This document shows positions 1-64,000 of a DNA stretch of 64,000 nt, in pieces; positions within the stretch are counted from its first letter, which is position 1; each line of letters begins with the position of its first letter. This stretch comes from Escherichia coli (GTDB lineage: Bacteria > Pseudomonadota > Gammaproteobacteria > Enterobacterales > Enterobacteriaceae). The stretch lies in NCBI RefSeq assembly GCF_001677475.2, contig NZ_CP015229.1; one strand, 5' to 3'. Under the pieces are notes generated by a model. That model was not told where the DNA came from. It did no database searches and worked only from the letters and a program-made list of their open reading frames with translations. Both the position numbers and the translations under genes were made by a program.

Positions 1-1393
1 CAGCCAGTGCACGTATAGCGGCGACAAAACAGGCCATCGGCGCAGTGGTGATCCCGGCACCAATTTGCCCGACTCCCGCTTGTTTGTGGGCGATACCCGT
101 ATTGATGACCGGTAAAATGCCGCGATCGGTAACTTTACGCGCATCAATCCCTGCTGCGGTGGGGGCAAAATTGAGGGCAGGAAGTGTAAATGCGGGGTTA
201 CCGCCGAGGGTGATTGCCTGCATCCGACGGCTGTTATTGGTGGCATCGGCAGGTGTGCCTCCCACAAATTTAACGATTGCCGGAGATGACGCCATCGCGA
301 AGCCACCTACACCAGCGGTTTCGGTAATTGCGCTATCGCCCAAGTCAGCAGCGGCGTCGTCAACGCCAAATCCAGGGAAGAACAGACCTTCAACTGCATT
401 GGCGGGAGCCTGGAACCAGCGATCGCCAGTACCGGAAAGCCGAATACCAAAATTCACCCCGTTACGCGCCATCACCGTAACCATTGAACTGAACGGTACA
501 TTGGCGGCGGCATCCATCATTGCTTTACAGGCAGCCATCGACAGATTGAGGAAGAAGTGATCGTTACCGGTGATAAATGCTACGACGCGCTGGATATGTT
601 CCTGTGGAAGAGAGCGGGCCAGCAATGCCGGGATCAGACGCTTAATCAGCAAACCGGTAGCGGCAGCATTGCGGTTATGAACTTCATCCCCCATATGTAG
701 CGCCTGCGCCATTAATGGCTTGAGTTCCAGCTCGCCGTGTTGTGCGATTGCTGCTTTCATTGCCGGAGCCAGTTCATCGCGCATCCAGGCCAGACGATTG
801 AGAACTTCGTCGTTATTGGCGCCAAAACGGAGAACCTTACCCAGACCTTCATTGAAATTACTAAAAGTACGATGACCGTTGGTTTTATTTTCCACCACCC
901 ATAACGGCATTGACGGGCTGATGATGCCTGCCATTGGTCCAACCGCGTGATAATGATGACAAGGGGCAAGGTCGATTTCGCCTGCGTTTATCTGGTTTTC
1001 TGCGTCTTGCTGGCTGGTGGCCCAACCTTCGTACAGCATGGCACCAATAATCGCCCCTTTTACCGGACCACACATCTCTTCCCAGGTAATCGGCGGGCCA
1101 GAGTGCAAAATACGTTTTTGTTCAGCCATTGCTGGAATGGCCTCTTTAGCGAGCATGACATCCACCAGCACGGGCTGTGCTTCGAGATAACGTGTCATGG
1201 CGATTTGGTTGGCATTTTCTACCAGTGGATGACGTAGCAACGATGCCAGATCCAATCCAGCGTCAATATCGCCTTGTGCTGGTGGCTGCCAGTTGAGTGC
1301 AATTGCGCTTCCCCCGGCATGTTGAATATTGTCAGCAAAACTGTGTAGTCCCGCGTTCACGACCTTCAAAGACTGATTAAATAAGGTATTCAT
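1..1393 (-). CDS. Putative YlbE/YahG-like protein (DUF1116 suggested by synteny), C-terminus beyond window start
   Basis: Hand translation of the minus strand from ATG at 1393-1391 (MNTLFNQSLKVVNAGLHSF...) stays open to position 1. Start overlaps the upstream stop as ATGA. Family assignment rests on position downstream of an fdrA-like gene, not on recognised motifs. Confidence 0.5.
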   Translation of the reverse strand, partial: MNTLFNQSLKVVNAGLHSFADNIQHAGGSAIALNWQPPAQGDIDAGLDLASLLRHPLVENANQIAMTRYLEAQPVLVDVMLAKEAIPAMAEQKRILHSGPPITWEEMCGPVKGAIIGAMLYEGWATSQQDAENQINAGEIDLAPCHHYHAVGPMAGIISPSMPLWVVENKTNGHRTFSNFNEGLGKVLRFGANNDEVLNRLAWMRDELAPAMKAAIAQHGELELKPLMAQALHMGDEVHNRNAAATGLLIKRLIPALLARSLPQEHIQRVVAFITGNDHFFLNLSMAACKAMMDAAANVPFSSMVTVMARNGVNFGIRLSGTGDRWFQAPANAVEGLFFPGFGVDDAAADLGDSAITETAGVGGFAMASSPAIVKFVGGTPADATNNSRRMQAITLGGNPAFTLPALNFAPTAAGIDARKVTDRGILPVINTGIAHKQAGVGQIGAGITTAPMACFVAAIRALA

Positions 1394-2949
1394 GCGTTTA
1401 GCCCCTTTTTCTGCAACTGAGTCTGTGCAACGGTGCTGGCCCATAGCGCCGCCTGTGCATTGCTGCTGGCGATGATGACCCCTGCATTTTGTAGTGCGCT
1501 TATCTGCTGGCTGCGTATTTGCGGATCAGCTTCCGTTCCGCAAACGTGCGCAATCAGCAACGGTGCGTTATTCATGTCGATGTGTGAAAGTTGGTCCAGT
1601 AATTCGCTGGCAGGCGTCGTGGAAGCGCCATAACCAAGTACCAGGTCGAATAACACGACGGCAGTGTGTGAGTCGTTGAGTTCGTTGAGCAGACGTTGAT
1701 TGCGCAGAGTCGGATCGATCATTGGATGCGGTTTGCCACGGGTGAAATCATCGTCGCCCATATCGATCAACGTGTGATCTTCGCTTTGCCAGATATTTGC
1801 CAGAGCACGATTACCCGCAACTGGCGTATTGGAAGCTGCGCTGAATCCCTTTTGTTGGCAGATAAGTTGCGCTTCGTAGCAGAAGGTTCCTCCGGCGAAA
1901 ACACCGCGTATCGCCTGGCGATGGGCTGGCAGGCGCTGGCAGGCGTTTTGTAACATTGTGAGATCGTCGCAGGGTACATCGGTTTCGACAGCCGGAAATG
2001 GCTGAGCATTCAGTAACGCCACAGCGATGTCGGCGGCGCTGGCAAGTGTGGTGGCGGCAGTGATATTGGGACGTGCCAGATCATGCGGATTCGCCCCGAG
2101 GAAATTCACCACCACGGGTTTTCCACAAGCCTCGGCGCGCTCCAGAATAGTCCGGGCAACGATCGGTGAAGGCGGTTTTGAAATAAGCACAATCACGCGA
2201 GTTTCATCGTCTTGCGCCAGCGCATCTAAAGCGAAGAGCATCGATATTCCACTAATCTCTTCACTGAGATCATGTCCGCCTGTTCCCAACGCCTGAGAAA
2301 TACCCGCTCCGAGCTGGTCGATTCGGCAAGTCACTTCCTGTAGCCCGGTGCCTGACGCGCCAATAACACCAATCGCTCCACGTTTCACCACATTGGCGAA
2401 GCCTAACGGAATGCCGTTAACGATGGCGGTTCCACAGTCAGGTCCCATTACGATGCGCTGACGTTCTCGGGCAAGTGTTTTGATGGATTTTTCCTGCGCG
2501 ATACTGACGTTATCGCTGAACATCATCACGTTCATTCCGAGGTTTAACGCTTTAATTGCTTCGGCGGCGGCGTAGTCTCCCGGTACAGAAATGAGTGCCA
2601 GGTTGGCTTCGGGTTCGGCTTCCAGTGCCATTTCCAGGCTGACCTTTTCCGGTGTTTTAATGCCACTACCCGTTTCATCATCGGGTTTGCTGGTCAGACG
2701 TTGCTGGGCCAGTACCAGTGCTTCATTGCAAATATCTTCTTCACCCATGACTGCAATCACTAAATCATTGGGACTGGCGTTGATTTCGTTACCCAGACCC
2801 ACATCGCGCAATTGTTCGAGATTATTGGGTGTTCCCATGACGACCGAAGCCTGTTGAATACCGGGCAATTTGCTGATTTGCGCGGAAATCTGCATCAGAG
2901 AAACCGAGTCCTGATAAAGATTGCTGAGAACTTTATGTTTAACTTTCAT
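1390..2949 (-). CDS. FdrA-like protein (succinyl-CoA synthetase alpha-like CoA-binding fold)
   Basis: 519 aa ORF; N-terminal YQDSVSLMQIS motif typical of FdrA/YahF; glycine-rich GVIGASGTG segment. Confidence 0.8.
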   Translation of the reverse strand: MKVKHKVLSNLYQDSVSLMQISAQISKLPGIQQASVVMGTPNNLEQLRDVGLGNEINASPNDLVIAVMGEEDICNEALVLAQQRLTSKPDDETGSGIKTPEKVSLEMALEAEPEANLALISVPGDYAAAEAIKALNLGMNVMMFSDNVSIAQEKSIKTLARERQRIVMGPDCGTAIVNGIPLGFANVVKRGAIGVIGASGTGLQEVTCRIDQLGAGISQALGTGGHDLSEEISGISMLFALDALAQDDETRVIVLISKPPSPIVARTILERAEACGKPVVVNFLGANPHDLARPNITAATTLASAADIAVALLNAQPFPAVETDVPCDDLTMLQNACQRLPAHRQAIRGVFAGGTFCYEAQLICQQKGFSAASNTPVAGNRALANIWQSEDHTLIDMGDDDFTRGKPHPMIDPTLRNQRLLNELNDSHTAVVLFDLVLGYGASTTPASELLDQLSHIDMNNAPLLIAHVCGTEADPQIRSQQISALQNAGVIIASSNAQAALWASTVAQTQLQKKGLNA

Positions 2950-3043
2950 GCTGTTACGCCTGTTTCATTCCGCCCGATAGTAAAATTCGGGCAAAGCATC
3001 CCCGTGTAGCGCCATAAATGAGCTACAGGAGAAAAGGTTGAAA

Positions 3044-3904
3044 TCAATTCATGGTGTTCAGGGTTCGAAAGCCATGCAGCATTCCTGCAAGGCAATCCAC
3101 TCCTGACGTTGCGCCAAATTGCATGACCTGTTCTGCACAGGATGCGATTGTCATTGCCGATGCGCCCCCAACCAGTTGTGCGAGTAACTGGCAAATCGGT
3201 TCTGAAAAATGCCCCCGAAGCGCACGCTCCAGATAATGACGACTGATGTCAGTGGTGTTGTGCGCATGTTGATCAATTGCCTGCTGCAACCGGTATTGAT
3301 GAGCGGCAAGTGGTGCAGGTAGTTGCCATAACCAGAGCGCTGCCAGATAGCCCAACAAATAGTCATCTCCATCGGGAGTTAAGCCTTTGCCAAAGCCGAT
3401 CAGTTGTGGCACCTGGCGTTCCAGCGCATCTGGATGTTCCATAATCTCTAATCCCTGGTGCGTGAGACTATCCGGCAGGTGCAATGTGCTTTGAACGTTA
3501 TGCTCCAGACAAAATAAAAGCCGTTGCGATGCCATCGTTGGGTAGTGCTGGAAAACCAAAGGGAACGCCTCAAGTGTCAGCCTTCCTCCCACAAATGACG
3601 GCTGCCAGAGCGTTGCGTTATCGAGAGCCACACAAAAGCGAGGTGTCTGCAGCAAGCCTGGGGTTAACTGAACGGGATCGGAATGGGCAATCTCTCTTCG
3701 CCAGTCCCAACGCTTAGGCAGCCAGACTCTGGCAGCATCAGGGAGATTCAGATACGTTTGCGCACACAACAGGGTGATGAATGTTCCCGCTTCTGAATAC
3801 AGATTTACCGCATGTTTAAAAGCACTGTGCAGACGTAAATCTTGCGTTTCATTCCACGGGAAAAGATATCCCAACGACGATGCGCAAAGCGTAACCTGTA
3901 CCAT
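3044..3904 (-). CDS. Putative YlbF/YahE-like protein (DUF2877 suggested)
   Basis: 286 aa ORF with a GKGLTPDGDD motif, sitting immediately upstream of the fdrA-like gene as in the fdrA-ylbE-ylbF and yahEFG paralogue sets. Confidence 0.5.
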   Translation of the reverse strand: MVQVTLCASSLGYLFPWNETQDLRLHSAFKHAVNLYSEAGTFITLLCAQTYLNLPDAARVWLPKRWDWRREIAHSDPVQLTPGLLQTPRFCVALDNATLWQPSFVGGRLTLEAFPLVFQHYPTMASQRLLFCLEHNVQSTLHLPDSLTHQGLEIMEHPDALERQVPQLIGFGKGLTPDGDDYLLGYLAALWLWQLPAPLAAHQYRLQQAIDQHAHNTTDISRHYLERALRGHFSEPICQLLAQLVGGASAMTIASCAEQVMQFGATSGVDCLAGMLHGFRTLNTMN

Positions 3905-3909
3905 CGGTG

Positions 3910-4578
3910 TTAGCCTTCCAGGCCTGCAATAATGGCTTTGGAATCAGTAACCCAACCGAAAATGGCACCTTGTGCTTTGATCATCTCCAGGGCGTATTTC
4001 TGGAATTCCGGGAAATAGGAGCCAACGCAATCTTCCGGGATGATGCACTCATAACCACGATCATTCGCTTCGCGCACGGTGGTGGTCACACAGACTTCCG
4101 TGGTTACTCCGCAAACAATCAGCGTTTTGATGCCGTGGTTTTGCAAAATCAGATGTAAGTCGGTTTGATAAAAAGCGCCTTTGCCGGGTTTATCAATCAC
4201 CGGTTCGCCTGCGACCGGGTACAGTTCAGGAATGATGTCATGACCTGCTTCACCTCTGACCAGAATGCGCCCCATCGGGCCTGCTTCACCAATAAAGGTT
4301 TTACCGCCGCGCGTCAGTTTGGCTGGTGGGCAGTCGCTTAAGTCTGCACGATGGCCTTCACGGGTATGAATAACCATAATTCCTTTTTGACGTGCGGCTG
4401 CCAGCACCTCTGTACATGGAGCGATAGCCGTGCGTACCAGTGAAACATCATTGCCCAGTGCCTCACCGAAGCCCCCTGCTTCGACAAAGTCACGCTGCAT
4501 GTCGATCATGACCAGTGCAGTTGTGCGCGGATCAAAAGGTAATTCAAAGGGTTGAGCCTGAAAAATGGATTGCGTCAT
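3910..4578 (-). CDS. Isochorismatase-family cysteine hydrolase (amidohydrolase-like)
   Basis: 222 aa ORF; MIDMQRDF aspartate motif near the N-terminus and LIVCGVTTEVCV cysteine motif; 5 nt from the next gene. Confidence 0.75.
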   Translation of the reverse strand: MTQSIFQAQPFELPFDPRTTALVMIDMQRDFVEAGGFGEALGNDVSLVRTAIAPCTEVLAAARQKGIMVIHTREGHRADLSDCPPAKLTRGGKTFIGEAGPMGRILVRGEAGHDIIPELYPVAGEPVIDKPGKGAFYQTDLHLILQNHGIKTLIVCGVTTEVCVTTTVREANDRGYECIIPEDCVGSYFPEFQKYALEMIKAQGAIFGWVTDSKAIIAGLEG

Positions 4579-4835
4579 GGTAAATCTCCTGTCTGATGTT
4601 TAAACGATCCAGTTGTTCTGAGAACGAGTATTCAGGAGAAAAGCGGCACAAAACAGGAAAAAAGTTTGCCGCACAGCAACGAAATTTTTGCATTCAGCAG
4701 GCGGCGTGATGACGAATGTGAAGGGGGTCAAATCGTGGCATACAGCAACAAAATTTTTGATGCTGTATGGTTTTGAGTTTAAAAAAATCGTTGAAATTGT
4801 GTGAGCTTAAGCACCTGAGTTAGCTGCTATGGTGG

Positions 4836-5645
4836 TTATTTTTTAACACCATACTGCTTAAACCACTCCAGCATACGCTGCCAGCCATCTTTTGCAGATG
4901 CGGCATGATAGCTCGGGCGATAATCAGCGTTGAATGCATGCCCGGCGTCCGGGTACACGATAATCTCTGCTTTCGCATTAGCAGCCCGCAGCGCCTGGCG
5001 CATGGTTTCAACGCTCTCCTGCGGAATGCTGTTATCCTGACCACCATATAAGCCGAGAACCGGCGCGTTAAGATCGGTTGCGATATCAACAGGTTGTTTC
5101 GGTGAATTCAGCGACTTATCGCCTGTCAGTTTGCCGTACCATGCCACCGCCGCTTTCAGTTGCGGGTTATGCGCAGCATACAGCCAGGTGATACGTCCAC
5201 CCCAGCAGAATCCGGTGATCATTAAACGATGAACATCGCCGCCGTTGCGGGAAGCCCAACTGGCGACATGATCGAGATCGGCCAGCACCTGCGAGTCAGG
5301 CACTTTTGCTACCAGACCGCTAAGCAACGTGGGGATATCGGCAAAATCATTCGGATCGCCTTCGCGGAAGTAAAGTTCAGGTGCGATAGCCAGATATCCC
5401 TCCAGCGCCAGACGGCGACAAATGTCGCGGATATGTTCATGCACGCCAAAAATTTCCTGCACTACAATGACCACTGGCAGTGGGCCATCGCTTTGCTTTG
5501 GTCTGGCATGGTAAGCAGGCATGTTATCCCCTTGTGAGGGGATAGAGGTGAAGCCCGCCGCAATCGCGTCGTCCGGGGTCTGAACGATGGTCGAAGCGAG
5601 AGGCGATGCAGCAGGTGCAAATCCAGATTGTTGTGTTGTTGCCAT
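4836..5645 (-). CDS. ysgA: Dienelactone hydrolase-family protein
   Basis: ORF 4836-5711; start placed at internal MATTQQSGF (about 270 aa); position upstream of udp matches K-12. Confidence 0.8.
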   Translation of the reverse strand: MATTQQSGFAPAASPLASTIVQTPDDAIAAGFTSIPSQGDNMPAYHARPKQSDGPLPVVIVVQEIFGVHEHIRDICRRLALEGYLAIAPELYFREGDPNDFADIPTLLSGLVAKVPDSQVLADLDHVASWASRNGGDVHRLMITGFCWGGRITWLYAAHNPQLKAAVAWYGKLTGDKSLNSPKQPVDIATDLNAPVLGLYGGQDNSIPQESVETMRQALRAANAKAEIIVYPDAGHAFNADYRPSYHAASAKDGWQRMLEWFKQYGVKK

Positions 5646-5765
5646 GGTATTCTCCGTACCCTTATAAAAATGTTGCGCAATGTTAACTATAGTCAGCATG
5701 CAACAAATCACATTGCCTGAATCGGCTCATCTTTTATGCAGTCCTGCAGAATGAAGAGTGATTTA

Positions 5766-5833
5766 TGTGATTTGCATCACTTTTGGTGGGTAAATTTATG
5801 CAACGCATTTGCGTCATGGTGATGAGTATCACG
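5766..5833 (+). promoter_or_regulatory. udp promoter region with two CRP-like sites about 52 bp apart
   Basis: TGTGAtttgcaTCACt at 5766-5781 and GTGAtgagtaTCAC at 5818-5833, upstream of udp. Confidence 0.6.
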
Positions 5834-5906
5834 AAAAAATGTTAAACCCTTCGGTAAAGTGTCTTTTTGCTTCTTCTGACTAAACCGATTCACAGAGGAG
5901 TTGTAT

Positions 5907-6668
5907 ATGTCCAAGTCTGATGTTTTTCATCTCGGCCTCACTAAAAACGATTTACAAGGGGCTACGCTTGCCATCGTCCCTGGCGACCCGGATCGTGTGG
6001 AAAAGATCGCCGCGCTGATGGATAAGCCGGTTAAGCTGGCATCTCACCGCGAATTCACCACCTGGCGTGCAGAGCTGGATGGTAAACCTGTTATCGTCTG
6101 CTCTACCGGTATCGGCGGCCCGTCTACCTCTATTGCTGTTGAAGAGCTGGCACAGCTGGGCATTCGCACCTTCCTGCGTATCGGTACAACGGGCGCTATT
6201 CAGCCGCATATTAATGTGGGTGATGTCCTGGTTACCACGGCGTCTGTCCGTCTGGATGGCGCGAGCCTGCACTTCGCACCGCTGGAATTCCCGGCTGTCG
6301 CTGATTTCGAATGTACGACTGCGCTGGTTGAGGCTGCGAAATCCATCGGCGCGACGACTCACGTTGGCGTGACGGCTTCTTCTGATACCTTCTACCCAGG
6401 TCAGGAACGTTACGATACTTACTCTGGTCGCGTAGTTCGTCACTTTAAAGGTTCTATGGAAGAGTGGCAGGCGATGGGCGTAATGAACTATGAAATGGAA
6501 TCTGCAACCCTGCTGACCATGTGTGCAAGTCAGGGTCTACGTGCCGGTATGGTAGCGGGTGTTATCGTTAACCGCACCCAGCAAGAGATCCCGAATGCTG
6601 AGACGATGAAACAAACTGAAAGCCAAGCGGTGAAAATCGTGGTGGAAGCGGCGCGTCGTCTGCTGTAA
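5907..6668 (+). CDS. udp: Uridine phosphorylase
   Basis: [36 protein letters not shown]-terminus; about 253 aa. Confidence 0.95.
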
Positions 6669-6686
6669 TCCTCTTCTCCTGTCTGA

Positions 6687-6717
6687 AGGCCGACGCGTTC
6701 GGCCTTTTGTATTTTTG
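6687..6717 (+). terminator. Intrinsic terminator after udp
   Basis: aaggccgacgcgttcggcctt hairpin followed by a T-rich tract. Confidence 0.7.
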
Positions 6718-6808
6718 CGTAGCGCCTCGCAGGAAATGCCTTTCCAACTGGACGTTTGTACAGCACAATTCTATTTTGTGCGGGTAAGTTGTTGCGTCAG
6801 GAGGCGTT

Positions 6809-8236
6809 GTGGATTTCTCAATCATGGTTTACGCAGTTATTGCGTTGGTGGGTGTGGCAATTGGCTGGCTGTTTGCCAGTTATCAACATGCGCAGCAAAA
6901 AGCCGAGCAATTAGCTGAACGTGAAGAGATGGTCGCGGAGTTAAGCGCGGCAAAACAACAAATTACCCAAAGTGAGCACTGGCGCGCTGAGTGCGAGTTA
7001 CTCAATAACGAAGTGCGCAGCCTGCAAAGTATTAACACCTCTCTGGAGGCCGATCTGCGTGAAGTAACCACGCGGATGGAAGCCGCACAGCAACATGCTG
7101 ACGATAAAATTCGCCAGATGATTAACAGCGAGCAGCGCCTCAGTGAGCAGTTTGAAAACCTCGCCAACCGTATTTTTGAGCACAGCAATCGCCGGGTTGA
7201 TGAGCAAAACCGTCAGAGTCTGAACAGCCTGTTGTCGCCGCTACGTGAACAACTGGACGGTTTCCGCCGTCAGGTTCAGGACAGCTTCGGTAAAGAAGCA
7301 CAAGAACGCCATACCCTGACCCACGAAATTCGCAATCTCCAGCAACTCAACGCGCAAATGGCCCAGGAGGCGATCAACCTGACGCGCGCGCTGAAAGGCG
7401 ACAATAAAACTCAGGGCAACTGGGGCGAGGTAGTATTGACGCGGGTGCTGGAGGCTTCCGGTCTGCGTGAAGGGTATGAATATGAAACCCAGGTCAGCAT
7501 CGAAAATGACGCCCGCTCGCGGATGCAGCCGGATGTCATCGTGCGGCTGCCGCAGGGAAAAGATGTGGTGATCGACGCCAAAATGACGCTGGTCGCCTAT
7601 GAACGCTATTTTAACGCCGATGACGACTACACCCGCGAAAGCGCGCTACAGGAACATATCGCGTCGGTGCGTAACCATATCCGTTTGCTGGGACGCAAAG
7701 ATTATCAACAGCTGCCGGGGCTGCGAACCCTGGATTACGTGCTGATGTTTATTCCCGTTGAACCCGCTTTTTTACTGGCGCTTGACCGCCAGCCGGAGCT
7801 GATCACCGAAGCGTTGAAAAACAATATCATGCTGGTTAGCCCGACCACGCTGCTGGTGGCGCTGCGCACTATCGCCAACCTCTGGCGCTATGAGCATCAA
7901 AGTCGTAACGCCCAGAAAATAGCCGATCACGCCAGCAAGCTGTACGACAAGATGCGTTTGTTCGTCGATGACATGTCAGCGATTGGTCAAAGTCTCGACA
8001 AAGCGCAGGATAACTACCGCCAGGCAATGAAAAAACTCTCTTCAGGTCGCGGAAATGTGCTGGCGCAGGCAGAAGCGTTCCGCGGTTTAGGAGTAGAAAT
8101 TAAACGCGAGATTAATCCGGATTTGGCTGAACAGGCGGTGAGCCAGGATGAAGAGTATCGACTTCGGTCGGTTCCGGAGCAGCCGAATGATGAAGCTTAT
8201 CAACGCGATGATGAATATAATCAGCAGTCGCGCTAG
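6809..8236 (+). CDS. rmuC: DNA recombination protein RmuC
   Basis: 475 aa ORF with N-terminal membrane anchor and long coiled-coil region; conserved position. Confidence 0.9.
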   Translation: MDFSIMVYAVIALVGVAIGWLFASYQHAQQKAEQLAEREEMVAELSAAKQQITQSEHWRAECELLNNEVRSLQSINTSLEADLREVTTRMEAAQQHADDKIRQMINSEQRLSEQFENLANRIFEHSNRRVDEQNRQSLNSLLSPLREQLDGFRRQVQDSFGKEAQERHTLTHEIRNLQQLNAQMAQEAINLTRALKGDNKTQGNWGEVVLTRVLEASGLREGYEYETQVSIENDARSRMQPDVIVRLPQGKDVVIDAKMTLVAYERYFNADDDYTRESALQEHIASVRNHIRLLGRKDYQQLPGLRTLDYVLMFIPVEPAFLLALDRQPELITEALKNNIMLVSPTTLLVALRTIANLWRYEHQSRNAQKIADHASKLYDKMRLFVDDMSAIGQSLDKAQDNYRQAMKKLSSGRGNVLAQAEAFRGLGVEIKREINPDLAEQAVSQDEEYRLRSVPEQPNDEAYQRDDEYNQQSR

Positions 8237-8330
8237 CCCATTGGGGGTAGTTAAGCCGGGTAGAAATCTAGGGCATCGACGCCCAATCTGTTACACTTCT
8301 GGAACAATTTTTTGATGAGCAGGCATTGAG

Positions 8331-9086
8331 ATGGTGGATAAGTCACAAGAAACGACGCACTTTGGTTTTCAGACCGTCGCGAAGGAACAAAAAGCGGATA
8401 TGGTCGCCCACGTTTTCCATTCCGTGGCATCAAAATACGATGTCATGAATGATTTGATGTCATTCGGTATTCATCGTTTGTGGAAGCGATTCACGATTGA
8501 TTGCAGCGGCGTACGTCGTGGGCAGACCGTGCTGGATCTGGCTGGTGGTACCGGTGACCTGACAGCGAAATTCTCCCGCCTGGTCGGTGAAACTGGCAAA
8601 GTGGTCCTTGCTGATATCAATGAATCTATGCTCAAAATGGGGCGCGAGAAACTGCGTAATATCGGCGTGATTGGCAACGTTGAGTATGTTCAGGCGAACG
8701 CCGAGGCGCTGCCGTTCCCGGATAACACCTTTGATTGCATCACCATTTCGTTTGGTCTGCGTAACGTCACCGACAAAGATAAAGCACTACGTTCAATGTA
8801 TCGCGTGCTGAAACCCGGCGGCCGCCTGCTGGTGCTTGAGTTCTCGAAACCGATTATCGAACCATTAAGCAAAGCTTATGACGCTTACTCCTTCCATGTT
8901 CTGCCGCGTATTGGCTCGCTGGTCGCGAATGACGCCGACAGCTACCGTTATCTGGCTGAATCCATCCGTATGCATCCCGATCAGGATACTCTGAAAGCCA
9001 TGATGCAAGATGCCGGATTCGAAAGTGTCGATTATTACAACCTGACGGCTGGCGTTGTGGCGCTGCATCGTGGGTATAAGTTCTGA
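8331..9086 (+). CDS. ubiE: Ubiquinone/menaquinone C-methyltransferase
   Basis: 251 aa; SAM-binding [11 protein letters not shown] motif. Confidence 0.95.
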
Positions 9087-9099
9087 CAGGAGACCGGAA

Positions 9100-11342
<2,243 letters not shown>

Positions 11343-11420
11343 TTTTTTCATCGCTCAAGGCGGGCCGTGTAACGTATAATGCGGCCTTGTTTAATCATCA
11401 TCTACCACAGAGGAACATGT

Positions 11421-11690
11421 ATGGGTGGTATCAGTATTTGGCAGTTATTGATTATTGCCGTCATCGTTGTACTGCTTTTTGGCACCAAAAAGCTCGGCTC
11501 CATCGGTTCCGATCTTGGTGCGTCGATCAAAGGCTTTAAAAAAGCAATGAGCGATGATGAACCAAAGCAGGATAAAACCAGTCAGGATGCTGATTTTACT
11601 GCGAAAACTATCGCCGATAAGCAGGCGGATACGAATCAGGAACAGGCTAAAACAGAAGACGCGAAGCGCCACGATAAAGAGCAGGTGTAA
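11421..11690 (+). CDS. tatA: Twin-arginine translocase subunit TatA
   Basis: [33 protein letters not shown], 89 aa. Confidence 0.95.
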
Positions 11691-11693
11691 TCC

Positions 11694-12209
11694 GTGTTTG
11701 ATATCGGTTTTAGCGAACTGCTATTGGTGTTCATCATCGGCCTCGTCGTTCTGGGGCCGCAACGACTGCCTGTGGCTGTAAAAACGGTCGCGGGCTGGAT
11801 TCGCGCGTTGCGTTCACTGGCGACAACGGTGCAGAACGAACTGACCCAGGAGTTAAAACTCCAGGAGTTTCAGGACAGTCTGAAAAAGGTTGAAAAGGCG
11901 AGCCTCACTAACCTGACGCCCGAACTGAAAGCGTCGATGGATGAACTACGCCAGGCCGCGGAGTCGATGAAGCGTTCCTACGTTGCAAACGATCCTGAAA
12001 AGGCGAGTGATGAAGCGCACACCATCCACAACCCGGTGGTGAAAGACAATGAAGCTGCGCATGAAGGCGTAACGCCTGCTGCTGCACAAACGCAGGCCAG
12101 TTCGCCGGAACAGAAGCCAGAAACCACGCCAGAGCCGGTGGTAAAACCTGCTGCGGACGCTGAACCGAAAACCGCTGCACCTTCCCCTTCGTCGAGTGAT
12201 AAACCGTAA
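11694..12209 (+). CDS. tatB: Twin-arginine translocase subunit TatB
   Basis: [26 protein letters not shown], 171 aa. Confidence 0.95.
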
Positions 12210-12211
12210 AC

Positions 12212-12988
12212 ATGTCTGTAGAAGATACTCAACCGCTTATCACGCATCTGATTGAGCTGCGTAAGCGTCTGCTGAACTGCATTATCGCGGTGATCGTGAT
12301 ATTCCTGTGTCTGGTCTATTTCGCCAATGACATCTATCACCTGGTATCCGCGCCATTGATCAAGCAGTTGCCGCAAGGTTCAACGATGATCGCCACCGAC
12401 GTGGCCTCACCGTTCTTTACGCCGATCAAGCTGACCTTTATGGTGTCGCTGATTCTGTCAGCGCCGGTGATTCTCTATCAGGTGTGGGCGTTTATCGCCC
12501 CAGCGCTGTATAAGCATGAACGTCGCCTGGTGGTGCCGCTGCTAGTTTCCAGCTCTCTGTTGTTTTATATCGGCATGGCGTTCGCCTACTTTGTGGTCTT
12601 TCCGCTGGCATTTGGCTTCCTTGCCAATACCGCGCCGGAAGGGGTACAGGTATCCACCGACATCGCCAGCTATTTAAGCTTCGTTATGGCGCTGTTTATG
12701 GCGTTTGGTGTCTCCTTTGAAGTGCCGGTGGCAATTGTGCTGTTGTGCTGGATGGGGATTACTTCGCCAGAGGATTTACGCAAAAAACGCCCGTATGTGC
12801 TGGTTGGCGCATTCGTTGTCGGGATGCTGCTGACGCCGCCGGATGTCTTCTCGCAAACGCTGTTGGCGATCCCGATGTACTGTCTGTTTGAAATCGGTGT
12901 CTTCTTCTCACGCTTTTACGTTGGTAAAGGGCGAAATCGGGAAGAGGAAAACGACGCTGAAGCAGAAAGCGAAAAAACTGAAGAATAA
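12212..12988 (+). CDS. tatC: Twin-arginine translocase subunit TatC
   Basis: 258 aa polytopic membrane protein in tatABC order. Confidence 0.95.
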
Positions 12989-13029
12989 ATTCAACCGCCC
13001 GTCAGGGCGGTTGTCATATGGAGTACAGG

Positions 13030-14342
<1,313 letters not shown>

Positions 14343-14463
14343 TTACGCTAAGTTAATTATATTCCCCAGTTTGCGTTGTACCGTCAGAGTTCACGCTAAT
14401 TTAACAAATTTACAGCATCGCAAAGATGAACGCCGTATAATGGGCGCAGATTAAGAGGCTACA

Positions 14464-15957
14464 ATGGACGCCATGAAATATAACGATTTACGCGACTTCT
14501 TGACGCTGCTTGAACAGCAGGGTGAGCTAAAACGTATCACGCTCCCGGTGGATCCGCATCTGGAAATCACTGAAATTGCTGACCGCACTTTGCGTGCCGG
14601 TGGGCCTGCGCTGTTGTTCGAAAACCCTAAAGGCTACTCAATGCCGGTGCTGTGCAACCTGTTCGGTACGCCAAAGCGCGTGGCGATGGGCATGGGGCAG
14701 GAAGATGTTTCGGCGCTGCGTGAAGTTGGTAAATTATTGGCGTTTCTGAAAGAGCCGGAGCCGCCAAAAGGTTTCCGCGACCTGTTTGATAAACTGCCAC
14801 AGTTTAAGCAAGTATTGAACATGCCGACAAAGCGGCTGCGTGGTGCGCCGTGTCAGCAAAAAATTATCTCCGGCGATGACGTCGATCTTCACCGTATCCC
14901 CATTATGACCTGCTGGCCGGAAGATGCCGCGCCACTGATTACCTGGGGGTTGACCGTGACGCGTGGCCCGCATAAAGAGCGGCAGAATCTGGGTATTTAT
15001 CGTCAACAGTTGATTGGTAAAAATAAGCTGATTATGCGCTGGCTGTCGCATCGCGGCGGCGCGCTGGATTTCCAGGAGTGGTGTGCGGCGCATCCGGGCG
15101 AACGTTTCCCGGTTTCTGTGGCGCTGGGTGCTGATCCCGCCACAATTCTCGGTGCAGTCACGCCCGTTCCAGATACGCTTTCAGAGTATGCGTTTGCCGG
15201 ATTGCTGCGCGGCACCAAGACCGAAGTGGTGAAGTGTATCTCCAATGACCTTGAAGTGCCCGCCAGTGCGGAGATTGTGCTGGAAGGGTATATCGAACAA
15301 GGCGAAACTGCGCCGGAAGGGCCGTATGGCGACCACACCGGTTACTATAACGAAGTCGATAGTTTCCCGGTATTTACCGTGACGCATATTACCCAGCGTG
15401 AAGATGCGATTTATCATTCCACCTATACCGGGCGTCCGCCGGATGAACCTGCGGTGCTGGGTGTCGCACTGAACGAAGTGTTTGTGCCGATTCTGCAAAA
15501 ACAGTTCCCGGAAATTGTCGATTTTTACCTGCCGCCGGAAGGCTGCTCTTATCGCCTGGCGGTAGTGACGATCAAAAAACAGTACGCCGGACACGCGAAG
15601 CGCGTCATGATGGGCGTCTGGTCGTTCTTACGCCAGTTTATGTACACTAAGTTTGTGATCGTTTGCGATGATGACGTCAACGCACGCGACTGGAACGATG
15701 TGATTTGGGCGATTACCACCCGTATGGACCCGGCGCGGGATACTGTTCTGGTAGAAAATACGCCTATTGATTATCTGGATTTTGCCTCGCCTGTCTCCGG
15801 GCTGGGTTCAAAAATGGGGCTGGATGCCACGAATAAATGGCCAGGGGAAACCCAGCGTGAATGGGGACGTCCCATCAAAAAAGATCCAGATGTTGTCGCG
15901 CATATTGACGCCATCTGGGATGAACTGGCTATTTTTAACAACGGTAAAAGCGCCTGA
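14464..15957 (+). CDS. ubiD: UbiD-family 3-octaprenyl-4-hydroxybenzoate decarboxylase
   Basis: 497 aa; conserved position. Confidence 0.95.
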
Positions 15958-16002
15958 TGCGCGTTTGTTTTGCCCTATTTATCGATCCGACAGAGAAAGC
16001 GC

Positions 16003-16704
16003 ATGACAACCTTAAGCTGTAAAGTGACCTCGGTAGAAGCTATCACGGATACCGTATATCGTGTCCGCATCGTGCCAGACGCGGCCTTTTCTTTTCGTGC
16101 TGGTCAGTATTTGATGGTAGTGATGGATGAGCGCGACAAACGTCCGTTCTCAATGGCCTCGACGCCGGATGAAAAAGGGTTTATCGAGCTGCATATTGGC
16201 GCTTCTGAAATCAACCTTTACGCAAAAGCAGTCATGGACCGCATCCTCAAAGATCATCAAATCGTGGTCGATATTCCCCACGGAGAAGCGTGGCTGCGCG
16301 ATGATGAAGAGCGTCCGATGATTTTGATTGCGGGCGGCACCGGGTTCTCTTATGCCCGCTCGATTTTGCTGACAGCGTTGGCGCGTAACCCAAACCGTGA
16401 TATCACCATTTACTGGGGCGGGCGTGAAGAGCAGCATCTGTATGATCTCTCCGAGCTTGAGGCGCTTTCGTTAAAGCACCCTGGTCTGCAAGTGGTGCCG
16501 GTGGTTGAACAACCGGAAGCGGGCTGGCGTGGGCGTACTGGCACCGTGTTAACGGCGGTATTGCAGGATCACGGTACGCTGGCAGAGCATGATATCTATA
16601 TTGCCGGACGTTTTGAGATGGCGAAAATCGCCCGTGATCTGTTTTGCAGTGAGCGTAATGCGCGGGAAGATCGCCTGTTTGGCGATGCGTTTGCATTTAT
16701 CTGA
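16003..16704 (+). CDS. fre: NAD(P)H-flavin reductase
   Basis: Start at [21 protein letters not shown] (233 aa); ferredoxin-NADP reductase fold. Confidence 0.9.
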
Positions 16705-16775
16705 GATATAAAAAACCCGCCCCTGACAGGCGGGAAGAACGGCAACTAAAACTTTATTCAGTGGCATTTAGATCT

Positions 16776-16884
16776 ATGTCGCATCCGGCAAACAATTGCC
16801 CGATGCGACGCTGTCGCGTCTTATCGTGCCTACAAATAGTTCTGAACCGTAGGCCGGATAAGGCGTTAACGCCGCATCCGGCAA
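16776..16884. repeat. REP/BIME-type palindromic repeat cluster
   Basis: gcatccggca...gcctacaaa...aggccggataaggcgttaacgccgcatccggca units between convergent fre and fadA. Confidence 0.8.
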
Positions 16885-16888
16885 GTGG

Positions 16889-18061
<1,173 letters not shown>

Positions 18062-20251
18062 TTAAGCCGTTTTCAGGTCGCCAACCGGACGGGCTGGCTC
18101 AACCGGGGGATAGTACGGTTCGTTATGACGTGCTTTATTACGCAGACCTTCCGGCACTTCATACAGCGGGCCGAGGTGCTGATATTGCTGTGCCATATCG
18201 AGGTATTTCGCGCTGCCGAGGGTGTCCAGCCAGCGGAACGCGCCGCCGTGGAACGGAGGGAAGCCCAGGCCGTAGACCAGCGCCATATCCGCTTCTGCCG
18301 GAGTGGCGATAATGCCCTCTTCCAGACAGCGCACCACTTCGTTGACCATCGGGATCATCATGCGGGCGATAATCTCTTCCTCGCTGAAATCGCGCTTCGG
18401 CTGGCTGACTTCTGCCAGCAGGTCGTCAACGGCGGCGTCTTCTTCTTTCTTCGGCTTACCTTTGCTGTCTTCTTTATAACGCCAGAAACCGAGGCCGTTC
18501 TTCTGACCAAAGCGGTTGGCATCAAACAGCGCGTCGATGGCATCGTGATAATCTTTCTGCATCCGCTGCGGGAAACCCGCTGCCATCACGGCCTGAGCGT
18601 GGTGCGCGGTATCAACCCCCACGACATCCAGCAGGTATGCCGGACCCATTGGCCAGCCGAACTGTTTTTCCATCACTTTGTCGATCTTGCGGAAATCCGC
18701 GCCGTCGCGCAGCAGCTGGCTGAAACCCGCGAAGTAGGGGAACAGCACGCGGTTAACGAAGAATCCGGGGCAGTCGTTAACCACAATCGGCGTTTTGCCC
18801 ATCTTGCTCGCCCAGGCGACGACTTTCGCGATAGTTTCGTCGGAGCTTTTCTCGCCGCGAATAATTTCCACCAACGGCATTCGGTGGACCGGGTTAAAGA
18901 AGTGCATCCCGCAGAAGTTTTCCGGACGTTCCAGCGCGTTGGCCAGCTCGCTGATAGGAATGGTTGAAGTGTTAGAGGCCAGCACGGTATCCGGGCGTAC
19001 TTTTTGTTCGGTTTCTGCCAGTACGGCTTTTTTCACTTTCGGGTTTTCAACAACCGCTTCTACCACAATATCCACGCGGTCAAATCCGGCGTAGTCGAGC
19101 GTTGGGTGGATCGTGGAGATCACGCCAGCCAGTTTCAGACCATCGATCTTGCCGCGCTCAAGCTGCTTGTTCAGCAGTTTCGCGGCTTCGGTCATGCCGA
19201 GGGTTAACGACTTGTCGTTAATATCTTTCATAACAACCGGCACGCCTTTCCATGCAGACTGGTAAGCGATGCCGCCGCCCATAATGCCTGCGCCCAGCAC
19301 AGCGGCCTGTTTTGGGGTTTCAACGTCTTTGGTGAGTTTCTTCGCTTTGCCTTTTACATATTGATCGTTAAGGAAAATGCCGACCAGTGCGCGAGCTTCG
19401 TTGGTATGCGCCAGCGGGACAAAACTTTTGTTTTCCAGATTTAAGGCTTCTTCACGACCAAAACGGGCCGCCGCTTCAATGGTTTTTACTGCGGTGATGG
19501 GGGCCGGATAATGTTTCCCCGCCGTTTGTGCGACCATCCCTTTAGCGATGGTGAAACTCATGGTGGCTTCAATCTTGCTCAGTTTTAGCGGTTCCAGCTT
19601 CGGCTGACGTTTCGCTTTCCAGTCGAGGTCGCCGTTAATGGCCTGGCGTAAAATCGCTATCGCCCCTTCAATCAGTTTTTCTGCTTTGACTACGCCATCC
19701 ACCAAACCGATTTTCAGCGCCTGATCCGCGCCGACATCTTTACCGGCGGCAATGATCTCCAGCGCACTGTCAGCGCCCAGCATACGTGGCATACGTACAG
19801 AACCGCCAAAGCCCGGCATGATGCCCAGTTTGGTTTCCGGCAGACCGATGCGCAGATCCGGCGTCGCCAGACGATAATCGGTCGCCAGCACGCATTCGCA
19901 GCCACCGCCCAGCGCATAGCCGTTGACGGCGGCAATGGTCGGCACCGGCAGATCTTCCAGGCGATTAAACACGCTATTGGCAAAGTGCAGCCATTGACTT
20001 AACTGTTCTTCAGGAACGAGGAACAGGGACAAAAATTCGGTGATATCAGCACCGACGATAAAGGCTGCTTTGTTCGAACGCAGCAGCAGCCCTTTTAGAT
20101 CTGATTGCTGTTCCAGCACGCCGATGGCCTCGCCGAGGCTGGCGACGGTCGCAGTGTCGAGTTTATTAACTGAACCTGGGGCATCAAATACCAGTTCGGC
20201 AATGCCATCTTCCAGCCAGTCAAGGTACAGGGTGTCGCCTTTGTAAAGCAT
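18062..20251 (-). CDS. fadB: Fatty acid oxidation complex alpha subunit
   Basis: Start at [16 protein letters not shown] (729 aa); the ORF track begins 42 codons upstream. Confidence 0.95.
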
Positions 20252-20276
20252 GTCAGTCTCCTGAATCCGCAAGGTG

Positions 20277-20293
20277 ATCTGGTCGTACCAGAT
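20277..20293. promoter_or_regulatory. FadR operator of the fadBA promoter
   Basis: atctggtcgtaccagat, a 17-bp palindrome matching the known fadB FadR site, 26 bp upstream of the fadB start. Confidence 0.8.
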
Positions 20294-20440
20294 GCATCGA
20301 AGTGTGTATTTTGTGTTAAAAATATGCAAATAAAAGATTAAAGAAATGCCGATCTGATCACGCTCGGCAGAAATCACGCTCTGGATGAACGATGTGCTAA
20401 GATGCGGAGACTTAAGGTCAAAAAAACAGAAGGGTAAAAA

Positions 20441-21772
20441 ATGGAATCACTGGCCTCGCTCTATAAAAATCATATAGCTACCTTACAAGAACGGACTCGC
20501 GATGCGCTGGCGCGCTTCAAACTGGATGCGTTACTTATTCACTCCGGCGAACTGTTCAACGTTTTTCTCGACGATCATCCCTATCCGTTTAAAGTGAACC
20601 CGCAATTCAAAGCGTGGGTGCCGGTAACTCAGGTGCCAAACTGCTGGTTGCTGGTGGATGGCGTGAACAAGCCGAAACTGTGGTTTTATCTGCCGGTTGA
20701 TTACTGGCACAACGTCGAACCGCTGCCGACCTCCTTCTGGACTGAAGATGTAGAAGTGATCGCGCTGCCGAAAGCCGATGGCATTGGTAGCCTGCTGCCT
20801 GCTGCGCGCGGGAATATCGGTTATATCGGTCCGGTGCCGGAGCGTGCGCTGCAACTGGGTATTGAGGCCAGCAACATCAACCCGAAAGGGGTGATCGACT
20901 ACCTGCATTACTACCGCTCCTTCAAAACCGAGTACGAACTGGCCTGTATGCGTGAAGCGCAGAAAATGGCGGTCAACGGTCATCGCGCGGCAGAAGAAGC
21001 GTTCCGTTCTGGCATGAGCGAGTTCGATATCAATATTGCCTATCTGACCGCGACCGGTCATCGTGATACCGACGTACCTTACAGCAACATTGTAGCGCTT
21101 AACGAACACGCTGCGGTGTTGCATTACACCAAACTGGACCACCAGGCACCGGAAGAGATGCGCAGCTTCCTGCTGGATGCCGGGGCCGAATATAACGGCT
21201 ATGCGGCTGACCTGACCCGTACCTGGTCGGCAAAAAGCGATAACGACTACGCACAGCTGGTGAAAGACGTAAATGATGAACAACTGGCGCTGATCGCCAC
21301 CATGAAAGCAGGCGTCAGCTATGTGGATTACCACATCCAGTTCCATCAGCGCATCGCCAAATTGCTGCGTAAACATCAAATCATCACCGATATGAGTGAA
21401 GAAGCGATGGTCGAAAACGATCTCACCGGACCGTTTATGCCGCACGGTATCGGTCATCCGCTGGGCCTGCAGGTGCATGACGTAGCTGGCTTTATGCAAG
21501 ATGATAGCGGTACGCACCTCGCGGCACCGGCAAAATATCCGTACCTGCGCTGCACCCGTATTCTCCAGCCGGGCATGGTGTTAACCATCGAGCCGGGTAT
21601 CTACTTCATCGAATCGCTACTGGCACCGTGGCGTGAAGGGCAGTTCAGTAAACACTTTAACTGGCAGAAAATTGAAGCACTGAAACCGTTCGGCGGCATT
21701 CGTATCGAAGACAACGTGGTGATCCACGAAAACAACGTGGAAAACATGACCCGGGATCTGAAACTGGCGTGA
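20441..21772 (+). CDS. pepQ: Xaa-Pro dipeptidase
   Basis: 443 aa M24 peptidase; divergent from fadB. Confidence 0.95.
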
Positions 21773-22386
21773 TGGAAAGCTGGTTAATTCCTGCGGCACC
21801 AGTCACGGTCGTTGAAGAGATCAAAAAGAGCCGCTTCATAACGATGTTGGCGCATACCGATGGCGTTGAGGCGGCGAAAGCGTTTGTTGAATCGGTGCGG
21901 GCAGAACACCCCGATGCCCGCCACCATTGCGTGGCGTGGGTGGCGGGTGCGCCGGATGATTCTCAACAGCTCGGTTTCTCTGACGACGGGGAACCGGCGG
22001 GAACGGCCGGTAAACCGATGCTCGCCCAACTAATGGGCAGCGGCGTCGGGGAAATTACCGCTGTGGTGGTGCGCTACTACGGCGGCATATTGCTTGGTAC
22101 CGGTGGGTTAGTGAAAGCGTATGGCGGCGGAGTGAATCAGGCGCTGCGCCAGCTAACGACCCAACGCAAGACGCCATTAACCGAATATACTTTGCAATGT
22201 GAATATAGTCAGTTAACCGGCATTGAAGCGTTGCTGGGGCAGTGTGACGGCAAAATTATCAACAGTGATTATCAGGCATTCGTTCTGCTGCGGGTGGCGC
22301 TTCCGGCGGCGAAAGTGGATGAATTTTCCGCAAAGCTGGCGGATTTTAGCCGTGGTTCATTGCAATTGTTAGCGATTGAAGAATAA
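21769..22386 (+). CDS. yigZ: IMPACT-family protein YigZ
   Basis: 205 aa; overlaps the pepQ stop. Confidence 0.85.
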
Positions 22387-22424
22387 TCCCCACTTCGTTT
22401 TGCAGAACTAAGGAAGCGGCAGAG

Positions 22425-23876
22425 ATGCATTTTCGCGCCATTACCCGAATCGTTGGACTACTGGTCATCTTATTTTCAGGGACCATGATTATCCCTGGGC
22501 TGGTAGCACTCATCTACCGGGATGGAGCGGGCCGCGCTTTTACCCAGACCTTTTTTGTCGCCCTCGCCATTGGCTCTATGCTGTGGTGGCCGAACCGCAA
22601 AGAGAAGGGCGAACTGAAATCCCGTGAGGGGTTTCTGATAGTGGTGCTGTTCTGGACCGTGCTGGGTAGTGTCGGTGCGCTCCCTTTTATCTTCTCGGAA
22701 AGCCCGAACCTCACGATTACCGATGCGTTTTTTGAATCTTTCTCTGGCCTGACCACCACCGGGGCCACTACGCTGGTGGGGCTGGATTCGCTCCCTCATG
22801 CCATCCTCTTTTATCGCCAGATGCTGCAATGGTTTGGCGGGATGGGGATCATCGTGTTAGCGGTTGCGATACTGCCTATCCTCGGCGTGGGTGGGATGCA
22901 GCTCTATCGCGCAGAAATGCCCGGCCCGCTGAAAGATAACAAAATGCGCCCGCGAATTGCGGAAACGGCGAAAACCCTGTGGTTGATTTATGTCTTGCTG
23001 ACCGTCGCCTGTGCGCTGGCGTTGTGGTTTGCCGGAATGGATGCCTTTGATGCCATCGGCCATAGCTTTGCGACTATCGCTATTGGCGGCTTCTCGACAC
23101 ATGATGCCAGTATCGGTTATTTCGACAGCCCGACTATTAACACTATCATTGCTATCTTTCTGCTGATCTCCGGCTGTAACTACGGTCTGCACTTTTCACT
23201 GTTAAGTGGGCGTAGTCTGAAGGTTTATTGGCGCGATCCGGAATTTCGCATGTTTATCGGCGTACAGTTTACGCTGGTGGTTATTTGTACACTCGTACTG
23301 TGGTTTCATAATGTCTACAGTTCGGCGCTGATGACAATTAACCAGGCGTTTTTCCAGGTGGTATCGATGGCGACAACCGCCGGGTTTACGACTGACAGCA
23401 TTGCCCGCTGGCCGCTCTTTTTGCCGGTACTGCTTTTATGTTCAGCTTTTATCGGCGGTTGCGCCGGGTCAACGGGCGGTGGCCTGAAAGTGATCCGCAT
23501 CCTGCTGCTGTTTAAGCAGGGGAACCGTGAGCTGAAACGACTGGTGCATCCGAACGCCGTCTATAGCATTAAGCTGGGGAATCGCGCACTGCCGGAACGT
23601 ATCCTCGAAGCCGTGTGGGGATTTTTCTCCGCCTATGCATTGGTGTTTATTGTCAGTATGCTGGCGATTATCGCCACGGGCGTGGATGACTTTTCTGCCT
23701 TTGCCTCGGTTGTTGCGACATTGAATAACCTGGGGCCAGGGCTTGGCGTGGTTGCTGATAACTTTACCAGTATGAACCCGGTGGCTAAATGGATCCTGAT
23801 TGCCAACATGCTGTTTGGTCGTCTCGAGGTCTTTACATTGCTGGTGCTCTTTACCCCGACTTTCTGGCGTGAATGA
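22425..23876 (+). CDS. trkH: Potassium uptake protein TrkH
   Basis: 483 aa polytopic membrane protein. Confidence 0.95.
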   Translation: MHFRAITRIVGLLVILFSGTMIIPGLVALIYRDGAGRAFTQTFFVALAIGSMLWWPNRKEKGELKSREGFLIVVLFWTVLGSVGALPFIFSESPNLTITDAFFESFSGLTTTGATTLVGLDSLPHAILFYRQMLQWFGGMGIIVLAVAILPILGVGGMQLYRAEMPGPLKDNKMRPRIAETAKTLWLIYVLLTVACALALWFAGMDAFDAIGHSFATIAIGGFSTHDASIGYFDSPTINTIIAIFLLISGCNYGLHFSLLSGRSLKVYWRDPEFRMFIGVQFTLVVICTLVLWFHNVYSSALMTINQAFFQVVSMATTAGFTTDSIARWPLFLPVLLLCSAFIGGCAGSTGGGLKVIRILLLFKQGNRELKRLVHPNAVYSIKLGNRALPERILEAVWGFFSAYALVFIVSMLAIIATGVDDFSAFASVVATLNNLGPGLGVVADNFTSMNPVAKWILIANMLFGRLEVFTLLVLFTPTFWRE

Positions 23877-23887
23877 TGGAGTAATAC

Positions 23888-24433
23888 GTGAAAACATTAA
23901 TTCTTTTCTCAACAAGGGACGGACAAACGCGCGAGATTGCCTCCTACCTGGCTTCGGAACTGAAAGAACTGGGGATCCAGACGGATGTCGCCAATGTGCA
24001 CCGCATTGAAGAACCACAATGGGAAAACTATGACCGTGTGGTCATTGGTGCTTCTATTCGCTATGGTCACTACCACTCTGCGTTCCAGGAATTTGTCAAA
24101 AAACATGCGACGCGACTGAATTCGATGCCGAGCGCCTTTTACTCCGTGAATCTGGTGGCGCGCAAACCGGAGAAGCGTACTCCACAGACCAACAGCTACG
24201 CGCGGAAGTTTCTGATGAACTCGCAATGGCGTCCCGATCGCTGCGCGGTCATTGCCGGGGCGCTGCGTTACCCACGTTATCGCTGGTACGACCGTTTTAT
24301 GATCAAGCTGATTATGAAGATGTCAGGCGGTGAAACGGATACGCGCAAAGAAGTTGTCTATACCGATTGGGAGCAGGTGGCGAATTTCGCCCGAGAAATC
24401 GCCCATTTAACCGACAAACCGACGCTGAAATAA
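23888..24433 (+). CDS. hemG: Protoporphyrinogen oxidase (flavodoxin-like)
   Basis: [22 protein letters not shown] flavodoxin N-terminus, 181 aa. Confidence 0.95.
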
Positions 24434-24460
24434 GCATAAAGAATAAAAAACGCGCATTCG

Positions 24461-24510
24461 GAAAATTATTTTAAATTTCCTCTTGTCAGGCCGGAATAAC
24501 TCCCTATAAT
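24461..24510 (+). promoter_or_regulatory. rRNA promoter P1 with UP element
   Basis: A/T-rich UP element 24461-24481; -35 ttgtca 24483-24488; -10 tataat 24505-24510; about 293 nt upstream of mature 16S. Confidence 0.85.
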
Positions 24511-24601
24511 GCGCCACCACTGACACGGAACAACGGCAAACACGCCGCCGGGTCAGCGGGGTTCTCCTGAGAATCTCAACAGAGAAAAGCAAAAAAAATG
24601 C

Positions 24602-24629
24602 TTGACTCTGTAGCGGGAAAGCGTATTAT
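24602..24629 (+). promoter_or_regulatory. rRNA promoter P2
   Basis: -35 ttgact 24602-24607 and -10 tattat 24624-24629. Confidence 0.8.
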
Positions 24630-24666
24630 GCACACCCCGCGCCGCTGAGAAAAAGCGAAGCGGCAC

Positions 24667-24679
24667 TGCTCTTTAACAA
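24667..24679 (+). promoter_or_regulatory. boxA antitermination element in rRNA leader
   Basis: tgctctttaacaa. Confidence 0.85.
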
Positions 24680-24810
24680 TTTATCAGACAATCTGTGTGG
24701 GCACTCGAAGATACGGATTCTTAACGTCGCAAGACGAAAAATGAATACCAAGTCTCAAGAGTGAACACGTAATTCATTACGAAGTTTAATTCTTTGAGCA
24801 TCAAACTTTT

Positions 24811-26352
<1,542 letters not shown>

Positions 26353-26420
26353 CCTTAAAGAACTGTGCTTTGCAGTGCTCACACAGATTGTCTGATGAAA
26401 ATGAGCAGTAAAACCTCTAC

Positions 26421-26497
<77 letters not shown>

Positions 26498-26539
26498 AAT
26501 TTGCACCGCAAATTTGAAGAGGTTTTAACTACATGTTAT

Positions 26540-26615
26540 GGGGCTATAGCTCAGCTGGGAGAGCGCCTGCTTTGCACGCAGGAGGTCTGCGGTTCGATCC
26601 CGCATAGCTCCACCA
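26540..26615 (+). tRNA. alaT: tRNA-Ala (UGC)
   Basis: ggggctatagctcagctgggagagcgcctgctttgcacgcagg...gctccacca, 76 nt. Confidence 0.97.
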
Positions 26616-26798
26616 TCTCTGTAGTGATTAAATAAAAAATACTTCAGAGTGTACCTGCAAAGGTTCACTGCGAAGTTTTGCTCTTTAAAAATCTGGATCA
26701 AGCTGAAAATTGAAACACTGAACAACGAAAGTTGTTCGTGAGTCTCTCAAATTTTCGCAACACGATGATGAATCGAAAGAAACATCTTCGGGTTGTGA

Positions 26799-29701
<2,903 letters not shown>

Positions 29702-29798
29702 ACAACGCCGAAGCTGTTTTGGCGGATGAGAGAAGATTTTCAGCCTGATACAGATTAAATCGACAGGTCAGAACATGACGTGTTGATAAAACAGAATT

Positions 29799-29918
29799 TG
29801 CCTGGCGGCCGTAGCGCGGTGGTCCCACCTGACCCCATGCCGAACTCAGAAGTGAAACGCCGTAGCGCCGATGGTAGTGTGGGGTCTCCCCATGCGAGAG
29901 TAGGGAACTGCCAGGCAT
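29799..29918 (+). rRNA. rrfA: 5S ribosomal RNA
   Basis: tgcctggcggccgtagcgcggtgg...gggaactgccaggcat, 120 nt. Confidence 0.98.
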
Positions 29919-29930
29919 CAAATTAAGCGA

Positions 29931-29957
29931 AAGGCCATCCGTCAGGGTGGCCTTTTT
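29931..29957 (+). terminator. rRNA operon intrinsic terminator
   Basis: ggccatccgtcagggtggcc hairpin followed by ttttt. Confidence 0.8.
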
Positions 29958-29975
29958 GCATTGGCGCAGAAAAAA

Positions 29976-30014
29976 ATGCCGGATGCGACGCTGGCGCGTC
30001 TTATCCAGCCTACT
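29976..30014. repeat. REP element
   Basis: tgccggatgcgacgctggcgcgtcttatccagcctac. Confidence 0.75.
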
Positions 30015-30019
30015 CTTGC

Positions 30020-30547
30020 TTATCCGTTCTGCTTTTGCATCCACTCCACCACAAAATCAGCCAGCCCCTCAACATCATTAATATCCAGTAATGCGACATC
30101 AAGATTAAGCGGCACATCACTGGCTACAGCAATAACATGCCTGTCTATCACTAATTCTTCAGGTCGATGTCCGGCTCCATCGCGAAACAGCACAATCTTT
30201 GCGATCTCTTCATGCTTAAACCCTTCGACCAGAATCAAATCCAGCTTTGAGGTATCCATTCGACTTGCGAGAAACTGTAGATCCAGCTCTTCTTCGTCTG
30301 GTGTTTCCGTCATCAAGGCCCATCGTTGCTGGCTGGCAACGATGGTTTGTGCCGCGCCAGCCTTGCGCAGCTCATAGCTATCTTTGCCAGGCTTATCAAC
30401 ATCCATATCATGGTGCGTATGCTTAATCAGCCCTGGACGGATCCCTCTGGCGCATAATGCCGGGATCAGTTTTTTCAAAAGCGTAGTTTTTCCGGTACCA
30501 CTCCACGCGGCAAAGGCGAGTAACGGTATCATCGTTTTTCCTGCCAT
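30020..30547 (-). CDS. mobB: Molybdopterin-guanine dinucleotide biosynthesis adapter MobB
   Basis: P-loop GTGKTT, 175 aa. Confidence 0.9.
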
Positions 30548-31113
30548 CGGGCAAGCTCCTCTGGCGTATTCACGTTAACAAATGCATCTTTATGATCGCT
30601 GAAATCAACCGCATGACCGCCAGCCAGACGCATAAATGCCATTACCCGGCGTTCTCCTGTTTGCAGATATTCTAGTAATAAAGGCTCAATTGCGCGGTTT
30701 ACCAGAGCAATAGTCGGGTGATCGCGTTCACCGTCGTGGACCCACACGACAGGCGCATCTTTGCGCTGATGATTAAGCCGGGCGGCTAAATCATGGGGAA
30801 TGTAAGGCGTATCGCACGGGCAAAACAAAAACCACTCACCCGCTTCCTGCTGCATTACTGAAAGCATTCCTGCCAGAGGGCCTGGGTAATCCGCCAGTGA
30901 ATCTTCAATCACTTTCAGACCGCTTGCCTGATAAATTTCCTGATGACGATTAGCATTAACAACGACGTGAGAGAGCTGCGTCATAAGCGCGTCAGCGACA
31001 TGTTGCCATAATGGTTTGCCGTTTAATTCAAGCAATCCTTTATCTACGCCGCCCATTCGTCTGGCTTTACCGCCCGCCAGCACAACGCCTGTTATCGTCG
31101 TCATCAGATTCAC
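30529..31113 (-). CDS. mobA: Molybdenum cofactor guanylyltransferase MobA
   Basis: 194 aa; [11 protein letters not shown] motif; overlaps mobB by 19 nt. Confidence 0.95.
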
Positions 31114-31182
31114 CGATATCGCCTCTTTTATTGTGGGATTGACCCTGCTAACGTGTCTGTCTCAAGAGTAAGGAGCATCACT

Positions 31183-31452
31183 ATGAAATGTAAACGTCTG
31201 AATGAAGTTATTGAACTCCTCCAGCCAGCCTGGCAAAAAGAGCCAGACCTTAACCTGCTGCAATTTTTGCAGAAACTGGCGAAAGAGTCAGGTTTTGACG
31301 GCGAACTGGCGGATTTGACGGATGACATTCTGATCTATCACCTGAAAATGCGTGATTCCGCGAAAGATGCGGTGATCCCGGGTTTGCAGAAAGATTATGA
31401 AGAAGACTTCAAAACGGCGCTGTTACGCGCTCGCGGCGTAATTAAAGAGTAA
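31183..31452 (+). CDS. yihD: DUF1040 protein YihD
   Basis: Start at [18 protein letters not shown], 89 aa. Confidence 0.85.
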
Positions 31453-31528
31453 AAGCTTGTAAGCGGCGCCACCAAAATCATCGTGAAATGATATCCTTCA
31501 TCATTCGTAATGTTTTCCGGATGATGGG

Positions 31529-32515
31529 ATGAATAACAGCGCTTTTACTTTCCAGACACTACACCCGGATACCATCATGGACGCTCTGTTTGAGCAAGGG
31601 ATCCGGGTGGATTCCGGTCTTACCCCGCTTAACAGCTATGAAAACCGTGTCTATCAATTTCAGGACGAAGATCGTCGACGTTTTGTCGTCAAATTTTATC
31701 GCCCTGAACGTTGGACAGCCGATCAAATCCTCGAAGAACATCAATTTGCGTTGCAGCTGGTAAATGATGAAGTTCCGGTCGCAGCACCTGTGGCCTTTAA
31801 CGGTCAGACTTTATTGAATCATCAGGGATTTTATTTCGCTGTTTTTCCAAGCGTCGGTGGTCGCCAGTTCGAAGCTGATAATATCGATCAGATGGAAGCG
31901 GTTGGGCGTTATTTAGGGCGTATGCACCAGACGGGGCGCAAACAGCTTTTTATCCATCGCCCGACCATCGGTCTGAATGAATATCTCATTGAGCCACGCA
32001 AGCTGTTTGAGGACGCTACACTGATACCTTCCGGGTTGAAAGCGGCATTCCTGAAAGCGACAGATGAGCTGATCGCCGCCGTTACAGCACACTGGCGGGA
32101 AGATTTCACCGTTCTGCGGCTACATGGAGACTGCCACGCCGGGAATATTCTCTGGCGCGATGGTCCAATGTTTGTTGATCTGGATGATGCACGTAATGGT
32201 CCAGCTATTCAGGATTTGTGGATGTTGCTCAATGGCGATAAAGCCGAGCAGCGGATGCAACTGGAAACTATTATTGAAGCTTATGAAGAATTTAGCGAGT
32301 TCGACACCGCTGAAATCGGACTGATTGAACCTTTACGCGCCATGCGTTTGGTTTATTATCTTGCCTGGCTAATGCGGCGTTGGGCTGATCCCGCGTTCCC
32401 GAAAAATTTCCCGTGGTTAACCGGGGAAGATTACTGGCTGCGACAGACGGCGACTTTTATAGAACAGGCAAAAGTTATACAAGAACCCCCTTTGCAATTA
32501 AGACCAATGTATTAA
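31529..32515 (+). CDS. srkA: Stress-response Ser/Thr kinase SrkA (RdoA)
   Basis: 328 aa; HGDCHAGNILW kinase motif. Confidence 0.9.
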   Translation: MNNSAFTFQTLHPDTIMDALFEQGIRVDSGLTPLNSYENRVYQFQDEDRRRFVVKFYRPERWTADQILEEHQFALQLVNDEVPVAAPVAFNGQTLLNHQGFYFAVFPSVGGRQFEADNIDQMEAVGRYLGRMHQTGRKQLFIHRPTIGLNEYLIEPRKLFEDATLIPSGLKAAFLKATDELIAAVTAHWREDFTVLRLHGDCHAGNILWRDGPMFVDLDDARNGPAIQDLWMLLNGDKAEQRMQLETIIEAYEEFSEFDTAEIGLIEPLRAMRLVYYLAWLMRRWADPAFPKNFPWLTGEDYWLRQTATFIEQAKVIQEPPLQLRPMY

Positions 32516-32531
32516 TCGGAGAGAGTAGATC

Positions 32532-33158
32532 ATGAAAAAGATTTGGCTGGCGCTGGCTGGTTTAGTTTTAGCGTTTAGCGCATCGGCGGCGCAGTATGAA
32601 GATGGTAAACAGTACACTACCCTGGAAAAACCGGTAGCTGGCGCGCCGCAAGTGCTGGAGTTTTTCTCTTTCTTCTGCCCGCACTGCTATCAGTTTGAAG
32701 AAGTTCTGCATATTTCTGATAACGTGAAGAAAAAACTGCCGGAAGGCGTGAAGATGACTAAATACCACGTCAACTTCATGGGTGGTGACCTGGGCAAAGA
32801 TCTGACTCAGGCATGGGCAGTGGCGATGGCACTGGGCGTGGAAGACAAAGTCACTGTTCCGCTGTTTGAAGGCGTACAGAAAACCCAGACCATTCGTTCA
32901 GCATCTGATATCCGCGATGTATTTATCAACGCAGGTATTAAAGGTGAAGAGTACGACGCGGCGTGGAACAGCTTCGTGGTGAAATCTCTGGTCGCTCAGC
33001 AGGAAAAAGCCGCAGCTGACGTGCAATTGCGTGGTGTTCCGGCGATGTTTGTTAACGGTAAATATCAGCTGAATCCGCAGGGTATGGATACCAGCAATAT
33101 GGATGTTTTTGTTCAGCAGTATGCTGATACTGTGAAATATCTGTCCGAGAAAAAATAA
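32532..33158 (+). CDS. dsbA: Periplasmic thiol:disulfide oxidoreductase DsbA
   Basis: Signal peptide and CPHC active site ([13 protein letters not shown]), 208 aa. Confidence 0.97.
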
Positions 33159-33176
33159 TTCAATGTAAATTACATA

Positions 33177-33205
33177 AAGCCCGTGAATATTCACGGGCTT
33201 TTTTT
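33177..33205 (+). terminator. Intrinsic terminator after dsbA
   Basis: agcccgtgaatattcacgggct hairpin plus T run. Confidence 0.8.
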
Positions 33206-33312
33206 ATTATTTAATAAATATAAATACATTCTGATAATGCATCCTGCCGCTGGACATTATTTCAGCATAAGTGGATATTCAAAGTTTTGCTGTTTTATCA
33301 GGGAATATTTAT

Positions 33313-34743
33313 ATGATACGTAAGTCAGCTACAGGTGTCATTGTTGCGTTAGCCGTTATCTGGGGTGGTGGCACATGGTACACAGGTACGCAAATTCAGC
33401 CAGGTGTCGAAAAGTTTATTAAAGATTTTAACGATGCTAAAAAGAAAGGTGAACATTCCTACGCGATGACATTAAGTTATAAAAATTTTGACAAAGGTTT
33501 TTTTAATTCCCATTTTCAGATGCAAATTATATTTGATAACGGTGCACCCGATCTCAATATCAAACCAGGCCAGAAAGTTGCATTTGATGTGGATGTTGAG
33601 CACGGTCCGTTACCCATCACAATGTTAATGCGTGGTAATGTCATCCCCGCACTGGTAGCGGCAAAAGTGAACTTAGTGAACAATGAACTGACACAACCGC
33701 TATTTATCGCCGCGAAAAATAAATCGCCCGTGGAAGCGACATTGCGATTCGCGTTTGGTGGCTCATTCTCTACGACATTAGATGTTGCCCCTGCAGAGTA
33801 TGGAAAGTTTTCTTTTGGTGAGGGCCAGTTTACTTTTAATGGTGATGGTAGTTCATTGTCTAACCTGGATATTGAAGGCAAAGTCGAAGATATTGTTCTG
33901 CAATTATCGCCATTGAACAAAGTAACGGCAAAAAGTTTTACCATTGATTCTCTGGCTCGATTAGAAGAAAAGAAATTTCCGGTTGGTGAAAGCGAGTCGA
34001 AATTTAATCAGATTAACATTATCAATCACGGGGAAGACGTTGCCCAAATCGATGCTTTCGTTGCAAAAACCAGGCTGGATCGCGTTAAAGACAAAGATTA
34101 TATCAATGTCAATCTGACCTACGAACTTGATAAGTTAACAAAAGGGAATCAGCAACTCGGTAGTGGTGAGTGGTCATTGATTGCTGAATCTATTGATCCC
34201 TCAGCGGTGCGCCAATTTATCATCCAGTATAACATTGCGATGCAGAAGCAGCTTGCTGCACACCCTGAGTTAGCAAACGATGAAGTTGCTCTGCAAGAAG
34301 TGAATGCTGCATTGTTCAAAGAGTATTTACCGTTATTACAAAAAAGTGAGCCGACCATTAAACAACCGGTAAGATGGAAGAATGCACTCGGCGAACTAAA
34401 TACCAATCTGGATATCAGTATTGCCGACCCAGCCAAATCCTCATCATCCACAAACAAAGATATTAAATCGCTTAATTTTGATGTGAAGTTACCGCTTAAT
34501 GTCGTCACAGAAACCGCAAAACAGCTTAATTTATCTGAAGGAATGGATGCGGAAAAAGCGCAAAAGCAGGCTGATAAACAAATCAGCGGGATGATGACAT
34601 TAGGTCAGATGTTTCAGTTAATCACGATTGACAACAATACCGCCTCGCTGCAGCTGCGTTATACACCGGGTAAAGTTGTTTTTAACGGACAGGAGATGAG
34701 CGAAGAAGAATTTATGTCTCGTGCCGGACGTTTTGTTCATTAA
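33313..34743 (+). CDS. yihF: DUF945 family protein YihF
   Basis: Start at MIRKSATGVIVALAVIWGGG (476 aa), signal-anchor N-terminus. Confidence 0.85.
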   Translation: MIRKSATGVIVALAVIWGGGTWYTGTQIQPGVEKFIKDFNDAKKKGEHSYAMTLSYKNFDKGFFNSHFQMQIIFDNGAPDLNIKPGQKVAFDVDVEHGPLPITMLMRGNVIPALVAAKVNLVNNELTQPLFIAAKNKSPVEATLRFAFGGSFSTTLDVAPAEYGKFSFGEGQFTFNGDGSSLSNLDIEGKVEDIVLQLSPLNKVTAKSFTIDSLARLEEKKFPVGESESKFNQINIINHGEDVAQIDAFVAKTRLDRVKDKDYINVNLTYELDKLTKGNQQLGSGEWSLIAESIDPSAVRQFIIQYNIAMQKQLAAHPELANDEVALQEVNAALFKEYLPLLQKSEPTIKQPVRWKNALGELNTNLDISIADPAKSSSSTNKDIKSLNFDVKLPLNVVTETAKQLNLSEGMDAEKAQKQADKQISGMMTLGQMFQLITIDNNTASLQLRYTPGKVVFNGQEMSEEEFMSRAGRFVH

Positions 34744-34752
34744 AATACTCAC

Positions 34753-34778
34753 TCGCCTCTGCTCATTCAGAGGCGAGT
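34753..34778. terminator. Hairpin between convergent yihF and yihG
   Basis: ctcgcctctg...cagaggcgag 10-bp stem. Confidence 0.6.
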
Positions 34779-34783
34779 AAAAC

Positions 34784-35716
34784 TTACTTATTCTGACGCT
34801 GTGATGACATGAGAGACGTCAGAAGTCGGTCCTTTTCCTGCCACAGTGAGTTCAGCCATTGCTGAAAATGGCGCTTAAAGCTTTTGTCATTGATGTAATC
34901 GCCATGTAACTCATCGGCAATAGGCTGTAAATCCACATGTACGACAATCCGCGTCAGTTTACCGCTTAACATATCGAAGAACGGCTGACGGTTATTGTCC
35001 GGATAACACAGCGTAACATTAAGCAGTTTATCGAATTGTTTACCCAGTACATTTAGCGCCATCGCAATGCCTGCCGCCTTTGGTGGCAACAAGTTTTGAA
35101 AAGTGGAGTGGGTTTGCTGATGTTTTTCTTGCGTGAAACGGGAGCCTTCAACGAAATTGACAATGGTGGTGGGATGCAGGCGAAACTTTTCACAAGAACG
35201 CCGAGTGGTTTCAACATCTTTACCACGTCGCTCCGGATGACGTAATAAATAAGCGCGGGAATAACGCTTCATAAACGGCATATCCAGCGCCCAGCACGCC
35301 AGGCCAAGAAATGGCACCCAGGCCAGTTGTTGCTTGAGGAAATATTTATTCATCGGAATGTGCTTACGAAACAGCACGCACAGTACGACAATATCTGCCC
35401 AACTACGGTGGTTACAAATAAGCAGATACCAGTTTTTCTTACTTAACCCTTCCAGCCCGTGAACTTCCCATTGCAGGTGTGGGTTCAGATGCAGTAATAC
35501 CGCCAGACCTTCACACCAGCAATACATCATAAAATCACAAAACCGCGAAACCTTTCGCCAAATGACTGGCACAGGTAGCAATAGTTTTACAATCCCGGCA
35601 ATGATGATCGGGACGGAACAAAAAATAGTGACCAAAATGGTCAATACGATACTCAGCAAAAGGGTTATCGCAGCGAGTATTCTCGTCATAATGAATTTAT
35701 TCAAAAGGTTAGCCAT
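34784..35716 (-). CDS. yihG: PlsC-family acyltransferase YihG
   Basis: Start at [10 protein letters not shown] (310 aa); ORF track extends to 35740. Confidence 0.85.
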
Positions 35717-35806
35717 AGACAGTACGCTAAAGAAGCGCAAGGCGCAGATTTTAGCAGAAAACGCCCCAAATAACGGATGATCCTTAAGGAGAAAAATAAT
35801 TCATAT

Positions 35807-35956
35807 CTATCCACATTAGAAAAAATCCCATTATCTCAATTATTAGGGAAGGCTTTATTTTTAACTGCATGAAAAACAAAGACAAACATCATACTGTAAA
35901 AAGCATGATAATAAATTAAAAGCGATGTAAATAATTTATGCACAAAGTTATCCACA
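35807..35956. promoter_or_regulatory. polA upstream region with DnaA boxes
   Basis: ctatccaca at 35807-35815 and perfect ttatccaca at 35948-35956. Confidence 0.7.
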
Positions 35957-36079
35957 TGACGATTTGCGAGCGATCCAGAAGATCTACAAAAGATTTTCAC
36001 GAAAAGCGGTGAAAAACTCATGTTTTCATCCTGTCTGTGGCATCCTTTACTCATAATCTGATAAACAGGCACGGACATT

Positions 36080-38866
36080 ATGGTTCAGATCCCCCAAAAT
36101 CCACTTATCCTTGTAGATGGTTCATCTTATCTTTATCGCGCATATCACGCGTTTCCCCCGCTGACTAACAGCGCAGGCGAGCCGACCGGTGCGATGTATG
36201 GTGTCCTCAACATGCTGCGCAGTCTGATCATGCAATATAAACCGACGCATGCAGCGGTGGTCTTTGACGCCAAGGGAAAAACCTTTCGTGATGAACTGTT
36301 TGAACATTACAAATCACATCGCCCGCCAATGCCGGACGATCTGCGAGCACAAATCGAACCTCTGCACGCGATGGTTAAAGCGATGGGACTGCCGCTGCTG
36401 GCGGTTTCTGGCGTAGAAGCGGACGACGTTATCGGTACTCTGGCGCGCGAAGCCGAAAAAGCCGGGCGTCCGGTGCTGATCAGCACTGGCGATAAAGATA
36501 TGGCGCAGCTGGTGACGCCAAATATTACGCTTATCAATACCATGACGAATACCATCCTCGGCCCGGAAGAGGTGGTGAATAAGTACGGCGTGCCGCCAGA
36601 ACTGATCATCGACTTCCTGGCGCTGATGGGTGACTCCTCTGATAACATTCCTGGCGTACCGGGTGTCGGTGAAAAAACCGCGCAGGCATTGCTGCAAGGT
36701 CTTGGCGGGCTGGATACGCTGTATGCCGAACCAGAAAAAATTGCTGGGTTGAGCTTCCGTGGCGCGAAAACAATGGCAGCGAAGCTCGAGCAAAACAAAG
36801 AAGTTGCTTATCTCTCATACCAGCTGGCGACGATTAAAACCGATGTTGAACTGGAGCTGACCTGTGAACAACTGGAAGTGCAGCAACCGGCAGCGGAAGA
36901 GTTGTTGGGGCTGTTCAAAAAATATGAGTTCAAACGCTGGACTGCTGATGTCGAAGCGGGCAAATGGTTACAGGCCAAAGGGGCAAAACCAGCCGCGAAG
37001 CCGCAGGAAACCAGTGTTGCAGACGAAGCACCAGAAGTGACGGCAACGGTGATTTCTTATGACAACTACGTCACCATCCTTGATGAAGAAACACTGAAAG
37101 CGTGGATTGCGAAGCTGGAAAAAACGCCGGTATTTGCATTTGATACTGAAACCGACAGCCTTGATAACATCTCTGCCAACCTGGTCGGGCTTTCTTTTGC
37201 TATCGAGCCAGGCGTAGCGGCATATATTCCGGTTGCTCATGATTATCTTGATGCGCCCGATCAAATCTCTCGCGAGCGTGCACTCGAGTTGCTAAAACCG
37301 CTGCTGGAAGATGAAAAGGCGCTGAAGGTCGGGCAAAACCTGAAATACGATCGCGGTATTCTGGCGAACTACGGCATTGAACTGCGTGGGATTGCGTTTG
37401 ATACCATGCTGGAGTCCTACATTCTCAATAGCGTTGCCGGGCGTCACGATATGGACAGCCTCGCGGAACGTTGGTTGAAGCACAAAACCATCACTTTTGA
37501 AGAGATTGCTGGTAAAGGCAAAAATCAACTGACCTTTAACCAGATTGCCCTCGAAGAGGCCGGACGTTACGCCGCCGAAGATGCTGATGTCACCTTGCAG
37601 TTGCATCTGAAAATGTGGCCGGACCTGCAAAAACACAAAGGGCCGTTGAACGTCTTCGAGAATATCGAAATGCCGCTGGTGCCGGTGCTTTCACGCATTG
37701 AACGTAACGGTGTGAAGATCGATCCGAAAGTTCTGCATAATCATTCTGAAGAGCTCACTCTGCGCCTGGCGGAGCTGGAAAAGAAAGCGCATGAAATTGC
37801 AGGTGAAGAATTTAACCTTTCTTCCACCAAGCAGTTACAAACCATTCTGTTTGAAAAACAGGGCATTAAACCGCTGAAGAAAACGCCGGGTGGCGCGCCG
37901 TCAACGTCGGAAGAGGTACTGGAAGAACTGGCGCTGGACTATCCGTTGCCAAAAGTGATTCTGGAGTATCGTGGTCTGGCGAAGCTGAAGTCGACTTACA
38001 CCGACAAGCTGCCGCTGATGATCAACCCGAAAACCGGGCGTGTGCATACCTCTTATCACCAGGCAGTAACTGCAACGGGACGTTTATCGTCAACCGATCC
38101 TAACCTGCAAAACATTCCGGTGCGTAACGAAGAAGGTCGTCGTATCCGCCAGGCGTTTATTGCGCCAGAGGATTATGTGATTGTCTCAGCGGACTACTCG
38201 CAGATTGAACTGCGCATTATGGCGCATCTCTCGCGTGACAAAGGCTTGCTGACCGCATTCGCGGAAGGAAAAGATATCCACCGAGCTACGGCGGCAGAAG
38301 TGTTTGGTTTGCCTCTGGAAACCGTCACCAGCGAGCAACGCCGTAGCGCGAAAGCGATCAACTTTGGTCTGATTTATGGCATGAGTGCTTTCGGTCTGGC
38401 GCGGCAATTGAACATTCCACGTAAAGAAGCGCAGAAGTACATGGACCTTTACTTCGAACGCTACCCTGGCGTGCTGGAGTATATGGAACGCACCCGTGCT
38501 CAGGCGAAAGAGCAGGGCTACGTTGAAACGCTGGACGGACGCCGTCTGTATCTGCCGGATATCAAATCCAGCAATGGTGCTCGTCGTGCAGCGGCTGAAC
38601 GTGCAGCTATTAACGCGCCAATGCAGGGAACCGCCGCCGACATTATCAAACGGGCGATGATTGCCGTTGATGCGTGGTTACAGGCTGAGCAACCGCGTGT
38701 GCGTATGATCATGCAGGTACACGATGAACTGGTATTTGAAGTTCATAAAGATGATGTCGATGCCGTCGCGAAGCAGATTCATCAACTGATGGAAAACTGT
38801 ACCCGTCTGGATGTGCCGTTGCTGGTGGAAGTGGGGAGTGGTGAAAACTGGGATCAGGCGCACTAA
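36080..38866 (+). CDS. polA: DNA polymerase I
   Basis: 928 aa; [25 protein letters not shown]-terminus. Confidence 0.98.
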
Positions 38867-39013
38867 GATTCGCCTGAACATGCCCTTTTTTCGTAAGTAA
38901 GCAACATAAGCTGTCACGTTTTGTGATGGCTATTAGAAATTCCTATGCAACAACTGAAAAAAAATTACAAAAAGTGCTTTCTGAACTGAACAAAAAAGAG
39001 TAAAGTTAGTCGC

Positions 39014-39122
39014 GTAGGGTACAGAGGTAAGATGTTCTATCTTTCAGACCTTTTACTTCACGTAATCGGATTTGGCTGAATATTTTAGCCGCCCCAGTCA
39101 GTAATGACTGGGGCGTTTTTTA
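39014..39122 (+). ncRNA. spf: Spot 42 small RNA
   Basis: gtagggtacagaggtaagatgttctatctttcagacc...gccccagtcagtaatgactggggcgtttttt, 109 nt with its own terminator. Confidence 0.95.
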
Positions 39123-39145
39123 TTGGGCGAAAGAAAAGATCCGTA

Positions 39146-39228
39146 ATGCCTGATACGCCATGTTTATCAGGCCAACGGTAAAATCGTAATCTATTGAATT
39201 TACGGGCCGGATATGCCACATCCGGCAC
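39146..39228. repeat. REP-like palindromic units
   Basis: gcctgatacgccatgtttatcaggc and gccggatatgccacatccggc hairpins. Confidence 0.65.
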
Positions 39229-39247
39229 AAGCATTAAGGCAAGAAAA

Positions 39248-39880
39248 TCATTCGCCGTCCTGCGTTTCTTCTACAGGCTGCATCTCGCTAAACCAGGTAT
39301 CCAGTTTCTGCCGCAGCTTGTCCACGCCTTGTTTCTTCAACGAAGAAAACGTTTCAACCTGCACATCACCGTTAAACGCCAGTACAGCTTCACGCACCAT
39401 ATTCAATTGCGCTTTACGTGCGCCGCTTGCCAGTTTGTCCGCTTTGGTCAGCAGCACCAGAACGGCGATATTGCTGTCTACCGCCCACTCAATCATCTGC
39501 TGATCCAAATCTTTCAGCGGATGGCGAATATCCATTAGCACCACCAGACCTTGCAGGCTCTGACGTTTTTCGAGGTATTCGCCGAGCGCGCGTTGCCATT
39601 TGCGCTTCATCTCTTCCGGGACTTCCGCGTAGCCATAGCCGGGCAGGTCAACCAGACGCTTGCCGTCAGCCACTTCAAACAGGTTGATAAGCTGGGTGCG
39701 CCCTGGGGTTTTTGAGGTACGAGCCAGGCTTTTCTGGTTAGTCAGCGTGTTCAGCGCGCTGGATTTACCTGCGTTGGAACGGCCTGCAAAAGCCACTTCA
39801 ATTCCGGTATCGGAAGGTAAGTGGCGAATATCAGGCGCACTCATCACAAAATGCGTCTGTTGATAATTCAAATTAGTCAA
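39248..39880 (-). CDS. engB: Ribosome biogenesis GTPase EngB (YihA)
   Basis: 210 aa; G1 motif GRSNAGKSS. Confidence 0.95.
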
Positions 39881-40150
39881 AGCGGTCGTCTCCGTCAGTC
39901 AAAGCTTTGCGGCGATTATACCTGAACCATAATAAAAGGCGGATTTTTCGGCGTGAGCGTTGTAAGTAAAAGCCATACGCTTTGTGAGACATTGCCGATA
40001 GTCTTTATGCGAAATAGCAGAGAAAATTCTGCGATGCATGTCAAATAAGCCATATAAATCAGTGAATTGCTTTTATATAAAACTCTGAAAATGTGCAAAT
40101 ACTGATGGCGGTTGATTGTTTGTTTAAAGCAAAGGCGTAAAGTAGCACCC

Positions 40151-40393
40151 ATAGAGCGAGGACGCTAACAGGAACAATGACTCAGGATGAGGGTCAGGAG
40201 CGCCAGGAGGCGAAGACAGAGGATTGTCAGGAAGACAAACGTCCGGAGACGTAATTAAACGGAAATGGAATCAACACGGATTGTTCCGGCTAATGGAAAA
40301 ACAGGGTGTGTTGGCGGCCTGCAAGGATTGTAAGACCCGTTAAGGGTTATGAGTCAGGAAAAAAGGCGACAGAGTAATCTGTCGCCTTTTTTC
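40151..40393 (+). ncRNA. csrC: CsrC small RNA (CsrA-sequestering)
   Basis: Many GGA motifs (caggatgagggtcaggagcgccaggaggcgaag...); ends in gcgacagagtaatctgtcgcctttttt terminator. Confidence 0.9.
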
Positions 40394-40461
40394 TTTGCTT
40401 GCTTTCTGTTAGATTCCGCCGCAAATCTATACTGAATAAAACGGCTAAAAGACGAACCATT

Positions 40462-40971
40462 ATGAAACCATCATCTTCAAACTCACGCAGCAAAGGTCAT
40501 GCAAAAGCGCGTCGAAAAACACGCGAGGAGCTGGATCAGGAAGCTCGTGACCGTAAGCGTCAGAAAAAACGTCGTGGTCATGCGCCGGGCAGCCGCGCAG
40601 CGGGCGGAAACACCACGTCAGGCAGCAAAGGCCAGAACGCACCGAAAGATCCACGTATTGGCAGTAAAACCCCTATTCCATTGGGCGTGACTGAAAAAGT
40701 CACCAAACAGCACAAACCGAAGAGTGAGAAACCTATGCTTTCACCGCAGGCGGAGTTGGAATTACTGGAAACGGATGAGCGTCTGGATGCGCTGCTGGAA
40801 CGTCTGGAAGCAGGCGAAACCCTGAGCGCCGAAGAGCAATCCTGGGTGGATGCTAAACTGGATCGTATTGATGAGTTGATGCAGAAACTCGGCCTCTCTT
40901 ATGACGATGACGAAGAAGAGGAAGAAGACGAGAAGCAAGAAGACATGATGCGTCTGCTACGGGGCAACTAA
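40462..40971 (+). CDS. yihI: Der GTPase-activating protein YihI
   Basis: Start at [19 protein letters not shown] (169 aa); basic N-terminus, acidic C-terminus. Confidence 0.9.
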
Positions 40972-41159
40972 CGGATTGCCGCCGTGGGCCTTCCCGTTCT
41001 GCTGATAACCCTTCCGGTTATATGTTATCTGGTGTGGTTATTCGTTAAACTACAGCGGTTGTCGCGGCGACAAAAGTGGCTGCGCAACCGGCTGATGACC
41101 CGAAACGGGCATCCGCCGGTACGCCGTAGCCGCCAGAGACGCCATCGGAAGGAGTGAGC

Positions 41160-42533
41160 ATGTCTGTACAGCAAATCGACTGGGATCTGGCCCTGATCCA
41201 GAAATATAACTATTCCGGGCCACGATACACCTCGTACCCGACCGCGCTGGAGTTTTCAGAAGACTTCGGCGAACAGGCGTTTTTACAAGCCGTGGCGCGC
41301 TATCCTGAGCGTCCATTATCTCTCTACGTACATATTCCGTTCTGCCATAAGCTTTGTTACTTCTGCGGTTGCAATAAGATTGTTACTCGCCAGCAGCACA
41401 AGGCCGATCAGTATCTGGACGCGCTGGAGCAAGAAATCGTCCATCGTGCACCGCTGTTCGCCGGGCGTCACGTCAGCCAATTGCACTGGGGCGGCGGAAC
41501 GCCGACGTATCTGAATAAAGCGCAAATCAGCCGCCTGATGAAGCTGCTGCGTGAAAACTTCCAGTTCAATGCCGATGCGGAGATTTCGATCGAAGTCGAT
41601 CCGCGGGAAATCGAACTGGATGTACTCGATCATTTACGCGCCGAAGGCTTTAATCGCCTGAGCATGGGCGTGCAGGACTTCAACAAAGAAGTGCAACGTC
41701 TGGTTAACCGCGAGCAGGATGAAGAGTTCATCTTTGCACTGCTTAACCATGCGCGTGAGATTGGTTTTACCTCCACCAACATCGACCTGATTTACGGCCT
41801 GCCGAAACAGACGCCGGAGAGTTTCGCCTTTACCCTGAAACGTGTGGCGGAGCTGAACCCCGATCGTCTGAGTGTCTTTAACTATGCGCATCTGCCGACC
41901 ATTTTTGCTGCTCAGCGCAAAATCAAAGATGCTGACCTGCCGAGTCCGCAGCAAAAACTCGATATCCTGCAGGAAACCATCGCCTTCCTGACGCAATCGG
42001 GCTATCAGTTTATCGGTATGGATCACTTTGCCCGTCCTGATGACGAGCTGGCGGTGGCCCAGCGTGAAGGCGTGCTGCATCGTAACTTCCAGGGCTACAC
42101 CACTCAGGGCGATACCGATCTGCTGGGGATGGGCGTTTCCGCCATCAGCATGATTGGCGACTGCTACGCGCAGAACCAGAAAGAGTTGAAGCAGTACTAT
42201 CAGCAAGTGGATGAACAAGGCAATGCGCTGTGGCGTGGTATTGCGCTAACGCGTGATGACTGTATTCGCCGCGATGTGATTAAGTCGCTCATCTGCAACT
42301 TCCGTCTGGATTACGCCCCTATTGAGCAACAGTGGGATTTGCACTTCGCAGATTACTTTGCGGAAGATCTCAAGCTGCTCGCCCCGTTAGCAAAAGATGG
42401 GCTGGTGGATGTGGATGAGAAGGGAATACAGGTGACGGCGAAAGGTCGCTTGCTGATCCGCAACATTTGCATGTGCTTTGATACCTATCTGCGCCAGAAA
42501 GCGCGGATGCAGCAGTTCTCTCGGGTGATTTAA
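41160..42533 (+). CDS. hemN: Oxygen-independent coproporphyrinogen III oxidase (radical SAM)
   Basis: MSVQQIDWDLALIQKYNYSGPRY; CxxxCxxC motif (CHKLCYFC). Confidence 0.95.
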   Translation: MSVQQIDWDLALIQKYNYSGPRYTSYPTALEFSEDFGEQAFLQAVARYPERPLSLYVHIPFCHKLCYFCGCNKIVTRQQHKADQYLDALEQEIVHRAPLFAGRHVSQLHWGGGTPTYLNKAQISRLMKLLRENFQFNADAEISIEVDPREIELDVLDHLRAEGFNRLSMGVQDFNKEVQRLVNREQDEEFIFALLNHAREIGFTSTNIDLIYGLPKQTPESFAFTLKRVAELNPDRLSVFNYAHLPTIFAAQRKIKDADLPSPQQKLDILQETIAFLTQSGYQFIGMDHFARPDDELAVAQREGVLHRNFQGYTTQGDTDLLGMGVSAISMIGDCYAQNQKELKQYYQQVDEQGNALWRGIALTRDDCIRRDVIKSLICNFRLDYAPIEQQWDLHFADYFAEDLKLLAPLAKDGLVDVDEKGIQVTAKGRLLIRNICMCFDTYLRQKARMQQFSRVI

Positions 42534-42600
42534 ATAGTGAATGGCGCTTCGTTTACAAAGTAGAAAACGAAAGCGCCATCAATGTGCTGAGAACAAGATT

Positions 42601-42688
42601 GCCTGATGCGCTACGCTTATCAGGCCTACAAAACCTGTTGAAAATATTGCTTTTGTAGGCCGGATAAGGCGTTCACGCCGCATCCGGC
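42601..42688. repeat. REP/BIME elements
   Basis: gcctgatgcgctacgcttatcaggcctac and gtaggccggataaggcgttcacgccgcatccggca. Confidence 0.8.
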
Positions 42689-42722
42689 ATGAACAAAGAG
42701 CACTTCATCAGCAATCTGAAAC

Positions 42723-42833
42723 TCAACTAAACAGCCCAATCATCGCGGCACACAGCACGGCAGCAACGGCAGTTTGCGGTGTGTGGCTGTCAACTGCGCC
42801 ACTCGATACCAGATTAATTATTGATTCCAGCAT
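42723..42833 (-). CDS. yshB: Small membrane protein (36 aa), YshB-like
   Basis: Minus-strand ORF MLESIINLVSSGAVDSHTPQTAVAAVLCAAMIGLFS; too short for the ORF track; sits between hemN and glnG. Confidence 0.6.
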   Translation of the reverse strand: MLESIINLVSSGAVDSHTPQTAVAAVLCAAMIGLFS

Positions 42834-42944
42834 AATGACTCTCCCCGTTTTCCGGGCAAGATCATACTGAACTTATCGGAACAGTAAAGCGCAAAATACC
42901 AGCAATTTGCGCTCAATAATCAATCTTTACACACAAGCCGTGAA

Positions 42945-44354
42945 TCACTCCATCCCCAGCTCTTTTAACTTCCGCGTCAGAGTGTTACGCCCCCAGCCGA
43001 GTAGCCGCGCCGCTTCCTGTTTATGTCCTTGCGTATATCGCAACGCGGTCGTCAGTAACGTCCGCTCCAGCTCAGGCTGCGCTTCGGAAAGCAGATTTTG
43101 ATGACCGGAACGCAGCGCCCTGTCTGCCCACTGCGCTAACAGCGTCGCCCAACTGTCCGGTTGCATTTGCGAAGTACTCTCCGCAACCGTTGATTCAAAC
43201 AGTTCACCGGGCAAATCCTGAATCAACACTTCCTGCCCGGCGGCCATCACCGTTAGCCAGCGGCAGGTGTTTTCCAGCTGGCGCACGTTGCCTGGCCACG
43301 CCAGACGCGTCAGAGCAGCTTCGGTTTCCGGATGCAGCAACTTCGCTTCTACGCCCAGTTCACGCGCGGCAACCTGTAAAAAATGGCGCGCCAGACGGGG
43401 AATATCTTCCCGACGTTCGCGCAGCGGCGGCAGATGAACGCGGATAACGTTCAGGCGGTGGAACAGATCCTCACGGAACTTGCCTTCCTGCACCCGCTGT
43501 TCAAGATTCTGGTGAGTGGCAGCGATAATCCGCACATCTACTTTCACCGGCGCATAGCCGCCAACGCGATAAAACTGACCATCTGCCAGTACGCGCAGCA
43601 AACGCGTCTGCACATCCAGCGGCATATCGCCAATTTCATCGAGGAATAATGTACCGCCATCAGCCTGTTCAAAACGCCCCTGACGAATGGTATTCGCGCC
43701 GGTAAACGCGCCTTTCTCGTGGCCAAACAGTTCTGATTCGATCAAATCTTTTGGGATAGCTGCCATATTCAGCGCGATAAACGGCGCTTTGGCGCGCGGA
43801 CTGTGGCGATGCAGGGCATGAGCGACCAGTTCTTTACCGGTACCGGATTCGCCGTTAATCAGCACGCTAATAGAAGAACGCGAAAGCCGACCGATAATAC
43901 GGAACACGTCCTGCATGGCTGGCGCTTCGCCGATGATATCGGTCGTTGGGCCGTTAAGCTGAACATTACGCGGCTGCTGCTGTTCCTGATAATGGCTGAT
44001 GGCGCGCTCAACCAGCGCCACGGCTTCGTCGATATCAAACGGTTTGGGCAGATAATCAAACGCCCCTTGTTGATAGGCGCTGACGGCAGCATCCAGATCG
44101 GAATGTGCGGTCATGATGATGACCGGAAGCATCGGATGGCGCTGTTTAATCTGCTTGAGCAGTGCCAGTCCGTCCATTCCCGGCATACGGATATCTGAAA
44201 GCAGCACATCCGGCGTTTTGCTCGCCAGCGCCTCCAGTACCTCCGCGCCGTTCTCAAATGTCGTACAGGTTAAACCCGCTCCAGCGAGCGCACGTTCAAG
44301 CACCCAACGGATGGAACTATCGTCATCGACTACCCAGACTATCCCTCGTTGCAT
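42945..44354 (-). CDS. glnG: Nitrogen regulation response regulator NtrC
   Basis: Start at [23 protein letters not shown] (469 aa); sigma54-activator AAA+ domain (GESGTGKE). Confidence 0.97.
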
Positions 44355-44365
44355 AAACGTCACCT

Positions 44366-45415
44366 TTATTTCCTGATAGGCAGGTAAACCGAGAACTCGG
44401 TATGCCCTGGCCAACTGGTAAATTCAATTTTGCCTGAATGCTGATCAATCAAATTACGAGCGATGGATAAGCCAAGCCCGGTGCCACCTTCGCGGCCGCT
44501 GACCATCGGGTAAAACAGCGTATCCTGCAAATGAGGCGGAATGCCCGGCCCGTTATCTTCCACATCAATCCGCGCCGCCAGCCGGTAGCGCTCGCCGTGT
44601 AAGGTCAGTTGAAACGCGGTGCGGGTACGCAGAATGATTTCACCGCCTTCCGGCCCCAGCGCCTGTAGCGCATTGCGCACAATATTCAGGAGCACTTGCT
44701 CAATTTGATCCGGGTCGTGCGCCAGTTCCGGCAGGCTGGGGTCGTAATCACGAATCAACCGCACGTTGTCCGGCAGTTCCATCGACACCAGCGTCACCAC
44801 ACGTTCAGCCACTTTATGAATACTTTCGGTAACGCGCGTACCGGGCAGCTGCGGCCCCAACAGACGGTCGACCAGATTTCGCAGCCGGTCCGCCTGTTCG
44901 ATAATCACTTTGGTATATTCGAGTAGTGACGGGTCAGGTAATGCTTTGCTGAGTAGCTGCGCCGCGCCCCGTAAACCGCCAAGCGGATTTTTAATCTCAT
45001 GTGCCAGGCCGCGCACTAAATCACGGGCAGCAACCTGCTGGGCGTGCTGTAGCTGTTCCTGACTTAAGCGGCGCTGGTTATCCATCGGTGCCATCTCCAG
45101 CAGGATCATGCCGTCCGGCATACGCTGGGCCGTCACAGAAAGGATATGCGAACGCCCGTCGATGACCAGCGTCACTTCGTTATCGGTAAAACCTTGCCCC
45201 GCCTCCAGACTTTCTTGCATCAGCTCGATATTTAATGAGAAGTAGCTCAACAGTTCCGGTAACGGCGTACCAAACAATTTGCGGGAGCTTTGGGCGAGCA
45301 GTTGTTGCGCGGCGGGGTTGGCGTAATGGATCGCCAGGTTGTCATCGATTAACAAAATACTGTTAATCAGCGAGTTGAGGATCTGCCCAGCATCGGGCTG
45401 CGTGCCTGTTGCCAT
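44366..45415 (-). CDS. glnL: Nitrogen regulation sensor kinase NtrB
   Basis: 349 aa; histidine kinase H box (HEIKNPL). Confidence 0.97.
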
Positions 45416-45436
45416 AAAGCAGTCTCCTGAACAGGT

Positions 45437-45453
45437 TGCACCATTTTAGTGCA
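45437..45453. promoter_or_regulatory. NtrC-binding palindrome at the glnL promoter
   Basis: tgcaccattttagtgca. Confidence 0.8.
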
Positions 45454-45503
45454 TTATAGCTTTTTACGGATAAAAAGCGCGAAGCATCAGAGAATTGACG
45501 GAG

Positions 45504-45733
45504 AAAAAAGCCCATGCAGAGATGGGCTGAAATTTCCACGGCAACTAAAAACCAGTCCCATCAGGCTATTTTATTTGCCATTTTGAACCTGGGCAGTGCT
45601 CGAACTCCTCACGTACCAGTGTACGCTCCGGGTTCTGCGCGCTGTCCGTGTTCAAACTGGCTGCAACAATTACGCCAGATGGGCCTGGTTTGAACCTCCG
45701 GCGTTGTTGCGCCGGGTAGTACAACTTCAACTA
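45504..45733 (-). ncRNA. glnA 3' UTR, candidate GlnZ-type 3'-derived sRNA
   Basis: Minus-strand terminator (agcccatctctgcatgggct plus T run, plus coordinates 45504-45529) lies about 200 nt beyond the glnA stop. Confidence 0.5.
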
Positions 45734-47143
45734 TTAGACGCTGTAGTACAGCTCAAACTCTACCGGATGCGGAGTCATACGCACGCGGTCATCTTCTTCG
45801 CGACGCAGAGCGATGTACGCATCGATCGCTTCATCCGTGAACACGCCACCGGCTTTCAGGAACTCGCGATCCAGATCCAGTTCGTTCAGTGCTTCTTCCA
45901 GAGAGCCTGCAACCTGTGGGATCTCTTTCGCTTCTTCTGGCGGCAGGTCATACAGGTTTTTGTCCATGGCTTCGCCCGGATGGATCTTGTTCTTGATACC
46001 ATCAAGACCGGCCATCAGCAGGGCAGCAAAGCACAGGTACGGGTTAGCCGCCGGGTCCGGGAAACGTACTTCGATACGACGTGCTTTCGGAGAAGAAACC
46101 ACCGGAATACGGATAGACGCAGAACGGTTACGCGCAGAGTAAGCCAGCATTACCGGTGCTTCGTAGCCCGGGACCAGACGCTTGTAAGAGTTGGTGGTCG
46201 GGTTTGCCAGGGCGTTAATCGCTTTAGCGTGTTTGATTACGCCGCCAATGTAGTACAGCGCCTGCTCAGACAGACCTGCGTATTTATCGCCCGCGAACAG
46301 GTTAACGCCGTTTTTAGACAGTGACATGTGGCAGTGCATACCGGAGCCGTTATCACCGAACATCGGTTTTGGCATAAAGGTCGCAGTTTTACCGAAGCGG
46401 TGCGCTACGTTGTGCACAACATATTTGTAGATCTGAATTTCGTCAGCTTTTTTGGTCATGGTATTGAAGCGGGTAGCCACTTCGTTCTGACCAGCAGTCG
46501 CTACTTCGTGGTGATGGGCTTCAACCACCAGACCCATCTGTTCCATCACCAGACACATTTCAGAACGAATATCCTGAGCAGAGTCTACCGGTGGAACCGG
46601 GAAGTAACCGCCTTTCACTGCCGGACGGTGACCTTTGTTACCACCTTCGTATTGGGTGGAGGAGTTCCATGCGCCTTCGATATCGTCGATAGCAACGTGG
46701 GAACCGGAGATAGATGATCCGAAACGGATGTCATCGAACAGGAAGAATTCAGGTTCTGGCCCGAACAGTACGGTGTCGGCAATGCCAGTGGAACGCAGGT
46801 AATCTTCGGCGCGCTTCGCAATAGAGCGCGGGTCACGGTCATAGCCTTGCAGGGTGCCAGGTTCAAGGATGTCGCAACGGATAATCAGGGTAGAGTCGGC
46901 GAAGAACGGGTCAATCACTGCGGTGGATGCGTCTGGCATCAGCACCATGTCGGATTCGTTAATGCCTTTCCAGCCGCCAATCGAGGAGCCGTCAAACATT
47001 TTGCCTTCTTCGAAGAATTCAGCATTCACCTGATGAGCAGGGATAGTGACGTGCTGTTCTTTACCTTTGGTATCGGTGAAGCGCAAATCAACAAACTTCA
47101 CTTCGTGCTCGTTCAGCATCGTCAGTACGTGTTCAGCGGACAT
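45734..47143 (-). CDS. glnA: Glutamine synthetase
   Basis: 469 aa; [31 protein letters not shown]. Confidence 0.98.
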
Positions 47144-47226
47144 ACTTTAACTCTCCTGGATTGGTCATTGTCGTCGTGGTAACGAAATCTGCAATTATTT
47201 TGGCCGTGTCGCCGTAAAAAAGATAA

Positions 47227-47243
47227 AGCGAAAACTGTGCCAA
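47227..47243 (-). promoter_or_regulatory. sigma54 promoter glnAp2
   Basis: Minus-strand TTGGCACAGTTTTCGCT with -24 GG and -12 GC, about 85 nt upstream of the glnA ATG. Confidence 0.85.
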
Positions 47244-47296
47244 CTTTTAAATTGCCCCTAAAAGGCGTTATCATGCTTAACATCGTGCAAAAGGGC

Positions 47297-47364
47297 TGCA
47301 CCATGATGTGAATGTTGCACCAATATAGTGCTTCAATGGAAACATTAAGCACCATATTGGTGCA
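47297..47364. promoter_or_regulatory. NtrC enhancer sites upstream of glnAp2
   Basis: tgcaccatgatgtg (47297-47310), tgcaccaatatagtgct (47316-47332) and gcaccatattggtgca (47349-47364), roughly 110 and 140 bp from the promoter. Confidence 0.8.
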
Positions 47365-47515
47365 ATGACCTTTGGATAACCCTTTTTATGCTCCGTGAAA
47401 GCGATCACAAAGGGACTCTGCAATACTTGTTTGCGGAGGATGTTTGTGATCCTGTTTTGTAGTGCGATTAATCCGTGTACAATAACGCGCTATTTCTAAT
47501 GCCTGAGGCAAAGTT

Positions 47516-49339
47516 GTGATCGAAAAATTGCGTAATATCGCCATCATCGCGCACGTAGACCATGGTAAAACCACCCTGGTAGACAAGCTGCTCCAACAAT
47601 CCGGTACGTTCGACTCTCGTGCCGAAACCCAAGAGCGCGTGATGGACTCCAACGATTTGGAGAAAGAGCGTGGGATTACCATCCTCGCGAAAAACACCGC
47701 TATCAAATGGAATGATTACCGTATCAACATCGTTGATACCCCGGGGCACGCCGACTTCGGTGGTGAAGTTGAACGTGTAATGTCCATGGTAGACTCAGTG
47801 CTGCTGGTGGTTGACGCATTTGACGGCCCGATGCCGCAAACGCGCTTCGTAACCAAAAAAGCGTTTGCTTACGGCCTGAAGCCGATTGTTGTTATCAACA
47901 AAGTTGACCGCCCTGGCGCGCGTCCTGACTGGGTTGTGGATCAGGTATTCGATCTGTTCGTTAACCTCGACGCGACCGACGAGCAGCTGGACTTCCCGAT
48001 CGTTTACGCTTCTGCGCTGAACGGTATCGCGGGTCTGGACCACGAAGATATGGCGGAAGACATGACTCCGCTGTATCAGGCGATTGTTGACCACGTTCCT
48101 GCGCCGGACGTTGACCTTGACGGTCCGTTCCAGATGCAGATTTCTCAGCTCGATTACAACAGCTATGTTGGCGTTATCGGCATTGGCCGCATCAAGCGCG
48201 GTAAAGTGAAGCCGAACCAGCAGGTTACTATCATCGATAGCGAAGGCAAAACCCGCAACGCGAAAGTCGGTAAAGTGCTGGGCCACCTCGGTCTGGAACG
48301 TATCGAAACTGATCTGGCGGAAGCTGGCGATATCGTTGCGATCACGGGCCTTGGCGAACTGAACATTTCTGACACCGTTTGCGACACGCAAAACGTTGAA
48401 GCGCTGCCGGCACTCTCCGTTGATGAGCCGACCGTTTCTATGTTCTTCTGCGTTAACACCTCACCGTTCTGCGGTAAAGAAGGTAAGTTCGTAACGTCTC
48501 GTCAGATCCTGGATCGTCTGAACAAAGAACTGGTACACAACGTTGCGCTGCGCGTAGAAGAAACCGAAGACGCCGATGCGTTCCGCGTTTCTGGTCGTGG
48601 CGAACTGCACCTGTCTGTTCTGATCGAAAACATGCGTCGTGAAGGTTTCGAACTGGCGGTATCCCGTCCGAAAGTTATCTTCCGTGAAATCGACGGTCGT
48701 AAACAAGAGCCGTATGAAAACGTGACTCTGGACGTTGAAGAACAGCATCAGGGTTCTGTAATGCAGGCGCTGGGCGAACGTAAAGGCGACCTGAAAAACA
48801 TGAATCCAGACGGTAAAGGCCGCGTACGTCTCGACTACGTGATCCCAAGCCGTGGTCTGATTGGCTTCCGTTCTGAGTTCATGACCATGACTTCCGGTAC
48901 TGGTCTGCTGTACTCCACCTTCAGCCACTACGACGACGTACGTCCGGGTGAAGTGGGTCAGCGTCAGAACGGCGTACTGATCTCTAACGGTCAGGGTAAA
49001 GCGGTCGCGTTCGCGCTGTTCGGTCTGCAGGATCGCGGTAAGCTGTTCCTCGGTCACGGTGCAGAAGTTTACGAAGGTCAGATTATCGGTATTCATAGCC
49101 GCTCTAACGACCTGACTGTAAACTGCCTGACCGGTAAGAAACTGACCAACATGCGTGCTTCCGGTACTGACGAAGCCGTTGTTCTGGTTCCGCCTATCCG
49201 CATGACTCTGGAACAAGCTCTGGAGTTCATCGATGATGACGAACTGGTAGAAGTGACTCCGACCTCTATCCGTATTCGTAAACGTCACCTGACGGAAAAT
49301 GATCGTCGTCGCGCTAACCGCGCACCGAAAGACGATTAA
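47516..49339 (+). CDS. typA: Ribosome-associated translational GTPase TypA/BipA
   Basis: GTG start; [17 protein letters not shown]1 motif; 607 aa. Confidence 0.97.
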
Positions 49340-49356
49340 TTTCGTTTTTTAGCCAT

Positions 49357-49389
49357 AAAAAACCTGCCAGCGATGGCAGGTTTTTTTTT
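49357..49389 (+). terminator. Intrinsic terminator after typA
   Basis: cctgccagcgatggcagg hairpin followed by nine T. Confidence 0.85.
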
Positions 49390-49555
49390 ACCTGTCGTGA
49401 GCGCACACCAATGCGAGTATCTCCCTTATAAGTCTGTGATTACGTCAATAGAGAGCTTTGTCACAATTATCTGCAAAGTCATACGCCGTTAATTGCTTTC
49501 TTTTTTGGCGTAAGCGTAAGATGCTTCATCTGGTTTAAACCAAAAGGATTAAACA

Positions 49556-50266
49556 ATGGCGGAGAATCAATCCACCGTAGAAAATGCAAAAGAGAAACTG
49601 GATCGGTGGTTGAAAGATGGCATCACCACGCCGGGTGGAAAACTCCCTTCAGAAAGAGAGCTGGGAGAACTGCTGGGCATTAAACGTATGACGCTGCGCC
49701 AGGCGTTGTTGAACCTCGAGGCAGAATCCAAAATCTTCCGTAAAGATCGTAAGGGGTGGTTCGTGACCCAGCCGCGATTTAATTACAGTCCGGAGCTGTC
49801 GGCGAGCTTTCAGCGGGCCGCAATTGAGCAAGGGCGAGAGCCTTCCTGGGGGTTTACCGAGAAAAACCGTACCAGCGATATTCCCGAGACGCTCGCGCCA
49901 CTGATTGCAGTGACGCCATCAACTGAACTCTATCGCATCACCGGCTGGGGGGCGCTGGAAGGACATAAAGTTTTCTATCACGAAACATATATTAATCCTG
50001 AAGTTGCTCCGGGTTTTATTGAACAACTTGAAAACCACTCATTTTCTGCAGTCTGGGAAAAGTGCTACCAAAAAGAGACGGTAGTAAAAAAATTGATTTT
50101 CAAACCCGTCAGAATGCCGGGCGATATCAGCAAGTATCTTGGCGGTTCTGCGGGTATGCCTGCGATCTTAATTGAAAAGCATCGCGCCGACCAGCAAGGC
50201 AATATTGTCCAGATAGATATTGAATATTGGCGATTTGAGGCCGTAGACCTCATCATTAATCTGTAG
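49556..50266 (+). CDS. yihL: Putative GntR-type transcriptional regulator YihL
   Basis: 236 aa; N-terminal HTH (LPSERELGELLGIKRMTLRQAL). Confidence 0.8.
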   Translation: MAENQSTVENAKEKLDRWLKDGITTPGGKLPSERELGELLGIKRMTLRQALLNLEAESKIFRKDRKGWFVTQPRFNYSPELSASFQRAAIEQGREPSWGFTEKNRTSDIPETLAPLIAVTPSTELYRITGWGALEGHKVFYHETYINPEVAPGFIEQLENHSFSAVWEKCYQKETVVKKLIFKPVRMPGDISKYLGGSAGMPAILIEKHRADQQGNIVQIDIEYWRFEAVDLIINL

Positions 50267-50273
50267 GTGTTTT

Positions 50274-51254
50274 ATGGTGACAATAAATAACGCAAGAAAG
50301 ATTCTACAACGTGTCGACACTCTTCCTCTTTATTTACATGCTTATGCCTTTCATTTAAATATGCGGCTGGAAAGAGTGTTGCCTGCTGATTTACTTGATA
50401 TCGCAAGTGAAAATAATCTACGTGGCGTCAAAATCCATGTTCTGGATGGCGAGCGTTTTTCTCTTGGTAATATGGACGATAAAGAACTCTCTGCCTTTGG
50501 GGATAAAGCCCGCCGTCTGAACCTTGATATTCATATTGAAACCAGTGCCTCAGATAAAAAATCTATTGACGAAGCCGTCGCCATCGCGTTGAAAACTGGG
50601 GCATCCTCCGTACGTTTTTATCCGCGTTATGAAGGTAATTTGCGCGACGTATTATCGATTATCGCTAACGACATTGCCTATGTACGGGAAACGTATCAGG
50701 ACAGCGGCCTGACTTTTACGATCGAGCAGCATGAAGATTTAAAAAGTCATGAGCTGGTGTCGCTGGTCAAAGAAAGTGAGATGGAGTCTCTTTCCTTACT
50801 GTTTGATTTTGCGAACATGATCAATGCAAATGAGCATCCCATCGACGCTTTAAAAACGATGGCACCGCATATTACCCAGGTCCATATCAAAGATGCCTTG
50901 ATCGTTAAAGAACAGGGTGGCCTGGGTCATAAAGCCTGTATTTCAGGTCAGGGGGATATGCCCTTCAAAGCGTTATTAACGCACCTTATCTGCCTGGGTG
51001 ATGATGAGCCGCAGGTGACGGCATATGGCCTGGAAGAAGAGGTTGATTATTATGCGCCGGCGTTCCGCTTTGAAGACGAAGATGATAATCCGTGGATCCC
51101 TTATCGCCAGATGAGTGAAACACCCCTACCAGAAAATCATTTACTGGATGCGCGGTTACGTAAAGAAAAAGAAGATGCAATTAATCAGATAAATCATGTG
51201 CGTAACGTACTACAACAAATCAAACAAGAGGCAAACTATCTTCTGAACCACTAA
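50274..51254 (+). CDS. yihM: Sugar phosphate isomerase/epimerase-family (TIM barrel) protein YihM
   Basis: 326 aa; conserved position. Confidence 0.8.
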   Translation: MVTINNARKILQRVDTLPLYLHAYAFHLNMRLERVLPADLLDIASENNLRGVKIHVLDGERFSLGNMDDKELSAFGDKARRLNLDIHIETSASDKKSIDEAVAIALKTGASSVRFYPRYEGNLRDVLSIIANDIAYVRETYQDSGLTFTIEQHEDLKSHELVSLVKESEMESLSLLFDFANMINANEHPIDALKTMAPHITQVHIKDALIVKEQGGLGHKACISGQGDMPFKALLTHLICLGDDEPQVTAYGLEEEVDYYAPAFRFEDEDDNPWIPYRQMSETPLPENHLLDARLRKEKEDAINQINHVRNVLQQIKQEANYLLNH

Positions 51255-51355
51255 TAAGTTTTAACTCATACGCAGTTAATAAAACCATTCCATATGAATG
51301 GTCGGTATCTTATTGCCTTTAAAACAGTGATTTTAAAAATCGCTTAGGGGATGTT

Positions 51356-52621
51356 ATGCTCACGAAAAAGAAATGGGCGTTATTTAGTCTATTAACACTG
51401 TGTGGCGGTACAATTTATAAATTACCGTCGCTGAAAGATGCGTTTTATATCCCGATGCAGGAATATTTCCATTTGACCAATGGTCAAATTGGTAATGCTA
51501 TGTCGGTAAACTCATTTGTCACCACAGTGGGCTTTTTTCTGTCTATTTATTTTGCCGATAAACTACCGCGCAGATACACCATGTCACTCTCACTCATTGC
51601 GACAGGATTACTGGGTGTTTATTTGACGACAATGCCGGGGTATTGGGGCATCCTCTTTGTCTGGGCGCTATTTGGCGTTACTTGCGACATGATGAACTGG
51701 CCGGTCTTGCTCAAGTCGGTAAGTCGATTGGGCAATAGCGAACAACAAGGTCGGTTGTTTGGCTTCTTCGAAACAGGGCGTGGCATTGTCGATACCGTGG
51801 TGGCATTTTCTGCGTTGGCAGTATTTACCTGGTTTGGCAGTGGCTTATTGGGTTTTAAAGCAGGCATCTGGTTCTATTCCCTTATTGTGATTGCCGTAGG
51901 CATTATTATTTTCTTTGTCCTGAATGACAAAGAAGAGGCACCGTCCGTTGAGGTGAAAAAAGAAGACGGAGCATCGCAAAACACCAGTATGACCTCGGTG
52001 CTGAGAGACAAAACCATCTGGCTTATCGCTTTCAACGTCTTCTTCGTTTACGCGGTTTACTGTGGCCTGACATTCTTCATTCCATTCCTGAAAAACATCT
52101 ATCTATTGCCCGTTGCGTTGGTGGGGGCTTACGGCATCATTAACCAATATTGTCTGAAAATGATTGGAGGACCGATTGGTGGCATGATTTCAGATAAGAT
52201 CCTGAAATCGCCGAGTAAATATCTATGCTACACCTTTATCATCAGTACCGCTGCGCTCGTACTGTTGATTATGCTGCCGCACGAAAGTATGCCGGTCTAT
52301 TTAGGGATGGCATGTACATTAGGCTTTGGCGCGATAGTCTTTACACAGCGAGCCGTATTTTTTGCACCTATCGGCGAAGCAAAAATTGCTGAAAATAAAA
52401 CAGGCGCGGCGATGGCGTTGGGTAGCTTTATTGGTTACGCCCCGGCGATGTTCTGCTTCAGTCTGTATGGCTACATTCTGGATTTAAATCCGGGGATTAT
52501 TGGCTACAAAATCGTGTTTGGCATTATGGCCTGCTTCGCATTCTGTGGTGCGGTGGTTTCCGTAATGCTGGTTAAGCGTATTAGCCAACGTAAGAAAGAG
52601 ATGCTGGCGGCTGAAGCTTAA
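51356..52621 (+). CDS. yihN: MFS transporter YihN
   Basis: 421 aa polytopic membrane protein. Confidence 0.85.
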   Translation: MLTKKKWALFSLLTLCGGTIYKLPSLKDAFYIPMQEYFHLTNGQIGNAMSVNSFVTTVGFFLSIYFADKLPRRYTMSLSLIATGLLGVYLTTMPGYWGILFVWALFGVTCDMMNWPVLLKSVSRLGNSEQQGRLFGFFETGRGIVDTVVAFSALAVFTWFGSGLLGFKAGIWFYSLIVIAVGIIIFFVLNDKEEAPSVEVKKEDGASQNTSMTSVLRDKTIWLIAFNVFFVYAVYCGLTFFIPFLKNIYLLPVALVGAYGIINQYCLKMIGGPIGGMISDKILKSPSKYLCYTFIISTAALVLLIMLPHESMPVYLGMACTLGFGAIVFTQRAVFFAPIGEAKIAENKTGAAMALGSFIGYAPAMFCFSLYGYILDLNPGIIGYKIVFGIMACFAFCGAVVSVMLVKRISQRKKEMLAAEA

Positions 52622-52626
52622 TTAAT

Positions 52627-52649
52627 GGCCGGATGTGCTTAATCCGGCC
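52627..52649. terminator. Hairpin between convergent yihN and the DeoR regulator gene
   Basis: ggccgga tgtgcttaa tccggcc, 7-bp stem. Confidence 0.5.
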
Positions 52650-52680
52650 AACGAAAACCGTATCAACCGAAGTTTCAATT

Positions 52681-53469
52681 TCAGGATACTTCTTGCTCAG
52701 CAACCACCAGTTCAACATTCTCTTCACTTAACAACTGGCAGAAAGAATTGGGAGGCGGGGCATCAGTAAAAAAAGCCCTGACATTCCGTGCATTGCCAAT
52801 TGAAACGGCAGCAGACGCGGCAAACTTCGTATGATCGGCCACTAACAATGTATTCCGCGCATGTTTAATCATCGTTCTTGCGACTAACGCTTCATTGACA
52901 TCAAATTCCAGTAGGGTGCCGTCATGTTCAATGGCACCTATACTGGTGATTAAATAATCTGCGCGGAAGCCTTCAATAAAATCCACGGCTCCTGGGCCGA
53001 TAATCCCGCCGTTATGAGCGCGTAAAGTGCCTCCCGGCACCATCACTTCAATATCCTGATTCTTATAAAGAATCTGTGCCACACGTAGGCTGTTAGTGAT
53101 AATGCGTAAATCACGACGGTTGAGTAATGCCCTGGCAACGGCTTCTACGGTTGTACCGATGGTGATAAAGACGGTACAGCGTTCGGGAAGGTAATCGGCG
53201 ACTGCCTCAGCGATCGCCCGTTTCTCGGCGGTGAGCGAAAGTTCCCGTTGCTCAAAAGCGGTATTCATGACGCTGGAGACGCGCCCGGCCCCTCCATGAT
53301 GACGGGTGATCAACCCCTGCTCACTGAGTTTTCGGATATCCCGGCGCACGGTTTGCGTTGAAACATCCAGCAGTTGTGCCAGTTCTTCAATATTCATATA
53401 ACCGCGTTCTGCGATTAGATGAACGAGTTGGTCATGGCGTGGATTACCTGTCACTTCGATGATACTCAT
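52681..53469 (-). CDS. DeoR-family transcriptional repressor (YihW/CsqR-like)
   Basis: 262 aa; N-terminal HTH (IEELAQLLDVSTQTVRRDIRKL) and sugar-phosphate-binding C-terminal domain; homologous but not identical to K-12 YihW as I recall it. Confidence 0.85.
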   Translation of the reverse strand: MSIIEVTGNPRHDQLVHLIAERGYMNIEELAQLLDVSTQTVRRDIRKLSEQGLITRHHGGAGRVSSVMNTAFEQRELSLTAEKRAIAEAVADYLPERCTVFITIGTTVEAVARALLNRRDLRIITNSLRVAQILYKNQDIEVMVPGGTLRAHNGGIIGPGAVDFIEGFRADYLITSIGAIEHDGTLLEFDVNEALVARTMIKHARNTLLVADHTKFAASAAVSIGNARNVRAFFTDAPPPNSFCQLLSEENVELVVAEQEVS

Positions 53470-53508
53470 GAATACTCCCTTGCCCCTCCTCGGTATATGT
53501 TTACCATT

Positions 53509-54405
53509 TTACGCATAAAGTGACAAAAATGATTCGGTTTGCTCACGATTAGGAATGCCGGCCCGACCGCCAGGCTGGGTACATTTCATCGCGGCAACCG
53601 CACTGGCAAAACGAATAGCCTCTTTTGTTGGCATTTTTTCTGCCAACGCTACCGCGAGTGCGCCGTGAAAAACATCGCCTGCTCCAGTGGTATCAACCAC
53701 ATTGACAGAAAATGCCTCCTGTTGACACAAATGATCATCTTCAATCCACAACGATCCTTCAGAACCCAGCGTAACATACACTTTACCTGCTGTTTGTGTC
53801 GTTGCCTGGAACAAACCTTCTTCAGGTGACTGCAGGCCAGTCATGCGTTTCAGCCCCGGTGTTGAGAACACGGCGTGATCGGCAAGCGCGACAAGTGGAG
53901 AAATATCCTGCGGTGTCATATCGGCGTCTAAAAGCGTTGTCACCCCCGCAAGGCGCGCTAGCGAGAATGCTTTTTCAGTACCGCTATGCCAGCGAACATC
54001 GGCCAGAATCAGATCATAACGAGAGAAATCGATCGCTTCTAACCATTCGGCATCAGTACCGAGATCGGGACTTGGATAATTAACGATAATCCGTTCGCCA
54101 TGCTGATCAACGAGGATCGCTGATTGCGACGAACGGGCGTTAGGATATCGGCGGCAAAATGCGGTATTGACGCCCCAACCCTCAAGTTCTGCAAGTAAGG
54201 TATTTCCACAACTGTCATCGCCGACGCGACCGATGAAATCAACCTCCACGCCAAGCTTTGCGATTGCAACAGCGGCTGTTGCTGCCGGGCCGCCACCAAT
54301 CTCAAGATAATGATTTGCCTGATATTTCCCGCCGCCATCCGGCAGAGTGAGCAAAGAATAAATCCTGTCCTGAACTGTGATACCCACGCATGCAATTTTT
54401 GTCAT
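53509..54405 (-). CDS. PfkB-family sugar kinase (YihV-like)
   Basis: Start at [16 protein letters not shown]; [11 protein letters not shown] and [12 protein letters not shown] motifs; ORF track extends to 54456. Confidence 0.85.
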
Positions 54406-54577
54406 ATTTGTCTTGTCCTGTTTAATTTTGTCGTCTTTGGTCAATTTAAATGACACAAATGATCAAATTAGTGATGTGTGTCGTGTTTTTGAACATAAAT
54501 TACAAATATGCTCAAAAACAGACGAAAACGAATTTTCAATTGTCATTATTTTGTCAATGTCAGACAGGAGAGTATTC

Positions 54578-55456
54578 ATGGCAACCATTGCATTTCTCGG
54601 GCTGGGGCAGATGGGTAGCCCAATGGCTAACAATCTATTGCGAAAAGGGCATTCATTGCAGGTATTTGATGTCAATGCACAGGCCGTCGATGCGCTAGTT
54701 ACGCAGGGGGCCACTGCGGCACAAACCCCAGCGGAAGCGGCAGCAGGCGCTGAATTTATCATCACTATGCTTCCCAATGGTGACATTGTTCGACAGGTTC
54801 TGTTGGGGGAAAAAGGCGTCTGTGAGGCTGTTTCATCTGACGCGTTATTGATTGATATGTCGACTATTCATCCCTTACAGACCGATGCATTAATACGGGA
54901 GTTACAAGAAAAAGGCATCAGTATGATGGACGCCCCCGTGGGCAGAACATCCGTGAATGCGATTGATGGCACATTGCTGATTTTAGCGGGTGGCACTGAT
55001 GAGCAGATTGCGCGTGCACGCCCGATTCTCATGTGCATGGGTAATGAGCTGGTCGAGGCTGGCGGCCCAGGAATGGGGATCCGCGTGAAGCTAATTAACA
55101 ACTATATGAGCATTGCGCTTAATGCGCTGTCCTCCGAGGCCGCTGTGTTATGTGAGTCACTGGGATTAAATCTTGATGTCGCAATTAAGGTGATGAGTGG
55201 TACGGCAGCAGGGAAAGGACATTTTACGACCACCTGGCCTGGCAAAGTGCTGAAAGGCGATCTTTCACCCGCCTTCATGGTGGATCTGGCGTTGAAAGAT
55301 CTGCGTATTGCAGTTGACGTCGCTCGGGAGACGGGGGCACCGCTCAATATGGGGATTGCAGCAGAAAGTTATTACGCCGCAGCAAGTCAAGACGGCAAAG
55401 GGCGGCAGGACTGGAGCGCCCTGCTAAATCAGGTTCGCCAGCAGGCTGGTCTTTAA
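54578..55456 (+). CDS. NAD-dependent beta-hydroxyacid dehydrogenase-family reductase (YihU-like)
   Basis: Start at [20 protein letters not shown] (Rossmann GLGQMG) with RBS caggagag upstream; about 292 aa. Confidence 0.85.
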
Positions 55457-55480
55457 TTTTATCTATTAACAGGAGTTTCT

Positions 55481-56368
55481 ATGTCATCCCACTTCACCCC
55501 ATTTACGCTGAAAGATATCTCCCGCCCAGGTGGTGGATTCGCCATGTTAGCTGTCGATCAGCGTGAGGCCATGCGCCTGATGTTTGCGGCAGCAGGGCAG
55601 CCCAAACCCATCGCCGACAGTGTACTCACCGATTTTAAAGTTGCCGCGACCCGAATCCTTTCTCCTTATGCTTCTGCCGTTCTGGCGGATAAACAATTTT
55701 GTCTTGAGCAAATAGTCGAGCAGGGCGCTGTTGCTAATTCTTGCGGCCTGATTGTCGCTGCCGATCTTTTTATCCCAGGTAATGGCATCCCGGTTGATAG
55801 CGTTGAAATAGATATGTCCGTCGACCCGCATAAAGCCCGTGAAATGGGGGCTAAGGCAATGAAATTACTTGTACTCTGGCGTGAAGATGAACCCGCAGAG
55901 GAACGTCTGGCAATGGTTGATAAATTTGTTCGTCGCTGCCGTAGTGCCGGACTGGTTAGCATTATTGAACCTGTGGTGCGTCCACCTCGTCGCGGTTGGG
56001 ACTTTGATCGTGAAAGCGCCATTGCCGCGGCCGCCGCAGAGCTTGGTGGAACAGAGGCTGATCTTTACAAAGCCGAGATGCCATTAGGGGGCAAAGGCGA
56101 TGAAAAAACCTTACTTGCCGCCTGTCAGCAACTTAACGATCAGATGAAGATGCCGTGGGTAATTCTTTCTTCTGGCGTTGATGCCGATATTTTTGGCCGT
56201 GCAGTAAGTATTGCCATGAAAGGTGGGGCGTCGGGCTTCCTGGCTGGACGAGCGGTTTGGGCGTCGGTTGTTGGTGCACAAGATCCACAAACTATGCTGC
56301 GCGATGTCTCCGTTCCACGCTTGCAACGGCTGGCTGAAATTGTCGATGAAGGTATCGCGCAACGCTAA
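55481..56368 (+). CDS. Class I (LacD-like) ketose-phosphate aldolase (YihT-like)
   Basis: 295 aa; [14 protein letters not shown] and [12 protein letters not shown] motifs. Confidence 0.85.
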
Positions 56369-56400
56369 TCCCCTATGGATATCGATTCTGGAGAATAACA

Positions 56401-57411
56401 ATGGATAAAAGTACCCAGGTTTTATTTTCAGATATTGGGAAAGTCACCACTCAATATGTTGAAGTACCACACCAGGAACTTAAACCGCACGAAGTGCGGA
56501 TTGCGCCTGTGTTCTATGGGATATGCGGTTCGGATCTGCATGTTCTGAAAGGCGGTCATCCGTTTGCCAAACCACCTGTCGTCCCCGGTCATGAAATTGC
56601 AGCGCGCGTTGCGGAAGTTGGCAGCGACGTTAAAAATGTACAGCCGGGCGATCATGTTGTGGTCGATCCCATCATGGCTTGCATGGAATGCCGAGCCTGC
56701 AAAGCAGGACGTTTTAATCTTTGTGAACCACCGCAGGTTGCTGGTTTTCGCGCACCGGGCTTTGCTCGCTCACAACACATTGTTCCTGCGCGTAATTGCC
56801 ATGTCGCACCAGCCTCTTTACCGCTAAAAGTGTTAGCCTTTGCCGAACCGGCGGCTTGTGCTCGTCACTGCGTTAACCGAATGCCGAAAGCTTCTCTGGA
56901 AAGCGTACTGGTGATTGGTGCCGGAACGATAGGCTTATCCATCGTGCAGGCACTGCGCATTATGGGGGCAGGTAAGATTACCGTGATTGAACCTGACGCT
57001 GCCAAACGCGCGCTGGCGTTAAAGCTGGGCGCAGCAGAAGTTTGGGCACCAGGTGAGCTGGCCGCAGATGTGCGATTTACGGGGGCGATTGATGTCGTTG
57101 CAGCGCAGGCCACGCTTAACGATGCATGTACCCGTGTATATGCCGGAGGCACCGTCGTGTGCATGGGCGTACCAAGTGGGCCGCGTGAAATACCATTACC
57201 TATGATGCAACGTTTCGAGCGTGACTTGCTCAACTCTGGCATGTACATCCCTGAAGATTTCGATGCTGTTATCGAATGGCTGGCGGATGGGCGGTTTGAT
57301 ACCAGTGAACTGGTTACCGATTTATTTGCCATTGAGGATGCAGCGGCGGCATTCGAACGCGCGCAGCAAAATGACTCCATAAAGGTCATGCTGCAATTTG
57401 CGCCGGAATGA
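56401..57411 (+). CDS. Zinc-dependent medium-chain dehydrogenase/reductase
   Basis: 336 aa; catalytic-zinc GHE motif (PVVPGHEIAARV), four-cysteine structural zinc cluster (CMECRACKAGRFNLC), Rossmann VIGAGTIGL. Confidence 0.85.
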   Translation: MDKSTQVLFSDIGKVTTQYVEVPHQELKPHEVRIAPVFYGICGSDLHVLKGGHPFAKPPVVPGHEIAARVAEVGSDVKNVQPGDHVVVDPIMACMECRACKAGRFNLCEPPQVAGFRAPGFARSQHIVPARNCHVAPASLPLKVLAFAEPAACARHCVNRMPKASLESVLVIGAGTIGLSIVQALRIMGAGKITVIEPDAAKRALALKLGAAEVWAPGELAADVRFTGAIDVVAAQATLNDACTRVYAGGTVVCMGVPSGPREIPLPMMQRFERDLLNSGMYIPEDFDAVIEWLADGRFDTSELVTDLFAIEDAAAAFERAQQNDSIKVMLQFAPE

Positions 57412-57480
57412 TTTTCTAAATCTCTGTCTGGCGCTGCGTCACGTCAGCGCCACCCTACAACAATTAAAAAGGACACTGCG

Positions 57481-58914
57481 ATGAGTCAAATCACCAGTCC
57501 TGCAACTTATTCAATTAGTCGGCCACAGGACGTAATTGATATTGTTAATAAGAACTCTGCAATCAACACCAGTATCGGCGTTATTTTTATTGCTTTGGGC
57601 GGCATATTGATTGATGCCTACCAGGCGGCGATGGTGGGGTTTGGTAATAAATACATTGCCGCTCAATTCGGCATTTCGCCGGGTCTTGCTGCAACCGTCA
57701 ATGCATCAGTATTAATCGCCGCGTTAATTGGCGGTTTATTAGCGAACCGAGTAATAAACCGCTTTGGGCAAAAGCGGGCATTTATTATTGGCATGGGGCT
57801 GTGCACCATCGGTGCTGCAGCGGTAGCTATTGCTCCCAGTATCTGGTGGGTGCTGGTGTGCCGCGTCATCATGGGCTTTGGTTTAGGCATCGACTTCCCT
57901 TTGGCAACCAATGCCGTGGCAGAGCTTCGTGGTTCAACGTCGAAGAAAACCGGAACGTCGGTCAACCTCTGGCAAATGGCCTGGTATGTTTCGACAACCG
58001 TTGTTTATTTGGTGCTTTTGCCGCTGCTTCTGTCGGGTATCGCTGAAGAACAATTGTGGCGTTACGGAATATTCATCGGAGCTATTTTTGCAGTCATCTT
58101 CATGATTTTGCGTTACTTCTTTATTGGTGAATCCGCAATGTGGGCTGCACGCGTCGGGCGTTACCAGGAAGCGTGCGACATTCTGGGAAAACGTTATGGT
58201 GTTCAGGCTCGCGTTGCGGCATCGGGTACAACAGAAGCGAAATTCTCGGAAAAAGCAGAGAATAAATACAGTGGTGGATATGGCATCTTATTTAATGATC
58301 GTTACCGCAAACGCACCATTCTTGGTTGTGTCGTGGCAACCATGCAGGCGTGGCAATATAACGCCGTAGGTGTTTATCTTCCTCTTACGTTGGCGGGAAT
58401 AATAAGTGGCGGGCTTACTGGCGCGTTGACCGGTTCTGCCGTCGTGAATGCCCTTTGTGGGGTGACAGGTGGGATGATCGGCTCGTTTATTCTCCAACGA
58501 CTGGGTACTCGCCGACAGTCGATGTATGGATTTGCTGTTGTGACCTTAGCATTGCTGTCGTTAGGCGCACTGGCAACGACTAATCCCTGGCTGTCTTTAG
58601 GGTTATTGGGATCAATTATTTTCTTCCATTCAGCGGGTCCTGGTGGGCTGGGCATGACCATTGCCACACTCTCTTATCCTCCCGCTATTCGTCCTACTGG
58701 GGTCGGATTTGCCCGCGCTATTATGCGCACAGGGGCAATTGCAGGACTCATTTTCTGGCCGATGCTGTGGGGTACGTTGAAAACTGAAGCGTTTTATTGG
58801 TTGGCAATTGTGCCATTCCTGGGGTTCCTGACCTGCGTATTGATTAATTGGGAACCTTTGGGAGCAAATGTTGATGCTGAGGATGCAGAGGTTCTGGCTG
58901 AATTGAAGAAATAA
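57481..58914 (+). CDS. MFS transporter, subfamily unclear
   Basis: 477 aa polytopic membrane protein with a central hydrophilic loop. Confidence 0.8.
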   Translation: MSQITSPATYSISRPQDVIDIVNKNSAINTSIGVIFIALGGILIDAYQAAMVGFGNKYIAAQFGISPGLAATVNASVLIAALIGGLLANRVINRFGQKRAFIIGMGLCTIGAAAVAIAPSIWWVLVCRVIMGFGLGIDFPLATNAVAELRGSTSKKTGTSVNLWQMAWYVSTTVVYLVLLPLLLSGIAEEQLWRYGIFIGAIFAVIFMILRYFFIGESAMWAARVGRYQEACDILGKRYGVQARVAASGTTEAKFSEKAENKYSGGYGILFNDRYRKRTILGCVVATMQAWQYNAVGVYLPLTLAGIISGGLTGALTGSAVVNALCGVTGGMIGSFILQRLGTRRQSMYGFAVVTLALLSLGALATTNPWLSLGLLGSIIFFHSAGPGGLGMTIATLSYPPAIRPTGVGFARAIMRTGAIAGLIFWPMLWGTLKTEAFYWLAIVPFLGFLTCVLINWEPLGANVDAEDAEVLAELKK

Positions 58915-58951
58915 ATTAATGCGCATCGGCTTAAACCGATGCGCATTAATT
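58914..58951. repeat. 16-bp perfect inverted repeat (stem-loop or operator)
   Basis: aattaatgcgcatcgg cttaaa ccgatgcgcattaatt, starting at the stop codon of the upstream transporter gene. Confidence 0.8.
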
Positions 58952-59012
58952 CAAACTGCCCACGTTTAGTGGTTCGTATCCCAGATTTCTCGCCTACCAG
59001 GAGAGGAAAATT

Positions 59013-60362
59013 ATGTCTGAAAAGTTACCCGCACCGCGTGAAGGGCTTTCCGGTAAAGCCATGAGACGTGTCGTTATGGGCAGTTTCGCAGGCGCGTTAA
59101 TGGAATGGTATGACTTCTTTATTTTTGGCACGGCAGCAGGACTGGTATTTGCACCGCTGTTTTATCCAGACAGCGATCCTTTTATAGGTCTTATAGCTTC
59201 CTTTGCGACCTTTGGTGTCGGTTTTCTGACTCGTCCTTTAGGTGGCATCGTCTTTGGTCATTTTGGCGATAAAATCGGGCGAAAAATAACACTTATCTGG
59301 ACGCTGGCTATTGTCGGTTGCTCCACATTTTTGATTGGTTTTATTCCGACGTATCAGGAAATTGGCATTTGGGCACCGCTTGTATTAATGGTGCTGCGTT
59401 TGATTCAGGGCTTTGGTCTTGGTGGCGAGTACGGCGGAGCGGCATTGATGACCATAGAATCAGCGCCCGAATCCCGACGCGGATTTTTAGGTTCACTCCC
59501 GCAAACGGCTGCGTCTGTGGGTATTATGCTGGCAACCGGTATTTTTGCTCTCTGTAACCATTTTCTTACTTCGGAGCAGTTTCTCTCCTGGGGATGGCGC
59601 ATTCCGTTTTGGCTTTCTGCGGTGATGTTGATCGTTGGGCTGTTTATCCGCCTGCATACCGAAGAAACGCTGGATTTTCAAAAGCAAAAAACGACGAATA
59701 ATAAAGAAAAGTCCGTTCCTCCGTTGATTGAATTATTCAAAAAACATCCACGAAATATTTTATTGGCACTGGGTGCGAGGCTGGCGGAAAGTGTCTCCTC
59801 TAATATTATTAACGCCTTTGGTATTGTCTATATTTCCAGCCAATTAGCATTGTCGCGAGATATTCCCCTGACGGGTATGTTGATTGCCTCGGCGATCGGT
59901 ATTTTCAGTTGTCCATTGGTTGGATGGTTATCAGATCGTATAGGTCAAAAAAGTCTGTATTTGTCGGGAGCAGGATTTTGTGTCCTGTTCGCGTTTCCTT
60001 TCTTCTTATTACTGGATAGCAAAAGTACGCTCATCATCTGGTGCAGTATGATCCTCGGCTACAACTTAGGTCCGACGATGATGTTTGCCGTGCAGCCAAC
60101 ACTTTTCACCCGCATGTTCGGTACCAAAGTACGATATACCGGCCTTTCTTTTGCTTATCAATTTTCCGCGATTCTTGGCGGACTAAGCCCCCTTATCGCC
60201 TCAAGTTTGCTGGCGCTAGGGGGAGGAAAACCGTGGTATGTCGCTCTGTTTTTATTTGCTGTCTCAGTTCTTTCCTTTGTTTGCGTCTGGCTGATTGAGC
60301 CGACCGATGAACAAGAAACCGCTTCTTACCGCTACATCAGGGAACAATCTCATGAAAACTGA
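59013..60362 (+). CDS. MFS transporter of metabolite:H+ symporter type (ProP/KgtP/ShiA-like)
   Basis: 449 aa; WYDFFIFG and GLGGEYGGAALM signature segments. Confidence 0.8.
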   Translation: MSEKLPAPREGLSGKAMRRVVMGSFAGALMEWYDFFIFGTAAGLVFAPLFYPDSDPFIGLIASFATFGVGFLTRPLGGIVFGHFGDKIGRKITLIWTLAIVGCSTFLIGFIPTYQEIGIWAPLVLMVLRLIQGFGLGGEYGGAALMTIESAPESRRGFLGSLPQTAASVGIMLATGIFALCNHFLTSEQFLSWGWRIPFWLSAVMLIVGLFIRLHTEETLDFQKQKTTNNKEKSVPPLIELFKKHPRNILLALGARLAESVSSNIINAFGIVYISSQLALSRDIPLTGMLIASAIGIFSCPLVGWLSDRIGQKSLYLSGAGFCVLFAFPFFLLLDSKSTLIIWCSMILGYNLGPTMMFAVQPTLFTRMFGTKVRYTGLSFAYQFSAILGGLSPLIASSLLALGGGKPWYVALFLFAVSVLSFVCVWLIEPTDEQETASYRYIREQSHEN

Positions 60363-61239
60363 ACGAAAAAACGAGCATTACCTGGCGCTACAACAGGCGT
60401 TTGACGCGCCATGGCCTGGGCCTGTAGGAGAGTTAGTGACGCTGGAAAAAGGCAATATTCACCTGCAGATTTATCCGCATGATGGTGCCAGGATAACCTC
60501 GTTAAAGGCATTTGGTTCTGAAGTATTACGCCAATGGCAGCCGCAGCGCAGAGCTTTTCAGTATGGCTGTTTCCCAATGGTGCCGTGGGCAGGGCGACTG
60601 GGGAATGCGACGCTGAATGCTGGTGGGCAATGTTATTCTTTACCCGCCAATAAACCACCACATGCGTTGCATGGTATGGCTTGTTACTCAACGTGGGAAA
60701 TCATCGACAAAACAATAGATTCCCTGACTTTACGTATGCCCCTGGCTTCACCGTGGCCCTGGCAAGGGGAAGTGATTCAGACTTTTTTGCTGGAGAACGA
60801 TGCGCTGGTTTTGCAACTGGAAATCCATTCACATACCGATACATTCCCGGCCTCTGCAGGCTGGCATCCGTGGTTTGCGAAAAAGCTGACTCCGCAAAAT
60901 ACAGAATCGTTGCAGGTGCTTTTTGATGCGGACTGGCAAGAGGAAGCGGGTAGTGATGAACTGCCAACTGGAAATCGCATCTCTCCTCAAGCTGGTCCCT
61001 GGGATGACTGTTTTGGTTTTTATGACGGGGTGAAGGTTAAGTTACTGTGGCCTGGTAAACTCACGATGACCATGACCTCTTCTGCAAACAGTCTGGTGGT
61101 ATTTGATAAACAGCCCGATGCCACCTGTGTTAATCCGCTTACTCAGGCACCTAACGCAATAAATCTAACGCCGGAATTGGTGACATCAGATAAGCCGCTG
61201 GTCATCGAAACTCGTTGGCAATTTACACCTGAATCTTAA
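60352..61239 (+). CDS. Aldose 1-epimerase family protein (YihR-like mutarotase)
   Basis: Start at MKTERKNEHYLALQQAFD, overlapping the upstream transporter stop by 11 nt; ORF track starts at 60295. Confidence 0.75.
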   Translation: MKTERKNEHYLALQQAFDAPWPGPVGELVTLEKGNIHLQIYPHDGARITSLKAFGSEVLRQWQPQRRAFQYGCFPMVPWAGRLGNATLNAGGQCYSLPANKPPHALHGMACYSTWEIIDKTIDSLTLRMPLASPWPWQGEVIQTFLLENDALVLQLEIHSHTDTFPASAGWHPWFAKKLTPQNTESLQVLFDADWQEEAGSDELPTGNRISPQAGPWDDCFGFYDGVKVKLLWPGKLTMTMTSSANSLVVFDKQPDATCVNPLTQAPNAINLTPELVTSDKPLVIETRWQFTPES

Positions 61240-61249
61240 CCATTCATCT

Positions 61250-61290
61250 ATTGCGAAAAAGCCAGTGAAATTACTCTGCTTTTTCGCAAT
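61250..61290. repeat. 13-bp perfect inverted repeat with 15-nt loop
   Basis: attgcgaaaaagc cagtgaaattactct gctttttcgcaat, 11 nt after the mutarotase stop. Confidence 0.75.
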
Positions 61291-61379
61291 CAGCATCACA
61301 AGATTACCCTTATTGCCACATAGCCAAACCCATCCTTTCCCGCTACAGTTAATTTCTTGTGGCGCGAAAGGAGGCAAAA

Positions 61380-61979
61380 ATGCTCTATATCTTTGATTTA
61401 GGTAATGTGATTGTCGATATCGACTTTAACCGTGTGCTGGGAGCCTGGAGCGATTTAACGCGTATTCCGCTGGCATCTCTTAAGAAGAGTTTTCATATGG
61501 GGGAGGCGTTTCATCAGCATGAGCGTGGGGAAATTAGCGACGAAGCGTTCGCAGAGGCGCTGTGTCATGAGATGGCTCTACCGCTAAGCTACGAGCAGTT
61601 CTCCCACGGTTGGCAGGCAGTGTTTGTCGCGCTGCGCCCGGAAGTGATCGCCATCATGCATAAACTGCGTGAGCAGGGGCATCGCGTGGTGGTGCTTTCC
61701 AATACCAACCGCCTGCATACCACCTTCTGGCCGGAAGAATACCCGGAAATTCGTGATGCTGCTGACCATATCTATCTGTCGCAAGATCTGGGGATGCGCA
61801 AACCTGAAGCACGAATTTACCAGCATGTTTTGCAGGCGGAAGGTTTTTCACCCAGCGATACGGTCTTTTTCGACGATAACGCCGATAATATAGAAGGAGC
61901 CAATCAGCTGGGCATTACCAGCATTCTGGTGAAAGATAAAACCACCATCCCGGACTATTTCGCGAAGGTGTTATGCTAA
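61380..61979 (+). CDS. yihX: HAD-family alpha-D-glucose-1-phosphate phosphatase YihX
   Basis: Start at [16 protein letters not shown] (199 aa); HAD motif I. Confidence 0.9.
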
Positions 61980-62845
61980 AAACCATTCAGGACAAAGCCA
62001 GGCACCGTACCCGTCCACTATGGGCCTGGCTAAAACTACTCTGGCAACGCATTGATGAGGACAACATGACAACCCTGGCAGGTAACCTTGCCTATGTGTC
62101 GTTGCTCTCATTAGTGCCGCTGGTTGCCGTTGTTTTTGCGCTTTTCGCCGCTTTTCCCATGTTTTCCGACGTCAGCATTCAGTTGCGTCACTTTATTTTT
62201 GCCAACTTTCTGCCTGCTACTGGCGATGTTATTCAGCGGTATATCGAACAATTTGTTGCCAATTCCAACAAGATGACCGCCGTTGGCGCGTGCGGGCTGA
62301 TCGTCACAGCGCTATTGTTGATGTACTCCATCGATAGCGCGTTGAATACCATCTGGCGCAGTAAACGAGCGCGACCAAAAATTTACTCGTTTGCCGTGTA
62401 CTGGATGATTTTAACGCTGGGGCCGCTGCTGGCAGGGGCCAGTCTGGCGATCAGTTCCTATTTGCTCTCCCTGCGCTGGGCGAGCGATCTCAATACTGTC
62501 ATCGACAACGTGCTGCGTATTTTTCCGTTGCTGTTGTCGTGGATCTCCTTCTGGTTGCTGTACAGCATTGTTCCTACCATCCGCGTACCTAACCGCGACG
62601 CGATTGTCGGCGCGTTTGTCGCCGCGCTCCTGTTCGAAGCAGGAAAGAAAGGTTTCGCGCTTTATATCACCATGTTCCCGTCATATCAGCTCATTTACGG
62701 TGTGCTGGCGGTGATCCCCATTCTCTTCGTCTGGGTCTACTGGACATGGTGTATCGTCTTGCTTGGCGCGGAAATTACTGTCACTCTCGGGGAATACCGC
62801 AAACTAAAACAAGCTGCTGAACAAGAAGAAGACGACGAACCATGA
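61973..62845 (+). CDS. yihY: YihY/BrkB-family inner membrane protein
   Basis: 290 aa polytopic membrane protein; overlaps the yihX stop. Confidence 0.9.
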
Positions 62846-63279
62846 TTGCATTAATTCAACGCGTAACCCGTGCCAGCGTCACCGTGGAGGGAGAAGTGAC
62901 GGGCGAAATTGGCGCGGGACTTTTGGTGTTATTGGGTGTCGAAAAGGATGACGACGAACAGAAAGCAAACCGTCTGTGCGAGCGTGTGCTCGGCTACCGC
63001 ATCTTTAGCGATGCCGAAGGCAAGATGAATCTCAACGTGCAACAGGCGGGCGGCAGTGTACTGGTGGTTTCCCAGTTTACCCTCGCCGCAGATACCGAAC
63101 GGGGGATGCGCCCAAGTTTCTCCAAAGGCGCATCACCGGATCGCGCAGAGGCGTTATATGACTATTTCGTCGAACGCTGCCGCCAGCAAGAGATGAACAC
63201 GCAAACAGGACGCTTCGCTGCCGATATGCAAGTATCGCTGGTCAATGATGGCCCCGTGACATTCTGGTTGCAGGTATGA
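62842..63279 (+). CDS. dtd: D-aminoacyl-tRNA deacylase
   Basis: 145 aa; [19 protein letters not shown]-terminus and SQFTLAAD motif. Confidence 0.95.
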
Positions 63280-64000
63280 GCCAGCTTCCAGGGTTGTCAC
63301 GGGAAACAAGAGAGAGTATCGCTATGTATCACCTTCGGGTTCCACAAACAGAAGAAGAATTAGAGCGTTACTATCAGTTTCGCTGGGAAATGTTGCGTAA
63401 GCCCCTGCATCAACCAAAAGGTTCGGAACGCGACGCGTGGGATGCGATGGCGCATCACCAGATGGTCGTCGACGAGCAGGGTAATTTGGTGGCAGTAGGG
63501 CGGCTGTATATTAATGCCGACAATGAAGCGTCCATTCGCTTTATGGCCGTTCATCCCGACGTGCAGGACAAAGGGCTAGGAACGCTGATGGCGATGACCC
63601 TGGAGTCGGTGGCGCGTCAGGAAGGCGTTAAGCGCGTGACCTGTAGCGCCCGTGAAGACGCGGTGGAGTTTTTCGCCAAGCTGGGTTTTGTTAATCAGGG
63701 AGAAATCACCACGCCAACCACCACGCCGATTCGCCATTTTTTGATGATTAAACCTGTCGCCACTCTGGATGATATTTTGCATCGCGGCGACTGGTGCGCG
63801 CAGCTGCAACAGGCGTGGTACGAACATATCCCGCTAAGCGAAAAAATGGGCGTGCGCATTCAACAATATACCGGGCAAAAATTTATCACTACCATGCCAG
63901 AAACCGGCAATCAGAATCCGCACCATACGCTGTTTGCCGGGAGTTTATTCTCACTGGCAACGCTCACCGGTTGGGGGCTTATCTGGCTGATGCTGCGCGA
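63276..64000 (+). CDS. yiiD: GNAT acetyltransferase/thioesterase fusion protein YiiD, 5' part only
   Basis: ATG at 63276 overlaps the dtd stop (ATGA); [35 protein letters not shown]...; frame stays open to the window end. Confidence 0.8.

What the first reader, a model, noticed from the sequence alone, without database searches (positions are those of the whole stretch)
35807..35956. Two DnaA-box matches upstream of polA
A perfect consensus ttatccaca (35948-35956) and an 8/9 match ctatccaca (35807-35815) lie in the yihG-polA divergent region, consistent with reported DnaA control of polA. Listed because these sites are easy to overlook in annotation.
Basis: partly seen in the sequence, partly recalled or inferred. 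Interest (0 to 1): 0.2.

Follow-up and report, generated by a model that had tools for sequence, protein, structure and literature searches.

The report
DnaA binding module upstream of polA
The two reported sites are real and belong to an already published, strongly occupied binding site for the replication initiator DnaA in front of the DNA polymerase I gene; the new part is that its three-site layout with a fixed 142-bp spacing is conserved far beyond E. coli.

Summary
Both 9-mers are at the stated coordinates.

TTATGCACA-aag-TTATCCACA is exactly the "double DnaA box" under a published E. coli K-12 DnaA ChIP-seq peak. That peak has 123-fold enrichment, and its centre maps to window 35945. 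DnaA stimulation of polA was reported in 1997.

A published TSS maps to window 36052, behind a conserved extended -10 (TGGCATCCT). The double box is therefore centred near -106.

Comparison of 80 polA loci adds something I did not find in the literature. In 28 loci from Enterobacterales, Vibrionaceae and Alteromonadales:
- The distal box and the perfect box are both kept, on the same strand, 141-143 bp apart in most.
- The spacer is otherwise unconserved apart from a central IHF-type core, which is equidistant from the distal and partner boxes.
- The upstream gene differs between lineages.

This parts list resembles datA.

Verdict: a known DnaA operator of polA, correctly read. The wider folded three-box architecture is inferred, not proven.

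The parts
35807..35815 (+). Distal DnaA box CTATCCACA (8/9), centred about -241 from the polA TSS
   Evidence: T.TCCACA is invariant in the 16-sequence alignment. A same-strand box lies 141-143 bp upstream of the perfect box in all Enterobacterales and Vibrionaceae loci, and 127-148 bp upstream in Alteromonadales. The same 9-mer is the strong half of a DARS2 double box (PMC11317965 Table 1).
35862..35874 (-). Central IHF-type core (minus strand TTTCATGCAGTTA, 7/9 to WATCAANNNNTTR); inferred bend centre near 35875
   Evidence: The core sits at the same offset in all 14 Enterobacterales loci: 55-56 bp from the distal box start and 86-88 bp from the perfect box. It is a 9/9 match in L005, L011, L012, L013, L014, L021 and L051. 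T35870 is invariant, and T35862 and A35872 are nearly invariant. Within Escherichia, differences fall only in the NNNN positions. The match is weak in this window, and no IHF occupancy data were found.
35936..35944 (+). Partner DnaA box TTATGCACA (8/9; fits TTWTNCACA), the upstream half of the double box
   Evidence: It is named as part of the polA double DnaA box in PMC11317965 Table 1. A weaker box ending in (C/A)ACA sits at this position, 3 bp before the perfect box, in all module-bearing loci.
35948..35956 (+). Perfect DnaA box TTATCCACA, the downstream half of the double box, centred about -100 from the TSS
   Evidence: The ChIP-seq peak centre maps to 35945. The box is invariant in 28 polA loci across three orders.
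35972..35985 (.). Pair of GATC (Dam) sites 9 bp apart (35972-35975 and 35981-35984); the second lies within AGATCT (35980-35985)
   Evidence: A GATC pair at +24/+25 and +33/+34 from the perfect box recurs in Escherichia, Enterobacter and Superficieibacter loci. In Vibrionaceae and Photorhabdus, GATC sites instead follow the distal box, at -127 and -116. SeqA or ATP-DnaA binding here is inference only.
36038..36046 (+). Probable extended -10 element of the polA promoter, TGgCATCCT
   Evidence: TGGCAT[CG]CT is found in nearly all module-bearing loci, at 47-137 bp from the perfect box. The published TSS lies 6 nt after its last T.
36052..36052 (+). polA transcription start site (plus or minus 1 nt)
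   Evidence: SMRT-Cappable-seq Supplementary Data 1 (PMC6131387) gives a TSS at NC_000913.3:4046938 forward, with 194 reads in M9 and 299 in rich medium, a TTS at 4050006, and genes b3863|b3864. The conversion to window coordinates uses the offset 4010886. That data set has no other TSS between 4046600 and 4047099.
36080..38866 (+). polA coding sequence (928 aa), the regulated gene

Best explanation
This is the DnaA operator of the polA promoter. DnaA binds as a cooperative pair to the double box at 35936-35956, centred about 106 bp upstream of the polA start site at 36052. A third DnaA binds the distal box at 35807-35815. A bend at the midpoint, set by an IHF-type core at 35862-35874, folds the 142-bp interval so that the distal box lies beside the weak partner box. 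This gives a compact, very stable three-DnaA complex. From one face of the helix, the complex helps RNA polymerase use a weak promoter that has an extended -10 and a poor -35. Pol I supply, and the read-through Spot 42 transcript, would then rise with available DnaA. The reported effect is in stationary phase. The same complex also holds DnaA 121 kb from oriC. Shown: the sequences, their non-random occurrence, in vivo DnaA occupancy of the double box, the TSS, and conservation of every part and of the spacing. Inferred: occupancy of the distal box, the bend and the protein that makes it, and the contact that activates transcription.
For: Boxes and statistics. In vivo occupancy: PMC11317965 Table 1 gives the polA peak at 4046831 with 123-fold coverage, compared with oriC 174-218, datA 213, purH 124, dnaA 5 and nrdA 14. 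The peak maps onto the double box. At purH, mutating either half of the double box, or adding 1 bp between the halves, abolished binding. DnaA stimulation of polA: Quinones 1997, as cited. TSS: 4046938, which is window 36052. Conservation: the perfect box, partner box, distal box and TGGCAT[CG]CT are present in 28 of 80 polA loci, from Escherichia to Vibrio, Rheinheimera and Pseudoalteromonas. The distal-to-perfect spacing is 141-143 bp in all 20 Enterobacterales and Vibrionaceae sequences (window included), although the spacer sequence is otherwise not alignable. The upstream gene differs between lineages: yihG, dsbA, a hemB-side ORF, or an elbB-like gene. The module therefore travels with polA. 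The IHF-type core is a 9/9 match in 7 loci at one fixed offset, and its inferred dyad is 64-65 bp from both the distal and the partner box centres. The box-to-promoter distance varies from 47 to 137 bp with a weak 10.5-11 bp periodicity: Rayleigh p of 0.005-0.015 on 15 distinct values, with no signal at 9, 12 or 13 bp.
Against: The regulatory effect appears small or conditional. The main regulon members stayed at wild-type levels when datA, DARS1 and DARS2 were deleted (PMC12371093). I could not read the 1997 paper itself. A position near -106 is far upstream for a simple class I activator. In this window the IHF-type core is only 7/9 and ties with other 7/9 matches in the AT-rich spacer. I found no IHF ChIP evidence for this locus in the sources I could open. 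ChIP-seq cannot separate the distal box from the double box. A second DnaA ChIP-seq study (PMC12926920) does not name polA in its text, and its table is not held. The loci are phylogenetically related, so counts of loci overstate the number of independent observations.
Confidence: 0.8

Rival explanations
1. The primary role of the module is control of DnaA itself, not of polA. It would be a datA-like, or more loosely DARS-like, chromosomal locus that titrates DnaA near oriC or changes its nucleotide state through an IHF-folded multi-DnaA complex. Its position next to polA would be secondary.
For: ChIP enrichment of 123-fold is in the range of DARS2, datA and oriC, and far above classical promoter sites such as dnaA (5) and nrdA (14). 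The parts list matches minimal datA: same-orientation boxes, one IHF site between them, and spacing that matters. In MG1655 datA, box 2 with its weak partner, the minus-strand 9/9 IHF site and box 3 span about 162 bp, compared with 141 bp here. The locus lies in the oriC-proximal zone enriched in DnaA boxes (PMC12371093). The reported effect on polA expression is small.
Against: The module stays immediately upstream of the polA promoter across three orders while the other flank changes. The weak helical phasing relative to the -10 element points to a promoter-linked function. No assay of DnaA-ATP hydrolysis, nucleotide exchange or initiation timing exists for this locus in anything I could read. 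DARS cores need oppositely oriented boxes, whereas here all three boxes point the same way. The two roles are not mutually exclusive.
Confidence: 0.2
2. The distal box serves the divergent gene yihG, whose start codon is 91 bp away, and is unrelated to the polA double box.
For: The box is closer to the yihG ATG (35716) than to the polA TSS. The spacer is a divergent promoter region.
Against: A distal box at the same 141-143 bp spacing is present where yihG is absent from the flank, in Providencia (dsbA upstream) and Vibrio, and at 129-146 bp in Pseudoalteromonas and Rheinheimera. No yihG TSS was reported in the SMRT-Cappable-seq tables.
Confidence: 0.07
3. The matches are chance 9-mers in AT-rich intergenic DNA and have no function.
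For: Single DnaA-box matches are common. The window holds 25 matches with at most one mismatch, and only 13 of 32 perfect boxes in E. coli are ChIP-bound.
Against: Only 1 of 20,000 shuffles gives three boxes. Published ChIP-seq shows direct occupancy. The boxes are invariant across three orders of Gammaproteobacteria.
Confidence: 0.01

Closest known systems
Double DnaA boxes of the E. coli DnaA regulon (purH, nrdA, mioC, nrdD; Stringer, Fitzgerald & Wade 2024)
   Same: Two same-orientation 9-mers 3 bp apart, one of them a perfect TTATCCACA, lying upstream of a gene of DNA or nucleotide metabolism. This very site is listed in their Table 1. The nrdA site uses the same two 9-mers and the same aag spacer in swapped order.
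   Different: That description covers only the 21-bp pair. The conserved distal box 141 bp upstream, the central IHF-type core and the fixed spacing are not part of it.
datA (DnaA-ATP hydrolysis locus; boxes 7, 2 and 3 plus one IHF site)
   Same: It has same-orientation DnaA boxes flanking a single IHF site, with functionally important spacing, a postulated IHF-made loop joining DnaA on the two arms, an oriC-proximal position, and very high ChIP signal.
   Different: datA lies downstream of tRNA genes, not in front of a regulated promoter. Its span is about 162 bp rather than 141 bp, and the double box is on the other side of the IHF site relative to the core's orientation. datA's IHF core is 9/9 whereas this window's is 7/9. 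No hydrolysis activity is known for the polA site.
DARS1/DARS2 (DnaA-reactivating sequences)
   Same: They are DnaA-box clusters in promoter regions (uvrB, mutH). DARS2 uses IHF and Fis, and one of its strong boxes is CTATCCACA, the same 9-mer as the distal box here.
   Different: The DARS core requires oppositely oriented boxes I and II. Here all three boxes are direct repeats.
oriC left half (R1 - IHF site - R5M/low-affinity array)
   Same: A high-affinity box, an IHF bend and further DnaA sites cooperate, and GATC sites are present nearby.
   Different: I saw no duplex-unwinding element, 13-mers or DnaA-trio periodicity next to the boxes on reading the sequence. The site has only three boxes.

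Membership tests
DnaA-bound 'double DnaA box' site | Two DnaA-box 9-mers in the same orientation, separated by 2 or 3 bp | tested here: met
   TTATGCACA (35936-35944), then aag, then TTATCCACA (35948-35956).
DnaA-bound 'double DnaA box' site | DnaA occupancy in vivo | not testable with these tools
   Published for the identical K-12 sequence: peak at 4046831, 123-fold over control (PMC11317965). Not measured for the strain of this window.
DnaA-regulated promoter (DnaA regulon) | A DnaA site positioned upstream of a mapped promoter of the gene | tested here: met
   The TSS at 4046938 maps to window 36052. The double box is centred at -106, and the conserved extended -10 is at 36038-36046.
DnaA-regulated promoter (DnaA regulon) | Transcription changes when DnaA level or activity, or the box itself, is changed | not testable with these tools
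   Reported by Quinones et al. 1997 and known here only through citations; the paper is not held. The main regulon members stayed at wild-type levels in datA/DARS deletion strains.
datA-type locus (IHF-dependent DnaA-ATP hydrolysis) | Several same-orientation DnaA boxes on both sides of one IHF binding site, at constrained spacing | tested here: inconclusive
   The boxes and the constrained spacing are met. The IHF core is 9/9 in 7 related loci but only 7/9 in this window.
datA-type locus (IHF-dependent DnaA-ATP hydrolysis) | IHF binds the site in vivo or in vitro | not tested
   There is no mention of polA or yihG in the IHF genome-wide papers or supplements I could open.
datA-type locus (IHF-dependent DnaA-ATP hydrolysis) | The locus stimulates hydrolysis of DnaA-bound ATP and represses untimely initiation | not testable with these tools
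   This needs a biochemical assay and flow cytometry.
DARS-type locus | Core with oppositely oriented DnaA boxes I and II plus box III | tested here: not met
   All three boxes are on the + strand. No minus-strand box with at most one mismatch lies in the spacer.

The most novel reading that the evidence does not exclude
The polA-upstream module (distal box, central IHF-type bend, double box, about 142 bp) is a further chromosomal DnaA-control locus of the datA kind, older and more widely conserved than datA itself. It would fold three DnaA molecules together to titrate DnaA or alter its nucleotide state close to oriC. Activation of polA would be a by-product or a second output.
Probability: 0.15. 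Interest if true: 0.65.

Novelty: already known. Interest (0 to 1): 0.3.

Why it matters
The site itself confirms textbook and recent ChIP-seq knowledge. Its practical value is that annotation omits it: nothing was annotated under the match in the 12 E. coli records listed.

The added value is comparative. One of the strongest DnaA-bound places outside oriC, datA and DARS2 has a fixed three-box geometry with a central bend site. That geometry has been preserved since the common ancestor of Enterobacterales, Vibrionales and Alteromonadales. This gives a concrete, testable reason for its unusually high occupancy. It also offers a simple natural system, in front of a gene with a single mapped TSS, for asking two questions: how DnaA activates transcription, which the ChIP-seq authors call poorly understood, and whether promoter-linked sites also contribute to DnaA titration.

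Tried and rejected
- **Promoter scan.** The simple sigma-70 consensus scan found no promoter in 35600-36200. The promoter was instead placed from a published TSS and a conserved extended -10.
- **Second promoter next to the perfect box.** I considered TTGCGA at 35964-35969 with TACAAA at 35985-35990. I rejected it because SMRT-Cappable-seq reports no TSS at 40468xx and the spacer would be only 15 bp.
- **Sigma-54 reading of TGGCAT.** Rejected: the GC of a -12 element is not at a consistent position across taxa (read).
- **RNA element.** No Rfam family matches the spacer, even at an E-value of 10.
- **Origin-like reading.** I saw no 3-nt DnaA-trio periodicity or 13-mers next to the boxes; GAT triplets are 9-11 nt apart (read).
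- **Small ORF.** A 16-codon ORF at 35869-35919 is kept in E. albertii but not in Citrobacter or Enterobacter, and it has no TSS. I treat it as spurious.
- **IHF occupancy.** polA and yihG are absent from the PMC8407004 text and supplements. The PMC3333857 supplements are not held. PMC13036160 contains nothing on the locus.
- **Sources not held or empty.** Quinones 1997 is not held. Thomason 2015 is not held. The supplements of the Cappable-seq paper PMC4782308 have no entry for the locus. The peak table of the second DnaA ChIP-seq study is not held.
- **Literature searches.** Searches for 'polA promoter' and 'upstream of polA' together with DnaA returned nothing, and a search for 'polAp' returned only unrelated papers.

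Full report
**Observation.** The perfect DnaA box TTATCCACA is at 35948-35956 and the 8/9 box CTATCCACA at 35807-35815, both on the + strand. They lie in the 363-bp spacer between yihG (34784-35716, minus strand, 310 codons) and polA (36080-38866). The window is an E. coli-type chromosome. The region is 99% identical to MG1655 with a constant coordinate offset of 4010886. The best match among 5,426 complete E. coli genomes is 99.3-99.5%.

In 20,000 dinucleotide-preserving shuffles of the spacer, a perfect box arose 68 times and three boxes with at most one mismatch arose once. The 35936-35956 pair is the only closely spaced tandem pair in the whole window.

**What is already known.**
- Stringer, Fitzgerald and Wade 2024 (PMC11317965) found 16 DnaA-bound regions in E. 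coli K-12.
- One of them is 'polA' at 4046831, with 123-fold coverage over control. For comparison: oriC 174-218, datA 213, DARS2 78-213, purH 124, mioC 25, nrdA 14, dnaA 5.
- The associated motif is tTTATGCACAaagTTATCCACAt. In NC_000913.3 this 21-mer is at 4046822-4046842. The table footnote says NC_000913.2, but the coordinates fit version 3. The peak centre therefore falls at window 35945, inside the pair.
- The same paper shows at purH that both halves and the 2-3 bp spacing are required. It also notes that only 13 of the 32 perfect boxes in the genome are bound.

The functional unit is therefore the pair, not the single perfect 9-mer. Reviews cite Quinones et al. 1997 for DnaA stimulating polA transcription in stationary phase. 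I could not read that paper.

**Promoter.** The simple sigma-70 scan found nothing. SMRT-Cappable-seq (PMC6131387, Supplementary Data 1) reports one polA start, NC_000913.3:4046938 forward. It has 194 reads in M9 and 299 in rich medium. The transcript ends at 4050006 and covers b3863|b3864, that is polA plus spf. This start maps to window 36052.

Six nucleotides upstream ends the motif TGGCATCCT (36038-36046). It reads as an extended -10 (TG-n-CATCCT, with A at -11 and T at -7). As TGGCAT[CG]CT it is the most conserved element between the boxes and the start codon in all related loci. Relative to this start:
- the double box is centred at about -106;
- the perfect box at about -100;
- the distal box at about -241.

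**Comparative analysis.** A scan of one genome per species with the first 200 residues of PolA gave 80 loci. The perfect box is present upstream of polA in Escherichia, Citrobacter, Enterobacter, Superficieibacter, Klebsiella, Photorhabdus, Providencia, Acerihabitans, Vibrio, Aliivibrio, Enterovibrio, Salinivibrio, Rheinheimera, Pseudoalteromonas, Idiomarina-type genera, Bowmanella, Lacimicrobium and Parashewanella. It is absent in Pasteurellaceae, Pseudomonas, Halomonas and other more distant groups.

In 28 loci, three things hold:
- A weaker partner box ending in (C/A)ACA precedes the perfect box by 3 bp.
- A distal box (NTATCCACA or TTTTCCACA) lies on the same strand.
- The start-to-start distance is 141-143 bp in every Enterobacterales and Vibrionaceae locus and 127-148 bp in Alteromonadales.

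The intervening 120 bp is 60-80% A+T and is otherwise not conserved. By contrast, the distance from the boxes to the -10 motif varies from 47 to 137 bp. The gene on the far side also differs between lineages: yihG, dsbA, a hemB-side ORF, an elbB-like gene or a cytochrome c-like gene. The module therefore belongs to polA, and the distal box is not a yihG feature.

**The central element.** The only conserved columns inside the spacer form TAAnnnnTTGA. This is the reverse complement of the IHF core WATCAANNNNTTR.
- It is a 9/9 match at one fixed offset (55-56 bp from the distal box, 86-88 bp from the perfect box) in seven loci: an Enterobacter sp., two Photorhabdus, Providencia, Acerihabitans, Aliivibrio and Enterovibrio.
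- It is a 7-8/9 match at the same offset in the other Enterobacterales, including this window (35862-35874, minus strand TTTCATGCAGTTA).
- Within Escherichia, the differences in this 13-mer fall only in the four N positions.
- In several Alteromonadales, an 8-9/9 core sits at about the same place on the other strand.

From my recollection of the IHF-H' crystal structure, the bend centre lies about 1 bp 5' of the W position. On that basis the centre is 64-65 bp from the distal box centre and 65-67 bp from the partner box centre in all 14 Enterobacterales loci. A U-turn there would lay the distal box alongside the double box.

The statistic is modest. The strictly best core is central in 11 of 29 loci and tied in 13, while central positions make up 12% of positions. 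The loci are also related to one another. I found no IHF occupancy data for this locus.

**GATC sites.** Two GATC sites 9 bp apart follow the double box (35972-35975 and 35981-35984, the second within AGATCT). This pair recurs at the same offsets in Escherichia, Enterobacter and Superficieibacter. In Vibrionaceae and Photorhabdus, GATC sites instead follow the distal box at -127 and -116. This would permit SeqA or ATP-DnaA involvement after passage of the replication fork, but nothing here tests that.

**Mechanism proposed.**
- DnaA binds cooperatively to the double box. This is shown by ChIP-seq.
- A third DnaA binds the distal box. This is inferred from conservation.
- A central bend, made by IHF or another bending agent, joins the two arms into one complex. 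This is inferred from the fixed spacing and the conserved core.
- That architecture would explain why this site gives a signal like purH, DARS2 and datA rather than like dnaA or nrdA.
- The complex stimulates a weak extended -10 promoter from one helical face. The box-to-promoter distances show weak 10.5-11 bp periodicity, with p of 0.005-0.015 on 15 distinct values and no signal at 9, 12 or 13 bp.
- IHF is more abundant in stationary phase (my knowledge, not tested here). This would fit the reported growth-phase dependence.

**Evidence against a strong regulatory role.**
- The main DnaA-regulon members stayed at wild-type levels when datA, DARS1 and DARS2 were deleted.
- A position near -106 is far upstream for a direct contact with RNA polymerase.

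**Rivals.**
- The main rival is that the module chiefly controls DnaA, by titration or a datA-like activity. In MG1655, datA has box 7, box 2 with a weak partner, a minus-strand 9/9 IHF site and box 3 over about 162 bp. Spacing there is functionally important, and IHF looping is postulated. The persistent linkage to the polA promoter argues for a promoter function, but the two roles can coexist.
- A DARS-type reading fails, because all boxes share one orientation.
- A yihG-specific role for the distal box is contradicted by the changing upstream gene.
- Chance is excluded.

**Novelty.** The boxes, their occupancy and the link to polA are already known. I did not find the distal box, the fixed 142-bp spacing, the central IHF-type core or the cross-order conservation described in the searchable library. 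That library lacks most subscription papers, including the 1997 study. The finding is therefore ordinary and correctly interpreted, with a moderately interesting and testable extension.

Noticed in passing
window 36052-39120: Published long-read data show a single transcript from the polA TSS through polA to the end of spf (Spot 42; Rfam match 39004-39122). If so, DnaA input at the polA promoter could also feed Spot 42 read-through RNA.
   Followed up: partly
whole window (1-64000): There are 25 DnaA-box matches with at most one mismatch, against 12.3 expected; only 1 of 100 shuffles reaches 25. This fits the reported enrichment of DnaA boxes in the oriC-proximal part of the chromosome (PMC12371093). 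The other 22 sites were not examined.
   Followed up: no
window 35869-35919 (+): A 16-codon ORF (MKNKDKHHTVKSMIIN) lies inside the spacer and starts within the IHF-type core. The frame is kept in E. albertii but not in Citrobacter or Enterobacter, and no TSS lies upstream. It is probably spurious.
   Followed up: partly
window 36011-36027: A small palindrome, GAAAA-N7-TTTTC, overlaps the -35 region of the polA promoter (-41 to -25). The block AAAAACTCATGTTTTCATCC is nearly identical in Escherichia, Citrobacter and Enterobacter. It could be a site for another regulator.
   Followed up: no
MG1655 nrdA upstream (PMC11317965 Table 1), compared with window 35936-35956: The nrdA double box TTATCCACAaagTTATGCACT uses nearly the same two 9-mers and the same aag spacer as the polA site, but in swapped order. 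ChIP signal is 14-fold at nrdA against 123-fold at polA, so order or context matters.
   Followed up: no
MG1655 datA, L083 493-675: In datA, the inferred IHF bend centre (about 583) is 86 bp from the weak partner of box 2 and 88 bp from box 3. This is the same 'single box opposite the weak partner' symmetry inferred for the polA module (64-65 bp arms).
   Followed up: partly
window 35400-36400: No complete E. coli genome among 5,426 is more than 99.3-99.5% identical to this stretch. The window therefore probably comes from Shigella or from an E. coli lineage not in that collection.
   Followed up: no
window 9454-9705, 47327-47434, 49324-49392: Rfam gathering-score matches to the sRNA families Erse, ES222 and STnc370. 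The window also holds the rrn operon (24811-29916) and CsrC (40151-40404).
   Followed up: no

What the first reader, a model, noticed from the sequence alone, without database searches (positions are those of the whole stretch)
45504..45733. Long glnA 3' UTR ending in a strong terminator, consistent with a 3'-derived sRNA
The glnA stop is at 45734 but the only convincing minus-strand terminator (agcccatctctgcatgggct plus T run) is about 200 nt downstream, just before the glnL promoter region with its NtrC palindrome. A 3' UTR-derived sRNA (GlnZ) has been described for glnA in enterobacteria; this interval has the expected architecture.
Basis: partly seen in the sequence, partly recalled or inferred. 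Interest (0 to 1): 0.35.

Follow-up and report, generated by a model that had tools for sequence, protein, structure and literature searches.

The report
Known glnA 3'UTR small RNA GlnZ

Summary
glnA (45734..47143, minus strand) ends with TAA at 45736..45734. The only good minus-strand terminator lies at 45528..45509, with a T run to 45504, which gives a 230-nt 3'UTR. The glnL promoter and its NtrC palindrome follow.

Window 45734..45491 matches the published GlnZ-O111 expression insert at 244 of 244 bases (Miyakoshi et al., eLife 2022). That paper detected this RNA by northern blot under nitrogen limitation. The conserved seed UUGCCGUGGAAA (45544..45533) lies directly before the terminator.

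Among 5,426 complete E. coli genomes, 992 carry this type, about 2,859 the 85-nt O157 type and 1,571 the 197-nt K-12 type.

One addition: the extra sequence relative to the O157 type (148 nt in place of GA) contains a 143-nt imperfect palindrome (45691..45549). It belongs to a dispersed E. coli repeat family with a median of 5 copies per genome. The family resembles ERIC but fails an ERIC profile test. True ERIC elements occupy the same position in Salmonella GlnZ1 and in about 17 other enterobacterial species. The two GlnZ papers I read do not mention this.

Interest is low because the finding is already known.

The parts
45734..47143 (-). glnA coding sequence (glutamine synthetase), the parental mRNA of the sRNA; stop TAA at 45736..45734
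   Evidence: ORF list; NCBIfam NF007006 at 1048.6 bits over residues 1-469; annotated glnA in matching RefSeq genomes
45504..45733 (-). Full-length glnA 3'UTR = GlnZ, O111 type, 230 nt
   Evidence: Identical to the published pPL-GlnZO111 insert; length matches the published 230 nt; 100% identical in 992 of 5,426 complete E. coli genomes
45698..45716 (-). Small 5' hairpin CCCGGCG-CAACAA-CGCCGG (UTR nt 18-36), shared with the 85-nt O157-type UTR
   Evidence: Alignment A1; minimum-free-energy folds
45549..45691 (-). 143-nt imperfect palindromic repeat element (UTR nt 43-185). Terminal inverted repeats are AAACCAGGCCCATC / GATGGGACTGGTTT, flanked by TTC and TTA. It is absent from the O157 and K-12 types and forms one long hairpin in the RNA
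   Evidence: Every E. coli genome holds a median of 5 (up to 8) related copies at 84-89% identity. Six other loci were fetched and aligned. Fold. No significant match to an ERIC profile
45545..45551 (-). U-rich linker UUUUUAG between the repeat hairpin and the seed. It contains RNase E-like motifs (GG|UUU, GU|UUU), and cleavage there would give a product of about 47-48 nt
   Evidence: Motif scan. By analogy, the cloning primer for the ~50-nt Salmonella GlnZ2 starts at the equivalent place. Cleavage here is inferred
45533..45544 (-). Seed UUGCCGUGGAAA (UTR nt 190-201)
   Evidence: Published seed; located; found with at most one mismatch downstream of glnA in about 95 of 120 species loci
45504..45528 (-). 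Rho-independent terminator: stem AGCCCAU/AUGGGCU, loop CUCUGC, then a U tract. It is the 3' end of GlnZ and of the monocistronic glnA mRNA, and the expected Hfq-binding module
   Evidence: Terminator scan; folds; adjacent to the seed in 88 of 91 distinct enterobacterial sequences
45437..45458 (-). glnL promoter region: TATAAT at 45458..45453 overlapping the palindrome TGCACTAAAATGGTGCA at 45453..45437. This bounds the sRNA locus and is not part of it
   Evidence: Read directly from the sequence. Identical in all three UTR types. Calling it an NtrC operator rests on my own knowledge of the glnALG operon
44366..45415 (-). glnL (NtrB / NR-II), the downstream gene
   Evidence: NCBIfam NF008293 at 700.8 bits
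47227..47242 (-). Sigma-54-type promoter TGGCAC-N5-TCGCT (glnAp2). NtrC-like palindromes lie upstream, e.g. TGCACCAATATGGTGCT at 47364..47348. This is the nitrogen-regulated source of the transcript that yields GlnZ
   Evidence: Read directly from the sequence. The assignment rests on established knowledge of glnAp2. NtrC dependence of GlnZ is reported in the abstract of Walling et al.

Best explanation
The interval is the O111-type allele of GlnZ, an Hfq-dependent small RNA cut out of the 3'UTR of the glnA mRNA. Under nitrogen limitation NtrC activates the sigma-54 promoter glnAp2. Transcription of glnA stops at the terminator at 45528..45504. RNase E then cuts the mRNA near the stop codon and probably again in the U-rich linker. 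This releases a ~230-nt RNA and shorter forms, all of which keep the seed UUGCCGUGGAAA and the terminator hairpin. The seed pairs with the 5'UTRs of sucA, glnP and, in E. coli, aceE, and lowers their expression. That shifts 2-oxoglutarate towards glutamine and glutamate synthesis. [quoted passage not shown] The functional module is therefore the last ~47 nt, and the rest is an insertion. Shown here: the anatomy, identity to the published sequence, conservation of the seed-terminator module, and the repeat nature of the insert. Taken from the literature: expression, nitrogen induction, Hfq and RNase E dependence, and target repression. Target regulation was demonstrated mainly with the K-12, O157 and Salmonella forms. 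Inferred: the position of the second RNase E cut and any role of the repeat hairpin.
For: - The window is 244/244 identical to the published GlnZ-O111 insert.
- The UTR is 230 nt, as published.
- The seed is present at UTR nt 190-201.
- The terminator carries six U.
- glnA, glnL and glnG are identified at full length, and a sigma-54 promoter with NtrC-like sites lies upstream of glnA.
- No sigma-70-like promoter is found on the minus strand inside or at the end of glnA, which fits processing rather than separate transcription.
- The eLife paper reports a northern blot of an O111 strain. It showed RNAs the size of the 3'UTR, plus processed species, induced on glutamine, and a K-12 strain carrying glnZ-O111 expressed the heterologous RNA.
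- RNase E release is required for sucA repression.
- The seed-terminator module is nearly invariant in 88 of 91 distinct sequences from Enterobacterales.
- A complementary site UAUCCACGGCGA lies at -45..-34 of E. coli sucA, with a duplex energy of -21.3 kcal/mol.
- The predicted probability that the seed is unpaired rises from 0.29 in the 230-nt form to 0.81 in a 47-nt form.
Against: - No expression data can be produced here.
- In the text I read, target repression by the O111 form specifically is not described, although an expression plasmid for it exists.
- The sucA duplex energy is not unusual, since 56 of 500 shuffled seeds bind as well. Complementarity alone proves little.
- In the predicted full-length fold the seed is largely paired with the first 20 nt of the UTR, so the 230-nt form might be less active than the short one.
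- No Rfam 15 family matches the interval, so there is no independent curated model.
Confidence: 0.95

Rival explanations
1. The interval is only a spacer: a repeat element that landed between glnA and glnL, plus an operon-internal terminator that limits read-through into glnLG. No trans-acting RNA function is involved.
For: About 62% of the UTR (143 of 230 nt) is a dispersed repeat also found in unrelated intergenic regions. Swapping UTR types did not change GlnA or NtrC levels. The terminator does stabilise glnA mRNA.
Against: The 12-nt seed and the adjacent terminator are conserved across about 90 species, while everything upstream of them varies freely. Neutral spacer would not behave like this. 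Published compensatory mutations show that the seed pairs with sucA, glnP and aceE.
Confidence: 0.03
2. The RNA is an independent gene with its own promoter inside the end of glnA or inside the repeat, rather than a processing product of the glnA mRNA.
For: Some 3'UTR sRNAs are made this way. Repeat elements can carry promoter-like sequences.
Against: No sigma-70-like promoter site lies on the minus strand in 44300..47600. Published work shows that GlnZ is processed from glnA mRNA by RNase E and that NtrC controls it through the glnA promoter.
Confidence: 0.02
3. The repeat hairpin is not passive. It changes GlnZ biogenesis or stability, as ERIC elements do for Yersinia mRNAs, so the O111 allele differs in function from the O157 and K-12 alleles.
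For: - The hairpin ends 4 nt before an RNase E-like motif and 7 nt before the seed.
- ERIC elements lie at the same place and in the same orientation in Salmonella GlnZ1 and in about 17 other species.
- The GlnZ2 cloning primer, taken here as marking the Salmonella GlnZ2 5' end, starts at the 3' boundary of the ERIC element.
- A review of the Yersinia work describes orientation-dependent, RNase E-linked effects of ERIC on transcripts.
- The seed is predicted to be occluded in the full-length form only.
Against: All tested GlnZ classes repress the same targets. GlnA and NtrC levels are unchanged in K-12 carrying the O111 UTR. Insertion into an AT-rich TTA site could be the whole explanation.
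Confidence: 0.2

Closest known systems
GlnZ, O111 type (Miyakoshi et al., eLife 2022, PMC9731577)
   Same: Identical sequence (244/244), the same 230-nt length, the same seed and terminator, and the same genomic context glnA-GlnZ-glnLG.
   Different: Nothing differs in the sequence. The paper describes the type as the O157 type plus a 98-nt insertion flanked by AGGUUCAAA repeats. My alignment shows 148 nt replacing GA (230 - 85 = 145) and shows the insert to be a member of a dispersed repeat family.
GlnZ, O157 type (also called EsrF in EHEC), 85 nt, Class I of Walling et al.
   Same: The first 36 nt, the seed, the terminator and all flanking DNA are the same.
   Different: It lacks the 143-nt repeat. 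It has GGAAACUUUC where the window has GGAAAUUUC. It is present in about 2,859 of 5,426 genomes, against 992 for the O111 type.
GlnZ, K-12 type, 197 nt, Class III of Walling et al.
   Same: Same seed and same terminator.
   Different: The seed lies 10 nt after the stop codon, and a REP sequence sits between seed and terminator instead of a repeat upstream of the seed. It is present in 1,571 genomes.
Salmonella enterica GlnZ1/GlnZ2, 185 nt, Class II
   Same: Same architecture: stop codon, long palindromic element, U-rich linker, seed, terminator. [quoted passage not shown]
   Different: The element is a canonical ERIC (115.7 bits against an ERIC profile). It is not the E. coli family found here, and neither profile matches the other family significantly. 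There is a G instead of U next to the seed.
ERIC / IRU elements (127-bp enterobacterial MITE-like repeats)
   Same: An imperfect palindrome of similar size, intergenic and co-transcribed. The ends are flanked by TA-containing short duplications. There is loose similarity in the central ~45 nt.
   Different: The terminal inverted repeats differ. The ERIC profile gives at most 4.7 bits on family members, against 71.8 bits for a true E. coli ERIC.

Membership tests
GlnZ (glnA 3'UTR-derived Hfq-dependent sRNA) | [quoted passage not shown] | tested here: met
GlnZ (glnA 3'UTR-derived Hfq-dependent sRNA) | Conserved seed 5'-UUGCCGUGGAAA-3' | tested here: met
   Exact match at 45544..45533
GlnZ (glnA 3'UTR-derived Hfq-dependent sRNA) | Rho-independent terminator with a U tract at the 3' end | tested here: met
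GlnZ (glnA 3'UTR-derived Hfq-dependent sRNA) | Sequence identity to an experimentally characterised GlnZ | tested here: met
   244/244 identical to the published GlnZ-O111 insert
GlnZ (glnA 3'UTR-derived Hfq-dependent sRNA) | Accumulates under nitrogen limitation; released by RNase E; depends on Hfq | not testable with these tools
   Published northern blot for an O111 strain and for K-12 carrying glnZ-O111. RNase E and Hfq dependence were shown for the K-12 and Salmonella forms
GlnZ (glnA 3'UTR-derived Hfq-dependent sRNA) | Seed complementary to the sucA 5'UTR | tested here: inconclusive
   A site at -45..-34 gives -21.3 kcal/mol, but 56 of 500 shuffles do as well. Published compensatory mutations carry the weight
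ERIC / IRU repeat (for the 143-nt insert) | Matches the ERIC consensus or profile | tested here: not met
   The nhmmer ERIC profile gives no significant hit on 8 family members (best 4.7 bits, E = 0.03). The positive control scores 71.8 bits and Salmonella GlnZ1 scores 115.7 bits
ERIC / IRU repeat (for the 143-nt insert) | Imperfect palindrome of about 127 bp with terminal inverted repeats and TA-containing flanks | tested here: inconclusive
   It is a 143-nt palindrome with inverted ends. Flanks such as TTA/TTA, TAA/TAA and CTA/CTA occur in several copies, but the glnA copy has TTC/TTA
'RSA' repeat of E. coli K-12 (150/151 bp, 6 copies in the old GenBank record) | Copy number and length as annotated for RSA | tested here: inconclusive
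   K-12-like genomes show 6 places, and a table lists RSA at 150/151 bp with 6 copies. No RSA sequence or coordinates could be obtained, so the name rests on memory plus this numerical match

The most novel reading that the evidence does not exclude
The stretch just 5' of the GlnZ seed may be a recurrent landing site for palindromic mobile repeats, and the resulting hairpin may be used rather than merely tolerated. An E. coli-specific family sits there in the O111 type. Canonical ERIC sits there in Salmonella and in about 17 other species. All are in one orientation and end a few bases before the seed. The hairpin could define the RNase E cut that liberates the ~47-50-nt active form, or it could mask the seed in the precursor. 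Neither GlnZ paper I could read mentions ERIC or any mobile-repeat origin for these insertions.
Probability: 0.2. Interest if true: 0.4.

Novelty: already known. Interest (0 to 1): 0.15.

Why it matters
GlnZ links nitrogen status to carbon flow. The same mRNA that makes glutamine synthetase releases an RNA that lowers 2-oxoglutarate dehydrogenase and glutamine uptake. This has been published since 2022, including for this exact allele, so the finding adds no new biology.

What is modestly useful is the explanation of the allele's anatomy. The variable part of GlnZ in E. coli O111-type strains, in Salmonella and in many other enterobacteria consists of small mobile palindromic repeats of at least two families. 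They lie next to an almost invariant ~47-nt seed-terminator module. This is a clear natural example of how 3'UTR sRNAs tolerate, or perhaps exploit, insertions. It also gives a simple three-allele marker that splits E. coli genomes 18% / 53% / 29%.

Tried and rejected
- **Rfam.** No family matched the interval at the gathering thresholds. At E up to 10 only chance-level hits appeared (sX9, Ysr49 and others, all far below threshold). GlnZ has no match in Rfam 15.
- **ERIC identity of the insert.** The central part resembles the ERIC core. I rejected the assignment because the profile gave no significant hit while the positive controls scored highly.
- **Naming the repeat 'RSA'.** Four literature searches and three papers gave no sequence or coordinates. 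One search was a wasted search. NC_000913.3 annotates nothing in the cysP-ucpA spacer. Sharples and Lloyd 1990 is not held.
- **The published '98-nt insertion flanked by AGGUUCAAA repeats'.** Both repeats exist (45697..45689 and 45590..45582). Deleting between them would leave 123 nt, not the 85-nt O157 type. The second repeat is an internal part of the family consensus. I regard the 9-nt repeat as incidental.
- **Duplex energy with sucA as independent evidence.** It is not distinguishable from shuffled controls.
- **Covariation test on the terminator.** I did not run it, because the stem is essentially invariant across species and so would be uninformative.
- **The 54-codon TTG ORF at 45566..45730 inside the UTR.** I did not pursue it. 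It lies mostly within the repeat and is absent from the other two UTR types.

Full report
**Observation**

On the minus strand the ORF 45734..47143 is glnA (NCBIfam equivalog NF007006, 1048.6 bits over all 469 residues). Its stop codon TAA occupies 45736..45734. The next genes are glnL (44366..45415) and glnG.

The terminator scan finds AGCCCATCTCTGCATGGGCT followed by TTTTTTCTCC at 45528..45509. This is the only strong minus-strand site between glnA and glnL. The interval 45504..45733 is exactly 230 nt. About 50 nt further on lie TATAAT (45458..45453) and the palindrome TGCACTAAAATGGTGCA (45453..45437), followed by the glnL start at 45415. The UTR folds much better than shuffled sequence (-96.7 kcal/mol, z = -5.55).

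**Identity**

The window is E. coli. The 361 bases around the UTR are 100% identical in many RefSeq genomes.

Two papers describe an sRNA, GlnZ, derived from the glnA 3'UTR. Miyakoshi et al. (eLife 2022) give three facts that matter here:
- The conserved seed is UUGCCGUGGAAA.
- E. coli has three UTR types: K-12 (197 nt), O157 (85 nt) and O111 (230 nt).
- Northern blots of an O111 strain showed RNAs the size of the 3'UTR, plus processed species, induced on glutamine as sole nitrogen source.

The seed is present at 45544..45533, immediately before the terminator. Supplementary file 5 of that paper prints the insert of the GlnZ-O111 expression plasmid. The window is identical to it over all 244 genomic bases, 45734..45491. 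The finding is therefore the published O111-type GlnZ.

No Rfam 15 family matches the interval.

**Frequency**

Among 5,426 complete E. coli genomes:
- 992 carry the full O111-type UTR.
- 1,571 carry the K-12 type.
- 3,851 carry either the O157 or the O111 type, which leaves about 2,859 with the O157 type.
- Three genomes fit none of the types.

**What makes this UTR long**

Alignment with the O157 type shows the same first 36 nt and the same seed and terminator. In the window, 148 nt replace the dinucleotide GA, and one C is missing after the seed.

This extra segment is not unique DNA. Every E. coli genome holds a median of 5 and up to 8 related copies at 84-89% identity over about 120-126 nt. 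I fetched copies from six other spacers: cysP-ucpA, nfi-hemE, pheM-pheS, qseG-qseE, rlmL-ycbX and pyrH-frr.

Their alignment defines an imperfect palindrome with inverted ends, AGAGCCTGGTCCATCAGGC... and ...GCCTGATGGGACAGGCTCT. Short matching flanks (TTA/TTA, TAA/TAA, CTA/CTA) occur in several copies. In the window the element spans UTR nt 43-185 (45691..45549). Its ends are AAACCAGGCCCATC / GATGGGACTGGTTT and its flanks are TTC and TTA. In the RNA it forms one long hairpin.

The eLife text describes a 98-nt insertion flanked by AGGUUCAAA repeats. Both repeats exist. However, 230 minus 85 is 145, not 107. The second repeat is also an internal part of the family consensus.

**Which repeat family**

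The centre of the element loosely resembles the ERIC core. I built an ERIC profile from other species' glnA UTRs. It scores a true E. coli ERIC at 71.8 bits but reaches at most 4.7 bits on members of this family. The element is therefore not ERIC.

K-12-like genomes show six places. A published table lists an 'RSA' repeat of 150/151 bp with six copies in K-12. I suspect this is that family, but I could not obtain an RSA sequence to test it.

**Other species**

A scan of one genome per species with a degenerate pattern for the last 11 codons of glnA plus the stop codon returned 120 loci. The seed, with at most one mismatch, lies within 450 nt downstream of glnA in about 95 of them. In 88 of 91 distinct sequences the terminator follows the seed directly, and the whole ~47-nt module is nearly invariant. 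The distance from stop codon to seed ranges from 2 to more than 300 nt.

The ERIC profile hits 20 of the 120 loci, all in the same orientation:
- In 12 of them the hit ends 1-4 nt before the seed.
- The genera include Citrobacter, Enterobacter, Cedecea, Buttiauxella, Phytobacter, Pantoea and Erwinia.
- Pectobacterium, Rouxiella and C. amalonaticus have an ERIC followed by further sequence before the seed.
- One hit, in Serratia grimesii, lies downstream of the seed.

The Salmonella GlnZ1 sequence printed in the eLife supplement is also an ERIC followed by UUUUUGAG, the seed and the terminator (115.7 bits). The primer used to clone the ~50-nt GlnZ2 form starts at the ERIC 3' boundary.

The E. 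coli family profile hits only the E. coli locus among the 120. Neither GlnZ paper contains the words ERIC or MITE.

**Mechanism**

Upstream of glnA lie TGGCAC-N5-TCGCT (47242..47227) and NtrC-like palindromes. These are the known nitrogen-regulated sigma-54 promoter arrangement. No sigma-70-like promoter is found on the minus strand within or after glnA.

The literature shows four things:
- It is released from glnA mRNA by RNase E.
- It needs Hfq.
- It must be released in order to repress sucA.

Seed pairing with sucA, glnP and aceE was proven by compensatory mutations.

- In the E. coli sucA 5'UTR I find UAUCCACGGCGA at -45..-34, complementary to the seed (-21.3 kcal/mol). This energy is not unusual against shuffled seeds, since 56 of 500 do as well.
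- Folding predicts that the seed is largely paired in the 230-nt form (mean probability unpaired 0.29) and free in a 47-nt form (0.81).
- RNase E-like motifs lie at UTR nt 182-184, in the U-rich linker after the repeat hairpin.

I infer that the short form is the main active species and is produced by a cut there, as in Salmonella. This was not tested.

**Verdict**

The feature is already known down to the exact sequence.

The only addition is that the extra length of this allele, like that of Salmonella GlnZ1 and many other homologues, is a small palindromic repeat element lying directly upstream of the conserved seed-terminator module. Whether that hairpin matters for processing is open. I put that at about 0.2.

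Noticed in passing
window 47327..47434 (+): An Rfam ES222 sRNA match (133 bits, gathering score 62) lies on the strand opposite to glnA. It sits over the glnA upstream regulatory region with its NtrC-like palindromes, between glnA and the divergent gene starting at 47516.
   Followed up: no
window 45697..45689 and 45590..45582 (-): The eLife paper describes the O111 type as the O157 type plus a 98-nt insertion flanked by these AGGUUCAAA repeats. This does not account for the 145-nt length difference. The second repeat is an internal part of the dispersed repeat's right arm, and the first straddles the flank and the left inverted end.
   Followed up: yes
L013, L016, L028, L043, L060, L069, L070, L077, L078, L090, L094, L102 (downstream of glnA); Salmonella GlnZ1 sequence from the eLife supplement: [quoted passage not shown] All share one orientation and end 1-4 nt before the seed. 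The Salmonella 'Class II' GlnZ1 is an ERIC plus the seed-terminator module.
   Followed up: partly
L008 401..526 and L010 401..525: In some E. coli strains a copy of the same repeat family sits between the pheM attenuator and pheS, inside the 5' leader of the pheST operon.
   Followed up: no
L012 (NZ_AP023206.1, 404-kb record labelled plasmid pMTY18781-1_lncX3): This record carries the housekeeping genes pyrH and frr with a copy of the repeat between them. That is unusual for a plasmid and may reflect a chromosomal segment or an assembly problem.
   Followed up: no
L017 (E. albertii), L024 (Citrobacter sp. FP75), L131 (S. enterica subsp. arizonae): These three have the K-12-like arrangement: the seed lies within 10 nt of the stop codon and is followed by GCCTG..CAGGC and further sequence instead of the usual terminator. 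The 'Class III' layout is therefore not confined to E. coli K-12 relatives.
   Followed up: no
window 9454..9705, 39004..39122, 40151..40404, 49324..49392, 24811..29916: Other Rfam matches in the window are Erse, Spot 42, CsrC, STnc370 (barely above threshold at 55 against 54 bits) and a complete rRNA operon with two tRNAs and StyR-44.
   Followed up: no
window 47242..47227 (-): The sigma-54 promoter reads TGGCACAGTTTTCGCT here. From memory the K-12 glnAp2 sequence is TGGCACAGATTTCGCT, a one-base difference in the spacer. I did not check this against a K-12 record.
   Followed up: no

Follow-up and report, generated by a model that had tools for sequence, protein, structure and literature searches.

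The closest described system is the sulfo-EMP cassette of Escherichia coli K-12, which lies between yihN and yihX (Denger 2014; Sharma 2021, PMC8006165) and has ompL-yihOPQRSTU on the minus strand and yihV-csqR on the plus strand. A different arrangement of this locus was described in 2025 as the "short yihTUVW cassette" (PMC12608037), which occurs in reversed orientation in many strains scattered over the phylogroups. It was defined as a truncated form of four genes without a yihR homologue, and the dehydrogenase, transporter and epimerase genes were left unconsidered.

An eight-gene module between yihN and yihX

In the window, i.e. the whole 64-kb stretch of E. coli DNA that was analysed, the interval between yihN (51356-52621, plus strand) and yihX (61380-61979, plus strand) holds eight genes with intact open reading frames (ORFs). 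A kinase and a repressor are encoded on the minus strand and the six others on the plus strand, and an E. coli locus of 98.8% identity carries the same genes in its RefSeq annotation. The longest ORF inside the interval has 477 aa, so that nothing of the size of YihQ (678 aa) is present, and tblastn with K-12 OmpL, YihO, YihP, YihQ and YihS gave no match anywhere in the window. The first-pass annotation had given the K-12 layout correctly, and its mirrored eight-gene layout without glycosidase, isomerase or porin was confirmed by the ORF listing, the RefSeq annotation and tblastn. The mutarotase and the two MFS transporters that it listed are indeed encoded, but the former is only a distant homologue of YihR and the latter are unrelated to YihO and YihP. 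Its description of the locus as a rearranged K-12 island did not hold. The four genes shared with K-12 are 67-72% identical at the protein level (65-71% at the DNA level), whereas the flanks reach 99-100% (97-99% for DNA); K-12 has nothing at this site that corresponds to the remaining four, and the unit is kept across phyla. Judged from these comparisons, the locus is an alternative allele at the same chromosomal site, a separate, self-contained and old module and not a reshuffled K-12 island. As to whether the gene set was already characterised, the arrangement is common and had been described in 2025, whereas a substrate or function had not been assigned to it.

All eight genes occur as one unit in about a quarter of the complete E. 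coli genomes (1325 of 5426), and with carrier counts of 1325 versus 1327 genomes they are found together in essentially every carrier. The same module was found in Citrobacter, Budvicia, Vibrio, Sutterella, Rhodopseudomonas, Telmatospirillum and Streptomyces; the gene set spans Gamma-, Beta- and Alphaproteobacteria as well as Actinobacteria, and its carriers include soil, peat, marine and phototrophic bacteria. None of the loci examined contained genes for YihS, YihQ or another isomerase. The short cassette, which we always find as an eight-gene unit with a distant YihR homologue, is therefore not a truncation, since this unit is conserved in other phyla.

It is very unlikely that the locus is a decaying remnant, in which a truncated yihTUVW cassette has lost its catabolic role and lies beside unrelated genes. 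The published reading comes near to this, as the short cassette was thought to no longer serve sulfoquinovose degradation, and the lack of induction by sulfoquinovose and the weak DNA binding of YihW at 37 °C in E. coli Nissle 1917 would agree with it (PMC12608037). However, all ORFs are intact, dN/dS lies at 0.025-0.10 across the eight genes and resembles that of the housekeeping flanks, the genes stay together in their carriers, and across phyla the gene set persists even where non-orthologous enzymes have taken over single steps.

A predicted sulfonate-specific core of kinase, aldolase and reductase

The PfkB kinase (53509..54405, minus strand) is 66.7% identical to K-12 YihV, the beta-hydroxyacid dehydrogenase (54578..55456, plus strand) 72.3% to YihU and the class I aldolase (55481..56368, plus strand) 66.7% to YihT. 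They are predicted to act as sulfofructose 1-kinase, sulfolactaldehyde reductase and sulfofructose-1-phosphate aldolase, respectively. Every sulfonate-binding or catalytic residue published for YihV, YihT and YihU (PMC8006165) is identical in the window proteins. In the kinase, K27-N109-R138 (the sulfonate triad), D13, S95 and D162 (sugar ligands) and D244 (catalysis) are all kept. The reductase keeps R123, K171, N174 and S178, and with 580 bits it clearly passes the cut-off (348) of the NCBIfam equivalog NF012005 for sulfolactaldehyde 3-reductase. For the aldolase, the best PDB matches are the sulfofructosephosphate aldolases 7ag1 and 7ag7 (410-414 bits, compared to about 49 bits for LacD), and the Schiff-base Lys, S226, S227, R253 and A26 are kept in the window enzyme and in all module versions. 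A lower pathway of the YihV/YihT/YihU type, in which sulfofructose is phosphorylated, cleaved and reduced, is well supported. The phosphorylate-cleave-reduce core of the first-pass annotation thus stands, as does its view that entry steps and substrate differ from those in K-12; only the term "rearranged" has to be dropped. Neutral 6-deoxy sugars are unlikely substrates because all known sulfonate-binding residues are retained.

Single steps vary among the taxa. A class II aldolase takes the place of the class I enzyme in Vibrio rhodolitus, Budvicia and a Logan contig. The PDB search of these enzymes covered the Vibrio aldolase only, which matched the validated SFP aldolases HpSqiA (8Q58, 365 bits) and YaSqiA (8Q57, 352 bits) better than AgaY (246 bits). 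The Telmatospirillum module is paired with a YihV-type kinase that keeps the entire K-N-R triad. The Jejubacter version contains an aldehyde dehydrogenase in place of the reductase, as in the known sulfolactate-forming sulfoglycolysis. In R. palustris, Streptomyces and Pleomorphomonas, kinase and reductase are about 30% identical to YihV and YihU and lack the K-N-R triad and N174/S178, so that the sulfonate assignment of these versions comes from the aldolase, dehydrogenase and transporters alone.

Such alphaproteobacterial and actinobacterial kinases and reductases without sulfonate residues would suit a non-sulfonated acid sugar as the substrate. For instance, the aldonate L-gulonate could yield fructuronate by oxidation, and cleavage of the C1-phosphorylated fructuronate would give DHAP and tartronate semialdehyde, the latter being reduced to glycerate. 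The YihU family is homologous to tartronate semialdehyde reductases (220 bits), RspB, an enzyme of the L-gulonate 5-dehydrogenase type, is among the best family and structure matches of the module dehydrogenase, and both MFS proteins resemble carboxylate symporters. Nevertheless, we regard this route as quite improbable: kinase, aldolase and reductase of the window keep every residue of the sulfonate pocket, the reductase reaches 580 bits as a sulfolactaldehyde reductase but 220 bits as a tartronate semialdehyde reductase, the class II enzymes that replace the aldolase resemble SFP aldolases, and a dedicated exporter would be needless for glycerate.

The pocket would also accept another monoanionic group at C6, and the substrate could be a sulfate-esterified host sugar, for example hexose-6-sulfate from mucin, instead of a C-sulfonate. 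The short cassette has been linked to pathogenic strains (PMC12608037), and 'SQ metabolism' genes together with the sulfatase AslA to invasive IBD isolates (PMC11879602), which would point in this direction. Still, the residues of the pocket do not differ from those by which the shorter C-sulfonate is bound, carriers also live in soil, peat and the sea or are phototrophic, and the cluster contains no sulfatase, which makes a sulfate ester highly improbable.

A zinc-dependent dehydrogenase is the proposed entry enzyme

The gene at 56401..57411 (plus strand) encodes a Zn-dependent medium-chain dehydrogenase of the polyol-dehydrogenase type, which we propose as the entry enzyme. None of 17 orthologues departs from its catalytic Zn ligands (C42, H64, E65 and E149) or its structural Zn cysteines (C94, C97, C100 and C108). 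The acidic E197, with which the second Rossmann strand ends, suggests a preference for NAD+. The AF2 model has a pLDDT of 90.8. Family and structure searches place it nearest to RspB, ketose reductase/sorbitol dehydrogenase, threonine dehydrogenase and IdnD, and its nearest relatives oxidise polyols or aldonates to 2-ketoses. Identity to any characterised enzyme is only about 25-28%, so that the substrate cannot be read from homology. The orthologues form a tight family (55-93% identity) that is always found inside the module. Outside the kinase/aldolase core, the dehydrogenase is the only enzyme that all module versions have in common, and its gene always adjoins that of an anion-type MFS protein. 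These features, the lack of isomerase genes in the loci examined, the organic-anion families of both MFS proteins and the precedents of GulD and HpsP all favour it as the entry step. That it could instead be the sulfolactaldehyde reductase is made less likely by Jejubacter, which has an aldehyde dehydrogenase in addition to this enzyme.

Transporters and an epimerase-like protein

MFS transporter 1 (57481..58914, plus strand) is nearest to the aromatic-acid/H+ symporter family (NCBIfam TIGR00895, 105 bits, under the cut-off) and is 64-78% identical across the modules of other genera. MFS transporter 2 (59013..60362, plus strand) is ShiA-like and belongs to the metabolite:H+ symporter family (NF007414, 410 bits with a cut-off of 538; TIGR00883, 407 bits), with 62-72% identity in other genera. 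Both are thus members of organic-anion symporter families, and tblastn in the window found no similarity between them and K-12 YihO or YihP. We propose that the first imports the anionic substrate and that the second exports the C3 sulfonate or acts as a second importer. In a scan for terminator-like structures, a near-perfect palindrome (19-bp stem, 4-nt loop) was seen at 58912..58953 in the spacer between both genes, where it overlaps the stop codon of the first.

The last gene (60352..61239, plus strand) encodes a protein with an aldose-1-epimerase fold (Pfam PF01263, E 4.6e-22, residues 28-214) and an altered catalytic site. It is 27% identical to YihR over 164 aa (E 3e-11), and its AF2 model best matches YphB (3nre) and GalM structures (TM 0.75-0.79). 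Both catalytic His are retained, but the Glu of the CVEP motif is replaced by Asn261 (CVNP) in the window, Citrobacter, Vibrio and Sutterella, whereas Budvicia, Rhodopseudomonas, Telmatospirillum and YihR retain it. The loss of this Glu would be in line with a decaying locus; however, the change takes two nucleotide substitutions and is common to four distant genera, and dN/dS of the gene is 0.10. The module versions of Streptomyces and Jejubacter lack this gene.

The repressor and its putative operator

The DeoR-family repressor (52681..53469, minus strand) is 71.5% identical to K-12 CsqR (YihW) over 260 aa, which agrees with the 72% reported for YihW of Nissle 1917, and its dN/dS relative to Citrobacter is 0.025. 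The Nissle 1917 protein binds the yihU/V region and, in EMSA, binds sulfoquinovose weakly and is only weakly released from DNA by it (PMC12608037). Between the divergent kinase and reductase genes, 80 nt (54444..54523) match the intergenic region of K-12 yihV-yihU at 75% identity, and the block ATAAATTACAAATATG(C/A)TCAAAAACAGAC is nearly identical across the window, K-12 and Citrobacter. From this conservation, the segment is probably a CsqR-type operator with promoters. Both the weak binding of sulfoquinovose by the Nissle 1917 regulator and the block common to K-12 speak for a sulfosugar pathway.

Proposed pathway

Because the sulfosugar kinase, aldolase and reductase are kept and the dehydrogenase replaces glycosidase and isomerase, the substrate is probably a sulfonated sugar or sugar alcohol. 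We consider it fairly likely that the locus is a complete and functional catabolic module for an anionic C6 sulfonate, a sulfo-EMP variant with a 6-sulfo-hexitol as the simplest substrate. An anion-type MFS protein would take up the C6 sulfonate, and the NAD+-dependent Zn dehydrogenase would oxidise the secondary alcohol beside the terminal CH2OH, yielding sulfofructose (SF) directly. This would fit a 6-deoxy-6-sulfo-hexitol such as sulfo-glucitol or sulfo-mannitol, and the step would be the sulfonate analogue of the oxidation of L-gulonate to D-fructuronate. The YihV-type kinase would then phosphorylate 6-deoxy-6-sulfofructose at C1, the YihT-type aldolase would cleave SF-1-phosphate to DHAP and sulfolactaldehyde, and the YihU-type reductase would convert the latter to 2,3-dihydroxypropanesulfonate (DHPS), to be exported by one of the MFS proteins. 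The CsqR-like repressor would govern the divergent promoters, and the mutarotase-like protein may be accessory, perhaps for SF anomers or sugar binding. Counting against a hexitol, a full-text literature search for the names of 6-sulfo-hexitols was empty and none is known as a natural product; moreover, a hemiacetal sugar would explain more readily than an alditol why most versions include a mutarotase-like gene.

An aldose would indeed suit the mutarotase-like gene, and sulfoquinovose itself might be degraded if the Zn dehydrogenase and the mutarotase-like protein replaced the YihS isomerase, either by C2 oxidation and C1 re-reduction with retained NAD or via a sulfo-alditol that an unspecific aldose reductase would supply. 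Such an oxidoreductive bypass of an isomerase has a precedent in fungi, in the route of xylose reductase and xylitol dehydrogenase, and the lower pathway matches that of sulfoquinovose. On the other hand, aldose-ketose isomerase activity is not known to us from any medium-chain dehydrogenase, and the epimerase gene is missing in Streptomyces and Jejubacter and has lost its catalytic Glu in E. coli. The weak in vitro response of the regulator would be compatible with sulfoquinovose, and growth of Nissle 1917 on it, like that of K-12, has been reported (PMC12608037). This growth is doubtful, however, since the medium was M9 with 5% LB and the transcriptome looked starved. Sulfoquinovose induced no cassette gene in this strain in RNA-seq or qRT-PCR, and none of the four extra genes is among the differentially expressed genes in the supplement (PMC12608037). 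We therefore hold sulfoquinovose to be an unlikely substrate; the lack of induction excludes little beyond sulfoquinovose.

Comparison with known systems

With the K-12 cassette, the module shares the chromosomal site, a homologous kinase, aldolase, reductase and repressor, identical substrate-binding residues, the operator block and the divergent promoter architecture. It has the opposite orientation and lacks the porin, the GPH-family transporters, the GH31 sulfoquinovosidase and the YihS isomerase; a Zn dehydrogenase, two anion-type MFS proteins and a very distant mutarotase-like protein are found instead. The upper pathway of K-12, consisting of porin, glycoside importer, sulfoquinovosidase, mutarotase and isomerase, would be replaced by an MFS importer and the dehydrogenase.

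Single steps are likewise swapped for non-homologous isozymes in the hybrid sulfo-EMP1/EMP2 clusters with SqiA (Sharma et al. 2023, PMC10665668). In the parts of that study available to us, the described sulfo-EMP clusters carry an SQ isomerase (YihS or SqvD), unlike the module, and we found no mention of a cluster in which a Zn dehydrogenase replaces it.

HpsP, the Zn-dependent (S)-DHPS dehydrogenase (Liu et al. 2024, PMC11131964; 8WWD), is a medium-chain Zn enzyme acting on a sulfonated polyol and is among the structural and sequence matches of the window dehydrogenase. With about 25% identity it is no closer than other polyol dehydrogenases, and it oxidises the primary alcohol of a C3 sulfonate. 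GulD of the L-gulonate pathway oxidises an anionic polyol at the carbon adjoining its terminal CH2OH, converting L-gulonate to the 2-ketose D-fructuronate (Calhoun et al. 2018, PMC5788505). RspB, listed in databases as L-gulonate 5-dehydrogenase, heads both the family matches and the PDB sequence matches of the window dehydrogenase, yet at about 26% identity and 165 bits, far under the family cut-off of 376. The downstream steps differ, with a kinase and an aldolase in the window as opposed to a reductase and a dehydratase in the L-gulonate pathway.

Gene content of the yihN-yihX interval

Between yihN (51356-52621, plus strand) and yihX (61380-61979, plus strand), the ORF listing gave the same eight genes that the first-pass annotation had described. 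A DeoR-family, CsqR-like regulator (52681-53469; 71.5% identity to CsqR) and a YihV-like PfkB kinase (53509-54405; 66.7% identity to YihV) lie on the minus strand. They are followed on the plus strand by a YihU-like reductase (54578-55456; 72.3% identity to YihU), a YihT-like aldolase (55481-56368; 66.7% identity to YihT), a Zn-dependent alcohol dehydrogenase (56401-57411), two MFS transporters (MFS1, 57481-58914; MFS2, 59013-60362) and an aldose-1-epimerase-family gene (60352-61239). The K-12 cassette (ompL-yihOPQRSTU / yihV-csqR) contains no equivalent of the dehydrogenase or of either transporter, and the epimerase-like protein is a distant relative of YihR (27% identity over 164 aa). The K-12 layout given in that annotation was also correct, and its claim that YihQ, YihS and a porin are missing was confirmed: OmpL, YihO, YihP, YihQ and YihS of K-12 had no tblastn match across the 64-kb window, and the longest ORF of the interval 52622-61300 has 477 aa.

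At 58912-58953 an almost perfect palindrome, whose stem has 19 bp, overlaps the MFS1 stop codon within the 98-bp MFS1-MFS2 spacer. Possible roles are those of an internal terminator, an attenuator or a hairpin that stabilises the RNA.

Relation to the K-12 cassette and to the published short cassette

Kaznadzey et al. 2025 (PMC12608037) described Nissle 1917 and numerous pathogenic strains as carrying here a 'short yih cassette (yihTUVW)' of reversed orientation, whose YihW is 72% identical to CsqR. The window locus has the same flanking core genes, the reversed orientation, a YihW about 72% identical to CsqR and no yihOPQS, and is the same locus. In Nissle 1917, yihT, yihU, yihV and yihW were not induced by sulfoquinovose, and YihW showed weaker DNA binding and a weaker response to sulfoquinovose; the authors concluded that the short cassette probably no longer serves sulfoquinovose degradation (PMC12608037). 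They treated it as truncated, left the four downstream genes undiscussed, stated that a yihR homologue is absent and reported no YihS-type isomerase elsewhere in the genomes of short-cassette strains (PMC12608037). The 'growth on SQ' of Nissle 1917 was recorded in M9 with 5% LB (OD 0.2-0.3), and its transcriptome carried starvation signatures (PMC12608037). Because of this medium and these signatures we gave the growth little weight, and it is no proof that carriers of the module use sulfoquinovose.

When 5426 complete E. coli genomes were searched, the K-12 cassette was found in 3880 (coverage at least 80%) and the window arrangement in 1325 (24%). Counted separately, the yihTUVW-like half was complete in 1325 genomes, and the half with the dehydrogenase, both MFS genes and the epimerase was complete in 1327; thus the module in E. 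coli is always an eight-gene unit. Since both halves co-occur, the four-gene definition in PMC12608037 is incomplete. The locus has thus far been published with the wrong limits and with no function assigned. Full-text searches (sulfo-alditols, protein accessions, sulfoquinovose with polyol or sorbitol dehydrogenase) tied the dehydrogenase to no pathway, and a cluster of this type is mentioned neither in the sulfo-EMP section of a 2026 review nor in the available excerpt of the class II aldolase paper.

The flanking proteins are 99% (YihN) and 100% (YihX) identical to those of K-12. At the DNA level the flanks are 97-99% identical to K-12 and the shared genes 65-71%. The first-pass annotation had interpreted the interval as a rearranged yih-type island without glycosidase and isomerase. 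Its biochemical part stood, but a truncated or rearranged K-12 island is ruled out as the origin by the sequence divergence, the constant eight-gene content and the presence of the module in other phyla. The module is an alternative allele at one chromosomal site; it did not arise by rearranging the K-12 island.

The window itself reached a best identity to any of the 5426 genomes of 98.0% (1-25000), 98.8% (25001-50000) and 98.9% (52000-62000), and its Escherichia lineage appears to be poorly represented among them. At about 1-4600, beside ysgA-udp, the annotation of a matching genome gives a YlbE-family protein, FdrA, an AllH-family oxamate carbamoyltransferase subunit and a cysteine hydrolase. 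This cluster resembles a duplicate of the fdrA-ylbE genes found in the allantoin region; K-12 presumably has no such cluster beside ysgA-udp.

The module in other bacteria

The dehydrogenase orthologues form a tight family (55-93% identity; at most 49% beyond it), and each orthologue with a readable context lies in the same module. A profile search of genome contigs with the dehydrogenase gave about eight true orthologue loci among the 80 matches listed, the rest being generic patterns. In Citrobacter the module is likewise located between yihN and yihX (74-93% protein identity). Other carriers are Budvicia, Vibrio rhodolitus, a Vibrio-like Logan contig, Sutterella, Rhodopseudomonas palustris BisB18, Pleomorphomonas, Telmatospirillum and Streptomyces. 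Across these taxa the aldolase, dehydrogenase, MFS1, MFS2 and epimerase share 47-78% identity with the window proteins, and single steps are exchanged. For instance, the aldolase of Vibrio, the Logan contig and Budvicia is of class II, and the kinase and reductase of R. palustris, Streptomyces and Pleomorphomonas share only about 30% identity with YihV and YihU. In Telmatospirillum a YihV-type kinase is paired with the reductase type of these three, and the epimerase is missing in the Streptomyces and Jejubacter versions.

All eight genes are under purifying selection (dN/dS 0.025-0.10, window versus Citrobacter). This selection, together with a module that recurs across taxa with single steps swapped, suggests a functional, modular pathway. 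That the module is a decaying remnant is very improbable, given genes under selection and conservation across phyla. No glycosidase or sulfatase flanks it in Citrobacter, Sutterella, Rhodopseudomonas, Streptomyces, Vibrio, Telmatospirillum or Jejubacter, and the neighbours at those loci are unrelated, e.g. an autotransporter in Citrobacter.

Jejubacter calystegiae (CP040428, 7067-15329) carries a divergent version in which the dehydrogenase is accompanied by a 47% YihV-like kinase that keeps K27 alone, a class II aldolase, an MFS2-type transporter and a CsqR-like regulator. Downstream, where the reductase and epimerase would be expected, there are instead genes for an enolase-superfamily dehydratase and an aldehyde dehydrogenase. 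This version may have another substrate or sulfolactate as its product; a PDB search with the aldehyde dehydrogenase gave matches of a general kind, none of which pointed specifically to sulfolactaldehyde dehydrogenases. At two Prauserella loci (2188-4641 and 7247-12368) a 45%-identical dehydrogenase is found beside an aldolase, a kinase and an MFS2-type transporter, with a more distant second dehydrogenase/MFS pair upstream. Matches to MFS1, the reductase and the epimerase were not found at these loci, which possibly encode a related pathway for another substrate.

The lower pathway: kinase, aldolase and reductase

The pockets for the sulfonate in the K-12 enzymes have been described by Sharma et al. 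2021 (PMC8006165): the triad K27-N109-R138 together with D244, D13, S95 and D162 in the kinase, the Schiff-base K193 with S226, S227, R253 and A26 in the aldolase, and N174, S178 and the R123 backbone in the sulfolactaldehyde (SLA) reductase. In an alignment to EcYihV the window kinase conserves the complete triad, the catalytic Asp244 of GXGD, D13, S95 and D162. The aldolase retains Lys193, S226, S227, R253 and A26, as do the seven other module versions examined. The reductase conserves N174, S178 and R123 of the sulfonate pocket, and it scored 580 bits on NF012005, the curated equivalog for sulfolactaldehyde 3-reductase (cut-off 348). The best PDB matches of the aldolase are aldolases for 6-deoxy-6-sulfofructose-1-phosphate (SFP; 410-414 bits), with LacD at about 49 bits.

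The Vibrio class II aldolase matched HpSqiA (365 bits) and YaSqiA (352 bits) best in the PDB, ahead of AgaY (246 bits). HpSqiA and YaSqiA are experimentally validated class II SFP aldolases (PMC10665668), and the best match to SqiA thus gives independent support for a sulfonate-specific lower pathway. In addition, the control region between kinase and reductase has a near-identical 29-nt block in common with the K-12 yihV-yihU region, which agrees with the published cross-binding of both regulators (CsqR and the short-cassette YihW).

The conserved pockets, the NF012005 score, the SFP-aldolase matches, the SqiA-like replacement and the shared control block make a predicted route from 6-deoxy-6-sulfofructose (SF) via SFP to DHAP and SLA, and on to 2,3-dihydroxypropanesulfonate (DHPS), well supported for the window module. 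The phosphorylate-cleave-reduce core proposed earlier thus has the features of sulfo-EMP YihV, YihT and YihU throughout. We consider it improbable that a carboxylate sugar is instead degraded via fructuronate-1-phosphate and tartronate semialdehyde, as the sulfonate pockets are conserved and the aldolase replacement is SqiA-like. Host sugar sulfate esters are a still less credible substrate, with hardly any probability: the pocket is identical to the C-sulfonate pocket, and the module has an environmental distribution.

The epimerase-like protein

The epimerase-like protein has a mutarotase fold (PF01263 and structure model) and both conserved catalytic/binding His residues. However, the catalytic Glu of the C(V/I)EP motif is replaced by Asn261 (CVNP) in the window, E. 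coli C4, Citrobacter, Vibrio, the Vibrio-like Logan contig and Sutterella, whereas it is retained in Budvicia, Rhodopseudomonas palustris, Pleomorphomonas, Telmatospirillum and YihR. The Asn261 codon, AAT, is two changes away from a Glu codon, and the gene is under purifying selection despite Asn261 (dN/dS 0.10, window versus Citrobacter). With the Glu replaced, the combination of fold, two His and catalytic Glu that marks an aldose 1-epimerase is incomplete. The protein probably acts like, or descends from, a mutarotase, but it is not to be classed as a standard mutarotase.

It is unlikely that the substrate is sulfoquinovose, with the dehydrogenase serving as a redox isomerase. The cassette is not induced by sulfoquinovose in Nissle 1917 (PMC12608037), and the epimerase is dispensable and altered.

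The dehydrogenase and the proposed entry step

Seventeen dehydrogenase orthologues show no variation in the catalytic Zn ligands (C42, H64, E65 and E149), the structural Zn Cys4, the Rossmann motif G173-x-G175-x-x-G178 or E197. The position of Glu197 would favour NAD+. By family and by structure the dehydrogenase comes closest to RspB, ketose reductase/sorbitol dehydrogenase, threonine dehydrogenase and L-idonate 5-dehydrogenase, and the structure model matched the folds of IdnD, RspB, SDH and TDH with TM 0.82-0.86. From the Zn ligands, Rossmann motif, E197 and fold matches, it is a Zn-dependent medium-chain enzyme of the polyol-dehydrogenase type. Enzymes of the RspB, sorbitol, threonine and L-idonate dehydrogenase types oxidise secondary alcohols that adjoin a terminal CH2OH group. 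The score on the RspB equivalog NF007489 (L-gulonate 5-dehydrogenase) was 164.8 bits, below the cut-off of 376. Homology of 25-28% is insufficient to fix the substrate of the dehydrogenase, and the structure models confirmed the folds but do not allow the substrate to be identified.

The dehydrogenase is present in every module version and is the sole such enzyme beyond the kinase/aldolase core. In the versions examined an anion-type MFS gene always adjoins it; a stricter rule, that MFS1 always follows the dehydrogenase, was dropped because the neighbouring transporter in Jejubacter and Prauserella is of the MFS2 type. No isomerase or glycosidase was found in any module locus examined, PF07221 and PF02952 were absent from the related loci with gene calls, and no related locus had a YihS blastp match. 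The isomerase, YihQ (GH31) and YihO/YihP of sulfo-EMP are thus lacking, and the entry steps differ from those of K-12, as had been anticipated.

In the simplest scheme, the anion-type MFS would bring in a 6-deoxy-6-sulfo-hexitol and the dehydrogenase would oxidise it at C2 to sulfofructose. In a full-text literature search, no mention of 6-sulfo-hexitol as a natural compound was found, and the mutarotase-like gene hints at a hemiacetal sugar, against this alditol scheme. A role of the dehydrogenase as a second, HpsP-like sulfolactaldehyde reductase is unlikely, as HpsP is no closer than other polyol dehydrogenases and an aldehyde dehydrogenase coexists in Jejubacter. An argument from redox balance, by which dehydrogenase and reductase would always be paired, is broken by the same variant, in which the aldehyde dehydrogenase replaces the reductase.

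Discussion

Sulfoglycolysis in E. coli is taken to mean the K-12 yih genes. Our data indicate that 24% of complete E. coli genomes have a different, intact and selected module at this locus, with core enzymes that appear sulfonate-specific and an entry enzyme and transporters that are uncharacterised. The published view is that of a truncated, probably inactive cassette (PMC12608037), whereas we find an eight-gene unit that is conserved across phyla. The question therefore shifts from why a pathway was lost to which sulfonate is used, and four proteins to test can be named. We conclude that the module is a form of sulfoglycolysis with a dehydrogenase gateway, common in E. coli, for which we infer the entry step.

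Tentatively, the Zn dehydrogenase could be a new gateway into sulfoglycolysis for an unrecognised natural C6 sulfonate, for instance a 6-sulfo-hexitol. If so, about one quarter of E. coli would excrete DHPS and harvest a sulfonated nutrient that does not stem from plant sulfoquinovose glycosides. Sulfoglycolysis feeds sulfite-respiring, H2S-making gut bacteria with DHPS and sulfolactate. The same module occurs in soil, marine and phototrophic bacteria, and its E. coli carriers include Nissle 1917 (PMC12608037) and O104:H4. A new natural sulfonate as substrate would add one compound and one enzyme class to the organosulfur cycle, and may explain a niche difference among E. coli lineages.

Two known systems resemble the proposed entry step. 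The oxidation of L-gulonate to D-fructuronate by GulD (PMC5788505) is the carboxylate analogue of the proposed step from sulfo-hexitol to sulfofructose, and HpsP (PMC11131964), a Zn-MDR enzyme acting on a sulfonated polyol, is a precedent for the role proposed for the dehydrogenase.

Follow-up and report, generated by a model that had tools for sequence, protein, structure and literature searches.

A probable bidirectional promoter-operator region in the short (Nissle-type) yih cassette of Escherichia coli and a comparative map of its candidate YihW sites

The kinase and reductase genes of the yih cassette studied here diverge from a common spacer, next to a gene for a regulator of the DeoR family, which raises the question of where on this spacer the regulator acts and how its sites are arranged relative to the two promoters. 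We addressed this question in a stretch of 64,000 nt of E. coli DNA (the window). As a preliminary description of the locus had correctly stated, the yihV/yihU intergenic spacer is A/T-rich and 172 bp long (54406-54577; 30% G+C compared with 51% for the whole window). Its limits are two start codons, that of the kinase (ATG at 54405, minus strand) and that of the reductase (ATG at 54578, plus strand), and the flanking features are as follows.

52681-53469, minus strand: yihW, a DeoR/GlpR-family regulator (best NCBIfam match) and orthologue of K-12 CsqR
53509-54405, minus strand: yihV-like PfkB sugar kinase of 298 aa, ATG at 54405, same start in RefSeq
54566-54570, plus strand: Shine-Dalgarno sequence AGGAG of yihU, read directly from the sequence
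54578-55456, plus strand: yihU, sulfolactaldehyde 3-reductase (NCBIfam equivalog NF012005, 580 bits against a cutoff of 348)

The kinase is 66-67% identical to the K-12 sulfofructose kinase YihV in an alignment that begins at residue 1. A longer GTG-initiated kinase ORF that appears in a mechanical ORF list does not correspond to the annotated gene. The regulator gene, annotated likewise by RefSeq in strain 1190, lies downstream of the kinase, and yihU is followed by genes for an aldolase, a Zn-dependent dehydrogenase and an MFS transporter. Gene identities and synteny, taken from the ORFs, NCBIfam, the RefSeq annotation of an identical cassette and tblastn at 73 loci, identify the locus as a yih cassette, in which a yihV-type kinase and a yihU-type reductase diverge and the DeoR-family gene yihW adjoins the kinase. 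The 3.8 kb around the spacer match E. coli chromosomes at up to 99%. This version of the cassette is present in about 1,326 of 5,426 complete E. coli genomes, i.e. about a quarter, including Nissle 1917 and many ExPEC strains; the remaining genomes carry the K-12 version, at 60-80% identity. The short cassette of Nissle 1917 belongs to the same allele family as that of the window, and its yihU/yihV spacer is essentially the same, with a single base difference at 54477. In our view the spacer is likely to serve the E. coli 'short' (Nissle-type) yih cassette as its bidirectional promoter-operator region.

Control of the K-12 yihU/yihV region by CsqR and CRP was reportedly described by Shimada in 2019, in work that is said to include a DNase footprint of the CsqR region. 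The accessible literature, which excludes this footprint paper, states no operator consensus for CsqR, and we found no yihW deletion data for the short cassette type in it. The K-12 region is also treated in Kaznadzey 2018, Sharma 2021 and Gao 2021, the last by ChIP-exo. According to papers that cite the original gSELEX, gel shift, AFM and reporter experiments, K-12 CsqR represses the genes on both sides of the yihU/V spacer, to which it binds cooperatively; polymerisation of CsqR along the K-12 probe was seen by gel shift and AFM (PMC8006165).

Binding of YihW to the spacer analysed here is already known, since it has been published for this allele bar one base. Nissle YihW and K-12 CsqR both bind the Nissle yihU/V fragment by EMSA, and sulfoquinovose partly dissociates both complexes (PMC12608037, Kaznadzey et al. 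2025). The binding experiment that the preliminary description had proposed has thus been carried out, and its central claim, that the spacer contains operators through which the adjacent DeoR-family regulator acts on both divergent genes, holds in outline, but not for several of the individual features that it had put forward. In the same study, the yihV/W region was also bound by YihW, and the yihU/V fragment was not dissected into sites (PMC12608037). Overall, the YihW of the window and K-12 CsqR share 71% identity, and residues 1-63, the DNA-binding domain with its winged helix-turn-helix, are nearly identical in the two proteins, so both should read the same motif. This near-identity agrees with the published cross-binding, in which each regulator also recognises the fragment from the other strain. 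Unlike the K-12 cassette, the short cassette in Nissle is not induced by sulfoquinovose in vivo, and its YihW binds more weakly at 37 °C (PMC12608037), which leaves the regulatory importance of the spacer in vivo uncertain.

To compare spacers, we gathered 79 Enterobacterales loci with the two regulators, YihW and CsqR, as query; the genes for kinase, reductase and accessory proteins were located by tblastn, which yielded 73 distinct spacers between kinase and reductase. These fall into three groups: the ADH type, which includes the window and accompanies the Zn-dehydrogenase (E. coli, Citrobacter, Phytobacter, Erwinia typographi, Trabulsiella and the distant Budvicia and Leminorella); the K-12 type, found in cassettes with the isomerase yihS; and a third type in Yersinia, Serratia, Hafnia and Chimaeribacter. 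Conservation within the ADH-type clade was counted over nine spacers. The K-12 region has the same flanking genes as the window (kinase then yihW on one side, yihU then aldolase on the other), and a core of about 45 bp, the -10 blocks and a GTGA-N6-TC motif are homologous in the two, whereas the flanks of the core cannot be aligned. The elements that emerged from this comparison are listed in order along the spacer, followed by one in the kinase gene.

54408-54417, plus strand: TTGTC copies 1 and 2 in the kinase leader, overlapping the complement of the kinase Shine-Dalgarno sequence
54428-54432, plus strand: TTGTC copy 3, at about +5 to +10 of the predicted kinase transcript (6.2 bits in the PWM scan)
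54448-54443, minus strand: predicted kinase -10 TAAATT, assigned by homology (54443-54451 with the overlapping ATTTAAAT), predicted start about 54436-54438
54451-54465, plus strand: AAATGACAcAAATGATCA, containing the best TGACA-type element (54451-54455) and TGATCA one helical turn on
54470-54485: CRP-like site AGTGA-TGTGTG-TCGTG, centre 54477.5, with conserved GTGA-N6-TC
54486-54518: dyad core TTTTTGAACATA-AATTACAAA-TATGCTCAAAAA, 12-nt arms matching at 11/12 positions
54493-54531: orthologue of the strongest K-12 YihW/CsqR ChIP-exo peak, mapped through the K-12/window alignment
54507-54512, plus strand: predicted yihU -10 TATGCT in the right arm of the dyad, start near 54517-54519
54540-54562, plus strand: TTGTCAT-tatt-TTGTCAA-TGTCAG, comprising TTGTC copies 4 and 5 (11-bp period) and a third TGTCA
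53521-53525, minus strand: TGTCA element in the kinase 3' end, in the yihW promoter region (TTTTTGTCAC), recognised by codon conservation

A scan of the spacer for canonical sigma-70 promoters found no -35/-10 pair, as expected for activator-dependent promoters, and the promoter assignments therefore rest on homology to the mapped K-12 starts and on conserved -10 blocks. On the kinase side, a CATTTTAAT block (TAAAAT on the kinase strand) is nearly invariant in the 73 spacers, and the window aligns there with ATTTAAAT (54444-54451), the E. coli short-cassette variant of this block with one extra base. In K-12, transcription starts map to -25/-27 for yihV and -62/-63 for yihU (PMC5816610). Because the K-12 CATTTTAAT block lies 5-7 nt upstream of the yihV start, we read it, together with its ATTTAAAT counterpart, as the putative kinase -10. 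The preliminary description had counted ATTTAAAT, as an 8-bp palindrome, among the candidate operator features. The palindrome is indeed present at 54444, but one of this length occurs in 67% of shuffles, so it is unremarkable in itself; it is confined to the E. coli allele, with relatives carrying CATTTTAAT, and we discarded it as an operator in view of its alignment to the -10 block. On the other side, T1, A2 and T6 of a TAYGMT hexamer are invariant in the 73 spacers, and the K-12 yihU start maps 5-6 nt downstream of it; TATGCT would then be the yihU -10 of the window.

Between the two predicted promoters lies the CRP-like site. Its GTGA and TC are nearly invariant across the 73 spacers while the N6 varies, and Budvicia and Leminorella have a perfect TCAC half, a pattern consistent with CRP. 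In the allele of the window, the match to TGTGA-N6-TCACA is weak (4/5 plus 2/5), and the right half is weaker than that of K-12. CRP binds the K-12 yihU/V fragment (PMC5816610). The centre of the site is about 40 bp from both predicted starts, which are transferred from K-12, and the mapped K-12 starts give the same symmetric geometry around GTGA-N6-TC. From this geometry we infer that a single CRP site may act as a class II site, for which a centre near -41.5 is expected, for both divergent promoters in this allele as well. The CRP-like site had been absent from the earlier list of features.

The most conserved part of the spacer is adjacent. The preliminary description had noted an imperfect inverted repeat at 54489-54515, and this repeat, TTGAACATA-N9-TATGCTCAA, is present with arms matching at 8/9 positions. 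A repeat of this quality is found in 33% of shuffles; it is, however, the inner part of a longer conserved dyad with the 12-nt arms TTTTTGAACATA and TATGCTCAAAAA, which extends further with one bulge. Folded as single-stranded DNA, the dyad has a z of -4.2, equalled by none of 200 shuffles. From about -23 to +22 around 54502, the core is nearly invariant in the 73 spacers, from Escherichia to Yersinia and Pantoea, with the consensus TGTCAATTTTTTGACCATAAATTACAAATACGATCAAAAACAGACA. Positions ±5, 6, 8 and 10-16 are both conserved and symmetric in this set, which gives the dyad TTTTTGAnCnTA-AATTACAAA-TAnGnTCAAAAA with its N9 centre. We found no compensatory covariation in the dyad across the 73 spacers, in which variable positions change independently. 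In the ADH-type spacers outside E. coli, three central bases of the left arm are free (GAA, AAT, CGT, AGT and others) whereas their right-arm counterparts are fixed within the clade, presumably because the right arm doubles as the yihU -10.

In vivo data from K-12 fall on the same core. The strongest K-12 YihW ChIP-exo peak lies at 4071641-4071681 of U00096.2 with a signal/noise of 168 (PMC8464067 supplement, Gao et al. 2021). We confirmed U00096.2 as the coordinate system by the positions of yihV, glpA and ssuE. The peak corresponds to positions 81-121 of the K-12 spacer, and the pairwise alignment of the K-12 and window spacers is an ungapped conserved block at the core. Mapped in this way, the peak spans -9 to +31, i.e. 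the loop and right arm of the dyad; it lies off the dyad axis, with the left arm outside it, and the TGACA pair described below is also outside. We put the chances that the dyad core is the primary YihW site in the short cassette at about even. The K-12 core also contains a 16-bp tandem repeat (CGATAAATTACAAATA / CGATCAAAAACAGACA) that matches at 12/16 positions, compared with about 7/16 in the window.

Several operators, cooperative binding and co-regulation by CRP are features of GlpR at the divergent glpTQ-glpACB genes and of DeoR at deoCABD, and the GlpR operators are 20-bp palindromes of WATGTTCGWT. Like these systems, the yih spacer combines a DeoR-family repressor with multiple candidate operators and divergent or complex promoters, and among curated families that of GlpR stands closest to YihW. 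The operators differ in sequence and in layout. Within the dyad, TATGTTCAAA and TATGCTCAAA match the GlpR half-site at 8/10 and 7/10 positions, respectively, but these arms stand back to back and point outwards, 9 bp apart. A GlpR operator of glpA also carries a secondary ChIP-exo signal of CsqR (PMC8464067). We regard the GlpR-like arms and the glpA signal as a lead rather than as a test.

The preliminary description had further emphasised at least five TTGTC pentamers. Exactly five are present in the spacer, at 54408, 54413, 54428, 54540 and 54551 (the first two one base off the 54409 and 54414 given there), all on the plus strand and none on the minus strand. Five or more copies on one strand have a P of ~5e-4 in 20,000 dinucleotide-preserving shuffles of the spacer, and in the same shuffles the P for any pentamer of at least three letters reaching five copies is ~0.03. 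The enrichment of TTGTC in the spacer is thus real but modest.

A wider view came from counting all hexamers, with no prior choice of motif, in 15 representative spacers and in dinucleotide-preserving shuffles. The most enriched hexamer was CAGGAG, the Shine-Dalgarno sequence; apart from it, ATGACA/TGTCAT was the top repeated hexamer, with 23 occurrences against 3.6 expected, and AATGAC and AAATGA ranked next, which together give an element of an A-tract plus TGACA. In K-12-type and third-type spacers, two such TGACA elements occur just upstream of the yihU Shine-Dalgarno sequence, spaced by 10-11 bp, with distances of +41 and +51 to the core. A PWM trained exclusively on sites from K-12-type and other non-ADH spacers was then run over the window spacer. 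Six positions scored 6 bits or more, where shuffles would give 0.3, and TTGTC copies 2 to 5 are among them. The top score, 13.7 bits, went to AAATGACAcAAATGATCA, between the kinase -10 and the CRP-like site; copies 4 (54541) and 5 (54552) reached 8.6 and 9.0 bits as hits on the minus strand. Weaker hits were at 54439, 54414 (copy 2, 6.4 bits) and 54429 (copy 3), and an additional TGTC at 54479 scored 5.9 bits; copy 1 (core 54409) was not among the listed hits.

Conservation within the ADH-type clade separates these elements. TGACA at 54451 is at the same position in eight of the nine spacers, and none of the nine departs from TTGT at 54540-54543; among the TGACA-type hits, only those at 54451 and 54552 are conserved in the clade. 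Copy 5 is retained only in E. coli and Citrobacter; in Phytobacter, Erwinia and Trabulsiella, the right-hand sites have degenerated to TTGCTCA or TTACCAC. Copy 3 is partially conserved, with TGTC retained in most of the nine. Around copies 1 and 2, which lie between the kinase Shine-Dalgarno sequence (complement TCCT at 54416-54419, plus strand) and the ATG, conservation is limited to TGT and TCC. Of the features singled out in the preliminary description, the inverted repeat and TTGTC copies 4 and 5 are retained as candidate sites, copies 1 and 2 are poorly conserved and placed over the kinase Shine-Dalgarno sequence and leader, and ATTTAAAT drops out.

The layout of the elements also differs between cassette types. 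K-12 has TGACA-N5-TGACA upstream of yihU on the kinase-sense strand, and K-12-type spacers have N5/6. In the window, the arrangement at an equal distance from the core is TTGTCAT-N4-TTGTCAA, read on the yihU-sense strand and placed in the yihU leader shortly before the Shine-Dalgarno sequence of that gene; a TGACA/TGATCA pair beside the kinase -10 is present in addition and has no counterpart in K-12. The pair is thus on opposite strands in the window and in K-12-type spacers, and in Chimaeribacter the two elements face each other. The opposite orientation of the right-hand pair is unexpected for a strictly oriented half-site. A further TGTCA lies outside the spacer, in the kinase 3' end within the region of the autoregulated yihW promoter. 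The Ser codon of TTTTTGTCAC is TCA in 58 of 60 orthologues and the codon before it always ends in TG, while a neighbouring Ser is usually encoded by TCT; this pattern argues for selection on TGTCA at the DNA level. When the core arms (TTTTT-N3-CAT) are set beside the TGTCA elements (TTTTTGTCAT), the spacing differs by one base, so that we could not bring the two under one motif.

These observations leave room for other readings of the same spacer. The TTGTC/TGTCA direct repeats might themselves be the primary YihW operators, with the core conserved only for its CRP site, -10 and start. The rank of TGACA/TGTCAT as the most enriched repeated word across clades would fit such a role, as would the 10-11 bp spacing of the pair, which is expected for head-to-tail winged-helix proteins, the TGTCA that codon choice preserves in a second YihW target, the yihW promoter, and the enrichment of TTGTC in the spacer itself. 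However, the K-12 ChIP-exo peak sits on the core and not on the TGACA pair at +41/+51, and across genera no change is seen in the bases that separate the -35 and -10 positions, an invariance that exceeds the needs of a promoter and points to a bound protein. In addition, three of the five TTGTC copies lack the trailing A, two overlap the kinase Shine-Dalgarno sequence, and conservation of TTGTC within the ADH clade is poor. We hold this reading to be improbable. At the other extreme, the pentamers might have no regulatory role and be by-products of T-rich leaders, of the Shine-Dalgarno complement and of composition, such that only the core and the CRP site matter. The location of copies 1 and 2 between Shine-Dalgarno sequence and ATG and their variability in relatives, the P of only ~0.03 once all pentamers are considered, and the decay of the right-hand sites in three genera agree with this. 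It is difficult to reconcile with the near-invariant positions of TTGT at 54540-54543 and TGACA at 54451, with a TGACA pair retained at the equivalent place in K-12-type spacers of dozens of genera, and with PWM hits far above shuffles and codon-level conservation in the yihW promoter. We think it unlikely that all pentamers are incidental, and the chance that YihW contacts copies 4 and 5 in particular appears to us slightly less than even.

A second regulator might instead read the TGTCA repeats, with TTGTCAT-TATT-TTGTCAA (54540-54557) as a Pho box or another site of the OmpR/PhoB type. The Pho box consensus CTGTCATAWAWCTGTCAY consists of 7-bp direct repeats of the type CTGTCAT separated by a 4-bp A/T spacer, with an 11-bp period; the sequence of the window has the same layout of repeats, spacer and period, and matches the consensus at 13 of 18 positions. 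However, a usable -10 is missing at the required distance of about 10 bp downstream. The Shine-Dalgarno sequence and the ATG follow directly, the latter after 21 bp, so transcription would begin within the ORF, and the scan gave no sigma-70-like promoter. Moreover, the K-12-type pair occupies the opposite strand and has a period of 10 bp, and both repeats are intact only in E. coli. For want of a downstream -10 we rejected the Pho box, and we give a site of this kind very little credence. The IHF consensus WATCAANNNNTTR was compared by eye with the sequence at GATCAA and does not fit. Structured RNA was considered as well: an Rfam scan of 54200-54800 at E <= 1 returned a single chance snoRNA match below threshold, and in folding, the predicted leader RNA of yihU does not stand out from shuffled sequences (z = 0.05), on which grounds we rejected a riboswitch or leader structure in the spacer.

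With the dyad core as the candidate main site, we propose a working model in which two promoters stand back to back, the kinase-yihW unit being transcribed leftwards and the yihU-aldolase unit rightwards. Both would lack good -35 hexamers and share the central CRP-like site (54477.5). YihW would most likely have its main site on the dyad core at 54486-54518, possibly reaching TGTC at 54479 and GACG at 54521. Because the dyad core overlaps the predicted yihU -10 and start, a bound repressor would exclude RNA polymerase from the yihU promoter. The flanking elements of A-tract plus TGACA are probably auxiliary sites of lower affinity, which may nucleate or extend a cooperative oligomer of the CsqR type: one at 54451 beside the kinase -10, those at 54541 and 54552 in the yihU leader, and weaker TGTC motifs in the kinase leader. 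By oligomerising along the DNA, the repressor could shut the kinase promoter too, and occupation of 54451-54455 and of TGATCA one turn away would cover the stretch of this promoter that runs from its -10 to the CRP-like site. CRP and repressor may compete for the shared central site or cooperate at it. The identity of the half-sites and the assignment of sites to promoters follow from comparison with K-12 and other genera and should be read as predictions. We consider this overall picture, with two back-to-back promoters, a shared CRP-like site and YihW on the core and flanking elements, to be probable.

Since binding of the regulator has been published for this allele, the finding of an operator region in the spacer itself adds little. 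The comparative site map is new detail and not a new phenomenon; what it contributes beyond the accessible papers is the core dyad on the predicted yihU -10, the equidistant CRP-like site and the auxiliary TGACA elements. This map could guide footprinting and mutagenesis, and it could help to account for the lack of response of the short cassette to sulfoquinovose.

The gene content of the cassette bears on the same point. The Nissle cassette has been described as yihTUVW only (PMC12608037), whereas four more genes follow in the window, for the Zn-dehydrogenase, two MFS transporters and an aldose 1-epimerase. These extra genes are syntenic in Citrobacter, Phytobacter, Trabulsiella and Erwinia, which, together with the lack of induction by sulfoquinovose, suggests a distinct substrate and inducer. 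We tentatively put forward the joint reading, possible though doubtful at present, that the Nissle-type cassette encodes a distinct pathway, made up of the kinase, the aldolase, the YihU-type reductase and the products of the four extra genes, and not a decayed sulfoquinovose one, that its control has been rewired, and that its inducer is a compound other than sulfoquinovose. The rewiring may have kept the core dyad while the auxiliary TGACA elements were flipped to the other strand and multiplied in E. coli, where the TTGTC array and the new pair on the kinase -10 may be the rewired elements. If true, a different inducer would explain the silence of the cassette on sulfoquinovose.

We examined the 3' end of the yihV-like kinase gene, which precedes yihW, the gene for the DeoR/GlpR-family regulator orthologous to CsqR of K-12, and found a short motif there:

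53521-53525, minus strand: TGTCA (within TTTTTGTCAC), 3' end of the kinase gene

The motif lies between the likely -35 and -10 elements of the yihW promoter, and the conserved -10-like element, GTATAAAAT or GCGTAAAAT, includes the kinase stop codon. The serine codon in the motif is TCA in 58/60 orthologues, and the leucine or methionine codon that precedes it always ends in TG. Judged from these codons, TGTCA appears to be kept in place by codon choice.

In the divergent spacer between the kinase gene and yihU, a further element was placed with respect to the two predicted transcription starts:

54470-54485: single CRP-like site, ~40 bp from both predicted divergent starts

Either promoter could therefore use this one site in a class II arrangement, and the mapped starts of K-12 yihU and yihV show the same symmetric geometry as those predicted in the window. 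Within E. coli, none of the 5,426 complete genomes searched matched the 3.8-kb segment 52600-56400 at an identity above 99.1%, and position 54477 is T in the window, whereas it is C in Nissle 1917 and in strain 1190.

Among relatives, the yihU-like gene adjoins the yihW-like regulator gene without an intervening kinase in the Enterobacteriaceae MAG UBA5654 and in Citrobacter sp. NCU1, the latter carrying a second, 55% identical DeoR gene beside Zn-dehydrogenase and MFS homologues; these loci are further rearranged cassette variants. In Serratia sp. Ag1, Hafnia paralvei and Serratia microhaemolytica, added sequence, which in the last of these includes short tandem repeats, enlarges the kinase-side part of the spacer to 276-351 bp, while its conserved core and reductase side are intact.

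Secondary YihW/CsqR peaks have been reported in K-12 by ChIP-exo, one upstream of glpA, adjoining the GlpR-type half-site AAAACGAAC, and another upstream of ssuE, which functions in the use of sulfur from sulfonates, with low signal/noise values of 14 and 8, respectively (PMC8464067). These peaks may mean that the specificity of YihW/CsqR resembles that of GlpR, or that the regulator is connected with sulfonate metabolism.

The "short" yih cassette has been described as yihTUVW (PMC12608037). Downstream of these genes, the window carries four further co-oriented genes (56401-61239), which K-12 lacks:

56401-57411: Zn-dehydrogenase
57481-58914: first MFS gene
59013-60362: second MFS gene
ending at 61239: aldose 1-epimerase ORF

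Synteny of the Zn-dehydrogenase gene and the first of the MFS genes extends to Citrobacter, Phytobacter, Trabulsiella, Erwinia typographi and Enterobacter sp. 10-1, and distant versions occur in Budvicia and Leminorella. Neither the yihS isomerase gene nor the yihQ sulfoquinovosidase gene is present in the window's short cassette. The short cassette, together with these extra genes, appears to form a pathway of its own, not one that has been truncated.

What the first reader, a model, noticed from the sequence alone, without database searches (positions are those of the whole stretch)
56401..57411. Zinc-dependent dehydrogenase sits where the pathway isomerase would be expected
The protein has the catalytic-zinc GHE motif, a four-cysteine structural zinc site and a Rossmann fold, as in sorbitol and threonine dehydrogenases. 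It is co-directional with the reductase and aldolase genes, only 32 nt after the aldolase, so it probably shares their transcript. One hypothesis is that it makes the ketose for the kinase by oxidising a sugar alcohol, replacing an aldose-ketose isomerase; alternatively it acts on the C3 product after aldol cleavage.
Basis: inference. Interest (0 to 1): 0.6.

Follow-up and report, generated by a model that had tools for sequence, protein, structure and literature searches.

The report
Dehydrogenase replaces isomerase in sulfosugar cassette
A quarter of E. coli strains, including the probiotic Nissle 1917, carry an alternative eight-gene cassette for breaking down sulfonated sugars in which an uncharacterised zinc dehydrogenase sits where the sugar isomerase normally is, so it may be an undescribed way of feeding this pathway.

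Summary
ORF 56401-57411 (+) encodes a 336-aa zinc medium-chain dehydrogenase (MDR) with all metal ligands and an NAD-type Rossmann motif. It starts 32 nt after the aldolase gene.

The window is the E. coli typA-yihLMN...yihXY-dtd region carrying the published "short yih cassette". That cassette is not truncated. It has eight genes: regulator, sulfofructose (SF) kinase, sulfolactaldehyde (SLA) reductase, sulfofructose-1-phosphate (SFP) aldolase, this dehydrogenase, two MFS transporters and an epimerase-like gene. The kinase, aldolase and reductase are 67-72% identical to K-12 YihV/T/U and keep every published sulfonate and sugar contact.

The dehydrogenase takes the gene-order slot of yihS. In 5,426 complete E. 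coli genomes it occurs in 1,327 and yihS in 4,018 (sum 5,345).

Its family (45-94% identity) was found in all 16 other loci inspected, across several phyla. It always lies next to an SFP-type aldolase (class I or class II) and a PfkB kinase, and no YihS or YihQ homologue was found in any of them. The SLA-processing enzymes vary; the dehydrogenase does not.

Best explanation (inferred, untested): it interconverts a 6-deoxy-6-sulfo-hexitol and sulfofructose, supplying the kinase. No equivalog exists and no paper found describes it. I rate it a new variant of sulfo-EMP sulfoglycolysis.

The parts
52681..53469 (-). yihW' : DeoR-family regulator of the cassette
   Evidence: It is 72% identical to K-12 CsqR and matches NCBIfam DeoR/GlpR. 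The Nissle 1917 orthologue binds the yihU/V region and is partly released by sulfoquinovose in EMSA (PMC12608037).
53509..54405 (-). yihV' : PfkB-family sulfofructose kinase homologue
   Evidence: It is 67% identical to K-12 YihV. The sulfonate triad K27/N109/R138, the sugar contacts D13/S95, D162 and the catalytic D244 are all conserved (residues taken from PMC8006165).
54406..54577 (.). AT-rich divergent intergenic region between yihV' and yihU' (probable promoters and operator)
   Evidence: Sequence read. It corresponds to the yihU/V fragment bound by YihW in PMC12608037. No consensus sigma-70 match was found by the scan.
54578..55456 (+). yihU' : sulfolactaldehyde 3-reductase
   Evidence: NCBIfam NF012005 scores 579 bits against a cut-off of 348. 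It is 72% identical to K-12 YihU, with R123/N174/S178 conserved.
55481..56368 (+). yihT' : class I sulfofructose-1-phosphate aldolase homologue
   Evidence: It is 67% identical to K-12 YihT. The Schiff-base residue K193 and A26, S226, S227 and R253 are conserved. It is 56-90% identical to the aldolases of the other class-I dehydrogenase-type loci that gave a match.
56401..57411 (+). The finding: zinc-dependent MDR dehydrogenase in the yihS slot (RefSeq orthologue in strain C4, about 99% identical: WP_000357981.1)
57481..58914 (+). MFS transporter 1 (Sugar_tr type, 477 aa)
   Evidence: NCBIfam gives only subfamily-level hits. It is 62-92% identical in the loci that carry it and co-conserved with the dehydrogenase.
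58912..58953 (.). Palindromic hairpin with a 19-bp stem overlapping the stop codon of MFS1, between the two transporter genes
   Evidence: Function unknown; possibly an intra-operon attenuator or an RNA-stability element.
59013..60362 (+). MFS transporter 2 (metabolite:H+ symporter family, ShiA-like, 449 aa)
   Evidence: TIGR00883 scores 407 bits, just below its cut-off of 443. It is 55-89% identical in other loci.
60352..61239 (+). Aldose-1-epimerase-family protein; overlaps MFS2 by 11 nt
   Evidence: It is 27% identical to K-12 YihR over 164 aa. Its only PDB sequence match is 3NRE. The catalytic Glu column carries Asn here.

Best explanation
The gene encodes an NAD(H)-dependent zinc MDR oxidoreductase. 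[quoted passage not shown]

Proposed mechanism:
- A sulfonated C6 compound is imported by one of the two cassette MFS transporters.
- The dehydrogenase interconverts a 6-deoxy-6-sulfo-hexitol (sulfoquinovitol, i.e. 6-deoxy-6-sulfo-D-glucitol, or the mannitol epimer) and 6-deoxy-6-sulfo-D-fructose (SF). It does so by hydride transfer at C2, as sorbitol dehydrogenase and the aldonate 5-dehydrogenases do on their substrates.
- YihV' phosphorylates SF, and YihT' cleaves sulfofructose-1-phosphate (SFP) to DHAP plus sulfolactaldehyde (SLA).
- YihU' reduces SLA to dihydroxypropanesulfonate (DHPS), which the other MFS transporter exports.

Shown here:
- The enzyme class and intact active-site ligands.
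- The cassette composition.
- Conservation of every published sulfonate and sugar contact in the kinase, aldolase and reductase.
- Mutual exclusivity with yihS in E. coli.
- Invariable linkage of this dehydrogenase family to a kinase and an SFP-type aldolase across phyla.

Inferred:
- The reaction itself.
- Its direction in vivo.
- Whether the feedstock is a sulfo-alditol taken up as such, or sulfoquinovose reduced first by this enzyme or by an unlinked reductase.
For: 1. Position. In K-12 the order is yihU-yihT-yihS followed by a mutarotase and two transporters. Here it is yihU'-yihT'-dehydrogenase followed by two transporters and an epimerase.

2. Alternative alleles. The dehydrogenase is in 1,327 and yihS in 4,018 of 5,426 complete E. 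coli genomes, summing to 5,345. Strains with the short cassette have no yihS homologue elsewhere (PMC12608037).

3. The rest of the pathway is intact for sulfonated intermediates. YihV' keeps K27/N109/R138/D13/S95/D244. YihT' keeps K193/R253/S226/S227/A26. YihU' keeps R123/N174/S178. YihU' passes the NCBIfam equivalog cut-off.

4. The family (45-94% identity) occurs in Citrobacter, Trabulsiella, Budvicia, Tenebrionibacter, Sutterella, Vibrio, Rhodopseudomonas palustris, Pleomorphomonas, Streptomyces, Prauserella and metagenomes. In all 16 other loci examined it lies next to an SFP-type aldolase and a PfkB kinase. No YihS or YihQ homologue was detected in any.

5. Non-orthologous displacement around a fixed dehydrogenase. 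The class I aldolase is replaced by a class II aldolase whose best PDB matches are the validated SFP aldolases HpSqiA and YaSqiA (E 1.7e-108). The kinase, reductase and regulator are only 23-31% identical in the alphaproteobacterial and actinobacterial loci. An ABC transporter replaces the MFS pair in L088.

6. The fate of SLA varies. Most loci have a reductase. L089 has an aldehyde dehydrogenase, 2-Hacid_dh, Ldh_2 and a SuyAB-like pair, and there the kinase, aldolase and dehydrogenase genes abut or overlap by a few bases. So the dehydrogenase tracks the upper pathway, not the C3 branch.

7. The nearest sequence relative with a solved structure is RspB (E 2e-56, sharing a PFAK motif). RspB is named L-gulonate 5-dehydrogenase by KEGG; some family members inherit this name from JGI. 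That reaction oxidises the carbon next to a terminal CH2OH in an anionic open-chain polyol, giving a 2-ketose. This is the chemistry needed to make SF from a sulfo-hexitol.

8. The dehydrogenase has the lowest dN of the cassette genes that could be compared between E. coli and Citrobacter: 0.037 against 0.05-0.17.

9. The K-12 ydj cluster is an architectural precedent. It has a DeoR regulator, a PfkB kinase and an aldolase acting on a carboxylated 2-ketose, two zinc MDRs and two MFS transporters. The roles of its MDRs are recalled from my own knowledge, not retrieved here.
Against: No sulfo-alditol is reported in the searchable literature.

The cassette usually includes an aldose-1-epimerase-family gene, which suggests an aldose substrate. 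No aldose reductase is encoded, so an aldose-to-ketose route is one enzyme short.

In Nissle 1917 the yihTUVW' genes were not induced on sulfoquinovose, although the strain grew on it about as well as K-12.

No curated family model reaches its cut-off (best 165 bits against 376). Identity to any characterised enzyme is at most about 31%, so substrate assignment by homology is weak.

I could not inspect the model's pocket coordinates. The candidate sulfonate-binding residues (the invariant R117, R271 and R274) are guesses from alignment only.
Confidence: 0.5

Rival explanations
1. C3-branch enzyme. The dehydrogenase is an HpsP-like DHPS/sulfolactaldehyde oxidoreductase. It would oxidise the primary alcohol of DHPS, or reduce SLA, acting after aldol cleavage or letting the cell use external DHPS.
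For: HpsP, a zinc MDR, oxidises (S)-DHPS to SLA (PMC11131964). It appears among the structural neighbours: 8WWD, TM 0.83-0.86, and 134 bits in the profile search. In L089 the dehydrogenase sits in one operon with an aldehyde dehydrogenase and SuyAB-like genes, where DHPS to SLA to sulfolactate would make sense.
Against: Similarity to HpsP is no better than to generic MDRs (about 26-27% identity in the Foldseek alignment). In most loci it would be redundant or futile beside the SLA reductase encoded in the same operon. It would leave every one of these clusters with no way to make the kinase substrate, and in E. coli there is no yihS anywhere. Linkage is to the kinase and aldolase, not to the variable C3 enzymes.
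Confidence: 0.15
2. Single-enzyme redox isomerase. The MDR converts sulfoquinovose directly to sulfofructose. It would reduce C1 and then oxidise C2 of a bound sulfoquinovitol intermediate using a recycled NAD(H), so that sulfoquinovose itself is the cassette's substrate.
For: Nissle 1917 lacks yihS, yihQ, yihO and yihP yet grows on sulfoquinovose like K-12. Its YihW is partly released from DNA by sulfoquinovose. An epimerase-family gene accompanies the dehydrogenase in 12 of the 16 other loci inspected. No second reductase is encoded. Sulfoquinovose is the only abundant, ubiquitous sulfosugar, which fits the broad habitat range of the hosts.
Against: To my knowledge no MDR catalyses aldose reduction followed by C2 oxidation. 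There is no insertion or other feature of the nicotinoprotein MDRs; the protein is a compact 336 aa. The cassette was not induced by sulfoquinovose in Nissle. The epimerase-like protein of E. coli has Asn at the catalytic Glu position.
Confidence: 0.12
3. Same logic, different sulfosugar. The cassette handles a stereoisomer such as sulfofucose/sulfotagatose or sulforhamnose. The dehydrogenase would oxidise the corresponding sulfo-hexitol, or reduce an oxidised sulfosugar, to a 6-sulfo-2-ketohexose.
For: Sulfofucose is a known rare sulfosugar, and an EMP-type sulfofucolytic route via sulfotagatose has been proposed but not found (PMC12421959). By my own recollection, not checked here, LacD-family aldolases are promiscuous at C3/C4. 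The lack of induction by sulfoquinovose in Nissle fits a different inducer.
Against: The kinase residues that contact the C3 and C4 hydroxyls of sulfofructose (D13, S95) are unchanged. The Paracoccus MDR found next to a kinase and aldolase is only 27% identical, so it is not an orthologue.
Confidence: 0.13
4. Passenger gene. It is a generic polyol or threonine-type dehydrogenase that merely lies in the operon and has no role in sulfosugar catabolism. Alternatively the whole short cassette is a decaying remnant, as PMC12608037 implies.
For: The cassette was transcriptionally unresponsive to sulfoquinovose in Nissle 1917, and the authors call it truncated.
Against: The eight-gene architecture is kept across Alpha-, Beta- and Gammaproteobacteria and, minus the epimerase, in Actinobacteria. 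The dehydrogenase has the lowest dN in the cassette. It is full-length in 1,326 of 1,327 E. coli genomes. The Tdh, SDH, GatD and IdnD models all score far below their cut-offs.
Confidence: 0.05

Closest known systems
E. coli K-12 sulfo-EMP pathway (yihO-P-Q-R-S-T-U-V-W, ompL; Denger 2014; Sharma 2021, PMC8006165)
   Same: It occupies the same chromosomal locus. The regulator, SF kinase, SFP aldolase and SLA reductase are 67-72% identical, and all published substrate contacts are kept. Both have two transporters and a mutarotase-family gene.
   Different: The window cassette has no YihS isomerase, no YihQ sulfoquinovosidase and no OmpL. Its transporters are unrelated MFS types rather than the GPH-type YihO/YihP. 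Its epimerase is only 27% identical to YihR. A zinc MDR dehydrogenase sits in the yihS slot. The cassette is inverted relative to its flanks.
'Short yih cassette (yihTUVW)' of E. coli Nissle 1917 and ExPEC strains (Kaznadzey et al. 2025, PMC12608037)
   Same: This is the same locus and the same genes. The window carries that cassette.
   Different: The paper describes it as a truncated four-gene form that has probably lost its function. It does not mention the dehydrogenase, the two MFS genes or the epimerase. Here it is shown to be an eight-gene unit conserved across phyla.
RspB (PDB 4ILK; KEGG name L-gulonate 5-dehydrogenase) and related aldonate/polyol MDRs (IdnD, GatD, sorbitol dehydrogenase, whitefly ketose reductase)
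   Same: The fold and zinc sites are the same, and the PFAK loop motif is shared with RspB. These enzymes oxidise a secondary alcohol next to a terminal CH2OH in an often anionic polyol, giving a 2-ketose.
   Different: Identity to RspB is only 31%. No curated model reaches its cut-off. The family has its own invariant motifs, HPFAKPP, PPxVAGFR and QRFER. The genomic context is sulfonate metabolism, not uronate metabolism.
HpsP, (S)-DHPS dehydrogenase (PDB 8WWD; PMC11131964)
   Same: It is a zinc MDR that acts on a sulfonated vicinal diol, which shows that the fold can accommodate sulfonates.
   Different: Identity is about 26-27%. HpsP belongs to hpsOPN DHPS-catabolic operons, not to kinase-aldolase cassettes, and it oxidises a primary alcohol of a C3 compound.
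E. coli K-12 ydjLKJIHGFE cluster
   Same: It has the same parts list: a DeoR regulator, a PfkB kinase and an aldolase for an acidic 2-ketose-1-phosphate, zinc MDR dehydrogenase(s), and two MFS transporters.
   Different: Its substrates are carboxylated rather than sulfonated. Its aldolase is class II. It has two MDRs plus an aldo-keto reductase. YdjJ is 29% and YdjL 24% identical to the window enzyme.

Membership tests
[quoted passage not shown] | GroES-like catalytic domain plus Rossmann domain (PF08240 + PF00107) | tested here: met
   E 2.5e-26 and 2.9e-17; pLDDT 92 and TM about 0.9 to MDR structures.
[quoted passage not shown] | Catalytic zinc ligands Cys/His/Glu (plus a distal Glu) and a four-Cys structural zinc site | tested here: met
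   C42, H64, E65 and E149, and C94/C97/C100/C108, are invariant in 24 sequences. Actual metal binding cannot be tested with these tools.
L-threonine 3-dehydrogenase (Tdh) | Score at or above the curated equivalog cut-off (NF003808: 380; TIGR00692: 458) | tested here: not met
   Scores are 139.9 and 120.5 bits.
RspB/YdjJ-type Zn-dependent oxidoreductase (NF007489), IdnD, GatD, IolM equivalogs | Score at or above the curated cut-off | tested here: not met
   Scores against cut-offs are 164.8/376, 125.2/469, 112.9/550 and 148.9/450. Identity to RspB is 31%.
HpsP (S)-DHPS dehydrogenase | Orthology to DsHpsP/RpHpsP and location in an hpsOPN operon | tested here: not met
   Identity is about 26-27%. 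The profile score of 134 bits is lower than for RspB or Tdh. Pfam-annotated loci show no HpsO- or HpsN-type gene; the other loci were not screened for them. The published catalytic residues H59/E60/E139 are the generic zinc ligands and do not discriminate.
Sulfo-EMP pathway gene cluster | SF kinase with the K-R-N sulfonate triad and catalytic Asp | tested here: met
   K27, N109, R138 and D244 are conserved in the window protein. They are not conserved in the non-orthologous kinases of the R. palustris and Streptomyces loci.
Sulfo-EMP pathway gene cluster | SFP aldolase: class I with Schiff-base Lys193 and Arg253, or class II SqiA type | tested here: met
   for the window. for R. palustris and Streptomyces. 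for the class II enzyme of the Vibrio locus, which matches HpSqiA 8Q58 at E 1.7e-108.
Sulfo-EMP pathway gene cluster | [quoted passage not shown] | tested here: met
   NF012005 scores 579 bits against a cut-off of 348. N174, S178 and R123 are kept.
Sulfo-EMP pathway gene cluster | Sulfoquinovose-sulfofructose isomerase (YihS PF07221 or SqvD) | tested here: not met
   No YihS homologue was found in the cassette or in any of the 16 related loci. SqvD was not in the BLAST reference set; it is excluded only in the six loci with Pfam annotation. Short-cassette E. coli strains have no yihS elsewhere (PMC12608037).
Sulfo-EMP pathway gene cluster | Growth on, or induction by, sulfoquinovose with DHPS excretion | not testable with these tools
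   Published data for Nissle 1917 report growth on sulfoquinovose but no induction of yihTUVW'. DHPS excretion was not reported there.

The most novel reading that the evidence does not exclude
The cassette encodes a sulfoglycolysis route in which aldose-ketose isomerisation is done by redox chemistry. One possibility is that a single zinc MDR converts sulfoquinovose to sulfofructose through a bound sulfoquinovitol intermediate, which would be a new enzymatic solution to aldose-ketose isomerisation in bacteria. The other is that bacteria across several phyla harvest a natural 6-deoxy-6-sulfo-hexitol that has never been described as a metabolite.
Probability: 0.2. Interest if true: 0.85.

Novelty: new variant of a known kind. 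Interest (0 to 1): 0.66.

Why it matters
Sulfoquinovose turnover is a major branch of the sulfur cycle. In the gut it feeds H2S producers through excreted DHPS.

About 24% of complete E. coli genomes carry this cassette instead of the K-12 one. They include the probiotic Nissle 1917 and many B2/ExPEC strains. The only paper on it treats it as a truncated, probably non-functional remnant.

If the cassette is a complete isomerase-free pathway, three things follow:
- It would explain the unexplained growth of Nissle 1917 on sulfoquinovose.
- It would add a further enzyme logic to sulfoglycolysis, or reveal a new natural sulfonate.
- It would change how metagenomic surveys score sulfoglycolytic potential. 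At present they require yihS/sqvD and yihQ.

The question is directly testable with reagents that already exist: sulfofructose, sulfoquinovose and borohydride-reduced sulfoquinovose.

Tried and rejected
1. Orthology to a named enzyme. NCBIfam equivalogs for Tdh, IdnD, GatD, IolM and PRK10083 all score far below their cut-offs, so this was rejected.

2. The Paracoccus wurundjeri 'threonine dehydrogenase' MDP0926266 lies next to a PfkB kinase and a PF01791 aldolase, rises on sulfofucose and is inactive on SLA. I thought it might be an orthologue that had already been tested biochemically. I translated it from the paper's supplement, and it is only 27% identical. It is not an orthologue, so its negative result does not transfer.

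3. Literature searches for sulfoquinovitol, sulfosorbitol, sulfoglucitol, sulfomannitol, 'sulfoquinovose reductase' and the RefSeq accessions of six of the eight cassette proteins found nothing. A broader search found only the sulfofucose literature. A 2026 review of sulfoquinovose catabolism has no dehydrogenase variant in its sulfo-EMP section. The class II SFP-aldolase survey does not mention an alcohol dehydrogenase.

It returned 10 usable loci (eight at 65-94% identity plus two Prauserella at 45%) and 70 relatives at about 30% identity whose neighbourhoods were uninformative.

5. The supplement of PMC12608037 was searched for expression data on the dehydrogenase, MFS and epimerase genes. 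They are not listed among the differentially expressed genes.

6. Pocket analysis was not possible. The structure tool returns no coordinates, so only alignment-based guesses (R117, R271, R274, K57) could be made.

7. dN/dS was attempted, but dS is saturated between genera, so only dN ranks are used.

8. The Raushel-laboratory papers on the ydj cluster are not in the searchable library. That analogy rests on the RefSeq product names and my own knowledge.
Full report
**What is at the coordinates**

ORF 56401-57411 (+) starts with ATG and encodes 336 aa. A GGAG ribosome-binding site lies 7 nt upstream of the start. The ORF begins 32 nt after the stop codon of the preceding aldolase gene, and no terminator-like site falls in that gap.

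Pfam gives ADH_N plus ADH_zinc_N. The following are all invariant in an alignment of 24 family members:
- the catalytic zinc ligands C42, H64-E65 (the 'GHE' motif) and E149;
- the structural zinc site C94/C97/C100/C108;
- the G173-x-G175-x-x-G178 Rossmann motif.

E197, at the end of strand beta-2, is conserved in at least 90% of members. By the usual MDR rule this predicts NAD(H) use (inference).

An AlphaFold2 model built on that alignment has mean pLDDT 92.2. Its only weak block is the invariant loop at residues 111-120. Foldseek places the model among polyol, aldonate and threonine MDR dehydrogenases at TM about 0.9.

**Where the window comes from and what the neighbourhood is**

The region is E. 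coli chromosome, 99% identical to many complete genomes. The gene order is typA, yihL, yihM, yihN, then the cassette, then yihX, yihY, dtd.

The cassette genes are:

| Gene | Coordinates | Strand | Product |
|---|---|---|---|
| yihW' | 52681-53469 | - | DeoR regulator |
| yihV' | 53509-54405 | - | kinase |
| yihU' | 54578-55456 | + | reductase |
| yihT' | 55481-56368 | + | aldolase |
| dehydrogenase | 56401-57411 | + | zinc MDR |
| MFS1 | 57481-58914 | + | transporter |
| MFS2 | 59013-60362 | + | transporter |
| epimerase-like | 60352-61239 | + | aldose-1-epimerase family |

At the same locus K-12 has ompL-yihO-P-Q-R-S-T-U in one direction and yihV-csqR in the other.

This is the 'short yih cassette (yihTUVW)' of Kaznadzey et al. 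2025 (PMC12608037). They describe it as a truncated form enriched in pathogens and present in Nissle 1917. They report that it is inverted relative to the long form, is not induced by sulfoquinovose, and has probably lost its role. Their text does not mention the dehydrogenase, the two MFS genes or the epimerase.

**The rest of the pathway is intact for sulfonated intermediates**

The window proteins are 72% (YihW), 67% (YihV), 72% (YihU) and 67% (YihT) identical to K-12. Every residue that the crystal structures identify as contacting sulfofructose (SF), sulfofructose-1-phosphate (SFP) or the sulfonate group is conserved (residues from PMC8006165; mapping):
- YihV: K27, N109, R138, D13, S95, D162, D244.
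- YihT: A26, K193, S226, S227, R253.
- YihU: R123, N174, S178.

YihU' also passes the NCBIfam equivalog cut-off for sulfolactaldehyde (SLA) 3-reductase, at 579 bits against 348. The cassette therefore still phosphorylates a 6-sulfo-2-ketohexose, cleaves it to DHAP plus SLA, and reduces SLA to dihydroxypropanesulfonate (DHPS). What it lacks is any enzyme known to make the ketose.

**The dehydrogenase takes the isomerase's place**

In gene order, K-12 has yihU-yihT-yihS and the window has yihU'-yihT'-dehydrogenase.

In the population, the dehydrogenase gene occurs in 1,327 of 5,426 complete E. coli genomes, full-length in 1,326 of them. yihS occurs in 4,018. The sum, 5,345, does not exceed the total, as expected for alternative alleles of one locus. 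I did not check genome by genome. The published survey found no yihS homologue elsewhere in short-cassette strains.

**The dehydrogenase family and its context outside E. coli**

A search of the large protein collection found a compact family at 55-90% identity, then a drop to 49% or less. It spans:
- Enterobacterales (Edaphovirga, Leminorella, Jejubacter, Buttiauxella);
- Alphaproteobacteria (Rhodopseudomonas palustris, Telmatospirillum, Rhodovastum, Pleomorphomonas);
- Streptomyces and Propionibacteriaceae;
- Vibrio.

I examined 16 loci outside E. coli:
- R. palustris BisB18, Streptomyces, Vibrio rhodolitus and three metagenomic or unnamed contigs.
- Three Citrobacter, Trabulsiella, Budvicia, Tenebrionibacter, Sutterella, Pleomorphomonas and two Prauserella, the last two at 45% identity.

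In all 16 the dehydrogenase lies beside an SFP-type aldolase and a PfkB kinase. None gave a YihS or YihQ match. SqvD, the other known isomerase, was not in my BLAST reference set. It is excluded only in the six loci that have Pfam annotation.

The dehydrogenase, aldolase, MFS1, MFS2 and epimerase travel together at 47-73% identity between E. coli and the alphaproteobacterial, betaproteobacterial and (without the epimerase) Streptomyces loci. The kinase, reductase and regulator of the alphaproteobacterial and actinobacterial loci are only 23-31% identical. Those kinases and reductases do not keep the K-12-type contact residues.

Several parts are swapped around the dehydrogenase:
- In Vibrio, Budvicia, Tenebrionibacter and one unnamed contig the class I aldolase is replaced by a class II aldolase (or, in Tenebrionibacter, a more distant class II-like one). 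For the Vibrio enzyme the best PDB matches are the experimentally validated class II SFP aldolases HpSqiA (8Q58, E 1.7e-108) and YaSqiA (8Q57).
- In L088 an ABC transporter replaces the MFS pair.
- In L089 there is no reductase. Instead the kinase, aldolase and dehydrogenase genes, which abut or overlap by a few bases, follow SAF plus GD_AH genes (SuyAB-like sulfolactate sulfo-lyase), an aldehyde dehydrogenase, a 2-hydroxyacid dehydrogenase and an Ldh_2 (ComC-like) gene. That set would take SLA to sulfolactate and then to pyruvate plus sulfite.

Two conclusions follow. First, the family is firmly tied to C-sulfonate catabolism through an SFP-type aldolase. Second, the dehydrogenase stays constant while the enzymes that dispose of the C3 product change. 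This places it in the upper part of the pathway.

Between E. coli and Citrobacter the dehydrogenase also has the lowest non-synonymous divergence of the cassette genes compared (dN 0.037, against 0.05-0.17). The epimerase has the highest. dS is saturated, so only the ranking is meaningful.

**What reaction?**

No curated model claims the protein. The best scores against cut-offs are PRK10083 at 165/376, IolM at 149/450, Tdh at 140/380, IdnD at 125/469 and GatD at 113/550.

The nearest sequence with a solved structure is E. coli RspB (4ILK, profile E 2e-56, 31% identity). It shares the PFAK loop motif. KEGG and JGI call RspB, and some members of this family, L-gulonate 5-dehydrogenase. That reaction oxidises the carbon next to the terminal CH2OH of an anionic open-chain polyol, giving a 2-ketose (D-fructuronate). 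I state this from established knowledge and did not verify it here.

Replace the carboxylate by CH2-SO3- and the same chemistry converts 6-deoxy-6-sulfo-D-glucitol (equivalently 1-deoxy-1-sulfo-L-gulitol) into sulfofructose. GatD (galactitol-1-phosphate to tagatose-6-phosphate) and IdnD are further anionic-polyol precedents, and both are among the structural neighbours.

The K-12 ydj cluster offers an architectural parallel. It has a DeoR regulator, a PfkB kinase and an aldolase for a carboxylated 2-ketose, two zinc MDRs and two MFS transporters.

The family has invariant basic residues that RspB lacks. These are R117 in the flexible, invariant loop PPxVAGFRAPGF, and R271 and R274 in QRFER. 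They are candidate sulfonate ligands, but this is a guess from alignment. I could not inspect the model's coordinates.

**What remains unexplained**

A sulfo-hexitol has never been reported. Six spellings returned no paper.

Most loci carry an aldose-1-epimerase-family gene, which points to an aldose feedstock. Yet no aldose reductase is encoded, so a route from sulfoquinovose through sulfoquinovitol to sulfofructose is one enzyme short. The dehydrogenase might do both steps, or an unlinked reductase might help.

Nissle 1917 is reported to grow on sulfoquinovose as well as K-12 does, despite lacking yihS, yihQ, yihO and yihP. Its YihW is partly released from DNA by sulfoquinovose. Yet yihTUVW' were not induced on that sugar. 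The growth fits the idea that this cassette supports sulfoquinovose use. The missing induction fits a different inducer, or constitutive expression.

In addition, the E. coli epimerase-like protein has Asn where YihR and YeaD have the catalytic Glu. So do those of Citrobacter, Trabulsiella, Sutterella and Vibrio. R. palustris, Budvicia, Tenebrionibacter and Pleomorphomonas keep Glu.

**Rivals**

The strongest rival is an HpsP-like role on the C3 product. HpsP is a zinc MDR that oxidises (S)-DHPS to SLA (PMC11131964) and appears among the structural neighbours. Three points count against it:
- The similarity is generic (about 26-27% identity).
- In most loci the enzyme would oppose the co-encoded SLA reductase.
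- Every cluster would be left without a source of the kinase substrate.

A Paracoccus MDR found next to a kinase and aldolase in a sulfofucose-induced cluster, and shown to be inactive on SLA, turned out to be only 27% identical. It is therefore neither an orthologue nor a test of this enzyme.

The other rivals, with their evidence, are listed under rival explanations: a different sulfosugar epimer, a single-enzyme redox isomerase, and a passenger or decaying gene.

**Comparison with what is known, and novelty**

The cassette works like sulfo-EMP from sulfofructose onward. It meets that pathway's kinase, aldolase and reductase criteria but fails the isomerase criterion.

The dehydrogenase is a member of the zinc MDR superfamily but of no characterised subfamily.

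The locus is known in the literature as a 'short/truncated' cassette. The dehydrogenase, its cross-phylum linkage and the eight-gene unit are not described in any paper I could find. That includes the sulfo-EMP section of a January 2026 review and the class II SFP-aldolase survey.

I rate it a new variant of a known kind, with interest 0.66. It concerns a quarter of E. coli strains, among them a marketed probiotic. It offers an explanation for a published puzzle. It can be settled with a few enzyme assays.

Noticed in passing
window 60352-61239 (residue in the motif ...DATCVNPLTQAPN...): The cassette's aldose-1-epimerase-family protein has Asn at the position of the catalytic Glu of YihR (AVEP) and YeaD (CVE). 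The same substitution occurs in Citrobacter, Trabulsiella, Sutterella and Vibrio orthologues. R. palustris, Budvicia, Tenebrionibacter and Pleomorphomonas keep Glu. The protein also has the highest dN in the cassette. It may not be a conventional mutarotase.
   Followed up: partly
window 58912-58953: A perfect palindromic hairpin with a 19-bp stem (AATTAATGCGCATCGG...CCGATGCGCATTAATT) overlaps the stop codon of MFS1, in the 98-nt gap before MFS2. It could be an intra-operon attenuator, a bidirectional terminator or an RNA-stability element.
   Followed up: no
window 49556-52621 (yihL, yihM, yihN): An uncharacterised trio flanks the yih locus in both cassette types: a GntR regulator, a TIM-barrel 'sugar phosphate isomerase/epimerase family' protein with no NCBIfam hit, and an MFS transporter. 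Its relation to sulfosugar use is unknown.
   Followed up: no
E. coli genome collection: Two of the 1,327 matches to the dehydrogenase gene are on records labelled plasmid rather than chromosome.
   Followed up: no
L089:770-7099 and 12074-18720 (JGI metagenome 3300026363): A member of the dehydrogenase family is fused into an operon with SuyAB-like, aldehyde dehydrogenase, 2-Hacid_dh and Ldh_2 genes, after a Bac_luciferase-family monooxygenase gene. Downstream lie a second aldehyde dehydrogenase, a glycyl-radical enzyme and its activase. This looks like a complete sulfosugar-to-sulfite island in an unknown organism.
   Followed up: partly
L088:837-1868 and L015/L016 (Prauserella): Some dehydrogenase-type clusters carry a second, distant MDR dehydrogenase (about 26-27% identical in the Prauserella loci). 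In L088 there is also a DUF2090/DeoC-like protein and an ABC transporter. A two-MDR arrangement could be relevant to an aldose-alditol-ketose route.
   Followed up: no
window 54406-54577: The divergent yihV'/yihU' intergenic region is very AT-rich and has repeated TTGTC/GACAA-like elements. The consensus scan found no sigma-70 match there. The operator sites for YihW' were not mapped.
   Followed up: no
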